The notes below the pieces were generated by a model. That model saw nothing but the letters and a program-made list of their open reading frames with translations. It had not been told where the DNA came from and ran no database searches. 64,000 nucleotides of DNA from Malacoraja senta (lineage: Eukaryota), in contig CM075991.1 in NCBI GenBank assembly GCA_038087875.1, positions 13,828,001 to 13,892,000 on the forward strand, in the 5' to 3' direction. Within the stretch, counting starts at the first letter, position 1. Each line of letters starts with the position of its first letter. The position numbers and the translations under genes are program-made. Below are positions 1 to 64,000 of this stretch, one piece after another.

Positions 1-622
1 CTGGGTGGAGGATGGATGGTTGGCGTGGACTCAGTGGGCCAAAGGGCCTGTTCCTCGTTGTATCTCTAAACTAGGCTAAACTAAACTAAACTAAACTAAA
101 CCAAGGAGAAGGAAGAAGGGTCCCAACCCGAAATGTCACCTCTCCATGTTCTCCTGGATTGCCAACTGACCCACTGAGTTACTCCAGCACTTTGTGTCTT
201 TCCTTGGTAAACAAGCATCTGCAGTTCCTTGTCTCCTCCAGGACTATTGTGCGGATGTTGCTGGGACCCTTTGAGCTATCAGTGAGTTCTATGGTTGGTA
301 CATGTGAACACGACCATGCAGACATGGTGGGCAGGTGTGAGGTGCACTGACCAACATCGAACATCGGAGGCGACCCTGAGCTTCAGGCAAGGACCGGGCG
401 GGTGAAGATGGTCATGGCCACATAGTCTCCTTTATAGCCAAGTCACAAGCTCTCTTGATGGGTCAAAGGCAGAGGTGTTGCTCGCCCCATGGGTGGGGAA
501 GGTGAGAGGCCTTGACATGGTTTTGATGGAAGCCACTGGGATTCAGAACATTTTACACGATGGCCAGATATTTTAAGCACCATTGAATGTGCGGGGATCT
601 GTTCTAAATAAGGAGTAAGGCA

Positions 623-895
623 TTTAGAACGGAGACAAGGAAACACATTTTCTCACAGAGAGTGGCGAGTCTGTGGAATTCTCTGCCTCAGAGGGCGGTG
701 GAGGCCGGTTCTCTGGATGCTTTCAAGAGAGAGCTAGATAGGGCTCTTAATGATAGCGGAGTCAGGGGATATGGGGAGAAGGCAGGAACGGGGTACTGAT
801 TGTGGATGATCAGCCATGATCACATTGAATGGCGGTGCTGGCTCGAAGGGCCAAATGGCCTACTCCTGCACCTATTGTCTATTGTCTATTGTCTA
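623..895 (+). mobile_element. CR1 3' end fragment
   Basis: FSQRV..LWNSLPQ coding remnant, ggctcgaagggccaaatggcctactcctgc 3' motif and (tattgtc)n tail. A near-identical copy lies at ~51911-52172. Confidence 0.85.
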
Positions 896-2409
896 AATGG
901 AGCTGCTGATAAGGACAGTAACATCAATATGTTCAAAATACACCACGAACAAGCTGGAACAACCCATTGTGGTACCATGAGAATAGTGGGACTGAAGTGT
1001 AAAGAAGCGAGATTGACTGTACACTTGTAGAGTGTAATATTGATAATGAAATGAAAAACCACATAAGAACAGTTCAGTTTATTATCACGTGCACTGATGT
1101 ACATTGAAAAGCTTCTTTGTTATGTTCTATCCAGTCAGCGGAAAGACTATACAACATTACAATCCAGCCATTCACAGTGTATAGATACATGGTAAGGCAA
1201 TAACGTTTAGTGCAAGATAAAGTCCGGTAAATTCCCATTAAAGATAGTCTGAGGGTCTCCATTGAGGTAGATGGTAGCTCAATCTTGTTGGTATGTTGAC
1301 TGATACAAACTGCCTGGATGAGGGGATATTACCTACAAGGAAAGGTTGTGCAACTTGGATAGTTTTCTCTACAATGTCCAATGCCAAGGGAAGACCGGAT
1401 AGAATTATGTAAAATTATGAGTAGCGTTGATTTCTCTAACTTCAAGTAATCCTTGCTTTCCCTCTCTCTCCATCCCTCCCCCACCCTAGTTCTCCGACTA
1501 GTTTCACTGTCCTCCTCATTAGATTTTACAGATTTTATGCTTCGTTGTCACCTTCTCCTCAATTAACCATGAACCATTCTACATCTCCTCGATCATCATC
1601 GACTTTGATCTGTCGTTTTCACACCTCGCCCTTCCATATCTCTAGTTGCCTGCTCCCCCTCGAATCTCAGTCTCAACAAGGGTCTCGACCCAAAACGTCA
1701 CCCATTCCTTCTATCCGGAGATGCTGCCTGTCCCGCGGAGTTACTCCAGCATTTTGTGTCTATCTTCGGTGTAACCAGTTCATTCTTACACAGAGGAACG
1801 ATCAGGCCTGATGACTTCCCAACCTCTGTAAAAGGCCAGCAGGGAAACCATCCAGTGACAAGGAGAAGCCACAGACACAACGCCAGTCTGAAACAGACTG
1901 CATGCAAGAGCAGAAAAGTAGGAAGTATTCTGAAAAAAACATAATTAAGAACTATTTTCATTGGGTTTGTGGTATCTGGAACTTGTGATTAGTGTAGTCG
2001 TTAATGAGGTATTGGTCTCTCATGATCAGAGGGTTTACCATTGATACTTAGCATTGTGACATACTGTAATCTTGGTTGCTTGTAAACACAGTAATATTTT
2101 AGTACAAGGCGGTGAGATTTGTCTTACGTGAAGTCCACAGTGGGAACATTCATTGGCTCTACCAGCTTCCACTCACCCACCACAACACTGGTTAGTTTAC
2201 ATATTATGGTGTTATTGTTGACAGCAAAAGAAAAGACATTGTTTTGTGTAGATTGGTCCCTATATTCACAGAGATAGACAGTCTATATGAAGAGTTTCCT
2301 GTGTCACATTCTACATGGCTAACTGATAGGACAATGTATGCAGGGTCATCTTTGCTGCAGTAGGTTAACTACATTTTTTTAAAGGGATAGCAGAGGATAA
2401 GAGTTGAGG

Positions 2410-2860
2410 AACAAGGAACTGCCGATAGGCGCAAAATGCTGGAGTAACTCAGTGGGACAAGCAGCATCGCTGGAGAGATAGGCTGGGTAACGTCTCGGGT
2501 CAAGACCCTTCTTCAGACTAGTCAGGGGAAAGGAAAACGAGAGATATAGATGGTGATATAAAGATGTATAGAATAAGTGAATGAAAGATATGCAAAAAAG
2601 TAACGATGATAAAGGAAACAGGCCATTGCTAGCTGTTTGCTGGGTGAGAACAGGAACCTGGTGCGACTTGGGTGGGGGAGGGGTAGAGAGAGAGAAAATG
2701 CCAGGGTTACATGAAGTTAGAGAAATCAATTTTCTTTACACTGGCTTGTAAGCTGCCCAAGCGAAATATGAGGCGCTGTTCCTCCAATTTGCGATTAGCA
2801 TCATTCTGACAATGGAGGAGGCCGAGGACAGAAAGGTCATTGTGGGAATGGGAAGAGGAT
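2410..2860 (-). mobile_element. Penelope-like element 3' fragment (GIY-YIG C-terminus + pseudo-LTR)
   Basis: ORF 2707-2907 SHSHNDLSVLGLLHCQNDANRKLEEQRLIFRLGSLQ, followed by the agtctgaagaagggtc..gaccc terminal unit. Similar copies at 14366-14670 and ~52175-52770. Confidence 0.75.
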
Positions 2861-3843
2861 TTTATGTTTACAAAAAAGCTGGAGTAACTCAGTGGGTCAG
2901 GCAGCATCTCTGGAGAAAAGGAATAGGTGACTTTTCAGGTCGAAATCCCTCCTCAGACTGAGTGAGTCTGAAGAAGGGTCGCTCAGTCTGAAGAAGGGTC
3001 TTGGCCCGAAACGCAATCTGTTCCTTTTTTCCTGAGATGCTGCCTTGTCCCACTGAGTGACCCCGGCTTTTGTGTCTCTCTTCGGTTTAAACCTGCAACC
3101 GCAGTTCCTTCGTGCACAGTGTGTAGGTTTGTTATCATCACGTGTTACGAGATACAGTGAAAAGGTTTGGCTTGCATGGTATCCAAACAAATCAGACACA
3201 TTACACATCAATTTAATCAGGTCAAGCTCAGGTACAATAGGTGGAGAAATGTGAAGATACAGAGTGCAGAATATAGTTCTCAGCATTGTAGCGCACTGGT
3301 CCCAGAGACAAAGTCCAATGTCTGCAATAGGGTAGAGGTGAATCGGACAGTACCTTAGCTTATGGAAGCCTGATAACAGAGGGGAAGAAGCTGCTCCTGA
3401 GTCTGGTGGTGCGCACTTTCAAGCTCCTGTACCGTCTGCCGGACGGGAGCAGGGAGAAGAAGGGATGACCGGGGCTGGGCAAGTGTTTGTGGGCCCTGTC
3501 ATTGCTTCCTGCCTTCAATGCAAAGTGAAAGGGATATGTCCGAGATTAGCTCTTCTCCGGAGAGACTGCATCTTGCGTGTGAGCCTGGAACTCAGTGTGG
3601 AAATGTTTTCCCGATCGTGTGCAAGAATAGAAGGTTAAAAAGCCAGTATCTGTAAGGGTGGCCAAGAACCTAAAGGCTTCACTGGTTCACACATGTTCTT
3701 TAGGTATTTGCCAAAGCTATGCTGTTTCACTAACATGTAACTCCCAACTCTGACATGACCTAACCAGCTGGTTAAGACCATAGAAACTAGTTTAGTTTAT
3801 TGTCACGTGCACCAAGGTACAGTGAACAGCTTTTGTTGCTAAA

Positions 3844-4171
3844 ACCCCTGTCCCACGGTACGAGTTCATTCCAAGAGTTCTCCCGAGTTTGCCCTGATTC
3901 GAACTCGGAGATTTACGGTAATGGCCACTCGTCGGTACTCGGGGCTCTCGTGGACATTTTTCATCATGTTGAAAAATCTTCACCAGTCTTCCTGTGCTTA
4001 CCTGCCGTGAGGGTGTCTTCCCGAGTACCTGCCGTTAGCATTACGAGCCGCTAAGAGACGTCCCCGAGCTCCGACGTACCTGCTACGTTCATTCTCCGTG
4101 CTTACCACGAATTTGATTTTTTTAAAACTCGGGAGAGCTCTTGGAATTAACTCGTACCGTGGGACAGGGCT
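3844..4171. mobile_element. PIF/Harbinger-type MITE, second subfamily
   Basis: TIR CCCTGTCCCACGGTACGAG...CTCGTACCGTGGGACAGGG; splits a Rex1-type tail. Confidence 0.78.
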
Positions 4172-5121
4172 ATCACCAGTCAACGGAAAGACAAGACATG
4201 ATTACAATCACACCATTCACAGTATACAGATACTTGATAAGGGAATAATATTTAGTGCAAGGTAAAGCAGTAAAGTCCGATCGAAGATAGTCCGAGGGTT
4301 ACCGATGAGGTAGATAGTAGTTCAGGACCACTCTCTGGTTGTTGGTAGGACGGTTCAGTTGCCTGATAACAGCTGGGAAGAAACTGCCCTGAATCTGGAG
4401 GTGTGCGTTTTCACACTGCAATGCAAGCTTGTGAATGATTTAACATCGCGGGAATGAATGAAAAGCACATGCTAGAGAATACGGATGACGGAAGAGTGAC
4501 GAATTGTGCGGGCAGTGCACTGGATGTATGGAGAAGATACGTAGCGTGAACCTGGACAGATATACATGGATAGGAAGGGTTTCAGGGATATGAGCGCAAA
4601 TGCAGTCAAATGGGACCAGCCCAGAATGCCAACTCAAACAGCATGGACAAGTTGGGCCAAAGGGCCTGTTTCCCACCTGTGTATCTCAATAGCTCCAAAC
4701 CTGATATCTGTAACCTTATATATTATGATAGCCCGTGAAACCTTATCCTCACTAACAATGTGTTTCTTCTGGCAGTGTGACAGAAGTGACATCATTCGAG
4801 ACTTTGGACAGGAAGTGTTTGTGGTCACAAGGTTATTGATGTAGTGTTTATCAAACATTGCTAAATAGATCCTCATCTTTTCCTGCGTGAAATAGATTGC
4901 ACCAAAATACCTCACTAATGAGCTTCTTCTAAGGTCAAGACTAAACGGGTGCATTTTGCCCAGAGTTTAGTTTAGTTTAGTTTAGAGATACAGCATGGAA
5001 ACAGGCCCTTCGGCCACCGAGCCTGCAATCCCCGTATACTAGCACTATCCTACACACACTAGGGACAATTTATAATTTAACAGAAGCCAATTAACCAACA
5101 AACCTGTAGATCTTTGGACCA

Positions 5122-5555
5122 GACATAGACAATAGGTGCAGGAGTAGGCCATTCGGCCCTTCGAGCCAGCACCGCCATTCAATATGATCATGGCTGATCA
5201 TCCAAAATCAGTACCGTTCCTGCTTTCTCCCCATATCCCTTGATTCCTTTAGCCATAAGAGCTAAATCTAACTCTCTCTTGAAAACATCCAGTGAATTGG
5301 CCTCCACTGCCTTCTGTGGCAGAGAATTCCACAGATTCACAACTCTCTGGGTGAAAAGGTTTTTCCTCATCTCAGTCCTAAATGGCCTGCCCCTTATTCT
5401 TAAACTGTGTGACCCCTGGTTCTGGACTCCCCCAACATCAGGACAAAAATTCCTGCATCTAGCCTGTCCAATCCTGTAAGAATTTTATATGTCTCTATAA
5501 GATATCCTCTCATCCTTCTAAATTCCAGTGAATATAAGCCCAGTCAACCCATTCT
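5122..5555 (-). mobile_element. CR1 3' fragment nested inside a SINE (SINE halves at ~4970-5120 and ~5570-5715)
   Basis: ORF 5188-5370 RKNLFTQRVVNLWNSLPQ; the SINE body resumes after it. Confidence 0.85.
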
Positions 5556-6654
5556 CGAAACTAAACTATGGAATGTGGGAGGAAACCAGAGTGCCCGTAG
5601 AAAACCCACGTGGGTCACAGGGAAAATGTTCAAATTCCCTACAGACAGCACCCTTGGTCAGGATCGAACCCAGGTCTCTGGCGCTGTGAGGCAGCAACTC
5701 TACCGCTGTACCACCCCTAAATATAATGCCACGACAGGGCCAGCAGCATAATTATCCCGGACAATCCCCCTTCTCCCTTCTCCCATCAGGCAAGAGGTAC
5801 AGAAGTGTGAAAACGCACACCTTCAGATTCAGGGACAGTTTCTTCCCAGTTGTTAGCAGGCAAATGAACCATCCTACCACCAACCAGAGAGCAGTGCTGA
5901 GCTACCATCTACCTCATTGGAGACCCTGTGACTATCTCTAATTGGACTTTATGGGACTTTATCTTGCACTAAACGTTATACCCTTTACCTTGTTTCTGTG
6001 CACTGTGGACGGCTCGATTGTAATCATGTATTGTCTTTCTGCACACACGACCAATAAGCCTTTGCACTGTACCTCGGTACCCATGACAATAAACTAAACT
6101 AAACTAAATTAAACCTGGAGGGGCTGCATCTGGAAGTACGTGGTCTCTGATCAGCAACTTTGTGTTCCCATATGAAATGGTAGCAACCAGAAGGCCATTC
6201 AGCCCCTTGGACAGACTTCATCATTTAGTGTAATGGGCAACTCTGTACCTCGTCCACTCTCCAGAACCATCAACGTTTCCGAGATTCCCACTGGGAATAA
6301 ACACCTTGCAAATTTAGCCCAGGATGCATTGCAAAAGAGAATTCCAAACCTGTATAACCCTTGGTGAAAGGAAATTCTCATCATCCTAAGACCGGAGTTT
6401 ACTTTTGTGGAAATTTTAATGACACAGAAGGAGGCCTTTCAGCCCATCGACAAGAGCACCCCTTACCTAACCTAACCCCATCAGCACTGTAACCCAACAG
6501 GTCACAGAGTCATGTGCAGGAAGGAACTGCAGATGCTGGTTTAAACCAGAGATAGACACAACATGCTGGAGTAACTCAGCGAGACGGGCAGCACCAGCGG
6601 AGGGAAGGAATGGGTGACGTTTTGGGCCGAGGGGTCTCGACCCGAAACGTCAGT

Positions 6655-6682
6655 CTGAAGAAGGGTCTCGACCCGAAACGTC
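6655..6682 (+). ncRNA. Minimal type I hammerhead ribozyme core in a Penelope pseudo-LTR (representative copy)
   Basis: CTGAAGA-A-GGGTC-TC-GACCC-GAAA-CGTC gives the CUGANGA box, stem II, GAAA box and GUC triplet. Other cores with both boxes intact: 12346-12373(+), 14430-14457(-), 38583-38610(+), 41425-41452(+), 54597-54624(-). Confidence 0.7.
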
Positions 6683-9065
6683 ACCCATTCCTTCTCTCCA
6701 GAGATGCTGCCTGACCCACTGAGTTACTCCAGCATTTTGTGTCTATCTCTGGTTTAAACCAGCATCTGCAGTTTCTTATTGACTTTATTCTCTGGTTCTT
6801 GATTCCCCTACTCTGGGCAAAATACTCTTGTGTATTCAACCTATCTAATCCCCTCATGATCTTATAGAGTTCCAGTAGATCAGCCCTCATCCTCCTGTGC
6901 TCCAAGGAATAAAGTCCCAATTTAATCTACCAGAGTCATCCAGTGTGGAAACATCAAAGTTTAGTTTAGTTTTAGTTTATAGATACAGCGCGGAAACAGG
7001 TCCTTCGGTCCATTGAGTCCGCACCGACCAGCGATCCCCGCACACTAACACCATCCTGCACACACGAGGGACAATTTACACTTACACCAAGCCCATTAAC
7101 CCACAAACCTGTACGTCTTGGGATTGTGGGAGGAGATCGAAGATCTCAGAGAAAACCCACGTGGTCACGGGGAGAACGTACAAACTCCATACAGACAGCA
7201 CCCGTAGTTGGGATCGAACCTAGGTCTCTGGCGCTGCAAGCGATGTAAAGGGGCAGAAGGACGCTATGACTCTTTGGGTGACTAGGAGACCTCTCACGAC
7301 CATGCAGGCGACATCCTGGCGACATGCCCCCTGGTGAGACCCGCGACATGTCGCCAGGGATCGGCTGTATGGTCGTGAGATGTCACCTAGTCACCCAAAG
7401 AGTCGTAGCGTCTTTCTGGTCGCCGCTGAATTTTCAACATGTTGAACATTTTCGGCGGCCTATGACGGGTGCCGGCAGTCGCCGAAAAGGTCACGTAAGT
7501 GGGACAGGCCCTTTAGGCAGCAACCGTGCTGTCTTGTATTGCCTGTGTTCTACCCACCCATCCCCTGCCTTCTCTGCAAATGAAACCAACTTGCTTTCTC
7601 GCTTAGGGACAAGGAACTGCATACGCTGGTTTGCAGCAAAAGGCACAAAGACTGCGAATGCTTTTGCCATGTGGTTGCAATGGATCTATCGCCAATAGAC
7701 GTTTGTAAAATTCAGACATCCATCAAGTCAGTGTATCCGTTCAGACACGATGGATTAAGTTTCATCTGCACAAAAGATGTTTGAGAAATGACACGCAATT
7801 GCCGTGTGACAGGTTTTTCTAGTCCCATGTGAGAACGTCGTGGTTAAGGACTTTGATAAGAATGGGGCATATGTTGAATATAATGGTGCATTCAATTCAG
7901 CTCAGAGGGAAGGCCATTCAGCCCTACACACCACTGATAGACACAAAATGAACAGAAAATGCCAGAGTAACTCAGCGGGACAGGTAACATCTCTGGAGAG
8001 AAGGAATGGGTGACGTTTTGGGTCGAGACCCTTCTTGGGTCTGGCTGGCATGGATCCAAAGAGGGTTATGTACATTGTAATGGCAATGCAAATCTTCTCT
8101 GAAGGGCTGCTAAGAAGGTATTTTGGCTGTTGGCAACTGATCCAAGCTGGTAGATATGTCCACCTACTTGCTCCTACTGCACAGTGATCAGGCCAACACT
8201 CCAACAAACCCACTCTTAATGGTGAATATTTCTATCTAATTCCCTCTTCATCTTCTCCAGCGAAACTATATTCAATTTTTCATCCAAACAACACCACATT
8301 ATCTTATGGAAAACAAAACTGCTGGAAGAACTCAGCATGTCAGGCAGTAGCTATGGAGAGTGAATGGATAATGCATGTGTTAGAGGTGCTGCCTCACAGC
8401 ACCACGGGCAGCACAGTGGTGCAGCGGTAGAGTTGTGCCAGGGACCCGGGTTGAATCCTGTCTGTACTCAGTTTGTACCTTCTCCTCCTTGACCCGCGTG
8501 GGTTTTCTCCGAGATCTTCGGTTCCCTCCAACACGCCAAAGACGTAGAGGTTTGTAGGTTAATTGTCCCGAGTGTGTGTAGGACGGTGTTAATGTGCGGA
8601 GATCGCTGGTCAGTGCAGACTCGGTGGGCCGAAGGGCCTGCTTCCACACTGTATCTCTAAACTAAACTAAACTTAACTAAACTAAACGTAACTAAACGAG
8701 ACCAGGGTTCGATCCTGACCTTGGATACTGTCTGTGTGGAGTTTCTACATTCATCCTGTGACCATGTGGGTTTCCTTTGTGTGTTCTGGTTTCCAACCAA
8801 ATCCCAAAGAGGATTGGTGGAGATCTCAGGGAGGGGGGGGGGGAGTGGGGGGGGTGTACATTAATCAGCCTCTATAAATCGAATTATAGGGAGTGGATGG
8901 GGAAAGTGGAATAACATAGAACTAGGTGATCGAGGGTCTGTGTGGACTCAAGAGGGTCTGTGTGGACCTGTATCTTTCAAGCAATTCAATACAACATTTC
9001 AGGTTGGGCCATCTCTTCAGACTGAAGAAGAGTCCCTGCGCAAAACATCATCTGTCCATTTCCCT

Positions 9066-9600
9066 TCCAGTTCAGTTTAGTTATTGTCACATGTACCGAG
9101 GTACAGTGAAAAAGCTTTTGGTGCGTGCTAACCAGTCAGCGGAAAGACAATACATGATTACAATCGATCGAGCTACTGTGTATAGATACATGATAAGGGA
9201 ATAACGTTTAGTGCAAGGTAACGCCATCAAAGCCTGATCAAGGATAATCCGAGGGTCATCAAAGAGGTAGATAGTAGTTCAGGACTGCTCTCTGGTTGTG
9301 GTGAGATGGTTCAGTTGCATGAAAACAGCTGGGAAGAAACTGTCCAGGAATCTGGAGATGTGCGTTTTCACACTTCTGTACCTTTTGCCCGATGGGAGAG
9401 GGGAGAAGAGGGAGTGGCCAGGGTGCGACTCGTCCTTGATTATGCTGCTGGCCTTGCCGAGGCAACGTGAGGTATAAATGGAGTCAATTGAAGTGGAGGT
9501 TGGTTTGTGTGACGGTCTGGGCTGTGTCCACAATTCACTGCGATTTCTTGTGGTCTTGGATGGAGCTGTTCCCAAACCGTGCTGTGATGCATCCTGATAA
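9066..9600 (-). mobile_element. Rex1-like LINE 3' fragment (representative of many copies)
   Basis: Encodes SIYTSRCLGKASSIIKDESHPGHSLFSPLPSGKRYRS; tail tgacaataactaaactg. Related copies at ~1070-1290, 3125-3480, 5730-6110, 10430-10820, 20326-20735, 21860-22105, 30600-31040, 48580-49220 and 50590-51070. Confidence 0.8.
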
Positions 9601-12600
9601 AATCCATTCCTCCTTGCATCTGAAGAGGTTGGTGAGCGTTGGTGTGTTTTCTGCTGTGATTTCTGATGTGCTGTTCCCATTGAGTTCCTCCAGCAGTCTG
9701 TTTTTATACTCAAGATTCCAGCACCTCTTGGGCTCCCTGTCTTCTCAATACTGTCCTGGCAGATATACGTTGGTCCTTTTCATACATTCCGTGGCACGTT
9801 AGCCAGGGTGGTGAATCTGTGGAATTCTTGGCCACAGAAGGCTGTGGAGGCCAAGTCAGTGAATATATTTAAGGCGGAGATAGATAGATTCTTGATTGGT
9901 ACGGGTGTCAGGGGTTATGGGGAGAAGGCAGGAGAATGAGATAGATCAGCCACGATTGAATGGTGGAGTAAACTTGATGGGCCGAATGGCCTAATTCTAC
10001 TCCTATCTCTTATGATCTTAGCAAAAACCACAACCTTTGCTGCTCGTGGCACTCATAGTCTGGTACAGATTAATCAACAGTAGTTTCCTTTGTGTTCAAT
10101 CCTAAAGATGGAAACAAAGTCATGTATCTATTCAACGTTTCCATGACTGAATGATAATTCAAAGTGATACACAGTCAATGAGCCACACTTGCTGGTGAAA
10201 TGTAGGACATGTCGGACTTGCCCATAAATAGCGGCATTTCAACTTGAAAATAAGAAAACTCTGGTATAAAATATGGGAAACACTCAGCGGGTCAGGCAGC
10301 ATCTGTGGAGGGAGAAACAGATTAGGCTCCGGTTTAGGTTCATTGTTACATGTACCGAGGCACAGCAGAAAGCTTTTTGTTTGAATGGTGTCCACTCGAA
10401 TCAGATAATGACAGAAGTAGATTAAAGCAAGGCGGCAGCCAGCATAATCAGTCTTTCCTTCCTCTCCCTTCTCCCGTCCGGCAGAAGATACAGGAGCTTG
10501 AAAGCGCGCACCACCACACTCAGGAACAGCTTCTTCCCCTCTGTTACTCCAACATCTGAACGGTGGTCCTTCCATAAGCGAGGGTACTGTCCGATTCATC
10601 TCTACCCCATTGCGGACATTGGACTTTGTCTCTGGGACTAGTGCGCTACAATGCTGAGAACTATATTCTGCACTCTGTATCTTCCCCTTTGCTCTACCTG
10701 TTGTAATTGAGTTTGGTTTGATGTCATTTATGTACAGTGTTATCTGAATTGATTGGATACCACCCAAAACAAAGCTTTTCACTGTACCTTAATACACATG
10801 ACAATATTAAACCTAAACCGACCAAATATGGTGTGGTATAGTACTTTATTTGTTACGTGTGCCGAGGTGCAGTGACGTTTATTTTTGTACACAGTTCAGT
10901 ACAAGTATCACTGTACATAAACACTCAGATACATCTTGGGTAAGCATCTCATATACAGAACAAGTGTACAGCAGTCGTACACTGAGAGGGTGTACAGAGT
11001 CGCTACATTGGGGCCATTTTCAAGTCCCAATCGTTGTAAGTACGGGGATCTTGACCTGACCATGAAGGCCCGTTGCCATGGCGACGTTGCAGGGCTGGCC
11101 TGGCCAAGCGTAGCCGTGGTGTCCTCCGCCGCTGCTCCACCGCTGTAGCCCGCGTCCGGTCAACGCGCTCGGCCGCTTGGAGCGGCAACAGGTAAAGCGA
11201 CCAGAGAGATACCAGCGTGCAAAATCTAGTTCTTAGCACCGCAGCATAACAGCGCCAGAGACATGAGGCACAAGGGACTGCAGATGCTGGAATCCTGAGC
11301 AAAAACGCAAACTGCTGGAGGAAACCAGGGGGACAGGCATCAGCTGTGGAGGGAATGGACAGACCATGTTTCAGATCAATAGACAATAGGCAATAGGTAC
11401 AGGAGTAGGCCATTCGGCCCTTCGAGCCAGCACTGCCATTCACTGTGATCATGGCTGATCATCCTGCCTTCTCCCTATATCCCCTGACTCCGCTATCTTT
11501 AAGAGCTCTATCTAACTCTCACTTGAAAGCACCAGAGAATTGGCCTCCACTGCCTTCTAAGATCTGAAGAAAGATCCCAATGCAAAACATTGTCTGCCAT
11601 TTCCCTCCACAGATTCTGGCCTGACAAGCTGAGTTTAATTTGGAGACACAGAATGGAAACAGGCCCTTCAGCCCACTGAGTTCAGGCCGACCATCGATCA
11701 CCCATTCACACTAATTCTATGTTATTCCATCTGCTGACCCACTCCCTACACACTAGGGGCAATTTACAGAAGCCAATTAAGCTACAAACCTGAGAATTGG
11801 GAGGAAACTGGAGCATCTGGAGAAAACCCACGCAGTCACAAGGAGAACGTGCAAACTCCACACAGGCAGTGCCCAAGTTTAGGATCGAACCTGGGTCTCT
11901 GTCGCTGTGAGGCAGCAGCTCTACCCGCTGCGTCACTGTGCCGTCCTGTTCTTCCAAGAAGGTCTGAAGAAGGGTCTCGACCCAAAACGCCACCCATTCT
12001 TTCGCTCCATAGATGCTGCCTCACCCGCTGAGTTTCTCCAGCATTTCTGTCTGCTTTCATATTCTGCTTGGGCAGCTGACATCCCAGCGATATGAACATT
12101 GAATTCTCTAATTTTAGGTAGCTTTTACATACACACCCCTCCCTCCCCCCTTCCTCCACCAAAAGTCGAATAACCGGTTCCACAGATCCTAAACAATATA
12201 ACCCTCTTGGGATCACTCCGTCTCCAGACAACAATCAGCCTATCAGGGATCCTCCCAACCTGAGGGCATCTGTTGGCAGCCCTGATTTATGCTGGTTGTT
12301 TTCTTGCTCCCCCCCCCCCTCCTCCCACACCCCACTACAATCAGTCTGAGGAAGGGTCCCAACCCGAAACGTCACCTGTCCATGTTCTCCAAAGATGCCG
12401 CCTGATCCGCTGAGTTACTCCGCCACTTTGTGTCTATCTTCTGGCAGTTTGTACTTTGCTAATGTTTTAAGTCGATGACTTCACAAGAACTGTTGAAGAT
12501 TTCTGATCAGAGGTCACTGTTCTGAAATATTAACTGGGAACAATGTAGGCGTGCATTGGAGGTATTGAGTCACACAGTGTGGAAACTGGCCCTTTGGCCC

Positions 12601-13296
12601 AACATGCTCACACCGGCCAACATGCCCCATCTACACTAGTTCCACCTGCCTGCGTTTGGCCCATTTCCCTCCAAACCTGTCCTATCTGTGTACCTGTCTA
12701 ACGTTTCTCAAAAGTTGGGATAGCTCCTGCCTCAACTACCTCCTCTGGCACCTTGTTCCATACACCCCCTCAGATTCCTATTACATCTTTTCCCCTCCAC
12801 CTTGAACCTACTGTATGTCCTCTGGCCCTCGATTCCCCTACTCTGGGCAAGAGACTCTGTGCGTCTACCCAATCTATTCCTCTCATGAGTGAGAGAGAAG
12901 AGCTTATTCATTCATGGCAATAAATCTGGCCAAAGGCGATTGTGGATTAGCATAGAACAAAGGACAGTACAGCACTCAAACAGGCCCCATCAGCCCACAA
13001 TATCTGTGTTCAACATAATGACAAGACCAACTCTTACCTCCCGCACATAATCTAAACCCCTCCAATCCCTGCATATCCATGTATCAATCCAAAGGTCTCT
13101 TGGACGTCATTGTCGTATCCGTATCCCCCCTGGCAGCACGTTCCAAGCACCCACCACCCTCTGTGTAAAAAAATACTTGCTCCCACATCTCCTTAAAACT
13201 TTGCCCCTCCTGCCCTGAAGCTATGCCTTCCAGTCTTTGATATTTCCATCCTGGGATAAAGGCTGTGACTGTCTACCCTATCTATGCCTCTCGTAT

Positions 13297-13680
13297 GTTG
13301 TGCGGTGGGCTTCTCCGTGGATTGTCACCTTGTCGTGGTGGAGAAACTTGTGTGGTCCTGACATCCTGAGAGCGATGCCGTCTGGAGCTATGCTCCTGGT
13401 AGGGCCACCCATGGCGGTAAGGTCGAGGGGAGGTCTCTGACAAAGAGCAATCCAACCAAGACCTCAACGGTGGAACAGGCGGAGGATGATGGCTGAACTT
13501 AGTGGAGCGTCACAACGGCTGGGAAGGCGGATGAAGGCTGCAGCAGAAAAGGGTCTCCGGTCGCCTTGGACTCCATGCCACAGGATCCTGACCCAGATCT
13601 GTCAAGGACCATGGGGTGGCTGTCTGTGCACCAGTCTCCCCACGTTAAACAAAGTCATGCACTGGCGTCCTCCATGAGAG
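13297..13680 (+). mobile_element. Non-autonomous RTE-like element (RTE 5'UTR-type motif); second copy at ~49420-49735
   Basis: gtcaccttgtcgtggtggag..gagcgatgcc..ggtagggccacccatggc..ggtc..ggagg..ctgacaaa resembles the conserved 5' region of RTE/BovB/Expander LINEs. The two copies are highly similar; no RT ORF. Confidence 0.6.
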
Positions 13681-14365
13681 GACAGTTGGATTTAGCTCTT
13701 TGAGCTAACGGAATAGGGAGAAAGCAGGATCATGGTACTGATTTTGGATGATCAGCCATGATCATGTTGAATGGTGGTGCTGGCTCCAAGGGCCGAATGG
13801 CCTACTCCTGCACCTATTTTCTATATTTCCATGTCCTGTTTTCATGCTGTATGACCCTATGAATATGACTATGCCTCCATGACACTAAATCACCTGCAAG
13901 CGACCAGCCATGGTAGGGGTGAGGCGGTGAGGGTGGGGGTGGGTGGGGGAGTGAAATCTCCAAAGTTCCCACGGGGCAGAGCTACGAGATGTCAAATATT
14001 TCAGAGTGATACCAACAGCTGTCATGTTCACCACCTCTGATGAGTCACCTCAGACGTCGAAGGTCTGGTTCTTAATAGGTTTGCAAGTCCCGACAGGACG
14101 TCAGACACGGGTTATTGGCCGAGCTACGGCTCCAGACACGAGTGAATGAGACAGATGTGCCCAAACATGGAGATAACTATCTGGGTTGCACTCACGGTGA
14201 TGAGGCTGTGCCGTGTGACTGTTCATTCTTCATTGTGTCTGCGGCCACGAAGGCCATTAATGTGCCAATCTTTTAAAATTAGCTTTCCGCTGAATTCAGA
14301 CCTGAGGTTCATTCAGAAACCTCAAACACCTCCAGAAAAGAATTCCCATCAGTTCCCAAGTGAAG

Positions 14366-14670
14366 GTACACAAAAATGCTGGAGAAACTCAGCGGGTGCA
14401 GCAGCATCTATGGAGCGAAGGAAATAGGTAACGTTTCGGGCCGAAACCCTTCTTCAGACTGATAGGGGGTGGGGAGAAGAAAGGAAAAAAGGAAAAAAGG
14501 AAAATGGCGGAGGAGGAGCCCGAGGGCTGGGGGAGGGGAGGAGACAACCAGATGGCTGATGAAGCGGAGGGGACAGCAAGGGCTAGCAGAATTGGGAGAA
14601 TTCAATGTTCAAACCCCAGGATGTAGACTGCCCAAGCGGAATATGAGGTGCATTTCCTCCAATTTACAGT
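14366..14670 (-). mobile_element. Penelope-like insertion with a 14-bp target-site duplication
   Basis: gttcccaagtgaag at 14352-14365 and 14671-14684 flanks a KLEEMHLIFRLGSL remnant and a hammerhead-type unit at 14430-14457. Confidence 0.8.
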
Positions 14671-16640
14671 GTTCCCAAGTGAAGTTTGGTTCAGCACGGA
14701 TCCAGGAATGTGAGATTCCTGTCAGGGGAATCTAGGAAGCTGGGACAATTGTCCTTGGAGTTGATGTTAAAATATGACATTTGGTCAGGTACATGGATAC
14801 AAAAGGTTTGGAGGGATATGGGCCAAACGTGGGCAGGTGGGACTAGTGTAGATGGGGCATCTGGAGTGCTGGACAGGGTATCAAAAGCAGACACAAGGAA
14901 CTGCAGATGCTGGTTTATGAGAAAAAAATGCAAAGTGCTGGAGTGCTGCACAGGGTATCAAATGCAGACACAAGGAACTGCAGATGCTGCAGATGAAAAA
15001 AAACGCAAAGTGCTGGAGTGCTGGAGTAGACATGTACATGGATAGGACAGTTCACAGGGATATAGGCCAAACACAGGCAGGTGGGACTAGTGTAAATGGG
15101 GCATGTTGGTCGGTGTGGGCAAGTTGGGCCGAAGGGCCTGTTTCACGCTGTATCACCCTATGATTCATCGGGTCAGGCAGCATCTTTGAACATGGATAGG
15201 TGACGATTTGGGCCAGGACCCTTCTTCAGTCTGATTTTAGTGGTGGGGGATGGGGGAGGGGAGGGGAAAGCCGGAAAGAGTGGCAAAGACGGGACAAACA
15301 CAGACAAATGATAAGACACAAAATGCTGGAGTAACACAACGGGTCAGGTAGCATCTCTGGAGAACATAGACAGGTGACGTTTCCGGTCGGGACTCAACTT
15401 CAGACACAATTCCTTTTCTCCAGAGATGTGCCTGACCTACTGAGTTACTCCAGCATTTTTTGTCTGTCTTCGGTGTAAACCAGCATCTGCAGTTCCATCC
15501 CAGGCAAGTGATAGGTGGATACAGATGAGGGAGGGGGAGGCGAGGACGATTGGTCGATTGTTGGTTGAAGGCCAGTGATGAAAATGTTAAAAGTGTGAGG
15601 TAAGGAGATAAGGAAGGAAGCAGCACAAAAAGTCGCCTATCCAAGTTGCCTGACCCGAAATGCTGGAGTAACTCCAAGGGTCAGGCAGTACCTCTGGAGA
15701 AAAGGAATGGGTGACATGTCGGGTGGGGACTCTTCTTCAGACTGGAAGCATCTGACGGGGACTGAAGAAGGGTCTCGACCCCTTTGAGATGTGGGGGAAA
15801 TGGGAGCACTCGGAGAACGCGCAACGTCCACGCAGACAGTACTGGAGGTCAGGATCGAACCCGTGTCACTGGAGCAGTGAGCCAGCAGCTCTACCAGTTG
15901 CACCAATATGCAGTTCAAACCCGCACCAGTCAGATTGACAAGGGGTGGTTGGGGACCTGAGCGGACTCATTCCTGCTGTCTACCTCAGACCATCAGCTCA
16001 AAACTACATTCTGTTAGGGAGTCTAAACTACATTTAATCACACGGTGGTGCAGCGGTAGAGTTGCTGCCTTACAGGGCCAGAGACCCGGGTTCGATCCTG
16101 ACTATGGGTGCTGTCTGTACGGAGTTTGCACCTTCTCCCCGTGACCTGCGTGGGTTTTCTACGGGTGCTCCTATTTCCTCCCATATTCCAAAGACGTGCA
16201 GGTTTGTAGGTTAATTGGTTTCCGTAAATTGTCCCTAATATGTAGGATAGAACCAGTGTAGGGCTGATCGCTGGTTGAGGTAGACTTGGTAGGCCGAAGA
16301 GTCTGATTCTACATTGTACCTCATTAACTAAACTAAACTAAAATAAACCAAAATAAACTAAAATAAACTAGCGGCAATCCAAAGTGGATTAGTAACTTAC
16401 CAACCCACACTGCCGTGACATTTCATAACTTCACAAACTCTAGGAGTTAGGCCAGTCAGCCCATAAAGTCTACTGCGCCATTCAATCATGGCTGATCTAT
16501 CTTCCCCTCTCAAGCGTATTCTCCTGCCTTCGCCCCGTAACCCCTGACACCTGTACTAATCAAGTTGGGGTCTGGGTCTCCCTAAAAAGTGCGAAACGTC
16601 ACCTATCCGTGTTCTCCAGTGATGCTGCCTGACCCGCTGA

Positions 16641-17126
16641 CTCTGTCTCACGGTGTTGCGGTCATCGGCGGTGATGCGCGGTGAAGCGCGGCTTCGCCTG
16701 TAGAGGGGACCGCACGGCAACGGTGAGAGCGCCGAGCCTATGCCGCGGGAGCGCCGCACGGATGCTGCGCGGGGGCCGAGTGATTTAAGTACGGCTGGTC
16801 CCACCCGAGCTTGCGGTAAGTAAAAAAAAAGGGCGGGCCGACTGCGATGACGTCATTTCGGATCTGCGGGGCTGTGCCGGCGGCCGTGCTGATCGCGGCG
16901 CTGTGGCGGCGACCGTGCCGCACACGAGCATCACTGGCGGCGGCTGTGCGGTAGGAACATATTTTTGAACAGTGTTGGGTTTTTTTTAGCACCGTGCGAT
17001 GTTGGGAACAACGGTGCACGGCCCCGGAATTGTGCGTTTGACCGAGCCCGCGGTCTCTGGCGGCCCAGGAGCGGTAGATAGTTCCTGTTTCGCCGCCAAT
17101 AACCGCAGACTCGTGCGACAGGCCTT
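16641..17126. mobile_element. CpG-rich element with a degenerate Harbinger-type TIR, inserted in a Penelope unit
   Basis: Right end gtgcgacaggcct+ttt; splits the host sequence gacccgctga|ttactcc. Confidence 0.5.
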
Positions 17127-19234
17127 TTACTCCTGCACTTGTGTCTATCCGTGTTCTCCAGTGATGCTGCCTGACCCGCTGAGTTACTCCAGCACTTGTG
17201 TCTATCCGTGTTCTCCATTGATGCTGCCTGACCCGCTGAGTTACTCCCACACTTGGTGTCCATCCTTGACTCCTGATTCTTCCCTCTGTTGAGTGGCCTC
17301 TCTAACTACAAGCCTGGTTAGATTGTCTGATGTTAGCAGTCGTCAGATAGTCGCAGTGGAATGTGAAAAGGTTTTTGCACGGATTATCTTCCTGCTCTGG
17401 CAGAAGGCTGCCAGGTGTATTAGTGGGGAAAGAGTCTTGTTAGCAGAGTGTGTGATTATTCACTGAGTCATCTCCAGAGTTCAGAGCCCTCAGGCACCAT
17501 TGCATGCCCTCCTGTGACTGTCAGTCTATATATGTCCATCCAGTACAACTCCCTGTTGACTTGTGTAATATAATAAATGCTATTACTTAGTGAAGCATCA
17601 CTTTGTTTGCACGTGTAGGAAGGAACTGCAGATGCTGGTTTACACTGAAGATAGACACAAAATGCTGGAGTAACTCAGGTGAATTTCATTGACTCATTGG
17701 GGAAAAAAAACGTAAGCAGTTGTATTCAGAACCAAGGATAACCGACCGGTAATGTTAATGTCCGCCAAGCTTCACAGCCGTGTAACTCTGGCTTATTAAA
17801 AGTTGTCTCCACTCCTTCTCCCCCCTTCACCCCCCTACCCCACCCTCTCCCCCCCTCTTTTACGTGACCCTTCCCGTACACTGTGCTTTCACCGTCTTAA
17901 TTACAGCGCCAACCTTCCTGTTCATCGCGGTGTGTGTCTGTATCACATTGGCTTTGCATTGTGTGAATTTCACACAGACAGCGCTCGCCCCGCTTGCCCT
18001 GTCCCCCGCCTGCATAACGGGCTGGTGAAGGAAGCGATGTGTGTGTGTGTGTGTTCCACTCTGACAGTCGCCAGCATTCGCCTTAAAAATCGCCTAAGTG
18101 GGACAGGCCCATAAAGCAGACAGTCCTATTTGCCTACATTCAGCCCATTTTGCTTATTTAGCTTTAGTTTTTTCACAGCAGCAACCAAACACATGGGACG
18201 AGTTTATAGAGATACAGCGCGGAAACAGGCTCTTTAGACCCACCGAGTCCTCTACGACCAGCGATCCCCGCACACTAACACTATCCTACTCACACTAGGG
18301 ACAATTTCCACCTATACCAAGCCAATTAAGATCTTGGAGAAAACCCACGTGGTCACGGGGAGAACGTACAAACTCCGTACAGACGGCACCCGTAGTCGGG
18401 ATCGAACCCGGGTACCTGTGAGGCAGCAACTCTACCGCTGCACCACCGTGCCACTCTTAGACCTTTTTATTTCTGTGTACCCGTCCAAATCTGGAGGTAT
18501 TTGGAAGCATTGACCAAGTGGAACTTTCCCCACCTTTTGGTCAATACCCTTCTCAAGTCAAGTCAAGTCACTTTTATTTCTATAGCACAATTAAAAAACA
18601 ACTCTCGTTGGCCAAAGTGCTTGACATATTGTTGAAAGGAGTTTTGAGTCTACACCTCAGCCTTGCCTGAGTAGCTCCCAGCACCGAAATGTCAGAGGAG
18701 CACATGATTACTGAACCAGTGTCAAGGTTTTTTTAGCGCAGTGGAAAAACTGCCTGCTTCTTCACAGTAAGAGTGCAGCTTTTGTGTGGTTGCTATGCCT
18801 CACAGTTAGCTGCGTCAGTCTCTGACTTTTGCTTTCTTAAGGTTGAATCTTTTGTGTGAACTGCACCCACACAGATTTTAACTATAAATAGAACTGTCCA
18901 GGGACAGGCTGCTCCGTCCACCACAGGCGTAGAATCATTGAGCTACACGGCACGGAAGCAGGCCCTTCGGCCCATCTCGTCCATGCCCGACCAAATTGCC
19001 AACCCGCGCGGGTTCCATCTGTTTGAGCCTGCCCCGGCATATCCCTCCGCCCCGCCACTGTCCACCAAGCTCATCTCCAAACTCATGGAACTTGGAGTCG
19101 GCATTCCCCTCTTCAACTGGATCCTTGACTTCCTGACCCACAGACCCACAATCAGTGAGGCTAGGTAACACATCACGGGAAGGAGATCGAGAACCGTGTA
19201 ACCTGGTGCCAAGGCAACAAGCGCTCCCTCAATG

Positions 19235-20175
19235 TAACATCTCAAAGTTTGCAGATGACACAAAGCTGGGTGGCAATGTGAGCTGCGAGGAGGATGCTAT
19301 GAGGCTGCAGGGTGACTTGGATAGGTTTTGGTGAGTGGGCAGATGAGGTATAATGTGGATAAATGTGAGGTTATCCACTTTGGTAGCAAGAACTAGAAGG
19401 CAGATTGTTATCTGAATGCTGTCAGATTAGGAGAAGGGGAGGTGCAATGAGATCTGGGTGTCCTTGTCCATCAGTCACCGAAAGTAAGCATGCAGGTACA
19501 GCAGGTAGTGAAGAAAGCTAATGGCATGTTGGCCTTCATAGCAAGAGGATTTGAGTATAGGAGCAAGGAGGTCCTACTGCAGTTGTACAGGGCCCTGGTG
19601 AGACTGCACCTGGAGTATTGTGTGCAGTTCTGGTCCCCTAATTTGAGGAAGGACATTCTTGTTATTGAGGGAGTGCAGCGTAGGTTCACCAGATTAATTC
19701 CCAGGATGGTGGGACAGACATATGATGAAAGAATGGAGCGGCTGGGCTTATATTCACTGGAATTTAGAAGGATGAGAGGGAATCTTATAGAAACATATAA
19801 CATTCTTAAGGGATTGGACAGGCTAGATGCAGGAAAAATGTTCCCGATGTTGGGGGAGTCCAGAACCAGGGGTCACAGTTTAAATATAAGGGGTAGGCCA
19901 TTTAAGACTGAGATGAGGAAAAACGTTTTCACCCAGAGAGTTGTGAGATCTTTGGAATTCTCCGACACAGAAGGCATTGGTGGCCAATTCACCAGATGTT
20001 TTCAAGAGAGAGTTAGATATAGCTCTTAGGGCTGACGGAATCAAAGGATATGGGGAGAAAGCAGGAACGGGGTACTGATTTTGGATGATCAGCCATGATC
20101 ATATTGAATAGCGATGCTGGCTGGAAAGGCCAAATGGCCTACTCCTGCACCTATTTTTCATGTTTCTATGTTTCT
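19235..20175 (+). mobile_element. CR1 LINE 3' fragment (RT C-terminus and 3' tail)
   Basis: [15 protein letters not shown] segment at ~19248; ORF 19490-20029 (KKANGMLAFIARG..LEYCVQFWSP); tail atgtttctatgtttc. Confidence 0.93.
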
Positions 20176-21269
20176 GTGGATATGGAGGGATATGGTTTAT
20201 GTGCAGATAGATAAGAGATGGTCTTGGCATCGTGTTCAGCACAGACATTTTGGGCCGAAGGGCCTGTTCTTGTGCTGTACTGTTCTATGTTCTATGTTCT
20301 AATATTGCAAATGCAGCCTAACCAGTTCCAGTTTAGTTTCTTGTTTATTGTCGCATGTACGAGGTACAGTGAAAAGCTTCTGTTGCGTGCTAACCAGTCA
20401 GCGGAAAGACAATACATGATTACAATCGAGTCATTCACAGTGTACAGATAAATGATAATGGAATAACATTTAGTGAAAGATAAAGCCAATGAATTCTGAT
20501 CAAAGATAGTCCAAGGGTCACCAATGAGGTAGATCGTAGTTCCGGACCGCTCTCTAGTTGTGGTAGGATGGTTCAGTTGCCTGATAGCAGCTGGACGAAA
20601 CTGTCCCTGAAACTGGAGGTGTGCGTGCGTTTTCAAACTTCTGTACCTTTTGCCCGATGGGAGAGGGGAGGGAGTGGCCAGGGTGCGACTCGTCCTTGAT
20701 TATGCTGCTGCCCTTGGCGAGGCAGTGTGAGGTGTAACCAAAGTCCTTAGAAGCTGCATCATGACTAAATCTGCATCATATTCAGGAATCAAAAGTTTGC
20801 AGTCACGAATGTTTAATTGTCATATGCACAAGGACAGGAATAATGACATTCCCACTTCCCGCAACTTTAATGCAACAACACAACAGATAAATATGTGTAG
20901 GAAAGAGGTGCAGATGCTGGGTTTACCTCGAAGATAGACACAAATGCTGGTCGAGACCCTTCTTCGGACTGAGTGGGAAGAATGGTCTCAACCCGAAACG
21001 TCACCCACTCCTTCCATCCAGAGACGCTGCCTGTCCCGCTGAGTAAAGAGCCTGTCCCACAGACGATTTTTTAGGCAATTTTTTTAGGCGACTGCCAGCG
21101 ACTGTCACAGTCGTAGCAGCTCGCCGACAAAACGGTGACTGGACCCCCTCCCCTACGACAATGTCCATAACAAGCTACAACCTACCTCCTAGTCGACATC
21201 AAGCTATGGCAAGCTACCGACAACCGGCGACCCATTTGGACGTCCACCTACGACCACACCTACGACAAC

Positions 21270-21469
21270 NNNNNNNNNNNNNNNNNNNNNNNNNNNNNNN
21301 NNNNNNNNNNNNNNNNNNNNNNNNNNNNNNNNNNNNNNNNNNNNNNNNNNNNNNNNNNNNNNNNNNNNNNNNNNNNNNNNNNNNNNNNNNNNNNNNNNNN
21401 NNNNNNNNNNNNNNNNNNNNNNNNNNNNNNNNNNNNNNNNNNNNNNNNNNNNNNNNNNNNNNNNNNNNN
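21270..21469. other. Assembly gap (200 N)
   Basis: Run of N; true size unknown. A MITE starting at ~21047 runs into it. Confidence 0.99.
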
Positions 21470-21720
21470 AGGCCCCACAGAAGCCTGGGGCTCGCCTGGA
21501 TCGGGCACCCGCTCATCATACCTCGAGCGTGGACTGGACTCTGAAAATGGCGCCAAAACATGGCGCCTCTTGCACGCAGGCTCAGTGGACTATTTGTGTA
21601 CAATTTGCTAATCGGGGGTGTGCTTAGGTACGGCAATACTCTGCTGGACTGTTTGTAAGAACATAATTTCTCTGTGTGTTTGCACTTTGCACATGTGACT
21701 GTAAACGTTCCAATGAATCG
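21470..21720 (+). repeat. Dispersed SINE-like repeat with a Rex1-type 3' end; second copy at ~54235-54472, relative at ~50395-50535
   Basis: Near-identical gaagcctggggctcgcctgga..aaaatggcgccaaaa..gcacatgtgact blocks. Confidence 0.7.
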
Positions 21721-23647
21721 TTGAACTTGCCTGTGAAGGGTCAAGAGTGTTATATTGTCATATGTCCCTGATCATATATATATATATACACACACACACA
21801 TGCACACATACAGACACACAAAAATAACAATAGTAGTGCAATAATAACAATCTAATCTATTGTAGTTCAGAGTTTATTTGGAGGTTGTGGTGTTTAATAG
21901 CCTGATGGCTGTAGGGAAGAAGCTGCTCTTGAACTTGGACGTTACAGTTTTCAGGCTCCTGTACCTTCTACCCGATGGCTGGGGTGAGATGAGTGTGTGG
22001 CCAGGGTAGTGTGGGTCTCTGATGATGCTGGCTGCCTTTTTGAGGCACCGACTCCGGTAGATCCCTTCGATGGTGGGGAGGTCAGTATCCACGATGGACT
22101 GGCCAGTGATCACAACAGTTCAGTGTTGTGGAAAGGGGTGAGGATATACAAGGCAATAAATCATCTCCAGAATATTACTGTGTGTTGCTCTCAATCAGGG
22201 CACTTGTGGTCCTGTGATCGGTGCTGGGCCCATCACTGTTTGTGGTTGATATCAATGATACACGTCACCCATCCACGTTCTCCACAGATGCCGCCTGACC
22301 CGCTCAGTTACTCCAGCACTGAAGAAGGGATGAGCACTTTGTGTAACTTTGTCAGCATCTTAGTGGCGACTCTTTTGTGCACTTTGTACGCACAGACAAA
22401 GATTTTCACTGCAACTAGCTAGGTACACGTGACTATCAGGTACCACCATTATCATCACCTCTAACACCAAGGAGGACAAAGGTGGCAGGCACATGGAACA
22501 CCACCGCCCACAGGTTCCCCTCCAACTCACACACCATCCCGACCAGGAAATATAATCACTGACTGTCACCACATCTAAATCTCAGAACTCCCTGTAGAAA
22601 CAATGAGCTGCTGATGCTGGTGTACACACAAGAGCACAAAGGGCTGGAGTAATTCACTGGGTCAGGCAACATCTCTGGGGAACATGGATAGGTGATGTTT
22701 CGGGTCGAGATCCTTCTTCAGACTGATTGTAAGGGAGGGGGGGGGGGGAGGAGGACGAAAGGAAGCTGGAAGAGCGGAGAGGGAGGACAAAACGTGGCAG
22801 GTAACAGGTGAACATAGGTAAGGTCGGGAGAACGTTCCCGACCCAAAACATCATCTATTCATGTTCCCCAGAGATGATGCCTGAACCGCTGAGTTACTCC
22901 AGCACTTTGTGTCTTTTTTCCCCAAGAACTCCCTATCTGACAGCACTGCGGAAGCATTTTCACCAGAAGGACTGCAGCAGTTGATCATAAGGTCATAAGT
23001 GATAGGAGCAGAATTATGCCATTCGGCCCATCAAGTCTACTCCACCATTTAATCATGGCTGATCTATCTCTCCCTTCTAACCCCATTCTCCTGCCTTTTC
23101 CCCATAACCCCTGACACCCGTACTAATCAAGAATCTATCTATCTCCGCCTTAAAAATATCTATTGACTTGGCCTCCACAGCCTTCTGCGGCAAATAATTC
23201 CGCAGATTCACCACCCTCTGACTAAAGAAATTTCTCCTCATCTCCTTCCTAAAAGAACGTCCTTTAATTCTGAGGCTGTGACCTCTGGTCCTAGACTCTC
23301 CCACTAGTGGAACCACCTGTAAGACGTGGATAAAGAAGGTTCACCCCCAAATCCTAAGAGAAAATAGGGATGAACAATAAATGCTGGCCTCACCTGTAAT
23401 GGTCACCTAATGAACAACTGTACAGGTAGCAGCTGTGGTTTGTTTACCATTAGACTTAAGACTTTAAGGCTGTTATCAGGCAACTGAACCATCCTACCAC
23501 AACCAGAGAGCAGTGCTGGACTACTATCTATCTCTTTGGTGACCCTCGGACTATCCTTGATCGGACTTTGCTGGCTTTACCTTGCACTAAACGTTATTCC
23601 CTTCTCATGTATCTGTACACTGTAAATGGCTCGACTGTAATCATGTA

Positions 23648-24192
23648 TTAGAAACATAGAAACATAGAAACATAGAAATTAGGTGCAGGAGTAGGCCATT
23701 CGGCCCTTCAAGCCTGCACCGCCATTCAATATGATCATGGCTGATCATCCAACTCAGTATCCCGTACCTGCCTTCTCTCCATACCCTCTGATCCCTTTAG
23801 CCACAAGGGCCACATCTAACTCCCTCTTAAATATAGCCAATGAACTGGCCTTGACTACCCTCTGTGGCAGAGAGTTCCAGAGATTCACCACTCTCTGTGT
23901 GAAAAAAGTTCTTCTCATCTCAGTTTTAAAGGATTTCCCCCTTATCCTTAAGCTGTGACCCTTTGTCCTGGACTTCCCCAACATCGGGAGCAATCTCCCT
24001 GCATCTAGCCTGTCCAACCCCTTAAGAATTTTGTAAGTTTCTATAAGATTCCCTCTCAATCTCCTAAATTCTAGAGAGTATAAACCAAGTCTATCCAGTC
24101 TTTCTTCATAAGACAGTCCTGACATCCCAGGAATCAGTCTGGTGAACCTTCTCTGCACTCCCTCTATGGCTATAATGTCCTTCCTCAGATTT
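23648..24192 (-). mobile_element. CR1 LINE 3' fragment nested in a Rex1-type tail
   Basis: ORF 23754-24158 (QRRFTRLIPGMSGLSYEERL..); (catagaaa)3 tail. The host sequence atcatgtatt|gtctttc is split by it. Confidence 0.9.
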
Positions 24193-27037
24193 GGTCTTTG
24201 TCTTTCTGGTGACTGGATAGCACACTACAAAAGCTTTTCACTCTACCTCGGTACACGTGACAATAATCTAAACTGAACTTTAGAGATACAGCAGGGAAAC
24301 AGGCCTTTCGGCCCACCGAGCCCGCGCCGACCAGCAATCACCCCGTACACTAGCATTATCCTACACACTGGGGACTAGTTACAATTTTACGGAAGCCAAT
24401 TAACCTACAAACCCGCACGTCTTTTGGAGTGTGGGGGGAAGCTGGAGCACCCGGAGAAAACCCTCATGGTCACAGGGAGAGAGTACAGACTCTGTGCGGG
24501 CAGCACCTGTAGTCAGGATCGAACCCGGGTCTCCGGCGCTGTGAGGCAGCACCTCCGCCAACGTGCTGCAGACAAATCATCTTACGGACAGTTCTCAGGA
24601 GCAAACCCAGTGGCTGTCTGTACTCAAACAAATGCCACACAACACTGCAACTTTAAAGTCAGCTCTGTGAGTCACTGTATCGCCAGTAATGCAGCGTGAA
24701 GGCGTTTTGCAGGGGGTGCACATCCCTGCATGGTGTCGTGCAACCATGCCTTAGTCCATTAGGACCAGTTGTCTGTGTTCTTAGATTCCACGTCTTCAAG
24801 ACCTGTCCAGCTGGGTCACACGATGTATCAGAATGAGACTGCTTTAACACTCATGTGTAGACTTACCCACTTCACCCAGAGAGTTGTGAATCTGTGGAAT
24901 TCTCTGCCACAGAAGGCAGTGGAGGCCAATTCACTGGATGTCTTCAAGAGAGAGTTAGATTTAGCTCTTAGGGCTAACGGAATCAGGGGATATGGGGAGA
25001 AAGCAGGAACGGGATACTGATTCTGGATGATCAGCCATGGTCATATTGAATGGCGGTGGTGGCTCGAAGGGCCGAATGGCCTACTCCTGCACCTATTTAC
25101 TATGTTTCTATGTTTCTAAACACAGATGAGAACTCAGGGCCAAAGACTCTTCGCCACTTTAATTGCATCGTCAAACCAATGCTGTTTTTAATTTGCTCGC
25201 TATTCGCTCCCTGAAATTCTAAATCCTCTTGGAAAAATGTTTCCACCCTGTGCAAACCCAGGTTGTTCTCACTCGAGGCAAGGTGGCGCAGCGGTAGAGT
25301 TGCTGCCTCACAGCGCCAGAGACCCAGGTTCGATACTGACCACGGGTGCTGTCTGTACGGAGTTTGTACATTCTCCCTGTGACCGTGTGGGTGTCCTCCG
25401 GGTGCTCCGGTTTCCTCCCACATTCCCACTCCCAAGACGTGCATGTATGTAGTTTAATTGGCTTCTGTAAATTGTCCCTAGTGTGTAGGATAGAACTAGT
25501 GTATGGGTGAAGGTGATCGCTGGTCGGAGTGGACTCGGTGTGCGGAGGGACCTGTTTCCACGCTGTATCTCCACGCTGTAAGTTAGGGCTAAAGGAATCA
25601 ATGGATATGGGGAGAAGGTAGGAACAGGGTACTGATTCTGGATGATCAGCCATGAAGGGGCCGAGTGGCCTACTCCTGCACCTATTTTCTGTGTTTCAGA
25701 AGTGGAGCGGAGATCGGATCGGATGTCCCCTTCGAGACCTTTTACTGGCAGAACGATGTAGTACAAAGAGGGAAAGTTTGCAAAACGCAGGTGTTTCCTG
25801 CCAGAGTCTGTGTCGTGCTAGTTCCCAACATCAAACACCATGCAAGTCACCAACGTGAACCTCTCGCAGCTGAAGAGCAGGTGGAGATCTGAAACAAGAC
25901 AGAAGCAGCGACACAACTTGCATCTAAGGTTCCACGCAGTCAGCCATTAATTCGCAGGCAATTATTTAATGCCGGCTAAAAATGGAAACTTCAAAGGTGA
26001 CCTCTACAGTCACAAAGCTCGATTGTAAGTCTGAAGAAGGGTCTCGCCCCGAAACATCACCTATTCCTTCGCTCCATAGAAGCTGCCCCCACCCGCTGAG
26101 TTTCTCCAGCATTTTAGTCTAAACTCGATTGTAAGGTACAGGAAGGAACTGCAGATGCTGGCTTAAACTGAAGACAGATACAAAAAGCTGCAGTAACTCA
26201 GCAGGTCGGACAGGATCTCTGGAGAAAAGAATAGTCTGAAGAAGGGTCTCGACCCAAAACGTCACCAATTCCTTTTCTCCAGAGATGCTGTCTGAGCCGC
26301 CGAGTTACTCCAGCTTTTTGCGTCTATCTTCGATTGTAACAATTCCGCTGACTGGTTGGCACGCAACAAAAGCCTTTCACTCTACCTCGGTTTGCAATCG
26401 TTATTGTGCCAATGTATGGAAGCTGAGTTGGAATTCCATTGCCTTTCCTCAGTGTTCCTTCATCAGGGACACAGTCCAGACCAGGAGGGACTCAGTCAGA
26501 AGTTGATTTCAGTTTAGTTTAGAGATACAGCGCGGAAACAGGCCCTTCGGCCCACCGAGTCCGCGCTGACCAGCGATCCCCGCACACTACACACACTCTA
26601 CGGACAACTTACAATTTTACCAAAGCCAATTAGCATACAAACCTCTACGTCTTTGGAGTGTGGGAGGAAACCGGAGCACCCGGAGAAAACCCACGCAGGT
26701 CAACGTACAAACTCCGCACAGACAGCACCAGAGGGTCAGGATCGAACCCGGGTCTCTGGAGCTGTGCGGCTGCGCCAACGTGCCACCCTGAGTGAGTGAG
26801 TGAGGCGAGGTGGGACGGACAACACTAATGTACCTACAGCGCACCATGCACCCACCACAGCTGAAATTAGCCTGCTACTGAAAAGGGTTGAACACGGAAT
26901 TATAGAGCTCCACGCCGGCGATCCAGGCCCGTTGGCCTAGTGTGTCCACACAAACATTCAAACATGCATTGACATCAATCATCCCAGATTTGACCACTTA
27001 TCGTCACATTAGGGACAATTTACAAATTAATCAACCA

Positions 27038-27099
27038 GCCTGGGTAGCTCAGTCTTTTAAAAGCATCAAACTTTTAATCTGATTGGTCCAGGGTTCAAG
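27038..27099 (+). pseudogene. Degenerate, 3'-truncated tRNA-Lys(UUU) copy
   Basis: gcctgggtagctcagtc..aagcatcaaacTTTtaatctga..ggtccagggttcaag aligns with the vertebrate tRNA-Lys3 sequence GCCCGGATAGCTCAGTCGGTAGAGCATCAGACTTTTAATCTGAGGGTCCAGGGTTCAAG. D-loop is damaged and the 3' acceptor strand is missing. Confidence 0.8.
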
Positions 27100-27479
27100 G
27101 CCAGAGACCCGGGTTCAATCCTGACTGTACGGAGTTTGTACGTTCTCCCCGTGGCCTGCGTGGGCTTTCTCCGGGATCTCCGGTTTCCTCCCACACTCAA
27201 AAGACGTGCAGATTTGTAGGTTAATTGGCTTGGTATAATTATTAATTGTCCCTAGTGTGTGTAGGATAGTGTTGGTGTGCGGGGACTGCTGGTCAGGGTG
27301 GACTGGGTGGGCCGAAGGGCCTATTTCCACATTGCACCTCTACTCTAAACCAACCCCAAATGTCTCTGGAGCACCAGGATGAAATGAATGTAGTCACAGC
27401 AAGAGTGATCAAATTCCAGAGTCAGGATCGAACCTGACATCAGGATTGATGTAGATTGGTGTAGATGTCGGGATAGTAC

Positions 27480-27990
27480 AGGACCTCGGTGAGACCGCAT
27501 TTGGAGTATTGTGTTCAGCTTTGGTCACCCTGCTCTAAGGATGTTGATAAGTTGGAAATTGTGCCGAGAAGATTTTGAAGGAGAGGTCGTGCAGGCTCGG
27601 ACTTTACTCCTTGGAGCACAGGAGGATGAGGGCTGATCTTATAGAGGTGTATAAGATTATGAGGGGAATAGATAGGGCGAACGCACAGAGGAGGGGCATC
27701 AAGAACCATATGACATAGGTTTAAGGTGAAAGGGGAAAGGTTTAATAGGAATCTAAAGGGCAACTTTGTTGCACACAGGGTGGTGGGTGTACGGAACGAG
27801 CTACCAGAGGAGGTGTTTGAGACGGGTGCTATAACGACATTTAAAATACAGTGGGCAGGTATATGGATAAGAAAGGTTTAGAGGGCTACGGGGCAAATGT
27901 GACTGTGGGCCTAGTGTAGATGGGGCATCTTGGTCGGCATGGGCAAGTTGGGCCGAAGGGCCTACTTCTGTGCTGTATGACTATGACTTT
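27480..27990 (+). mobile_element. CR1 LINE 3' fragment (subfamily with (tatgac)n tail)
   Basis: Degenerate [14 protein letters not shown] coding; ggcaagttgggccgaagggcc 3' motif. Related copies at ~38045-38800 (-) and ~41820-42280 (-). Confidence 0.8.
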
Positions 27991-28517
27991 CTAACCTGCA
28001 TTCCTGGAGCAATGGGACATCTACTAGCAACATTACTGTGCCATCCTGTACGATGTACGTCCTGAGTTTGAATGAGATCACATTGTCACTGGTAACTTCA
28101 GTATAACCGTTTAGAAACAGCAGTATGTACATTGTATAGTATTTCATGAAATTGGTTGCGTTGCTGCTTGTACAGTGAGCTGATACACACTGCTCGCATC
28201 TTGTAATCATGCAATTTGCATTATTTAGACTCATACTGGAACAAACTACACTAATATACTGTAGCCGAACATACACAATATTACACAATATAGGGCGGCA
28301 CGATGGCGCAGCGGTAGAGTTGCTGCCTTACAGCGCCAGAGACTCGGGTTCAATCCCGCGCTGTCTGTATGGAGTTTGCACGTTCTCCCCGTGACCTGCG
28401 TGCGTTTTCTCCGAGATCTTTGGTTTCCTCCCACACTCCAAAGATGAACAATTTGTAGGTTGGTTGATGGCTTGGTGTAAATGTAAAATTGTCCCGAGTG
28501 TGTGTTGGATAGTGTAA

Positions 28518-28892
28518 AGGGCCTGTCCCACGGGCATGCGCCTCCATGCAGCAAGCTCGACCTAACGTGGTCGCTTGAGCCGTACGGCCTCGCGGGGCCA
28601 GTCCCACTTCCATCGCCGGAGACGTATGGAGTTGTGCGGAGCTGGTCCCGACATCGCGCGGGGCTCCGAAAAACTGACCGTGTTCAAAAATTCCGCGCGG
28701 CAACAGCCTGCCGGCCCGACGCCGTACGCACCGCCTCGACGCCGTACGCACCGCCTCGACGCCATACGCCGCGTCTTGAGGCCATACATCACGCGCGAAC
28801 TTTCCGCTTCACTCACTCGACCTCCGCGCGGCCCCCGCTTCCAGTTTGGTCGCGCTTGCTGCATGGAGTCGCATGCCCGTGGGACTGGCCCT
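28518..28892. mobile_element. PIF/Harbinger-type MITE inserted in a SINE
   Basis: TIR AGGGCCTGTCCCACGGGCATGCG...CGCATGCCCGTGGGACTGGCCCT; TAA/TTA flanks; internal 20-bp tandem gacgccgtacgcaccgcctc. Confidence 0.82.
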
Positions 28893-30153
28893 TTAGTGTG
28901 CGGGGATCGCTGGTCGGTGCGGGTCCGATGGGCCGAAGGGCCTGTTTCCCCACTGTAACTAAACTAAACACAAACACAGGTACTGGAACCATGAAAGACC
29001 ATTGAATGAAGGAGGGTAAAGCAATATTGGACGGTTTAGTTTAATTTAGAGATACAGCATGGAAACAGGCCCTTCGGCCCACGGAGTCCATGCTGATCAC
29101 CAATCATCCCTTCACACTAGTTCCATGTTATCTCACTTTTGCACTCTGCATTTTAGAGGCAATTTTACAGAGGGCCAATTAACCTACAAACCCACTTGTC
29201 TTTGGAATATGGGAGGAGACTGGAGCACCTGAAGAAACCCACGCGGTCACAGGGAGAACGTGCAAATCCACACAGACAGCACCCAAGGTCAGGATCAAAC
29301 CTGGGTCTCTGGCGATGTGAGGCAGCAGCTCTACCAGCTGCACCACCGTGTTAGATCGAAACATAACAGGAAACTGTTGCAGTGAAAGATGATTCTTTTT
29401 CAGTCTGGAGGAAGTGTACATTTAAGTTCCCTAGAGATAGGGTCAAGGGTCACTGCCTTCCCTAATGTGAATTGGTCTTGAACTTGGCTGCGGATGTTCA
29501 AATCTGCAGGTGACACAGAACTGAGAGATTCAGTGAACTATGAAGGGGAGTTATAGACTTTAAACAAGGAACTGCAGATGCTGGTTTACACCAAAGATAG
29601 ATAGTCTTGCTTTCCTTTGAATGAAGATGGAATGAGTGAGGAGGGGGGGTGGGTTATCACCTGGCTCACAGCCAACAATGTACCATTGTGGGCTCATCCT
29701 TTCCTTGATCATCTTTCCTTGATTGCGTTAGATATAGCTCTTAGGGCTAACGGAATTAAGGGGTATGGGGGGAAAGCAGGAATGGGGTACTGATTTTGGA
29801 TGATCAGCCATGATCATATTGAATGGCTCGAAGGGCCGAATGGCCTACTCCTGCACCTATTTTCTATATTCTTATGCTTCTATGTCTCTATCATCGTTAC
29901 TTTTTTGCATATCTTTCATTCATTCGTTCTATATCTCTCTCTATCACTGTCTATATCTTTCTCTTCCCTTCCCCTGACTCTCAGTCTGAAGACGGAGTTG
30001 GACCCGAAACATCACCCATTCCTTCTCTCCAGAGATGCTGCCTGACCCACTGAATTACTCCGGCTTTTTGTGTCTCTCCTCACTTTTCCTTACTTTAATC
30101 TCTGGGATCTTGCACATCAGTCATCAAATAGTTGGTCAGATATGTGTTCGTTA

Positions 30154-30488
30154 AGGGCCTGTCCCACTTACGTGACTTTTTTTTGGCGACGGCCAGCACC
30201 CGTCATAGGTCGCAGAAAATTTCAACAGGTTGAAAATTCAGCAGAGACCAGAAAGACGCTACGACTCTTTGGGCGACTGAGGAGACTACTCACGACCATA
30301 CAGGCGACACCCTGGCAACATGTCGCGGGGGTGAAGCCTGTATGGTCGTGAGTAGTCGCCCAAAGAGTCGTACCTTGTTCTGGTCGCCGCTTGGATTTTC
30401 AACGTGTTGCAAATTTTCGGAGACCTGTAACGACCTATGACGGGTGCCGGCAGTCGCCAGAAAACGTTGCGTAAGTGGGACAGGCCCT
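30154..30488. mobile_element. PIF/Harbinger-type MITE
   Basis: TIR AGGGCCTGTCCCACTTACG...CGTAAGTGGGACAGGCCCT, flanked by a TTA duplication. Confidence 0.85.
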
Positions 30489-31425
30489 TTAAGGTTCCAC
30501 AATGTTTGCAGATAAAACTGTAGTGAACAGCGCGCCCGTGGGAAAGACTTGGTCCTTGGCTGTACACACAAAATGCACAATGTGATAAGTTTTGGTTCAC
30601 ATTTAGGTTTATTATTGTCATGCTTATCAAGATACAGTGGAAAAAGGTTGTTCTGCATGCTATCCGGACAGTGCAATACATAATCAGATGTGCTATACAT
30701 AAATACATTCAAGTCAATCTCAAATACAACAGGTAGAGCAAAGGGGAAGATACAGAGTGCAGAATATAGTTCTCAGCATTGTAGCACACCAGTTCCAGAG
30801 ACAAAGTCCAATGTCCGCAATGGGGTAGAGGTGAATCGGACAGCAGCCTAGCTTATGGAAGGACCATTCAGAAGCCTGATAACAGAGGGGAAGAAGCTGT
30901 TCCTGAGTCTGGTGATGCGGGCTTCCAAGCCAATGTACGTTCTGCCGGACGGGAGCAGGGAGAAGAAGGAATGACGGGGGTGGGACATCTGTGATTATGC
31001 TGGCCGCTTTTCCATGGCAGCGTGAAGTGTAGGTGGAGACAGGGGGGGGGGGGAGTCTGGTGGAGCTTGCATTGTGAACTGTGCTTCTGGAAAATGGATT
31101 CTATTGATGGGACCAAATCTCAGAAATGGAGCACAGTGCTCAGTTGCAGGTGCGTACAAGCAAGGATTCCCACTTACAATCTGTTGAAGGTGTATTTGAG
31201 AACTTTCTTTAGTAGCTACGCATTTCCCCACAGAGCAGTAACGGTTGCGTACAAGATCTTGCCCGGCAGATGTGAAGAGTGGCTTCAAACTCCGCTGTTT
31301 ACCTACCATGGTTACGGGTGTCAGGGGTTACGGGGGGGAAGGCTGGAGAATGGGTGTTGAGAGAGGAAGATAGATCATCCATGATTGAATGGCGGAGTAG
31401 ACTTGATGGGCCGATTCTGTTCCTA

Positions 31426-31646
31426 TCACTTCTGAACTCGGCAGAGGAAGCAGCGTGCAAGGAAAGCACTGAAGAGCAGCTGGGTGCTGTGGGAGACTAG
31501 AGTGCCTCTGTTCCCAATGCTGGCACTGCTGCCATGAGCCGACCCATTGCACTCATCTGTGAAGCAGCAATTCATCTTCACTGCCCCGGTGGCTAGCTGG
31601 GAATGGTCGCAGAAGGCCTTGTAGGAACAGGACTTGATCACACTGT
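31426..31646 (-). CDS. Ly6/uPAR-family gene, exon 3 (C-terminal half of LU domain plus GPI-signal-like tail)
   Basis: actcag|AC AGT...TGA, phase 1. Encodes (N)SVIKSCSYKAFCDHSQLATGAVKMNCCFTDECNGSAHGSSASIGNRGTLVSHSTQLLFSAFLARCFLCRVQK*. CCxxDxCN motif; 10 Cys across the LU domain. Confidence 0.92.
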
Positions 31647-33094
31647 CTGAGTACAAAGCACACACAAACACACACATAAGGATCTTATAGAAACATATAC
31701 AATTCTTAAGGGATTGGACAGGCTAGATGCAGGAAAAATGTTCCCCATGTTGGGGCAGTTCAGAACCAGGGGTCACAGTTTAAGAATAAGAATAGGCCAT
31801 TTAGGATTGAGATGAGGAAAAACGTTTTCACCCAGAGAGTTGTGAATCTGTGGAATTCTCCGCCACGGAAGGCAGTGGAGGCCAATTCACTGGATGCTTT
31901 CAAGAGAGAGTTAGATGAGCTCGGGGGGGGGGGGGGGGGGGTTGCCCCCCCACTACCCCCACATCAGTCTGAAGAAGGGTCTCTACCCAAAACGTCACCT
32001 ATTTCTTCGTTCCATAGATGCTGCCTCACCTGCTGAGTTTCTCCAGCATTTTTGTCTACCTTCGATTTTTCCAGCATCTGCAGTTCCTTCTTAAACATTC
32101 TACATTTCCTTGATCATCGTCTGCTTTGATCTGCCATTTTCTCACCTCATCCTTCCATATCCCTAGTCTCCCCCTCCCCTGACCCTCAGTCTGAAGAAGG
32201 GTCTTGACCCAAAACATCACCCATTCCTTCTCTCCAGAGATGCTGCCTGTCCATATTCTCCAGAGATGCTGCCTGAGTGACTCCGGCACTTTGCATCTTT
32301 CTTTTAAACTAAGCTATTCCCCCTTTGTTCCTCTGTAAAGGAAAATAAGTTCAAGTCAAGTCAAGTTTATTGCCAAATTCACAAGTATCGTGAGGTAGAG
32401 GTACAATGAAGATCTTGCTTGCAGCCACATAGACTCAGACACAGATCTTGCTCACATAGATCTTGCTGACGGAACACATAGACTCAGACAATACACACAA
32501 AAATGTGGGTGAAATGGGGAAGGAATCCAGAAATCAGTGCAAAGGGACTTGGGAAGATTCCCAAAAAGTTAATCTGCAAGTTGAATCGGTAAAGAAAGCA
32601 AACTCAAGGCTAGCATTTATTTCAAGAGGGCTTGTGTACAAAAACAGGAATGTAATGCTGAGGCTCTATTTGGAATATTGTGAGCAATTTTGGGCCCCAT
32701 ATCTGAGGAAGGATGTGCTGGCTCTGGAAAGGGTCCAGAGGAGGTTTACAAGAATGATCCCAGGAATAAGCGGGTTAACATATGATGAGCGTTTGATGGC
32801 ACTGGGCCTGTACTCGCTGGAGTTTAAAAGAATGAGGGGGGACCTCATTGAAACTTACTGAATAGTGAAAGGCCTGGAATAGAGTGGATGTGGAGGGGAT
32901 GTTTCCAGTAAAATCACTCTGTAGATGAGCACAATCATAGATGGGGACAAAAGTGCTGCATTCTGTTGCTGCTGATCGGGAGTCAGGACCTTGCTGTGCG
33001 CAGCTCCCCAGGTAAACAAGCGGGGAAACGCAGCGCAGTGCGGTGGCTGTGACGGACAATGGCGGCCCTCTGTTCCCAACCCTGTTGCACTTAC

Positions 33095-33208
33095 TTGGAG
33101 CTGTGATTGTGGAGCAGCCATCCGCAAACTGTGGGCAGAGCAGGGATCCCTGTTTGTTACAATCCTCCTCGTTCGATGCCACACACGTGTAGCATTTCAG
33201 GGCCTCGC
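33095..33208 (-). CDS. Ly6/uPAR-family gene, exon 2 (N-terminal half of LU domain)
   Basis: catgcag|GC GAG...CCA A|gtaagt, 114 nt, phase 1/1. Encodes (G)EALKCYTCVASNEEDCNKQGSLLCPQFADGCSTITAP, with the LxCxxC start and 5 Cys. Confidence 0.93.
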
Positions 33209-34051
33209 CTGCATGCAACAAGAGGGGAGGCAAGCAGAAAACACAGAGGAACAGTTGTGTAAGAAGGAACTGCAGGTGCTGGTTGAAACTGAAGATAGAC
33301 ACAAAATGCTGGAGTAACAGGCAGCGTCTCTGGAGAGAAGGAATGGGTGACGTATTGGGTCGAGACCCTGGTTTAAACCGAAAATAGACACACACACATA
33401 GAAGGGTCTCGACTCAAACGTCACCCATTCCTTCTCTCCAGAGATGCTGCCTGACCTGCTGAGTTACTCCAGCGTTTTGTGTCTACTGAGGAACAGTTGG
33501 CAGATTGGTGTATTAGTGCCAGGTGAACCGAGATTCAGTGTAAAGCTGTGTAGGAAGGAACTTCAGCTGCTGGTGTAAACCGAGGATAGAGACACAATCA
33601 TTGAAGGGTCTCGACCCCAAACGCCACACATTCCTTCTCTCCAGAGACGCTAACTGACCCGCTGAGATTTTGATTGCATGCTATCCAGTCAAATCACGCC
33701 ATACAAGAAAGGACACCAAGTGCTGGAGTAACTCTGCAGAACATGGATAGCTGATGTTTCAGTCTTCTTCAGTCTGAATGGTGCCGACCTGAAATGTCAC
33801 CTATCCATGTTCTCCAGAGACGCTGCCTGACCGGCTGAATTACTCCAGCAGTTTGTGTCCTTTTGTGCATCTGCAGTTCTTTGGTTTCAACTGTTTAAAA
33901 ACCACATCCTGCACTGTTTTGTTTCTCTTGTTGCCCTGCCTGATCTACTGGAGCTTGCTATGATATGCATGGCTGGTACGCCAAGCAAAATATCTCATTG
34001 TGTCTTAGATACAGTAATAAACCAATGCACTTGTTATCACTACGCCATGGC

Positions 34052-34350
34052 ACCACGGTGGCGCAGCGGTAGAGTTGCTGCCTTGCAGCGCCGGAGGCCC
34101 CGGTTCGATCCCGACCACGGGTGCTTGTCCGTACGGAGTTTGTACGTTCTCCCCGTGACCTGCGTGGGTTTTCTCCGAGATCTTCGGTTTCCTCCCACAC
34201 TCCAAAGCCGTGCAGGTTTGTAGGTTATTTGGCTTGGTGTATGTGTAAAATTGTCCCTATTGGGTGTACGGTAGTGTTAATGTGCGGGGATTGCTGGTCG
34301 GTGCGGACTTGGTGGGCAGAAGGGCCTGTTTCCGCGCTGTTCCACTAAAT
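34052..34350 (+). mobile_element. tRNA-derived V-SINE (HE1-like), representative full copy
   Basis: A box TGGCGCAGCGG, B box GGTTCGATCCC, V-domain gagtttgtacgttctccccgtg..tttcctcccaca, CR1-like tail. Other copies at ~6975-7240(-), 8405-8690, 11640-11945(-), 16040-16340, 18205-18452(-), 24280-24550(-), 25278-25570, 26510-26790(-), 28296-28965, 29035-29350(-), 37436-37685, 45855-46300, 59580-59875(-), 60325-60625, 63535-63830(-). Confidence 0.9.
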
Positions 34351-35566
34351 TAAAAAAACGAAACCATGTGCTTAGGTTAGAACATAGAATAGATGGTAAA
34401 TGCCCACATCTTCAGGTCACTGGCCTGGTGGTAGTCACAATGTACAGAGACACAGGCTACACAAGGCAGCTCTTGTAAACCTCTGGGCCTTCTTCGTCTG
34501 CGTTCCTTCTCTACTTAACACATAGAAAATGGGTGCAGGAGGAGGCCATTTGGCCCTTCAAGCCAGCACCGCCATTCATTGTGATCATGGCTGATCATCC
34601 ACAATCAATAACCCGTGCCTGCCTTCTCCCCGTATCCCTTGATTCCGCTAGCCCCCAGAGCTCTATCTAACTCTTTTTAAAATTCATCTAGTGAATTGGC
34701 CTCCACTACCCTCTGTGGCAGAGAAAAGTTATTTTCTCATCTCAGTTTTAAATGGCCTCCCTATTTATTTTTTAGACTGTGCCCCCTGGTTCTGGACTCC
34801 CCCAACATTGGGAACATTCTTCCTGCATCTAGCTTGTCCAGTCCTTTTATAATTTGATGTTTGTATATATTTTATACTTTTATGTGTTTTATGCTCGTCA
34901 TGGACCAGAGTACGTTCTCCCTGTGACCGTGTGGTGTTTCTTGTACAGGTTCATAGGGTAAATGGCTTCTGTGAAGTGTAAATGATCCCTAGTGTGTAGA
35001 ATAGTGTGAGGGTTCATTGGTCGGCGCGGACTCGGTGTGCCAGAGGAACTGTTTCCACGCTGTGTCCCTAGAGGCCAAAGTCTAATGAAAGTGAAAGAGG
35101 TGGTATACAATTACAATATTTAAAAGCTATGTGGACAGCTTCATTGATAGGAACTGTTGGAATACAGATCATAGTACAGTGCATCACAGGAACTAGGCCT
35201 GAGGCCTACAATACATGCGGCAAACATGATACCAAGACCAAGTTTAGAAGGATGAGGGGTGGACCTCGTTTAAACCGCCTGCGGCCTACGTCATCTTGAA
35301 GCCGCGGCCTCCGGTAGGGAAGCACTGATTCGGGACTTACCTTGCCTGTACATCTGGCCGCCCGCAGCGGTGACTGCGGAGGTTTATGGTCCTGACCACG
35401 GGGAAAAATGGAGGAGGACTGACTAAACTTTGTGCCTTCCACCACAGTGATGAATGCTGTGGTGGATGTTTGTGTTAATTGTGTATTGTGTATTGTGTGT
35501 TCTTTTTTATTGTACCGCTGCTGGCAAATTCATTTCACTGCACTTCAGTGTGTATGTGACGAATAA

Positions 35567-36303
35567 ATAATAATAATAATAATAATATCTTTTATTGTCA
35601 TTGCACAGAGATACAACGAGATTTGCTGCGCAGCTTCCACCCGATGTAATAACTCAATTAGCTAAAAATTTAGACGCCCAGAAAAACAAGATTAAATTTT
35701 ATTTTTTATTTTTTAAAGTAGTATAAAGTGCAAATATGTCAGTGCCGGGTCGATGTGCGACGTGACCATCCGAGGGAGACAGTCCATGGGGGGTGGGGGG
35801 CACTCAGCAGGGCCGGTTCAGAGCAGCTATAGCTCTGGGGATGAAGCTGTTCCTAAGTCTGGAGGTGCGGGCGTAGAAGGCCTTGTAACGTCTGCCGGAA
35901 GGTAGAAGTTCAAACAGACTATTGCAAGGGTGTGAGAAGTCTTTATGAATGCCGATGGCCTTCCTGAGGCACCATGTATAGTAGATGCCCTCCAAGGCTG
36001 GTAGCTGTGTCCCAATTATCTTCTGCGCTCTGTGGACGACCCGCTGAAGAGCTCTCCTCTCCGCCTCCGTGCAGCTGAGATACCACACAGTGATGCCATA
36101 CGTTAGAATGCTCTCTGTGGTGCAGCGGTAGAACGTTGTCAGCAGCTGTTGGGGCAGACCAGTCTTTTTCAGTGTTCTCAGGAAGAACAGTCGTTGCTGT
36201 GCCTTCTTGACCAGCGCAGCGGTGTTGGTGGACCATGTGAGGTCCTTTGAGATGTGTGTGCCCAGAAACATGAAGCTGGACACTCTCTCCACACTGTCCC
36301 CGT
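35567..36303 (-). mobile_element. Rex1/Babar-like LINE 3' fragment
   Basis: ORF 35804-36292 FLGTHIS.DLTWS.N..ALVKKAQQRLFFLR.L..FYRC.TESILT..ITVWY..LPSGRRY, the RT C-terminal region of this clade; (TAT)n tail. Confidence 0.85.
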
Positions 36304-38576
36304 GATCTGACTATTGACTGACTATTGACTATTTACTATTCCTAAACTTACCGAGTAGTGAAAGGCCTGGATAGAGTGGATGTGGAGAGGATGTTTCCAC
36401 TAGTGGGAGAGTCTAGGATCAGAGGCCCAGCCTCAGAATAATAGGACGTACCTTTAGAAAGGAAATGAGGGGGAATTCCTTTAGTCAGAGGGTGGTGAAA
36501 CTGTGGTGAACATTGCCACAGGAGGACAAGTCGGCGGAGATTGATAGATTCTGGATTAGTATGGGTGTCTCTGGAGAGAAGAAATGGGTGACGTTTCGGG
36601 TCGAGACCCTTCTTCCTACCCGAAACGTCACCCATTCCTTCTCCCCAGAGATGCTGCCTGTCTCGTTGAGTTACTCCAGCATTTTGTGTCTATCTTTGGT
36701 TTAAACCAGCATCTGCAGTTCCTTCCTTCACTAACTGGAAGATGCATACAAACACCTTGGTAGAATTAAATGCATAATTTAGTTTAGTTTAGATGCAGCA
36801 TGGAATCAGGCCCTTCAGCCTATCGAGTCCATGCCGACAATCAATCACCCATTCACACTAGTTGTATGTTATCCCACTTTGTCATCCACTTTGTCTACAC
36901 ACTCAGGGCAATTTATGTAGACAAATTAACCTATAATTTCATTAGTACGGGCATCAGGGGTTATGGGGAGAAGGCAGGAGAATGGGGTTAAGGGGGAAAG
37001 ATTGATCAGCCATGATTGAATGGTAGAGTTGACTCAATGGGCTGAATGGCCCATTTCTGCTCCTATAACTTATCAACTTATGAACTCCAAACCAGCATGT
37101 CTTTGGGATGTGGGAGGAAACCGGGGGTCCCGGAGGAAGCCCACGGGATCGCAGGGAGAACATGCAAACTCCACGCAGACAGCATCTGAGGCCAGGATCG
37201 AAGCTGGGACTCTGGTGCTGTGAGGCAGCAGTTCTACCCACTGCACCATCTTGTGAACAAATAATTTACTAACGTAGACTATCCTTGGGGTTTGGAGGGA
37301 GAGATAGATCAACCATGATTGAATGGTGGAGTAGACTAAATGGGCTGAATGACCTAATTCTGCTCCTATTTCTTCTGGTCCTTGATTATGTCTGACGCAT
37401 CCAATGTTTCCATAGCAAACAGAATTATTGCCGGGCGGCAAACAGTGGCGCAGCGGTAGAATCGCTGCCTTACAGCGCCAGAGACCGGGTTCGATCCTGA
37501 CGCCACTGGGATTTCTCTGAGATCTTCGGTTTCCTCCCACACTCCAAAGACGTGCAGGTTTGTAGGTTAATTGGCTTGGAATAAACGTAAATTGTCCCCT
37601 AGTGTGTGTACGGTAGTGTTAGTGTTAGCTGGTCGATGCGGACTCAATGGACCGAAGGGCCTATTTCCGCTGTATCTCTAAACTATAAATCTACAAACTA
37701 TTAAAATCTACTCACTTCACACAGAAATCTACTGAACATTCACTTTCATGATTGAAGGTCATCATCACAGATATTTTCTTTAATGTACAAGTCAACGATG
37801 CCCATAATTAATTTCACTCCTCTTTTGATGTGGGTCTTTCATTCCAATGAGAACATTTCAAAAGCCTGGTGGCTTTCGAAGGTGAAAGCTTTTTGTGAGT
37901 GTTTATTGCAAGACGACTTGTGCTCTTGCAAGTTTGCACGGAGCACATTTCACATCCAACCATCTTGTTTAAAAAGCTCATTTTAAAATGCACATTAGTG
38001 TTCTGTTCTAGAGCATTGCCACTGATCGTCACTTGAGTCAATGATATAGAGTCATAGAGTGATACAGCGTGGAAACAGCCCCTTCGGCCCAACTTGCCCA
38101 CACCGTCCAACATGTCCCAGCTACATTAGTCCCATCTGCCCGCGTTTGGCCCATATCCCTCCAAACCTGTCCCATCCATGTACATGTCTAACTGCTTCTT
38201 AAATGTTGGGATAGTCCCAGCCTCAACTGGCAGCTTGTTCCATACACCCACCACCCTTTGTGTGAAAAGGTTACCCCTCAGATTCCTATTAAATCTTTTC
38301 CCCTTCACCGTAAACCTATGTCCTCGATTCATCTACTCTGGGCAAGAGACTCTGTCCATCTACCCGATCTATTCCTCTCATGATTTTGTACACCTCTATA
38401 AGGTCACCCCTCATCCTCCTGCACTCCAAGGAATAGAGACCCAGCCTACTAAACCTTTCCCTATAGCTCACACCCTCTAGTCCTGGCAACATCCTCGTAA
38501 ATCTTCTCTGTACCCTTTCCAGCTTGACAACATCTTTCCTGTAACACGGTGCCCAGAACTGAGCACAATACTGTAA

Positions 38577-38675
38577 TAGGGTCTGAAGAAGGGTTTCGGC
38601 CCGAAACGTTGCCTATTTCCTTCGCTCCATAGATGCTGCTGCACCCGCTGAGTTTCCCCAGCATTTCTGTCTACC
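38577..38675 (+). mobile_element. 99-bp hammerhead-bearing Penelope-derived insertion with a 13-bp TSD
   Basis: cacaatactgtaa at 38564-38576 and 38676-38688; inserted in a CR1 fragment in Ly6 intron 1. Confidence 0.8.
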
Positions 38676-38907
38676 CACAATACTGTAAATGTAGCTTCAC
38701 CAACGTCTTATACAACTGCAACGTGACCTCCCAATGTCTAAGCTCAATACTCTTGACCGATGAAGGCCAATGTGCCAAATGCCTTTTTGATCACCCTGTC
38801 CATGTGTATCAAGCCTAGCAATGGTGATTACATTGTGTTGTGGATGCAAAGTAGAAATGCACAAGCTGCAGCCAAAACCGGATGGAATAAAGAATCCCTG
38901 TACATAC

Positions 38908-38956
38908 CTTGCACCAGGTAAAGGACTATCACCCCTGTAAACAGGCAGGTCTTCAT
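38908..38956 (-). CDS. Ly6/uPAR-family gene, signal-peptide exon
   Basis: ATG AAG ACC...CAA G|gtatgt, 49 nt, phase 1. Encodes MKTCLFTGVIVLYLVQ(G), a hydrophobic signal peptide; size and phase are typical of Ly6 first coding exons. Confidence 0.85.
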
Positions 38957-39302
38957 TTCTCTCCTTCACTTCTGGCACAGTGGGACTGCTGGCGATGACA
39001 CGAGAGGCAGTTGTTTTGTATTAAGGGCTTATTATTAATCATTATCATCATCGGGTCAATCACCGGATGATAATATGCTTAACGAAAGCTGAACCACAGA
39101 GTGTGACATTGAAGACTCTGCGCAGTTCACGCTGGGTCCGCACCAGACTGCCAGCAGGCACTAAGGCAAAGTAAAATGGGTGAAAATGCGAAATAAATAT
39201 TGAAGGAACTGACTAAAGGAGCTGGATTTAAAATTGAAATACTTTACATACTAGAGATAGGGGAGGAAGAGATTTAGATGGATAAGGATATACAGATATA
39301 TA

Positions 39303-40698
39303 TCAGCCCACTCTGTCCCGGCCCTCTCTCTGCCCCTACCCCCGCCCTCTCCTTCTCTAGCCACACCTGCGAGTTGGGGGTTATGCGTGAGTGGATAGGG
39401 TGGGGGATGGGGTAAAATTAGCGAATGAATAATATTAATATATCAAGGGGGGTGGTTAGTGTGGGTGTGGGGGGGGGGTGGTTAGTGTGTGTGTGGGGGT
39501 GGTTAGTGTGGGTGTGGGGGGGTGGTTAGTGTGTGTGTGTATGTGGGGGGTGGTTAGTGCATGTGTGTGGGGGGGTGGTTAGTGTGTGTATGGGGGTGGT
39601 TAGTGTGTGTGTGGGGGTGGTTAGTGTGGGTGTGGTTAGTGTGTGTGGGGGGTGGTTAGTGTGTGTATGTGGGGGGTGGTTAGTGTGTGTATGTGGGGGG
39701 TGGTTAGTGTGTGTGTGGGGGGGGGTGGTTAGTGTGGGTGTGGGGGGGGGGTGGTTAGTGTGTGTGTGTGGGGGGTGGTTAGTGTGTGTGTGTGGGGGTG
39801 GTTAGTGTGGGTGTGGGGGGGTGGTTAGTGTGTGTGTGGGGGTGGGTGGTTAGTGTGTGTGTGGTTAGTGTGTGTGTGGGGGGGTGGTTAGTGTGTGTGT
39901 GGTTAGTGTGTGTGTGTGGGGGTGGTTAGTGTGGGTGTGGTTAGTGTGTGTGTGGGGGGGGGTGGTTAGTGTGTGTGTGTGGGGGGTGGTTAGTGTGTGT
40001 GTGGGGGGTGGTTAGTGTGGGTGTGGGGGGTGGTTAGTGTGTGTGTGTGGGGGGTGGTTAGTGTGTGTGTGTGGGGGGTGGTTAGTGTGGGTGTGGGGGG
40101 GGTGGTTAGTGTGGGTGTGGGGGGTGGTTAGTGTGTGTGTGGGGGGGGTGGTTAGTGTGGGTGTGGGGGGTGGTTAGTGTGTGTGTGGGGGGGGGGGTTC
40201 GTGTGGGTGTGGTTAGTGTGTGTGTGTGGGGGGTGGTTAGTGCATGTGTGTGGTTAGTGTGTGTGTGTGGGGGTGGTTAGTGTGTGTGTGGGGGGTGGTT
40301 AGTGTGTGTGTGGGGGGTGGTTAGTGTGGGTGTGTGGGGGTGGTTAGTGTGTATGTGTGGGGGGTGGTTAGTGTGGGTGTGTGTGGGGGGTGGTTAGTGT
40401 GTGTGTGGGGGGTGGTTAGTGTGTGTGTGTGTGGGGGGTGGTTAGTGTGTGTGTGTGGGGGGTGGTTAGTGTGGGTGTGTGGGGGGTGATTAGTGTGTGT
40501 GTGTGTGGGGGTGGTTAGTGTGTGTGTGGGGGGTGGTTAGTGTGGGTGTGTGGGGGGTGATTAGTGTGTGTGTGTGTGGGGGTGGTTAGTGTGTGTGTGG
40601 GGGGTGGTTAGTGTGTGTGTGTGTGACGCCGCAGGCAGCCCCCCCTGCCGCAACCACGCATTAAGGGGATGGGACCCTATAGGTTCCACTTGGTCTAG
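39303..40698 (+). mobile_element. Non-autonomous Helitron-like element
   Basis: 3' end has a GGGACC-ctata-GGTTCC hairpin (40671-40687), then acttggt-CTAG followed by T. Candidate 5' A|TC at 39303 is uncertain. Confidence 0.6.
39449..40625 (+). repeat. G-rich minisatellite, unit ~GGTGGTTAG(TG)nGn (~15-26 bp, dozens of copies)
   Basis: Directly visible tandem array with variable TG and G run lengths. Confidence 0.97.
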
Positions 40699-42368
40699 TA
40701 TATATATATATATATATATGTGTGCGTGTGTGTGTTTATATGTATATCTAATTGTATATATATGTATTATATATTATATCATAAATATATATATATATAC
40801 TGAGAGAGACACAGAGAAAGAGAGAGAGAGAGAGGGCCGAGTGTAAGCGTTGAGGGTGGGTGGAGTGGTCACGGATGTTATATATGGGGGAGGGGTTGTC
40901 TGGGCAAGAGAGTTGCTCGAGGGTGCTAGTTGTGAGCTCGAATGGCTTGTGAAAGCAGGGAACGGCAAAACTCTAAGAGAAGCTTTAAATAAGCCTCTGC
41001 TGACTTTCACTGACGGCAGCCCTCATCCATCTTTGTTTCAAAACCAACTGTTTTCCAACCCGGGTAACTTCCCCCCGGTTGGGATCCAACATGGAGTGGG
41101 TACATTAAAGAGGTTCTCCAATGTGTTGTCATCGTGGGGTGAGAATTGTAAACGGCGGCAAAGATCTCCATGATAAGCAGTCGGTTTCCAGTCCATCCCC
41201 TCGTTCTGCCGCGACCTCTGGCCCGTCCGTGACCATTGTTGAGTGTGTCAGGGGCAGCGGTTCACAGGATTCCTGCTAACGTCACTCAACGTGCCAGAAG
41301 CTGCGCGGTTAACTGGAAGAGACACAAGAGACTGCAGATGCGGCCATCTTGAGTGCTGGAAGAACTCAGCGGGTCAGGCAGCATCTGCAGTGGTTAATAA
41401 AAAGCAACTGTTGGTTTATACAATCTGAAGAAGGGTCCCGGCTCGAAACGTCACCTATCCATGTTCTCCACAGATGCTGCCTGACCCGCTGAGTTCCTCC
41501 AGCACTTTGTGTTTTACTTGTGGCAGGACATCAGTTCTTTCAAACCCGCCCAGTTCCTTCTGCATACTTCACTAAGATGAAGATAGACGTGCCTTGTGTG
41601 TAACCTTTCTCCACAGTTGCTGAGTCATGGAGTTCACAAGTTATAGGAGTAGGATTAGGCCATTCGGCCCATCTAGTCTACTCTGCCATTGATTCAATCA
41701 TGGCTGATCACTGCCTCCTAATCCCATTTTCCTGCCTTCTCCCCATAACCCTTGACACCAGTTCTAATCGAATATGTCTATCTCTGCCTTAAAAATATCT
41801 ACTGAAGGCCACAGTCATCTCCACAATTCAGCCCAACTTGCCCACACCAGCCAACAATGTCCCAGCTACACAAGTCCCACCTGCCAGCATTTGGTCCATA
41901 TCCCTCCAAACCTGTCCTATCCATATACCTGTCTAACCGCTTCTGATATGTTGGGATAGTCCCTGTCTCAACTACCTCCGCTGGCAGCTTGTTCCATACA
42001 CCCACGTTACCCCTCAGATTCCTATAAAATCTTTTCCCTTTCACCTTAAACCTATGTCCTCTGGTCCTCGATTCACCTACTCTGGGCAAGAGACTCTGTG
42101 CATCTACCCGATCTATTCCTCTCATAATCCTATACACTATAAGATCACCCCTCATCCTCCAGCGCTCCAAGCAATAGAGTCCCAGCCTACTCAACCTCTC
42201 CCTATAGCTCAGACCCTCTAGTCCTGGCAATATCCTCGTAAATCCTCTCTGAACCCTTTCCAGCTTGATAACATGTCTATCTTCCATGTCAGGGTAAACC
42301 TGGCAGCGAATGGCGGTGAAATAAGACAGGTGATTGTGGGACTGCTCAAGGTGAAACTCACCATTAAT

Positions 42369-42374
42369 TTTATT
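42369..42374 (-). terminator. TACC1: Probable TACC1 polyadenylation signal (AATAAA), implying a ~1.4 kb 3' UTR
   Basis: AATAAA on the minus strand after an AT/U-rich tract (42400-42540), near the end of the mostly non-repetitive sequence following the stop codon. Confidence 0.55.
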
Positions 42375-42883
42375 CAGGCGATGGCGATGGAAAAAATATA
42401 TTAGTACATGGAATTAAAATTTTATAATATCTTTCCAGATTTTTTTTTGCACTTTGTTGTTACAACTTTAAATTTTTTTTATATTGAACTATAACATATA
42501 AAAGACAAATATATCTGTATATAAAAAATTATGCAGGTGAAGGTTTTCAATGTACGAAGCAGCTGAAAGCAGACAAGGCAGAAGAGGAATCTAAGCAGCA
42601 GTGGTAGAGTGAAGGACCAATCTATCACAGGTGGGATGTACACAGTCAAATCACCAACACCTTATCTCACACAGGCACTAACACAATGGCTGAAAAATAA
42701 CTCGACTGCTGAATTGTCATGCACGGACTGTAGGGAGGGTGGTGGGCAATTTGTGTTGATGTGCGTTAGAGTGGTTGGGCTTGTGACTAATTGCAGGAGG
42801 AAGTCTCTACCACGGACTTGAGCCGTTTGCACTTCCCCGTAGGACTCTGGGGGGGGGGGGGGCTTGAAAGGTCCACTAACTAA

Positions 42884-43171
42884 TGCCCCTGTCCCACTGT
42901 ACGAGGTAATTCAAGAGCTCTCCCGAGTTTAAAAAAATCAAACTCCGTGGAAGCTCGTAGAATGTACGGGTTTCGTCGGAGCTCTGGACGTCTCTTAGCG
43001 GCTCATAATGCTAACGGCAGGTACTCGGGAAACGCGAGACTCGTGAAGAATTTTCAACATGTCCACGAGAGCCCCGAGTACCTACGAGCGTCCATTACCG
43101 TAAACCTCCGAGTTCGAATCAGGGCAAACTCGGGAGAACTCTTGAATGAACTCGTACCGTGGGAGCGGGCT
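42884..43171. mobile_element. PIF/Harbinger-type MITE within the putative TACC1 3' UTR
   Basis: Inverted homolog of 3844-4171; TAA/TTA flanks. Confidence 0.78.
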
Positions 43172-43799
43172 TTAACGTTGTGTTGAGTGTACAGCAGGTT
43201 TCACGTGCTCGGAATGGGACGCGCTGAACCCCCTCGCCCTGTTGCCGGACGCCCTGGGGAACTCCGCGCGGGCGCCAGTGCGTGAGGCCGTGCCCTCGCG
43301 CCGACATCCTACACGCCCGCCCGAGGCTCTCGAAACCCTGAGAAACAAAAAGGCGAGAGGCCTGGAGATGAGCAAGTGGCCGTAGCTCACTCTGATCCGA
43401 ATCGTCTCGCAGTGCAACGTCCCAATGACCTCCCCACAACTTACACCCACCCCTAAATCTCCGTCCCAGGTCAGAACAGGACCTTCAACGCTCATCCCTG
43501 TGGTGCACAGGTAGTGAATGACACCTTGAAGATTAGAGGCGGCACTGGTGAAGCAGGTTACACCTGGGGGAAGCTGAGGCACCGACTGCCTTGGAACAAT
43601 TTGGCAAACGTCTGTTGTGTTTGTGCAGTGGCCATGACACAAAGATGAACAGCTGCCCCCATCTGCTCCGCAGGTTGTTTGGGCCGTTGCTGGTTAGAGG
43701 TTCTGATGGGTGGATGATGAGTTCCGGTTCTAAGTAAGGCAGCGTGCTTTGAGGAAGGAAGGCCTGGGGGGAAAAGCTGCGTCGTGCACAGGGCAGACC

Positions 43800-43868
43800 T
43801 CAGTCCATTCTTGCCAGCTTGGAGATCAGCTCGTCGCAGATCTTCGTCAGTTCTTCAATCTCTTGGTT
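43800..43868 (-). CDS. TACC1: TACC1 terminal coding exon
   Basis: ctcgcag|AAC CAA...GAC TGA. Encodes NQEIEELTKICDELISKLARMD*, the canonical TACC C-terminus (EELTKICDELI). Confidence 0.96.
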   Translation of the reverse strand, partial: NQEIEELTKICDELISKLARMD

Positions 43869-46800
43869 CTGCGAGTTAAAAAATGGGCAATTGTTTAAGA
43901 AAGAACTGCAGATGCTGGAAAAATCGAAGGTAAGACAAAATGCTGGAGAAACTCAGCGGGTGAGGCAGCATCTATGGAGCGAAGGAATAGGTGACGTTTC
44001 GGGTCGAGACCCTTCAATGATTGTGTCTCTATCCCCGGTTTACACCAACAGAAACGTCACCTGTTCCTTCGCTCCATAGATGCTGCCTCAGAAGGGTCTC
44101 GACCCATAGAAACATAGAAAATAGGTGCAGGAGGAGGCCATTCGACCCTTCGAGCCAGCACCACCATTCATTGTGATCATGGCTGATCGTCCCCTATCAA
44201 TAACCCGTGCCTGCCTTCTCCCCATATCCCTTGACCCGAAACATCACCTATTCCTTCGCTCCATAGATGCTGCCTTACCCGCTGAGTTTCTCCAGCATTT
44301 TTATCTATCTACCTAACATAAAAGAGGACAAGGTCGGCAAATGAAAAATTCCACCTCAACAAATAAACAAACACAGATTCTGGAAATGGGGTCATAGTCA
44401 GATGGCGCGGACTCAGGCCATTCGGCCCAACTTCCCCATGCCGACCAACATGCCCCATCTACACTAGTCCCATCTGCCTAGTGCCATTTAAAAAAAAATA
44501 TATACCAAAAATAATTTAAATCAATTATTTACAAAAATGCTATGTACAATACAAAACAATGCAAACAAACCCACCACCATAATACAAAGTCAAGCAAATA
44601 TTCTTAAATACTGAATATTAAATAACTATTTCACAATTCTTGTTAAGGATACATTCCATCCCCAGCGGTCCCGGAAGTCCCCCAGGGCGCCCGTGGACAG
44701 CGCGAGGTCCCTTTCTAAAACTACCTGGGCGCGGACATAACCTTGGAAAAGATTACCTCCTGCCTTCTCCCCGTAACCAACCAAGTATCTGGCTTTGGCA
44801 GCCGGCTTGGGGCAGAGACCTCCTCCGCCTGGTGCTGTGACTCTCGGATGGCCAGCTTGGCCAGGCCCAGGAGCAACCCAACCAGGACATCTTCAGCCAA
44901 GCCTCTCCCCTACGCACAGGGTGTCCAAAGATGAGGATGGTGGGTGTGAAGTGCAGCCAGAAGGCTCTGGGCCCAAATTATGTGGCATGATAAACAACAA
45001 TGGTCCTTTAAACCACAATGCCATGAAATGGCCTCATTTCACCCAAAATCAATATTTCCATTCAGCAAAGCACAAACTACTGAAGGAACAGAGTGAGCCA
45101 GGCAGCATCTCTGGAGGGAATGGACAGGCGATGTTTCAGGTCCAGGGACCGTTCTTGAGAAGTCGTCCATCCATTCCCTCCACAGATGCTGCTTGACCTG
45201 CTGATGACTCCAGCACTTGGTCTTTTTTTTCCTCAGATTTTTGCAACTGCCTCTCCTTTAGATTGGAGACGATGAGGACTCTCTTTAACCAGAGGGCGGT
45301 GAACCTGTGGAATTCATTGCCACAGAGGGCAAGTCAAAGGATATTTTTAAAGCAGAGATTTTTAAAGCCAGATGCTTGGTTGGTTACGGGGAGAAGGCAG
45401 GAGAATGGGGTTGAGAGGGAAAGATAGATCAGCCATGATTGAATGGTGGAGTAGACTCGATGGGCCGAATGGTCTAATTCTACTCCTAAGTTATGATCTG
45501 ATGACCCATTATTGTAATTGGTTCAAGGGACATGATAATCTCTGGCAGCACCAACATACTGTATATTGTCTGTTCCCGATTGCCTTGGAACATATGTGGG
45601 CCATTTCAGAGTTCACTTCAGAGTCAAGTGCATTGATGTGGTTCAGTCACATGCAGGCCACACCAAGCCTGGCCAGCAGATTGCTTCCCTTGAATGCTAT
45701 GACTAATATTTACAGCATTCCATAAGTTCCATGGCCACCACTACTAACACTTGCCTTTCATTCCAAACTTTACGTGAATTCCCAGCCAGGGAATAAATGT
45801 CTCTGGAGCAACAATCGATCCCAAACAACAACTTAAACACTCTGCCCCCTCATGGTGGCACGGTGGAGCTATGATAGAACTATTGCCTCACAGAGTCAGA
45901 GACCCGGGTTCGATCCTGACCACGGGTGCTGTCTGTACGTAGGTTGTACCTTCTCCCCGTGACTGCGTGAGTTTTCTCTGGGACCTCCGCTTTCATCCCG
46001 CACTACAAAGATGTCGGCTAATTGGCCTCTGTAAATTGTCCCGACGGTCCCTAAATTGTCCCTAGCTCTTGGGGCTAACGGAATCTAGGGATATGGGGAG
46101 AAAGCAGGAACGGGGTACTGATTGTGGATGATCAGCCATGATCACATTGAATGGTGCTTCTGCTTCTGGCCTACTCCTGCAGCTATTTTCTATGTTTCTA
46201 TGTGTGTTGGATAGAACGAGTGTATGGGGTTATTGGTGGTTAGTGTGGACTGGATGGGTTAAAGGCCCAGTTTCCACGCTGCATCTCTAAACCAAACTAA
46301 ACTAAACTACTCGTTTAAGAAAGAACTGCAGGTGCTGGAAAAATCGAGGGTAGACAAAAATGCTGGAGAGACAGCGGGTGAGGCTCGACCCGAAACGTCA
46401 CCTATTCCTTCGCTCCATAGATGCTGCCTCACCCGCTGAGTTTCTCCAGCATTTTTGTCTGTCTTAAACTAAACTACTGCTCACCAAGTGGGAGTAAAGC
46501 TTCACTTTCATGGAACTAAGACACATTAATTTCTCTTTCTTGGAACCATTCTGCATTTATATTGTGGTTCGGCTGAGATCCAGCCATAATGTTCACTCTG
46601 CCATGAAATGACTGATGCAAACCACAGTGAATCCCAAGCCATCCAAACTTGGCCTGACCTGATCTAGTTCCTAGTCTCTCCTTTTATTATTAACCAAAAA
46701 TTATTTATTCGCCTATTTACAATAATATGTACATTACTAAATTATTAAAAACAAACCCACCGCCACAATACAAGCAAAATAAATATTCTCAAATTACTAT

Positions 46801-47311
46801 GTCCCCATCCTTACTGAGTATGCATTCCACCCCGCGCGGTGCCCAGCGGTCCCAGTAATCCCCCAGGGTGCCCGTGGACAGCTCGTAGTCCCTCTCTAGT
46901 ACCACCCGGGCACGGACGTGACACCGCAAAAGGGACAAGCAGCCGGCTCGGGCAGAGCCCTCTTCCGCCTGGCGCCGTGAATCCTTGTCTCTCCTTAAGA
47001 TTGGAGACGAGGAGGAATTTCATTAACCAGAGGGTGGCGAATCTGTGGAATTCATTGGCGAGGGTGGCGAATCTGTGGCAGGCCTCAGGCCTGTAGTCCA
47101 GATTACAGATAGAGCATGGAAAAACAGGCCCTTCAGCCCACTGAGTCCCTGCCGATCATCGATCGCCCGTTCACCCTAGTTCCACTTTCGACTAGAGTCG
47201 GAAGTATATTTTAATCAATCAGCCAGAAACTGTTCAGAGAGGCAGGTTCCAGCGCTCGGCACCTTGTAATGACATACACTGGAGTTCTGTTTCCAAGAAC
47301 ATTCTGATTTA

Positions 47312-47580
47312 AGGGCCTGTCCCACTTGGCGATCTTTTCGGCGACTGCCAGCAGTTGCCGCTGGAGTTCTGAACATTTCAAAAAGGCTGGAGTTCTGAAC
47401 ATTTCAAAAAGGCTGGAGTTCTGAACATTTCAAAATCCAGCAGCAACAAAAATAATGTTGTGACACTTGAGGAAACACCGCGCGTCGACATGTCGTCATG
47501 CCGCGGCGTTTTCGGCGACCTGATACATCAGTCAATCATGCCGGCAGTCGCCCAAACAATCGGCAAGTGGGACAGGCCAT
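47312..47580. mobile_element. PIF/Harbinger-type MITE
   Basis: TIR AGGGCCTGTCCCACTTG...CAAGTGGGACAGGCCAT; TTA duplication; internal 26-bp unit ctggagttctgaacatttcaaaaagg, ~3 copies (47361-47435). Confidence 0.82.
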
Positions 47581-47797
47581 TTACCTCAACACGAGACAAC
47601 CTGTTGGGGAACTCAGTGGGTCGAGCAGCATCTGTGGGGGGAGAGACCGCTCCAGTCTGAAGAAGGGTCCCGACCCAAAACGTCACCCATTCCTTCTCCC
47701 AGAGATGCCGCCTGTCCCGCTGAGTTACTCCAGCCTTTTTGTGTCTGTCTTCGGGTTAAACCGGCATCCACACTTCCATCCTACACACTCTGTTTAC

Positions 47798-47918
47798 CTT
47801 CTGTTGAATCGTCCTCTCCATGGAGTCCACCTTCATCTGCTCCTTGCGGAGGGTGGCCTGCATGGCCGCTCCTTCAGCATGAGCCTTGGCGCGGACCTGG
47901 GCGATCTCCTCGTTGGCC
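47798..47918 (-). CDS. TACC1: TACC1 coding exon
   Basis: ccccgcag|G GCC AAC...CAG AAG|gtaaac, 121 nt, phase 2/0. Encodes [40 protein letters not shown]. Confidence 0.95.
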
Positions 47919-49739
47919 CTGCGGGGGGTGAACGCAGAGAGTCAACACGTGTCTGTCAGGATGAAGGTGAAGGGGCTGGGGCAGGAGAGACCATCACACA
48001 AACCAACCCAACCTTCCTGTGGGATAATTCTGCTCAACTTTAACTGTTCTGCTGTGTTGGCACTCAGAAACATAGACAATAGGTGCAGGTGGAGGCCATT
48101 CGGCCCTTCGAGCCAGCACCACCATTCAATATGATCAATGTGATCATGGCTGATCATCCAAAATCAGTACCCCGTTCCTGCTTCCTCCACATATCCCTTG
48201 ATTCCGTTAGCCCTAAGAGTAAATCTAACTCTCTCTTGAAAACTTGACTCTTGACACGTGTTGCAAAACTCAAGATGCCACCTTGTTCTTAGGAAAGCCT
48301 TTGCCCAAATGATTGGAGCATTGTGTAGAGATACCTGCAAAACCAACAGCGCCTATGTATGGAAATGTAGGCAGTGTCGATAAAATCGCAACTCCCCGAC
48401 TAAGCTGCGTAAGGAACTAAGATATGTGCTAGTCTGTACATCCACTTGTTTATTCGGCAGTGTGTAAAACCCTGCTGTCTGTACTCTTGAGGAGTTGTCT
48501 CCTCCAGGATATCATGTATTAAAGTCTCCCTCCCCATGAGTCCGAGTCCTGGGTTGATTTCTCTGATCCTTCCATTGACCCCATCTACACCTCACGCTGC
48601 CTCGGCAAGGCCAGCAGCAGCATCATGCACCACAGAAGACCGTGGAGGCCAATCAATGGATATTTTCAAGGCAGAGATAGATACTGTAGATAGATAGATA
48701 GATGGATAGATAGATGGATTCTTCATTAGGACGGCTGTCAAGGGTTATGGGGAGAAGGCAGGAGAATGGGGTTCGGAGGGAGAGATAGATCAGCCATGTT
48801 TGGATGGGTGGAGTAGATTTGATGGGCCGAATGGCCTAATGCTGCTCCAACCACTTATGAACATGATAAGTCTCACCCCGGTCACTTCCTTTCTCCTCTC
48901 TCCCATCTGGCAAGAGGTACAGAAGTGTGAAAACGCATACCTCCAGATTCAGGGATAGTCTCCTCCCAGATGTGATCAGCCCAAGTGAACCGTCCTCTCA
49001 CCAACTGGAGAGCAGTCCTGACCTCCCATCGACCTCATTGGAGAACTGATCCATCTTGAATTGGACTTTATCTTGCACTAAACATTATAGACTTTACCCT
49101 TGTATAGTACACTGTGGACAGCTTGATTGGAATCATGTCTAGCCTTTTCGCTGACTGCATAGCATGCAACAAAATGATTTCACTGTACCTCAGCACATGT
49201 GACAATATATTAAACTAAACTAATGCCATCCCACCAGCACCTGGAAGCTGCCAATTCAAGGGTGCAGTTTGTCCTTGCCTCGTGAGAGCTTGGTAAGAGG
49301 TGGCTGCTTCTTCTATCTAAACCATCAATTTGCCATTTTCACACTCAGCGCCCAAGCAACAATCAGGGGGGGATATGCTCGGGCTGAGGATGTCCTGGTT
49401 GGGCTGCTCCTGGGCCTGGGCTACTTCTCCGTGGATTGTCACCTTGTCGTGGTGGAGAAGCTTGTGTGGACCTGAGATCATGAGAGCGATGCCGCCTGGA
49501 GCTATGCTCCTGGTAGGGCCACCCATGGTGGTAAGGTCCAGGGGGAGGACTCTGACAAAGAGCAATCCAACCAAGGCCTCAACGGTGGAACAGGCGGAGG
49601 ACGATGGCTGACCTTAGTGGAGCGTCACAACGGCTGGGAAGGTGGATGAAGGCTGCAGCAGAAAAGGGTCTCTGGTCATCTTGGACTCCATGCCACTGGA
49701 TCCTGACCCAGATCTGTCAAGGACCGTGGGGGTGGCTGG

Positions 49740-50040
49740 CCGCCAGTCGGAAGAGGGGTCTACGCGAACCGGGTACCTACTCCTTTTCCGGGGTTTCGTC
49801 CATGCCCGGGAGGTACTAGAGAGGGACCACGTGCTGTCCACGGGCGCCCTGGGGGATTTCCGGGACGGCTGGGCACCGCGGGGGGTGGAATGCATCCTTG
49901 ACAAGGATGGGGAAATAGTGATTTAATATTCAAGAATATTTGCTTTATTTTGTATTATGGTGGTAGGTTTGTTTGTATTGTTTTCTATTGTAAATAGCAC
50001 TTTTGTAAATAATAGAATAAAATAATTGTTGGTAATAAAA
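49740..50040 (+). mobile_element. Tx1/L1-clade LINE 3' end
   Basis: ORF end ..LLFRGFVHAREVLERDH..GDFRDGWAPRGVECILDKDGEIVI* plus AT-rich 3' UTR. Homologous ends lie on the minus strand at ~44490-44925 (LLLGLAKLAIRES) and ~46690-46985. Confidence 0.65.
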
Positions 50041-51482
50041 CAAAGGGGAAAGTGTGGAGGGACTGTGGTGGACAGTATTGATGTACTGGGAGCTGTGTAG
50101 ACTTGATGGGCCTTGTAAGTGTGGCCAATGTTGTACCTTTATTTAAGGAGGGCATCAGGGATATATCTGTCCGCACCTTCCCGAGGTGCCACGGACGAAG
50201 TCTCGGCGGAGTGCGTTACCGGGAGGAAGCCGTTGGAGATGTCGGACAGGAGGAGCGAGGGCCGAGGTGGGGGGGTGAATCAGGGTAATGCCTCCAGCTC
50301 CTTCAAGGTCGGCTGCAGGAGGAGCCCCCGGGACACAATGAGGGCCGGGCGAGGAAAGGAGAGGGACGTCGGTTCATGGCCGATCCGGTCGAGGGCCCTG
50401 CAGGAGCCTGGGGCTCGCCTGGATCGGGACCCGCTCCAGTAGACCGAGCGCCCGGGCCGACCGGACTTTGGATGCAGGAAACGGGGCCAAAACATGCCGG
50501 TGAATTTCACTGTACAATTGCACATGTGACAAATAGCGCAGCATTGAAGCATTGAGCCATTGAAGCAGGTCCTGCTACACACAGATGCGCCATGTAAAGC
50601 ACTTTATCAGGATGCATCACAGCACGGTTTGGGAACAGCTCCATCCAAGACCGTGAGAAATTGCAGAGAGTTGTGGACGCAGCCCAGACCATCACACAAA
50701 CCAACCTCCCTTCCATTGACTCCATCTACACCTCACGCTGCCTCGGCAAGGCCAGCAGCAGAATCAAGGACGAGTCTCACCCCGGTCACTCCTGTACTTC
50801 CCTCTCCCCATCAGGCAAAAGTACAGAAGTGTGAAAATTCAGGAACAGTTTCTTCCCAGCTGTTATCAGGCAACCGAATCATCCTACCACAACTAGAGAG
50901 CGGTCCTGAGCTACTATCTACCTCTGATGTCCCTCAGACTATCCTTAATCGGGCTTTGCTGGCTTAACCTTGCACTAAACGTTATTCCCTTATTATGTAC
51001 AGTATCTATACACTGAAAATGGATTGATTGGAATCATGTATAGTCTTTCTGCTGCCTGGTTAGCACGCAACATAGAAACATAGAAAATAGGTGCCGGAGT
51101 AGGCCATTCGGCCCTTCGAGTCGGCACTGCCATTCAATATGATCATGGCTGATCATCCAAAATCAGTACCCCATTCTTGCTTTCTCCCCACATCCCTTGA
51201 TTTCCTTTAGCCCTAAGAGCTCAATCTCTCTTGAATACATCCAGTGAATTGGCCTCCACTGCCCTCTGTGCAGAGAATTCCACAGATTCACAACTCACTG
51301 GGTGAAAAAGTTGTTCCTCATCTCAGTCCAAAATGGCCTACCCCTTATCTTAAACTGTAACCCCCTGATTCTGGACTCCCCCAACATGGGAACATTTTTC
51401 ATGCAACAGAAAGCTGTACCTCGGTACATGTGACAATAAACTAAACTAAACTAAAAAAAAATAGCCAGTGGCGTGCACTCAC

Positions 51483-51588
51483 TTGTCCAGTTTTCCTCTG
51501 CGTGCATTTTCAGGGCCTGATACCGTTGCTCCTCCTGTTTCACCCTGGCCAAGTAATCCTGAGCACATTTCTTCAACACTTCTTCATT
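51483..51588 (-). CDS. TACC1: TACC1 coding exon (106 nt as assembled; 107 nt needed to keep frame)
   Basis: ctgaag|AAT GAA...GACAA|gtgagt. Encodes [32 protein letters not shown], then reads GAGGAAAACTGGACAA, one A short of E-E-K-L-D-K. Confidence 0.93.
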
Positions 51589-53904
51589 CTTCAGGCACAA
51601 AGAGAAAACAAATCATTTTACTTTGGTTTTCAATTCTGTCCACGGAAAATGGGCAGCGCTGTCACGGGTCAAGTCTTTATCGCCAGTCTTCAAACACAAT
51701 GTGCTGGAGTAACCCAGCGGGTCGGGCAGCGTCTGTGGAGGGAAATGGGCAGGCAACCTTCCGGGTCGCGACCCTTCTTCAGACTGATTGTAGTGGGGGA
51801 GGGGGGGAGGCTGGAAGAGAGGTGGAGGCATGAGACAAAGCTTGGCAAGTGATAGGTGGACGAAATGTGTGGGAAGGAACTGCAGATGCTGGTTTAAACA
51901 GAAGGTAGACCATTTAGAACGGAGACGAGGAAACACTTTTTCTCACAGAGAGTGGTGAGTCTGTGGAATTCTCTGCCTCAGAGGGCGGTGGAGGCAGGTT
52001 CTCTGGATGATTTCAAGAGAGAGCTAGATTGGGCTCTTAAAAATAGCGGAGTCAGGGGATATGGGGAGAAGGCAGGAACGGGGTACTGATTGGGGATGAT
52101 CAGCCATGATCACATTGAATGGCGGTGCTGGCTCGAAGGTCCGAATGGCCTACTCCTGCACCTATTGTCTATTGTAGATATAAAATGCTGGAGTAACTCA
52201 GCGGGACAGGCAGCATCTCTGGAGAGAAGGAATGGGTGACGTTTTCGGGTCGAGACCCTTCTTCAGACTGGTTAGGGGAAAACGGAAACGAGAGATATAG
52301 ACGATGATGTGGAGAGATAAAGAACGATGAATGAAAGATGCAAAATTGTAACGATGATAAAGGAAACAGGCCATTGTTAGCTGTTTGTTGGGTGAAAACG
52401 TGAAGCTGGTGCGACTTGGTGGATACAGGTGAGGAGGGTTTAGTTGTCAGATGGGTAGAGATGGAAACGAGAGGAAAGGGAGTCAAGTAAAAAGAGAGGA
52501 GCGAAAGGAAAGAAAAGAAAGCCAAAGGAAGGGATGTAGGTGGAAGTGGACAGGGCAAGGGTAAAGGGAAGCAGGGATAGTTGGAGAAAATGGTGTGCAT
52601 CAGTGTGGGGAACAGGGAAGAGAGGGGGTGGGGTGGGGGAAAGGAGGGTGGGTGACCTAACATTGGAGTATTCAATGTTCATACTGCTGGGTTGTGAGCT
52701 ACCCAAACAGAATATGAGGTGCTGGTCCTCCAGTTTGCATGTGGCCTCACTCTGACAATGGAGGCGGCCCATTGTAGGTTGATTGGTAAAGTTGTAAATT
52801 GTCCCAAGTGTGCGTAGGATAGTGTTAGTGCGCAGGGATTGCTGGTCGCCACGGGCATGGTGGGCCGAAGGGCCTGATTCCTCGCTGAATCTCCAAAATG
52901 AAAGATCTGAACAAGGTCCCTACGCATTGTCCTGTCCGTTCCCTCCGCAGATGCTGCCTGACCTGCTGAGTTTCTTTGATCACTTTGTGTTTTACTCAAG
53001 ATTCCAGAGCCTGCAGTCAGTCCCCTCTTGTGAGGGCTGTGCCCCGTGGCTGAAGCTCCCTGGCCTGCAGGGGAACCACTTGTGAGGGCCGTGCCCCGTG
53101 GCTGAAGCTCCCTGGCCTGCAGGGAGAGCCACCGAGACGCCCCCCCCCCCCCTCCGCCGGTGCGGAGCGGGTCCGGGATCCAGCCTACCGTGTCCTTGAG
53201 GTCGGCTGCGAGAGTCTCCCCCATAGGGAACAAAGATGGACGGGCGAGGAGAGGGACGTGGGTTCGCTGGTCGCCAACTTTCTCACTCCCAAATAACGGA
53301 CAAAAGGCCAAAATACGGGACAAATTCCCGACGGCAATTCGTTGACCGACTCGGCCGTGTCTGGGTGAATTGATGAGTTGGCCCCGGGTGCTGGACTGCA
53401 CACAAAGCCCAGCCGGCGGGCCAGCTGAGGAGTTTTGGCCCAGGCGCGACAAAGTCCGGCACCCCATCCAACGCATGAACCGATGATCGCCCATGAGAAT
53501 AGACAATAGACAATAGGTGCAGGAGTAGGCCATTCGGCCCTTCGAGCCAGCACCGCCATTCAATGTGATCATGGCTGATCATCCCCAATCAGTACCCCGT
53601 TCCTGCCTTTTCCCCATATCCCCTGACTCCGCTATTTTTAAGAGCCCTATCTAGCTCTCTCTTGAAAGTATCCAGAGAACTGCCTCCACTGCCTCTGAGG
53701 AAGAGAATTCCACAGACTCACCACTCTTCTGTGAGAAAAAGTGTTTCCTCATCTCCGTTCTAAATGGCTTAATCCTTATTCTTAAACTGTGGCCCCTGGT
53801 TCTGGACTCCCCCAACAACGGGAAATGTTTCCTGCCTCCAGCGTGTCCAAGCCCTTAACAATCTTATATGTTTCAATAAGATCCAATACTGATCACAATA
53901 ATGA

Positions 53905-54197
53905 TTCACTAAGTAGGGGTGGTGGTGGTGTCGGCGGTAAGCGAAGGTCCGAAGGTCGGACAACTGGCCGGGCTGCCGACCGACGGGCCCACGGGCTAGG
54001 CGTTGCTGCTGCACTCCATGGGCTGCACCACATCGGGACGGGTAAGACGGGGCCTGACGCGGCGCTCCGACCCGACAGTCCCCTCGACCCGAGTAGCAAC
54101 AGTCAAGTACGGGACAAGGGCGGTTCCCGTACGCGACAAACCAATTTAGCCCAAAAAACAGGATGTCCCGGCTAATACGGGACAGTTGGCAACCCTA
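53905..54197. mobile_element. hAT-like DNA transposon end fragment
   Basis: Terminus ..gggacagttggcaacccta (TAGGGTTGCCAAC on minus) with subterminal tacgggac repeats; other end not found. Confidence 0.55.
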
Positions 54198-55025
54198 CTG
54201 GTCAACTCACACGTCCAAGGGAAGGCGGTGGCTGGAGGCCCTGCAGAAGCCCTGGGGCTCGCCTGGAACGGGCACTGTTCATAATACCTAAAGTGTGGAC
54301 TAGATTCTGAAAATGGCGCCAAAATATGGCGCCCCTTGCACGCAGGCCTCAGTGGACTATTTCTGTACAATTTGCTAATCGGGGATGTGCTTAGGTACGG
54401 CAATACTCTACTGGACTGTTTGTAAGAACATAATTTCTCTGTGTGTTTGCACTTTGCACATGTGACTATAAAAACATCAGTGTTTCCGAAGGAACTGGAG
54501 GTGCTTTCCGAAGGAACTGCAGGTGCTGGTTGAAATCGACACAAAAACCTGGAGTAACTCAGCGGGACAGGCAGCATCTCTGGAGAAGGAATGGGTGACG
54601 TTTCGGGTTGAGACCCTTCTTCAGACCATTGAACGAATCCGTCGTGTTAGTCATGTTTCATTAGTAAGGGCGTCAGGGGTAACGGGGAGAAGGCAGGGGA
54701 ATGGGGAGGAACTTCTTTAGCCAGAGGGTGGTGAATCTGTGGAATTCATCGCCACAGAAGGCTGTGGAGGCCAAGGTCAATGGATATTTTTAAGGCAGAG
54801 ATCAGAAAATTCTTGATTGGTACGGGTGCCAGGGGTTATGGGGAGAAGGCAGGAGAATGGGGTTAGGAGGGAGAGATAGATCAGCCCATGATTGAATGGC
54901 GAAGTCGACTTGATGGGCTGAATGGCCTAATTCTACTGGTGTGGTGCAATGAAGGAAATATTGTCTTCAAGCAGGATTCAAATGAACAACATGCCCAAGG
55001 GAGATATAATAAACTGGGTATTTAC

Positions 55026-55186
55026 CTTTTTGAATCCCTCCAGGACCCCTTTCATGTTCTCGTACCTCCGGAAGAGGTCGGATAAGGACCTCTCGACAGA
55101 GTTGAGGTCAGACAGGGCTTGGTCCTTCTCTGCCATCAGCTGCTGCATGGACGTCTGGGAAGCCATTTTGTTCTTATGTTCGTCGT
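55026..55186 (-). CDS. TACC1: TACC1 coding exon
   Basis: gccgccag|AC GAC...AAG|gtaaat, 161 nt, phase 1/0. Encodes DEHKNKMASQTSMQQLMAEKDQALSDLNSVERSLSDLFRRYENMKGVLEGFKK; SLSDLFRRYEN..GVLEGFKK fits TACC1 better than TACC2 or TACC3. Confidence 0.95.
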
Positions 55187-55562
55187 CTGGCGGCGAAGGG
55201 CGGGAGTTACGGCGGGGGGACCCGGCGCCGCACAAATGTAGAGTATTGGAGGAGCCGGCCGTGGGGGGGAGCGCCGTGAGGGGGGGGGGGAGGAGAACAA
55301 GGGAGAAGCTGGCCGGCGTACTTTGTAACTGTGTCAGTGCCGTAGGTAGCCGCTATGTGTATCTCCAAGCAAAGAATTTCACTGTGCCCAGTCACATGTG
55401 ACAACAAAGTATTCCATTCCATCCCAAATGCAAGACGTTCCCTGACCTTCAGCTACCCGGACCAAGGTACGGTGGGGACATTCAACAGCCCTGGGCGAGA
55501 GGAACAAAGTGCAGTACAGCACAGGAACAGGCCCTTCGGCCCGCGATGTCCGTGTTGATCAA

Positions 55563-55861
55563 TACATAGAAACATAGAAACATAGAAAATAGGTGCAGGA
55601 GTAGGCCATTCGGCCCTTCGAGCCTGCACCGCCATTCAATATGATCATGGCTGATCATCCAACTCAGTATCCTGTACCTGCCTTCTCTCCATACCCCTGA
55701 TCCCTTTAGCCACAAGGGGCCACATCTAACTCCCTCTTAAATATAATAATAATAATAATAATCATTTTATTTACTGGCGCCTTTCTAAAACCCAAGGACA
55801 CCTTACAATGCATAGAATCACAACAAAACAAAAAAAACACATATCGGAATAAATTAAATTT

Positions 55862-55897
<36 letters not shown>

Positions 55898-58800
55898 CCA
55901 ATGAACTGGCCTCAACTACATTTTGTGGCAGAGAATTCCAGAGATTCACCACTCTCTGTGTTAAAAATGTTTTCCTCATCTCAGTCCTAAAAGATTTCCC
56001 CTTTATCTTTGAACTGTGACCCCTCGTTCTGGACTTCCCCAACATCGGGAACAATCTTCCTGCATCTAGCCTGTCCAACCTCTCAAGAATTTTGTAAGTT
56101 TCTATAAGATCCCCCCTCAATCTTCTAAATTCTAGCGAGTACAAGCCGAGTCTATCCAGTCTTTCTTCATATGAAAGTCCTGACATCCCAGGAATCAGTC
56201 TGGTGAACCTTCTCTGTACTCCCTCTATGGCAAGAATGTCATTCCTCAGATTAGGAGACCAAAACTGTACGCAATACTCCAGGTGTGGTCTCACCAAGAC
56301 CCTGTACAACTGCAGTAGAACCTCCCTGCTCCTATACTCAAATCCTTTTGCTATGAATGCTAACATACCATTCGCTTTCTTCACTGCCTGCTGCACCTGC
56401 ATGCCTACTTTCAATGACTTTTGTACCATGACACCCAGGTCTCGTTGCATCTCCCCTTTTACTAATCGGCCACCATTCAGGTAATAGTCTACTTTCCTGT
56501 TTTTGTCACCAAAGTGGATAACCTCACATTTATCCACATTATACTGCATCTGCCATGCATTTGCCACTCACCCAGCCTATCCAAGTCATCTTGCAGCCTC
56601 CAAGCACCCTCCTCACAGCTAACACTGCCCCCCAGCTTAGTGTCATCCGCAAACTTGGAGATGTTGCATTCAATTCCCTCGTCCAAATCATTAATATATA
56701 TTGTAAATAGCTGGGGTCCCAGCACTGAGCCTTGCGGTACCCCACTAGTCACTGCCTGCCATTCTGAAAAGGACCCGTTAACTCCTACTCTTTGCCTTCC
56801 TGTTTGCCAGCCAGTTCTCTATCCACATCAATACTGACCCCAATACCGTGTGCTTTAAGTTTGTATACTAATCTCTTATGTGGGACCTTGTCAAAAAGCC
56901 TTCTGAAAAGTCCACATATAACACATCCACTGGTTCTCCCTTATCCACTCTACTAGTTACATCCTCGAAAAATTCTATAAGGTTCGTCAGACAAGATTTA
57001 CCTTTCATAACTCCATACTGACTTTGTCCAATGATTTCACCACTTTCCAAATGTGCCTGCTATCCCATCTTTAATAACTGACTCTAGCAGTTTCCCCACT
57101 ACCGATGTTAGACTAACTGGTCTGCAATTCCCCGCTTTCTCTCTCCTCCCTTTTTAAAAAGTGGGGTTACACTGGCTACCCTCCAATCCTCAGGAACTAC
57201 TCCAGAATCCAAAGAGTTTTGAAAAATTATCACTAATGCATCCACTATTTCTGGGGCTTACTTCCTCAAGTACTCTGGGATGCAGCCTATCTGGCCCTGG
57301 GGATTTATCGGCCTTTAATCCATTCAATTTACCTAACCACCACTTCCCGGCTAACCTGGATTTCACTCAGTTCCTCCATCTCATTTTACCCCCGGTCCCC
57401 TGCTATTCCGGCTGATTAATTAAGTCTTCCTTAGTGAAGACAGAACCAAAGTAGTTATTCAATTGGTCTGCCATGTCCTTGTTCCCCATGATCAATTCAC
57501 CTGTTTCTGACTGCAAGGGACCTACATTTGTTTTAACTAATCTTTTTCTCTTCACATATCTATAAAAACTTTTGCAGTCAGTTTTTATGTTCCCTGCCAA
57601 TTTTCTTTCATAATCTATTTTCCCTTTCCTAATTAAGCCCTTTGTCCTCCTCTGCTGGACTCTGAATTTCTCCCAGTTCTCTGGTAGGCTGCTTTTTCTG
57701 GCTAATTTGTATGCTTCATCTTTTGTTTGATACTATCCCTGATTTCCCTTGTTATCCACGGATGCACTACCTTCCCTGATTTATGCTTTTGCCAAACGGG
57801 ATGAACAATTGTTGTAGTTCATCCATGCAGCCTTTAAATGCCTTCCATTGCATATCCACCGTCAACCCTTTAAGTATCAATTGACAGTCTATCTTGGCCA
57901 ATTCACGTCTCATACCTTCAAAGTTACCTTTCTTTAAGTTCAGAACCCTTGTTTCTGAATTAATTATGTCACTCTCCATCCTAATGAAGAACTCAACCAT
58001 ATTATGGTCACTCTTGCCCAAGGGGCCACGCACAACAAGATGGCTAACTAACCCTTCCTCATTACTCAATACCCAGTCTAGAATAGCCTGCTCTCTCTTT
58101 GGTTCCTCTACATGTTGGTTTAGATAACTATCCCGCATACATTCCAAGAAATCCTCTTCCTCAGCACCCCTGCCAATTTGATTCACCCAATCTATATGTA
58201 GATTGAAGTCACCCATTATAACTGTTTTACCTTTGTTGCACGCATTTCTAATTTCCTGTTTGATGCCATCCCCAACTCCACTACTACTGTTAGGTGGCCT
58301 GTACACAACTCCCAATAGCGTTTTCTGCCCCTTAGTGTTTCGCAGCTCTACCCATACCGATTCCACATCCTCCAAGCTAATGTCCTTCCTTTCTATTGCG
58401 TTAATCTCCTCTCCTAACCAGCAACGCTACCCCACCTCCTTTTCCTTTCTGTCTATCCCTCCTGAATATTGAATATCCCTGGATGTTCAGCTCCCAGCCT
58501 TGGTCAACCTGGAGCCATGTCTCTGTGATCCCAACTATATCATAGTCATTAATAGCTATCTGCACATTCAACTCATCCACCTTATTACGAATGCTCCTTG
58601 CATTGAGACACAAAGCCTTCACGCTTGTTTTTACAACACTCTTACCCCTTATACAATTATGTTGAAAAATGGCCCTTTTGATTTTTGCCCTGGATTTGTC
58701 TGCCTACCAATTTTACTTTTCACCTTGCTACCTATTGCTTCTACCCTCATTTTACACCCCACTGTCTCTCTGCTCACACATTTAAGAAACCCACCACCTC

Positions 58801-58930
58801 TTATTCCCTGTTTATTATTATTTTCTTCTTTCCCCCCTACATGTTGGGTCTGAGTGCTTCCCTTCTCTGCCTCCTGCCTCACACACTGTCTACCAGCTTT
58901 CTCTATTTGAGTCCCAATTTGAATATGCCA
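55563..58930 (-). mobile_element. CR1-clade LINE, near-complete ORF2 (APE endonuclease + reverse transcriptase) with frameshifts, in a TACC1 intron
   Basis: Consecutive ORF pieces: NARSIRNK..GITETWL and GDFN..SDHN (APE); [28 protein letters not shown] (RT); [13 protein letters not shown]. Ends in a (TTTCTATG)n tail at ~55563-55588. Confidence 0.95.
55742..55895 (-). mobile_element. Short L2-type 3' tail retroposon fragment nested in the CR1 3' end
   Basis: Minus strand TGTAAGGTGTCCTTGGGTTTTAGAAAGGCGCC..AATAAA..(TTA)n, resembling an L2/SINE 3' stem-loop tail. It interrupts the CR1 sequence ctcttaaatatagccaatg seen intact at ~23824. Confidence 0.6.
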
Positions 58931-60808
58931 AGTTAAACTCATCTCCCTCCAAAGACGTGCAGGTTTGTAGGTTAATTGGCTTCTGTGAACTGTAAATTGT
59001 CTCTAGTCATAGAGTGATGGAAACAGGCCCTTCGGCCCAACTTGCCCACTCCGGCCAACATGTCCCAGGTACACTGGTCCCACCTGCCTGCGCTTGGTCC
59101 ATATCCCTCCAAACCTGTCCTATCCGTGTAACTGAGGGTCTCGACCCAAAACGTCGCCCATTCCTTCTCTCCAGAGATGCTGCCTCACCCGCTGAGTTAC
59201 TCCAGTATTTTGTGTCTACCTTCAATTTCAACCAGCATCTGCAGTTCTTTCTTGAACCTAAACTGCAACTGATATGAGCGTGCAATTCAAGAGACTTCCT
59301 GATAAGGTTCTGACTGTCAGTCGTGGATATGGAGGGATGTGACTTATATGCAGGTAGCTAACAGTTCATGTCAGAGGAGTAGAATTAGGCCATTCGGCCC
59401 ATCGATTCTACCCCGCCATTCGTTCATGTCTGATCTATCTTTCCCTCCCAACCCCATTCTCCTGCCTTCTCCTAAAACCCTTTCCAAATTTCCCTCAGCA
59501 CTTATGAAAAATCGAAGACAGAGCTCGCCCTACACAGCTCCAAGCCCCACCCTGCCCGTCCACCCTCACAGGGCATCTTAGTTTAGTTTAGTTTAGAGAT
59601 ACAGAACAGAAACAGGCCCTTCGGCCCACCATGTCTGCACCGACCAACGATCCCGCACATTAACACAATCCTACGGGACAATTTTTACATTTACACCCAG
59701 CTAATTAACCTACCTACCTGTACGTCTTTGGAGTGTGGGTGGAAACCGAAGATCTCGGAGGAAACCCACGCGGTCACGGGGAGAACGTGCAAACTCCGTA
59801 CAGACAAGCACCCGTAGTCGGGATCGAACCTGGGTCTCCCACGCTGCAAGGCAGCAGCTCCACCGCTACGCCACCATGGTTGGATTGCCCCTCTAGGGAG
59901 ATGTGGAGGACACAGGCCAGCGTAGCCCATCCCTCGCGCCCGACGGACAGAGTGCTTTGTTCCCTCAATGGTCTGAGCTGCCGTCGGGAGTCTACCACGT
60001 TGGTGGCTCTGGAATCCCATGCAGGCCCGACTGGGTAAGGACGCCAGACCTCTTTGCCTTGAGGACATTCGTGAACCCACCATCTGCAGTTCCTTACCTC
60101 CACATTACTGGACCAGGTAGGTTTCCCCACAATAACTCAATGCTACAGGTTTGCAGTATACATTGAACTCACTCAGCTGCCATGCCCCGGGTACAAAGTT
60201 GACATTACATAGTGACCATGAACTACCATGTTGTCGGAGAAACCCACTCGGTTCACTCATGCAGACATTCAATCTGACCTCTGGGCAATGCCCCAGTTAG
60301 TCCTCTTCAAGGTTAGACTGCTAGGGCAGCAAGGTGGCACAGCAGTAGAGTGGCTGCCTCACAGCGCCAGAGACCCAGGTTCCATCCTGACTACGGGTGC
60401 TCTCTGTACGGAGTTTGCACGGTCTCTCTGTGACCGCGTGGGTTTTCTCTGGGTGCTCTGGATTCCCCCACACTCCAAAGGCGTGCAGGTTTGTAGGTTA
60501 ATTGGCTTTGGTTACAAATTGCACATTGTCCCTAGTGTGCTGGATAGCGCTAGTGTGTGGGGTGATCGCTGGTCGGCACGGACTCGGTGGGCCGAGGGGC
60601 TTGTTTTTGTGCTGTATCTCTAAAGTTGAAAGTGAAGTCAGCCTGACAGTTAGAGAGAAATAAGACCCCTTCAGCACGGCCTCTACTAGTTCTTGCCCCG
60701 TCCCGCCAATGCCTCATACACTAAATGCTTTTACTGCTTTCACAGCAGGGACATGACTACAGACAGTGAGCCACTGGCTTTGCCTGGTTGCGTCGACTAG
60801 TCACTTAC

Positions 60809-60852
60809 CGATCATCTGGGCAATGGTGTTCTCATACTCTGCGACAATCTTC
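60809..60852 (-). CDS. TACC1: TACC1 coding exon
   Basis: ttttgcag|G AAG ATT...ATC G|gtaagt, 44 nt, phase 2/1. Encodes KIVAEYENTIAQMI; phases match both neighbours. Confidence 0.93.
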
Positions 60853-60914
60853 CTGCAAAATGAAGCAAAATATCAACAATGAGCAAGTACCCAGGCACAG
60901 TGTTGAACAGTTCA

Positions 60915-61158
60915 AGGGCCTGTCCCACTTGGCGATTTTTTCGGCGACTGCCGGCATCATTGACTGACGTATTAGGTCACTGAAAATTCGCGGCGTGATG
61001 CGGCGGTTAACGCGGTGTGATGACGTATGACACGCGGTTTTTTCAGGTGTCACAACATTTTTTTTGTCACCGCTGGATTTTGAAATGTTCAAAATCTTTT
61101 GGCGACACTGATATGACGTCGGCAGTCGCCAAAAAAATCGCCAAGTGGGACAGGCCCT
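60915..61158. mobile_element. PIF/Harbinger-type MITE (partial inverted copy at ~61248-61406)
   Basis: Long TIR AGGGCCTGTCCCACTTGGCGATTTTTT..GGCGACTGCC and its inverse; TTA on the right flank. Confidence 0.82.
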
Positions 61159-61879
61159 TTAGTATGTACAGCAGGTAAACATACGGCACAGTGGCACAGC
61201 GGTAGAGTTGCTGCCTCACAGCACCAGAGACCAAGTGAGAGAAAGATCGGGGTCGCCGAAAGATTTTGAAATGTTGCAACACATGAGGAAACACCGCGCT
61301 TCACCACGTCGTCACGCCGCATCACGTCGCGACTTTTCCGGTGACCTGCCACGTCAGTCAATGATGCCGACAGTCGGCGAAAAAATCGCCAAGTGGGACA
61401 GGCCCTTTCCTCAACGTGGGGTCAGATGCACAGAAAACATAAACTATTCCCATCTCAAATTTCGCTTGGGCAGCTCCCAGCCCAGTGGTATGAATATTGA
61501 TTTCTCTCACTTCAGGTAGCCCCGGGGGATGCAAGCAGAAGCCTCCACGTGGCGCATCCGGGCAATGCTGACGACAGAAACTGCACCACAGTGACTGACT
61601 GAAGTAGCCAATTCTGCAACCACCGACCGTCAACCGTCACTGACCGACCGGAAAGACGTGATATGGAAGATGGCCAGACACGAGGAAGAAGGTAGCCCCG
61701 GCATTCCCTCTCTCTCTAGCCCGACCCCCCCCCCCCCACCCAAGTCACACCAGCTTCTCGTTTTCACCCAACAAACAGCTAACAATGGCCTGTTTCCTTT
61801 ATCATCGTTACTTTTTTGCATATCTTTCATTCATTGTTCTTTATCTCGCTACATCTTCGTCTACATTTCTCTTTCGGGT

Positions 61880-62793
61880 TCATTCTCTAGGTCTGCACAA
61901 AACTTGAGAGTCTTTAATTTACTACAGAAGTCTTTAATGCTTTACTCAAAATGGCTGCACACACACACAGATAGGATAAACTATATACAAAACATCTCCC
62001 TTTGTCCTGTGCAGCGCCACCTGCTGCACGGGAGGAGCAATGGGTCCTCCCACCCCACACAGTCCACCAAACATCACATTCCCCCTTTCCAGGTTGAACG
62101 TCCCCATTTAGCTGGACCTTGCTTCACTCTTTTTTCCAGCCTTTTTTGCGTTTCTGAACTCTTGCTAAAGGCTCAGAATCAACAGAGTTTTCGTCAGTGT
62201 TCTCTTTTGAAGAGATATCAGTATTTGCTTTATCTGTATGCTGTTCTTTCTCCACTTGGCTGTAGTTTTTCTCGGCGGTCGTCAGCGTTTTGGATGCGAA
62301 CGTGATTGGTTCTTCCTTGCCGTTCGGCGCCGTTTGTGAGATTACAGCTCCATGACCATACGGCGATGCATCGGCGGCCAGCGAGATCGGCTTCGATGGG
62401 TCATAGTGGGCCAAACGCGTCTTCTGGGCGAGCATCTCCTTCAACCTGGTGAATGCGTGGTCACACTATTTGGACCAGTGCCATTCGACGTCCTGTTTTC
62501 GCAGGTTATTCTCGCACTTGCTGACCATGTTGCAATCCGTGGTCGACGACAATGCCATAGTTGATCCATCGTAGATCAAGGTGTTCATGTCAAGCTTGAA
62601 AGCAAGGATCCAGTCGATGGCGCACAGGGATGGACCTTCTTTACCAACGACGATCAGCGGCAACATCTGTGTCACACCATTACATACCAGATAAACTATA
62701 TACAAAACATCTCCCGTTGTCCTGTGCAGTGCCACCTGCTGCACGGGAGGAGCAACGGGTCCTCCCACCCTACATAGACCACCAAACATCAGA
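61880..62793 (-). mobile_element. Internally deleted Gypsy/Ty3 LTR retrotransposon
   Basis: 104-bp direct repeats at 61975-62078 and 62690-62793; PPT GGAAAGGGGGAA (62079-62090) abuts TG of the 3' LTR; RNase H remnant LAHYDPSKPISLAADASPYGHGAVISQ..PITFASKTLT.AEKNYSQVEKE; protease-region remnant LPLIVVGKEGPSL..DWI. Confidence 0.88.
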
Positions 62794-63124
62794 GTCACGT
62801 TTCCCTTATCCCTAACCAGTCTTAAGAAGGTTCTCAACTCAAAAGCGGCACCCATTCCTTCTCTCCAGAGATGCTGCCTGTCCCGCCTGAGTTACTCCAG
62901 CTTTTTGTGTCAATCTTCGGTTTAAACCAGCACCTTCAGTTCCTTCTTACACATAAACTATTTTGTTTATGTAAAGCACATGAACAATCATTCTGCAACA
63001 CTTCATTTTGCTGCAAAGGAGCAACATTTTGTGTTGATCGCACAACTGCTAAACGCATACATCCGTGATCCGTCACAACGAAGGTTTACTGTATTCTCAT
63101 TCCACCGTGTTGCCCCTCACCTAC

Positions 63125-63201
63125 CTCATTTCGATGACTTCTTGCCGACTGTCTTCATATTTTTGTTTCCACTCGTTTACTTCTATCTCCTTCCCAATAA
63201 T
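63125..63201 (-). CDS. TACC1: TACC1 coding exon (first visible in window; gene continues beyond the right edge)
   Basis: acag|ATT...ATGAG|gtaggt, 77 nt, phase 0/2. Encodes IIGKEIEVNEWKQKYEDSRQEVIEM(R), the start of the TACC coiled-coil domain. Confidence 0.92.
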
Positions 63202-64000
63202 CTGTAACACGGAGAAACGTCATTAGAGACACCTTTAAAAAAAACGTTTAGTTTTAGAGACACAGCGCGGAGATACGGCCCTTCGGCCCGCCAGGTCCGC
63301 GCCGACCAGCGATCCCCGCACATTAACACTGATCTACATACATTAGCGACAGCTGACCTTCACTTCAGCCAATTAAAATGTTTTAAAAAAATTAAATTAA
63401 TTTCCAACACAAAGAAGTTATTACAAATATTAAAGTGTTTAAACAATTTCATTGGACTGTTCCCATGCAGTATCAACATGTAGTGAGGGCTGGAACGTTA
63501 CGCCAGAGATGGCGGTGGAGACGCACATGATAGTGGTTTAGTTTAGTTTAGAGATACAGCGCGGAAACAGGCCCTTCGGCCCAACAAGTCCGCACCGACC
63601 AGAGACGCCCTCACATTAACACAATCCTACACACACTAGAGACAATTTACACTTACACCAAGCCAATCAACCTACAAACCTGTACGTCTTTGGAGTGTGG
63701 AAGGAGATCTCGGAGAAACCCCAAGCAGGTCACGGGGAGAACGTACAAACTCAGTACAGGCAGCACCCGTAGTCAGGAGTGACCCCGAGTCTCTGGCGCT
63801 GTGAGGCCGCAACTCTATCGCTGTGCCGCCTGCGCTAAGAAGCTTACGGATAGATACAGGGAATAGTCAGGGAAGGCAGATAAGAATTGGTCATGGCAAC
63901 ATGTTCGGCCCAGACATTGTAGACCGAAGGGACTGTTCCTCTTCTATATTGTTCAATGTTCCAAGAATGAGTAACTTTGTTCAATTTAACACAGCCATCA

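Follow-up and report, generated by a model that had tools for sequence, protein, structure and literature searches.

A minimal hammerhead motif in a repeat derived from Penelope-like elements in a skate genome

The window analyzed here, a stretch of 64,000 nt from Malacoraja senta (assembly GCA_038087875.1, contig CM075991.1, positions 13,828,001 to 13,892,000), carries a host TACC gene on the minus strand (43799..60836) and a ~130-nt repeat whose profile finds 71 matches covering 6113 bases, or 9.6% of the 64 kb. The last TACC exon ends at 43799, further coding exons lie at 47804-47920, 51499-51594, 55044-55166 and near 60836, and the gene may extend beyond 60836; it is a TACC gene by Pfam, and the paralogue named in the preliminary description, TACC1, is suggested by one weak Atlas match. 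Scanning 132 non-repeat frames of region 1-43,500 gave one Pfam match. The repeat starts with CUGAAGA-A-[4-bp stem II]-GAAAC-GUC, and the earlier recognition of a hammerhead core within a common repeat of the window is borne out, the core of the locus described lying at 6655-6682 (plus strand). Its 3' ends form two groups ~35 nt apart, at model positions 95-107 (27/70) and 134-140 (25/70), with 2/70 between them; these two classes indicate the "tail" of Penelope-like elements (PLEs), in agreement with the published tail of 30-40 bp (Craig et al. 2021, PMC8557442; Frangieh et al. 2024, PMC11167929). Many copies are arranged as head-to-head pairs, some within a single target duplication of 10-14 bp; such duplications were found for 4/15 pairs and 2/5 singles tested, and clean solo stubs with target duplications lie at 26028 and 38577. 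The tail is present on one arm only in 8/11 pairs with both arms long, which is within chance.

The locus 6515-6776, previously taken as one unit, proved to be a head-to-head pair with a 21-nt partial duplicate. The left arm (6520..6631, minus strand) consists of the tail and the 3' half of the hammerhead, without a CUGANGA box and with G12>A. It is followed on the plus strand by the partial direct duplicate (6632..6652; stem II, GAAAC, GUC), which is joined to the full copy by a TCA microhomology with a period of 31 nt, and by an intact minimal hammerhead (min-HHR; 6653..6684) with a 2-bp stem I formed by 6653-6654 with 6683-6684. Its core comprises CTGAAGA (6655-6661), the extra A (6662), stem II (6663-6674), GAAA (6675-6678) and C-G-T-C (6679-6682), with the palindromic ACGU at 6678-6681 and the predicted cut after 6682. 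The terminal segment of the PLE, here with its optional tail of ~35 nt (6685..6780, plus strand), pairs in RNA with the left arm, and the whole locus folds into a hairpin of -192 kcal/mol that buries the core; Rfam miRNA matches at 6400-6900 reflect this long hairpin. The 31-nt tandem at 6632-6682 was also considered as a dimer in cis and rejected, since the upstream unit has no CUGANGA and the 3 nt from GUC to C3 are too few for a stem I.

Across the 33 core-spanning matches, the catalytic boxes (C3-U4-G5-A6-N7-G8-A9, G12-A13-A14-A15.1, U16.1 and H17) have the required base as the majority base at every position. The nucleotide inserted between positions 9 and 10.1 is an A in 29/33, as had been proposed together with a near-absent stem III; the helix III loop is indeed missing, and the 15.2-16.2 palindrome ACGU retains its C-G pair in 22/32, the remainder being mostly CpG decay. 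The 10.1-11.1 pair is G-C in 28/32. The 5-bp stem II (GGGUC/GACCC) of the preliminary description would leave a loop of 2 nt, and the helix consists instead of 4 bp closed by a tetraloop, GGGU-CUCG-ACCC; its variants, which keep the pairing as stated, are changes in the loop or one-sided changes of U-A to U-G, with no covariation above shuffled alignments. Stem I of the element has the 2.1-1.1 and 2.2-1.2 pairs only, position 2.3 being A in 26/27 and 1.3 being C in 33/33. A stem I of 3-4 bp in hammerhead register occurs only at junction-altered copies: the longer examples cited earlier exist, with 3 bp in register at the copy with C3 at 54624 and 4 bp at 38583 (where the first AA of the proposed pairing belong to a 13-bp target duplication), and they are locus-specific junction products. 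A descriptor of the full min-HHR matched five times in the window and in none of 200 Markov-resampled windows, a count that we do not use as the main argument because members of a single repeat do not count independently. The Rfam hammerhead families gave no match in the whole window at the gathering threshold, and the stretches 38400-38800 and 6400-6900 stayed without one even at E<=10. These features support the motif as a real PLE-type minimal type I hammerhead, which could work only as a dimer.

The repeat is derived from PLEs, as had been suggested, and is linked to the C-terminus of a GIY-YIG endonuclease. Five GIY-YIG C-terminal remnants were found in the window by tblastn, four of them with a hammerhead copy ~130-390 nt downstream on the same strand and the fifth with one at 1.3 kb; two short remnants are unrecognized by Pfam when taken alone, and tblastn found no PLE reverse transcriptase (RT) piece in the window. 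One of these loci is a 5'-truncated PLE on the minus strand (2424..2865) with the GIY-YIG C-terminus (2710-2865), a pyrimidine-rich spacer, a hammerhead (C3 at 2516; A14>G) and the terminal segment. The closest matches of the 2710-2865 piece are from two skates, and with an RT+GIY-YIG ORF of the whale shark it shares 59% identity; the ORFs of the shark relatives combine both domains. One protein (P0001) was set aside as proof of a PLE RT, as its RT domain resembles that of LINEs and is fused to a PLE piece in a gene model; P0003-P0007 were used in its place, and in these a CX2-5CxxC linker (motif as in PMC8557442) was seen by eye between RT and endonuclease, a part that the window lacks. The clade, probably Neptune, and the layout from ORF to hammerhead are thus drawn from fragments and relatives. 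A read-through peptide of the zebra shark PLE (P0004) would, on back-translation, fit the same core, and the same core is found with a perfect 5-bp stem I on an unrelated animal-like contig (L001). Searches for the repeat in outside DNA gave no match in metagenome contigs, none in viral contigs and one in genome contigs; of two protein-led searches, one gave no locus and the other three distant loci (33-38%), with no min-HHR in their available DNA.

Intact cores were found in 5/28 curated core-spanning copies: that at 6655-6682 and those with C3 at 12346, 14457, 38583 and 54624. The copies at 12346 (12056..12441, plus strand) and 14457 (14362..14665, minus strand, with a GUU triplet) each lie in a truncated PLE with an endonuclease remnant, C-terminal in the former, and spacer. 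The copy at 38583 is a solo stub (38577..38673, plus strand) flanked by the 13-bp target duplication, in which an inverted 5' addition of 4 nt lengthens stem I; it is located downstream of, and antisense to, TACC. The head-to-head pair at 26142..26335 lies in a target duplication of 10 bp; its inverted arm begins just past the cut site and creates a very long stem I around a core with G12>A. Within TACC, eight arms are sense and nine antisense. The solo stub at 54510..54626 (minus strand; C3 at 54624) is the only intact sense copy in TACC in this window; of the sense intron copies described previously, this one (54597-54624) stands, and that at 52238-52266 reads GAAAACGUC, with one core A too many. 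The latter, whose GAAA box contains the additional A (C3 at 52266), belongs to a truncated PLE (52175..52772, minus strand) with endonuclease remnant (52656-52772) and spacer, and both this copy and the other core-spanning sense copy of the same intron (51782) are damaged.

Decay of the cores follows CpG mutation, as had been surmised for GAAA>AAAA: G12>A is seen in 8/25, as compared to 10/311 for non-CpG G>A (p=8e-6). A lack of excess conservation of the core boxes and of covariation in stem II had been set beforehand as the sequence half of what would refute the ribozyme, and neither feature was found among the copies. With subfamily-diagnostic positions removed, substitutions amount to 12/248 in the core (4.8%) and 54/877 in the tail (6.2%; p=0.54), a neutral decay of the copies; with these positions kept, the core is better conserved (12/248 vs 98/1044, p=0.022), from which the source elements seem to protect it. 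Between subfamilies, catalytic positions do not vary and tail positions do. Covariation in stem II did not exceed that of shuffled alignments (0.124 vs 0.113, with 52/500 shuffles as high, and double changes in 2/256 cells), a weak test, being made on copies of one repeat from this window.

The insertion ends indicate how the copies were made. The cut site is crossed by 48/67 arms, as is expected if the template is uncleaved RNA (PMC11167929), 12/67 extend into the pyrimidine-rich spacer and four reach the endonuclease. The possibility that cleavage defines the 5' ends of templates was rejected, with only 6/67 arms beginning at +1 to +5, the clear ones at microhomologies. The highest rate per base is at the 5' edge of the hammerhead, where 18/67 arms begin within 6 nt (model 7-12). 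This pile-up sits at the hammerhead edge and not at the cleavage site. Junctions are concentrated in the hammerhead, and nearly all units are cut down to the terminal 90-135 nt.

We consider it likely (probability about 0.8) that the repeat represents the pseudo-LTR segment (hammerhead plus tail) at the 3' end of endonuclease-bearing PLEs, that the copies in the host are fossils, and that the hammerhead is probably weak even in the source element. The host is a batoid fish, and the PLE is probably of the Neptune clade. Judging from the work on the anole PLE, its protein would nick both DNA strands; reverse transcription would start at two internal sites ~80-120 nt downstream of stem II and proceed via the uncleaved hammerhead, at or inside which most cDNAs would halt. 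Two cDNAs may often be joined at self-complementary parts of the hammerhead (stem I, stem II, ACGU), giving rise to the stubs of 90-135 nt and the palindromes. The hammerhead of the source element was probably a weak ribozyme dependent on dimerization and protein, and the host copies would be its fossils, most with broken cores and the intact ones with a stem I of 2-4 bp, no matching partner and competing folds. The repeat is ordinary, with most copies broken or folded shut.

The alternative that survives best, though still unlikely, is that in this lineage the motif has lost its ribozyme function already in the source elements and persists as a protein-binding site, a promoter or a splice signal. 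The 2-bp stem I compares poorly with the perfect 5-bp stem I of L001, but helix I of D. virilis is also of 2 bp (PMC4209133). The 3' flank of the repeat is able to pair with the CUGAAGA-A-GGGU box, hammerhead mutants of the anole PLE insert unimpaired in vitro (PMC11167929), and the order at the hammerhead edge (pyrimidine tract, CAG, core) would suit a splice signal, with an intron of D. virilis ending at helix I (PMC4209133); however, the constancy of catalytic positions across subfamilies, which tail positions lack, and the putative fit of the P0004 read-through peptide to the same core speak for a ribozyme. A splice that supplies a better stem I was unsupported: a GT donor is present near the stop codon in 4/5 copies that reach it, and splicing there would keep the AG before the core; no upstream exon is common to the arms beginning at the hammerhead edge, and no relevant joint was found among the best 15 of 156 joints in an RNA run of a relative.

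Somewhat less probable again is that the stubs form a separate non-autonomous family, similar to SINEs or retrozymes, whose transcription starts at TCAGT immediately ahead of the core and which the PLE protein copies in trans. The 18 arms starting at the hammerhead edge and the solo stubs with target duplications (26028, 38577) would fit such a family, and animal retrozymes have been proposed to derive from PLE pseudo-LTRs (Li et al. 2026, 10.64898/2026.07.22.740005). Against it are the arms that enter the spacer and endonuclease, the several subfamilies that have different spacers and yield the same stubs, and the lack, among the 71 matches, of the head-to-tail arrays of hammerhead-bearing monomers that define retrozymes, short partial duplicates being the only tandem forms.

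It is improbable that the intact copies act as live ribozymes, cleaving host pre-mRNA (TACC introns among it) as dimers in cis or trans. The 64 kb contain five intact cores, stem I is lengthened at some junctions (38583, 54624, 26236), and a relative's poly(A) RNA contains the repeat in abundance (11,198/7,335,232 records on a 466-bp stretch), which implies that partners exist. However, the 2.1-1.1 pair has a probability of <=0.05 in all seven copies folded with three flank sizes, and for two strands the best fold is 10-28 kcal/mol more stable than the active dimer, energies that disregard tertiary contacts and proteins. Published activity of PLE min-HHRs is absent for monomers and low for dimers (PMC4209133); one of nine Xenopus dimers cleaved, and the anole hammerhead requires the protein (PMC11167929). 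The relative's RNA run showed no pile-up of read ends, which says little for poly(A)-selected, fragmented RNA. Together with the damaged sense copies in TACC, the even orientation of its arms and the lack of excess conservation and covariation, this argues against the high-copy source of self-cleaving RNA that had been proposed: with 5/28 copies intact, active folds far above their competitors and a single intact sense copy in TACC, a stem I of 2-4 bp with no matching partner makes cleavage of host RNA marginal at most. Cleavage of host RNA by intact copies would mean genome-wide breaks of pre-mRNA in a vertebrate; the evidence here points against it.

A combined scenario appears equally doubtful. 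The density of intact cores in this one window, 78 per Mb, would with the genome size of batoids amount to ~100,000 intact min-HHR cores; a recurrent class of junctions, with inverted arms that start 1-3 nt past the cut, would rebuild a long, locus-specific stem I, and such copies could cut pre-mRNA when aided by another copy or by the PLE protein, CpG decay of G12 being the genome's means of switching them off. The concentration of 5' ends at TCAGT would then mark where RNA of the element begins, and would account for a monomeric PLE transcript giving rise to stubs alone. That the likeness to a hammerhead is chance in an ordinary repeat is hardly credible, the lack of Rfam matches and covariation being outweighed by a complete set of the 11 fixed core bases, accompanied by the extra base, the G10.1-C11.1 pair and the palindrome, at the published PLE position.

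We found no PLE minimal hammerhead of cartilaginous fish in print, and the main parts and searchable supplements of Cervera and de la Pena (2014; PMC4209133) do not name this group; the fossil copies of the preferred reading would extend PLE minimal hammerheads to a cartilaginous fish, at very high local density. They also provide a large natural sample of insertion ends in which uncleaved RNA is copied and copying halts at the hammerhead 5' edge, in elements for which the role of the hammerhead is still called unclear (PMC8557442). The motif resembles the published PLE min-HHRs (PMC4209133) in the absent helix III loop, the 15.2-16.2 palindrome, the extra base at 9/10.1 and G10.1-C11.1, as well as in its dispersed single motifs from truncated PLEs and close pairs on opposite strands; it differs in a stem I of 2 bp instead of 4-5, and its five intact copies in 64 kb, if general, would exceed the ~4,000 of the coelacanth and ~9,000 of Xenopus. 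Poseidon PAc of Anolis carolinensis (PMC11167929) has the same order, with two end points downstream of the hammerhead that delimit a tail, and likewise inserts from uncleaved RNA without RNA-seq ends at the cut site; the PAc ORF starts at stem II, whereas the skate repeat family has no ATG there, and the shark relatives of the skate element have a CxxC-type linker that points to Neptune. The inverted and partially tandem insertions of other PLEs (PMC8557442; Arkhipova et al. 2013, PMC3846280) share 5' truncation, an inverted pseudo-LTR at the 5' end, palindromes and microhomology at junctions, a tail that is often one-ended and a target duplication around the unit, but in the skate nearly all units retain just the terminal 90-135 nt, and the hammerhead is where junctions concentrate. 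The non-LTR retrozymes of animals (Cervera and de la Pena 2020, PMC7229834; 10.64898/2026.07.22.740005) have in common with the repeat the type I hammerhead, the connection to PLEs, a high copy number and long target duplications; they form head-to-tail units of 150-450 bp with mostly canonical hammerheads and circular RNA, whereas the skate stubs are solo or head-to-head.

The hammerhead core lies where it had been described, with CTGAAGA at 6655-6661, an extra A, stem II at 6663-6674, GAAA at 6675-6678 and CGTC to 6682. Stem II had been read as five base pairs (GGGUC/GACCC) and proves to be four with a tetraloop, since five pairs would reduce the loop to 2 nt. Searching with a profile of the repeat, made from 15 copies in the window, gives 71 matches covering 6113 bases (9.6% of the window), and a minimal hammerhead descriptor (both boxes, at least three stem II pairs, the palindrome and two stem I pairs) fits five places, compared with none in each of 200 Markov-resampled windows. 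Rfam returned no match in the whole window at gathering scores, and no hammerhead in two stretches of it at E<=10. The stretch 6515-6776 contains the core but is not one unit: it consists of a minus-strand arm, or stub copy, without CUGANGA and with G12>A (6520-6631), a 21-nt partial duplicate (6632-6652) and a full plus-strand arm (6650-6780). As RNA it is predicted to fold into one hairpin (-191.7 kcal/mol, z -21.5), where the opposite arm pairs with GUC and with the stem I 3' strand; no target duplication was found there.

The Penelope origin of the repeat is borne out by its linkage to endonuclease sequence. A tblastn search with five proteins of the Penelope-like element (PLE) type identified five remnants of the GIY-YIG C-terminus in the window, but no PLE reverse transcriptase (RT) piece; four of the five remnants lead, on their own strand, into a pyrimidine-rich spacer and then a hammerhead copy about 130-390 nt away, and for the fifth (61430-61516) the next repeat copy is 1.3 kb away. 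The best remnant, at 2710-2865, has two skate proteins as matches at 67%, and a whale shark ORF bearing RT and GIY-YIG domains shares 59% identity with it. Contigs of sequencing run X1 span 2503-2694 and 2578-2820, so that endonuclease, spacer and hammerhead are joined outside the window too. We infer that the PLE belongs to the Neptune clade and that its host is a skate- or ray-like fish. At 11962-12441 there is a partial tandem, in which a hammerhead stub is directly followed by endonuclease remnant, spacer and a second hammerhead. Two skate gene models (P0001 and P0002) end in the PLE endonuclease C-terminus, fused in one to a LINE-like RT and in the other to neuromedin-U receptor 1, through either annotation artefact or exonisation.

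The 3' ends of 70 arms (partial duplicate excluded; the model stops at position 140) fall mainly into two groups, 27 at model positions 95-107 and 25 at 134-140, with 2 between and 16 earlier. This agrees with the optional 30-40-bp tail of PLEs in the accessible text of PMC8557442, and with the presence of two sites of RT initiation in the anole element (PMC11167929). Roughly half the arms form head-to-head pairs. Of those tested, 4 of 15 pairs and 2 of 5 solo copies have a target duplication of 10-14 bp around them; for PLEs, the available part of PMC3846280 describes inverted pseudo-LTRs whose junctions are palindromic. At 26028-26335 an older head-to-head pair has a solo stub inserted in its target duplication, the same ~10 bases occurring three times, and at 17145-17269 two 57-nt repeats, confined to the tail part, stand head to tail with CTATC microhomology at the joint.

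Excluding four decayed or rearranged matches (11377, 11563, 33780, 52906), we sorted the 5' ends of 67 arms by hand: 12 extend upstream, 18 begin within the 6 nt up to and including C3, 18 inside the core, 6 at +1 to +5 past the cut site and 13 in the tail. Thus, in 48 of 67, copying passed an uncleaved site, the behaviour also reported of the anole element (PMC11167929). The hammerhead holds 36 of 49 5' ends for a 33/99-nt share (p=1e-8), short tail-only arms being under-detected. Candidate explanations for copying that ends at TCAGT are a transcription start, an intron end or stalling at the pyrimidine tract. TCAGT, at the 5' edge of the hammerhead, resembles an initiator. An intron end at the hammerhead is described for the D. 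virilis PLE in the available text of PMC4209133; no splice joint was among the joints listed for a poly(A) run from a relative. In that run, of which 6% was read, 11,198 of 7,335,232 records fit a 466-bp stretch, on both strands and mostly at below 90% likeness. No pile-up of molecule starts or ends was seen on the stretch in this library type, which tests cleavage poorly. RNA reads also contain a recurrent go-back joint in the repeat tail.

The longer stem I described at 38575 and 54597 exists but is local to those copies; that of the element is limited to GU-AC pairing, with A at 2.3 and C at 1.3. At 38577, a 13-bp target duplication is separated from the core by four bases that are not part of the target and can pair with the 3' flank, and AATG at 54626 may be flank or a micro-inversion. 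Inverted arms beginning just past the cut site form the same junction class at 26233/26234 and 15405/15409, and at 26140-26340 the junction yields a greatly extended stem I enclosing a core that lacks G12. Opposite-strand joints of this type occur in all four runs, including the DNA-like X18, their exact position blurred by divergence of the reference copy. For seven copies with three flank sizes, fold predictions, which ignore tertiary contacts and proteins, give the 2.1-1.1 pair a probability of <=0.05. The open conformer comes out 1.2-10.6 kcal/mol less stable than the best fold, and the best two-strand fold is favoured over the active dimer by 10-28 kcal/mol.

Only 28 copies are homologous across the core (the remaining 43 matches are not); five are intact (C3 at 6655+, 12346+, 14457-, 38583+ and 54624-) and one nearly so (41425+). 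The change of GAAA to AAAA does reflect CpG decay: G12, the general base in the accessible text of PMC6155905, is A in 8 of 25 copies (the 3 oldest excluded), compared with 10 of 311 for G>A outside CpG (p=8e-6). Excess conservation of the core, set as a test in the preliminary description, is absent among the copies, non-CpG core differences (12/248) being not significantly rarer than those of the tail with subfamily-diagnostic columns removed (54/877, p=0.54). With these columns retained the tail differs more (98/1044, p=0.022); source elements thus seem to preserve the core while copies decay. Neither did stem II covariation exceed shuffles: across an alignment of 32 rows, of which 8 lack homology at the 5' end, pairing stands at 87.1% (86.7% shuffled), with two double changes, and the commonest variant is U-A to U-G.

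Three minus-strand exons match Pfam TACC_C above cut-off, and further minus-strand TACC exons lie near 60836 and end at 43799. This supports a TACC as the host gene, as claimed, and the paralogue TACC1 is the top Atlas match (0.94) at low recognition. Both sense copies cited for its introns do lie in one, between 51594 and 55044; the copy at 54624 is intact, but in that at 52266 the GAAA box contains an additional A. In a third copy there, 51782, A13 is changed to G and the palindrome is missing. Within TACC, 8 arms are sense and 9 antisense. The head-to-head stub pair at 43896-44088 stops some 30 nt short of the acceptor of the final TACC exon, and its hairpin, so near the acceptor, could affect splicing.

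Elsewhere, exons of a Ly6/uPAR-domain gene occupy 31429-33206 (-), with a weak Pfam UPAR_LY6 match (E 0.00085) and a CC..CN end near 31569. Open frames at 19451-20029, 23754-24224, 35804-36310, 41799-42413, 55854-56567 and 57767-58426 we take to be LINE RT or endonuclease fragments; an ALKBH8_N Pfam match (35807-36310) falls in the third. Equal-length open frames on both strands at 39529-40277 are probably a simple-sequence tract, and 21270-21469 is an assembly gap of 200 N.

A retrozyme array was ruled out as the identity of the repeat; one chondrichthyan was included in a retrozyme survey, as far as its available text goes. We found no paper on a motif of this type in skates or rays, although supplements outside the search may cover one. 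The C-terminus of a zebra shark PLE model (P0004) has a read-through peptide that, by back-translation only, fits the same core with U at position 7. Located by core pattern alone, a minimal hammerhead of the same design lies at 1501-1527 (-) of an outside contig (L001), in AT-rich, non-coding-looking DNA of a bacterial MAG, probably animal contamination; its stem I is a perfect 5 bp, in contrast to the 2-bp GU/AC of the window element. Among known systems, the anole PLE hammerhead cleaved only with protein and is dispensable for insertion (PMC11167929), and cleavage was seen for one of nine dimers of Xenopus retrozymes, according to the accessible part of a preprint. The minimal hammerheads in the available text of PMC4209133 did not cleave as monomers and cleaved little as dimers, and include single motifs from truncated PLEs as well as close opposite-strand pairs. 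Their listed traits, an extra base between 9 and 10.1, G10.1-C11.1 and a palindromic 15.2-16.2, are all present in the repeat, which, judged by its sequence, is a member of the PLE minimal hammerheads and would resemble them in its working.
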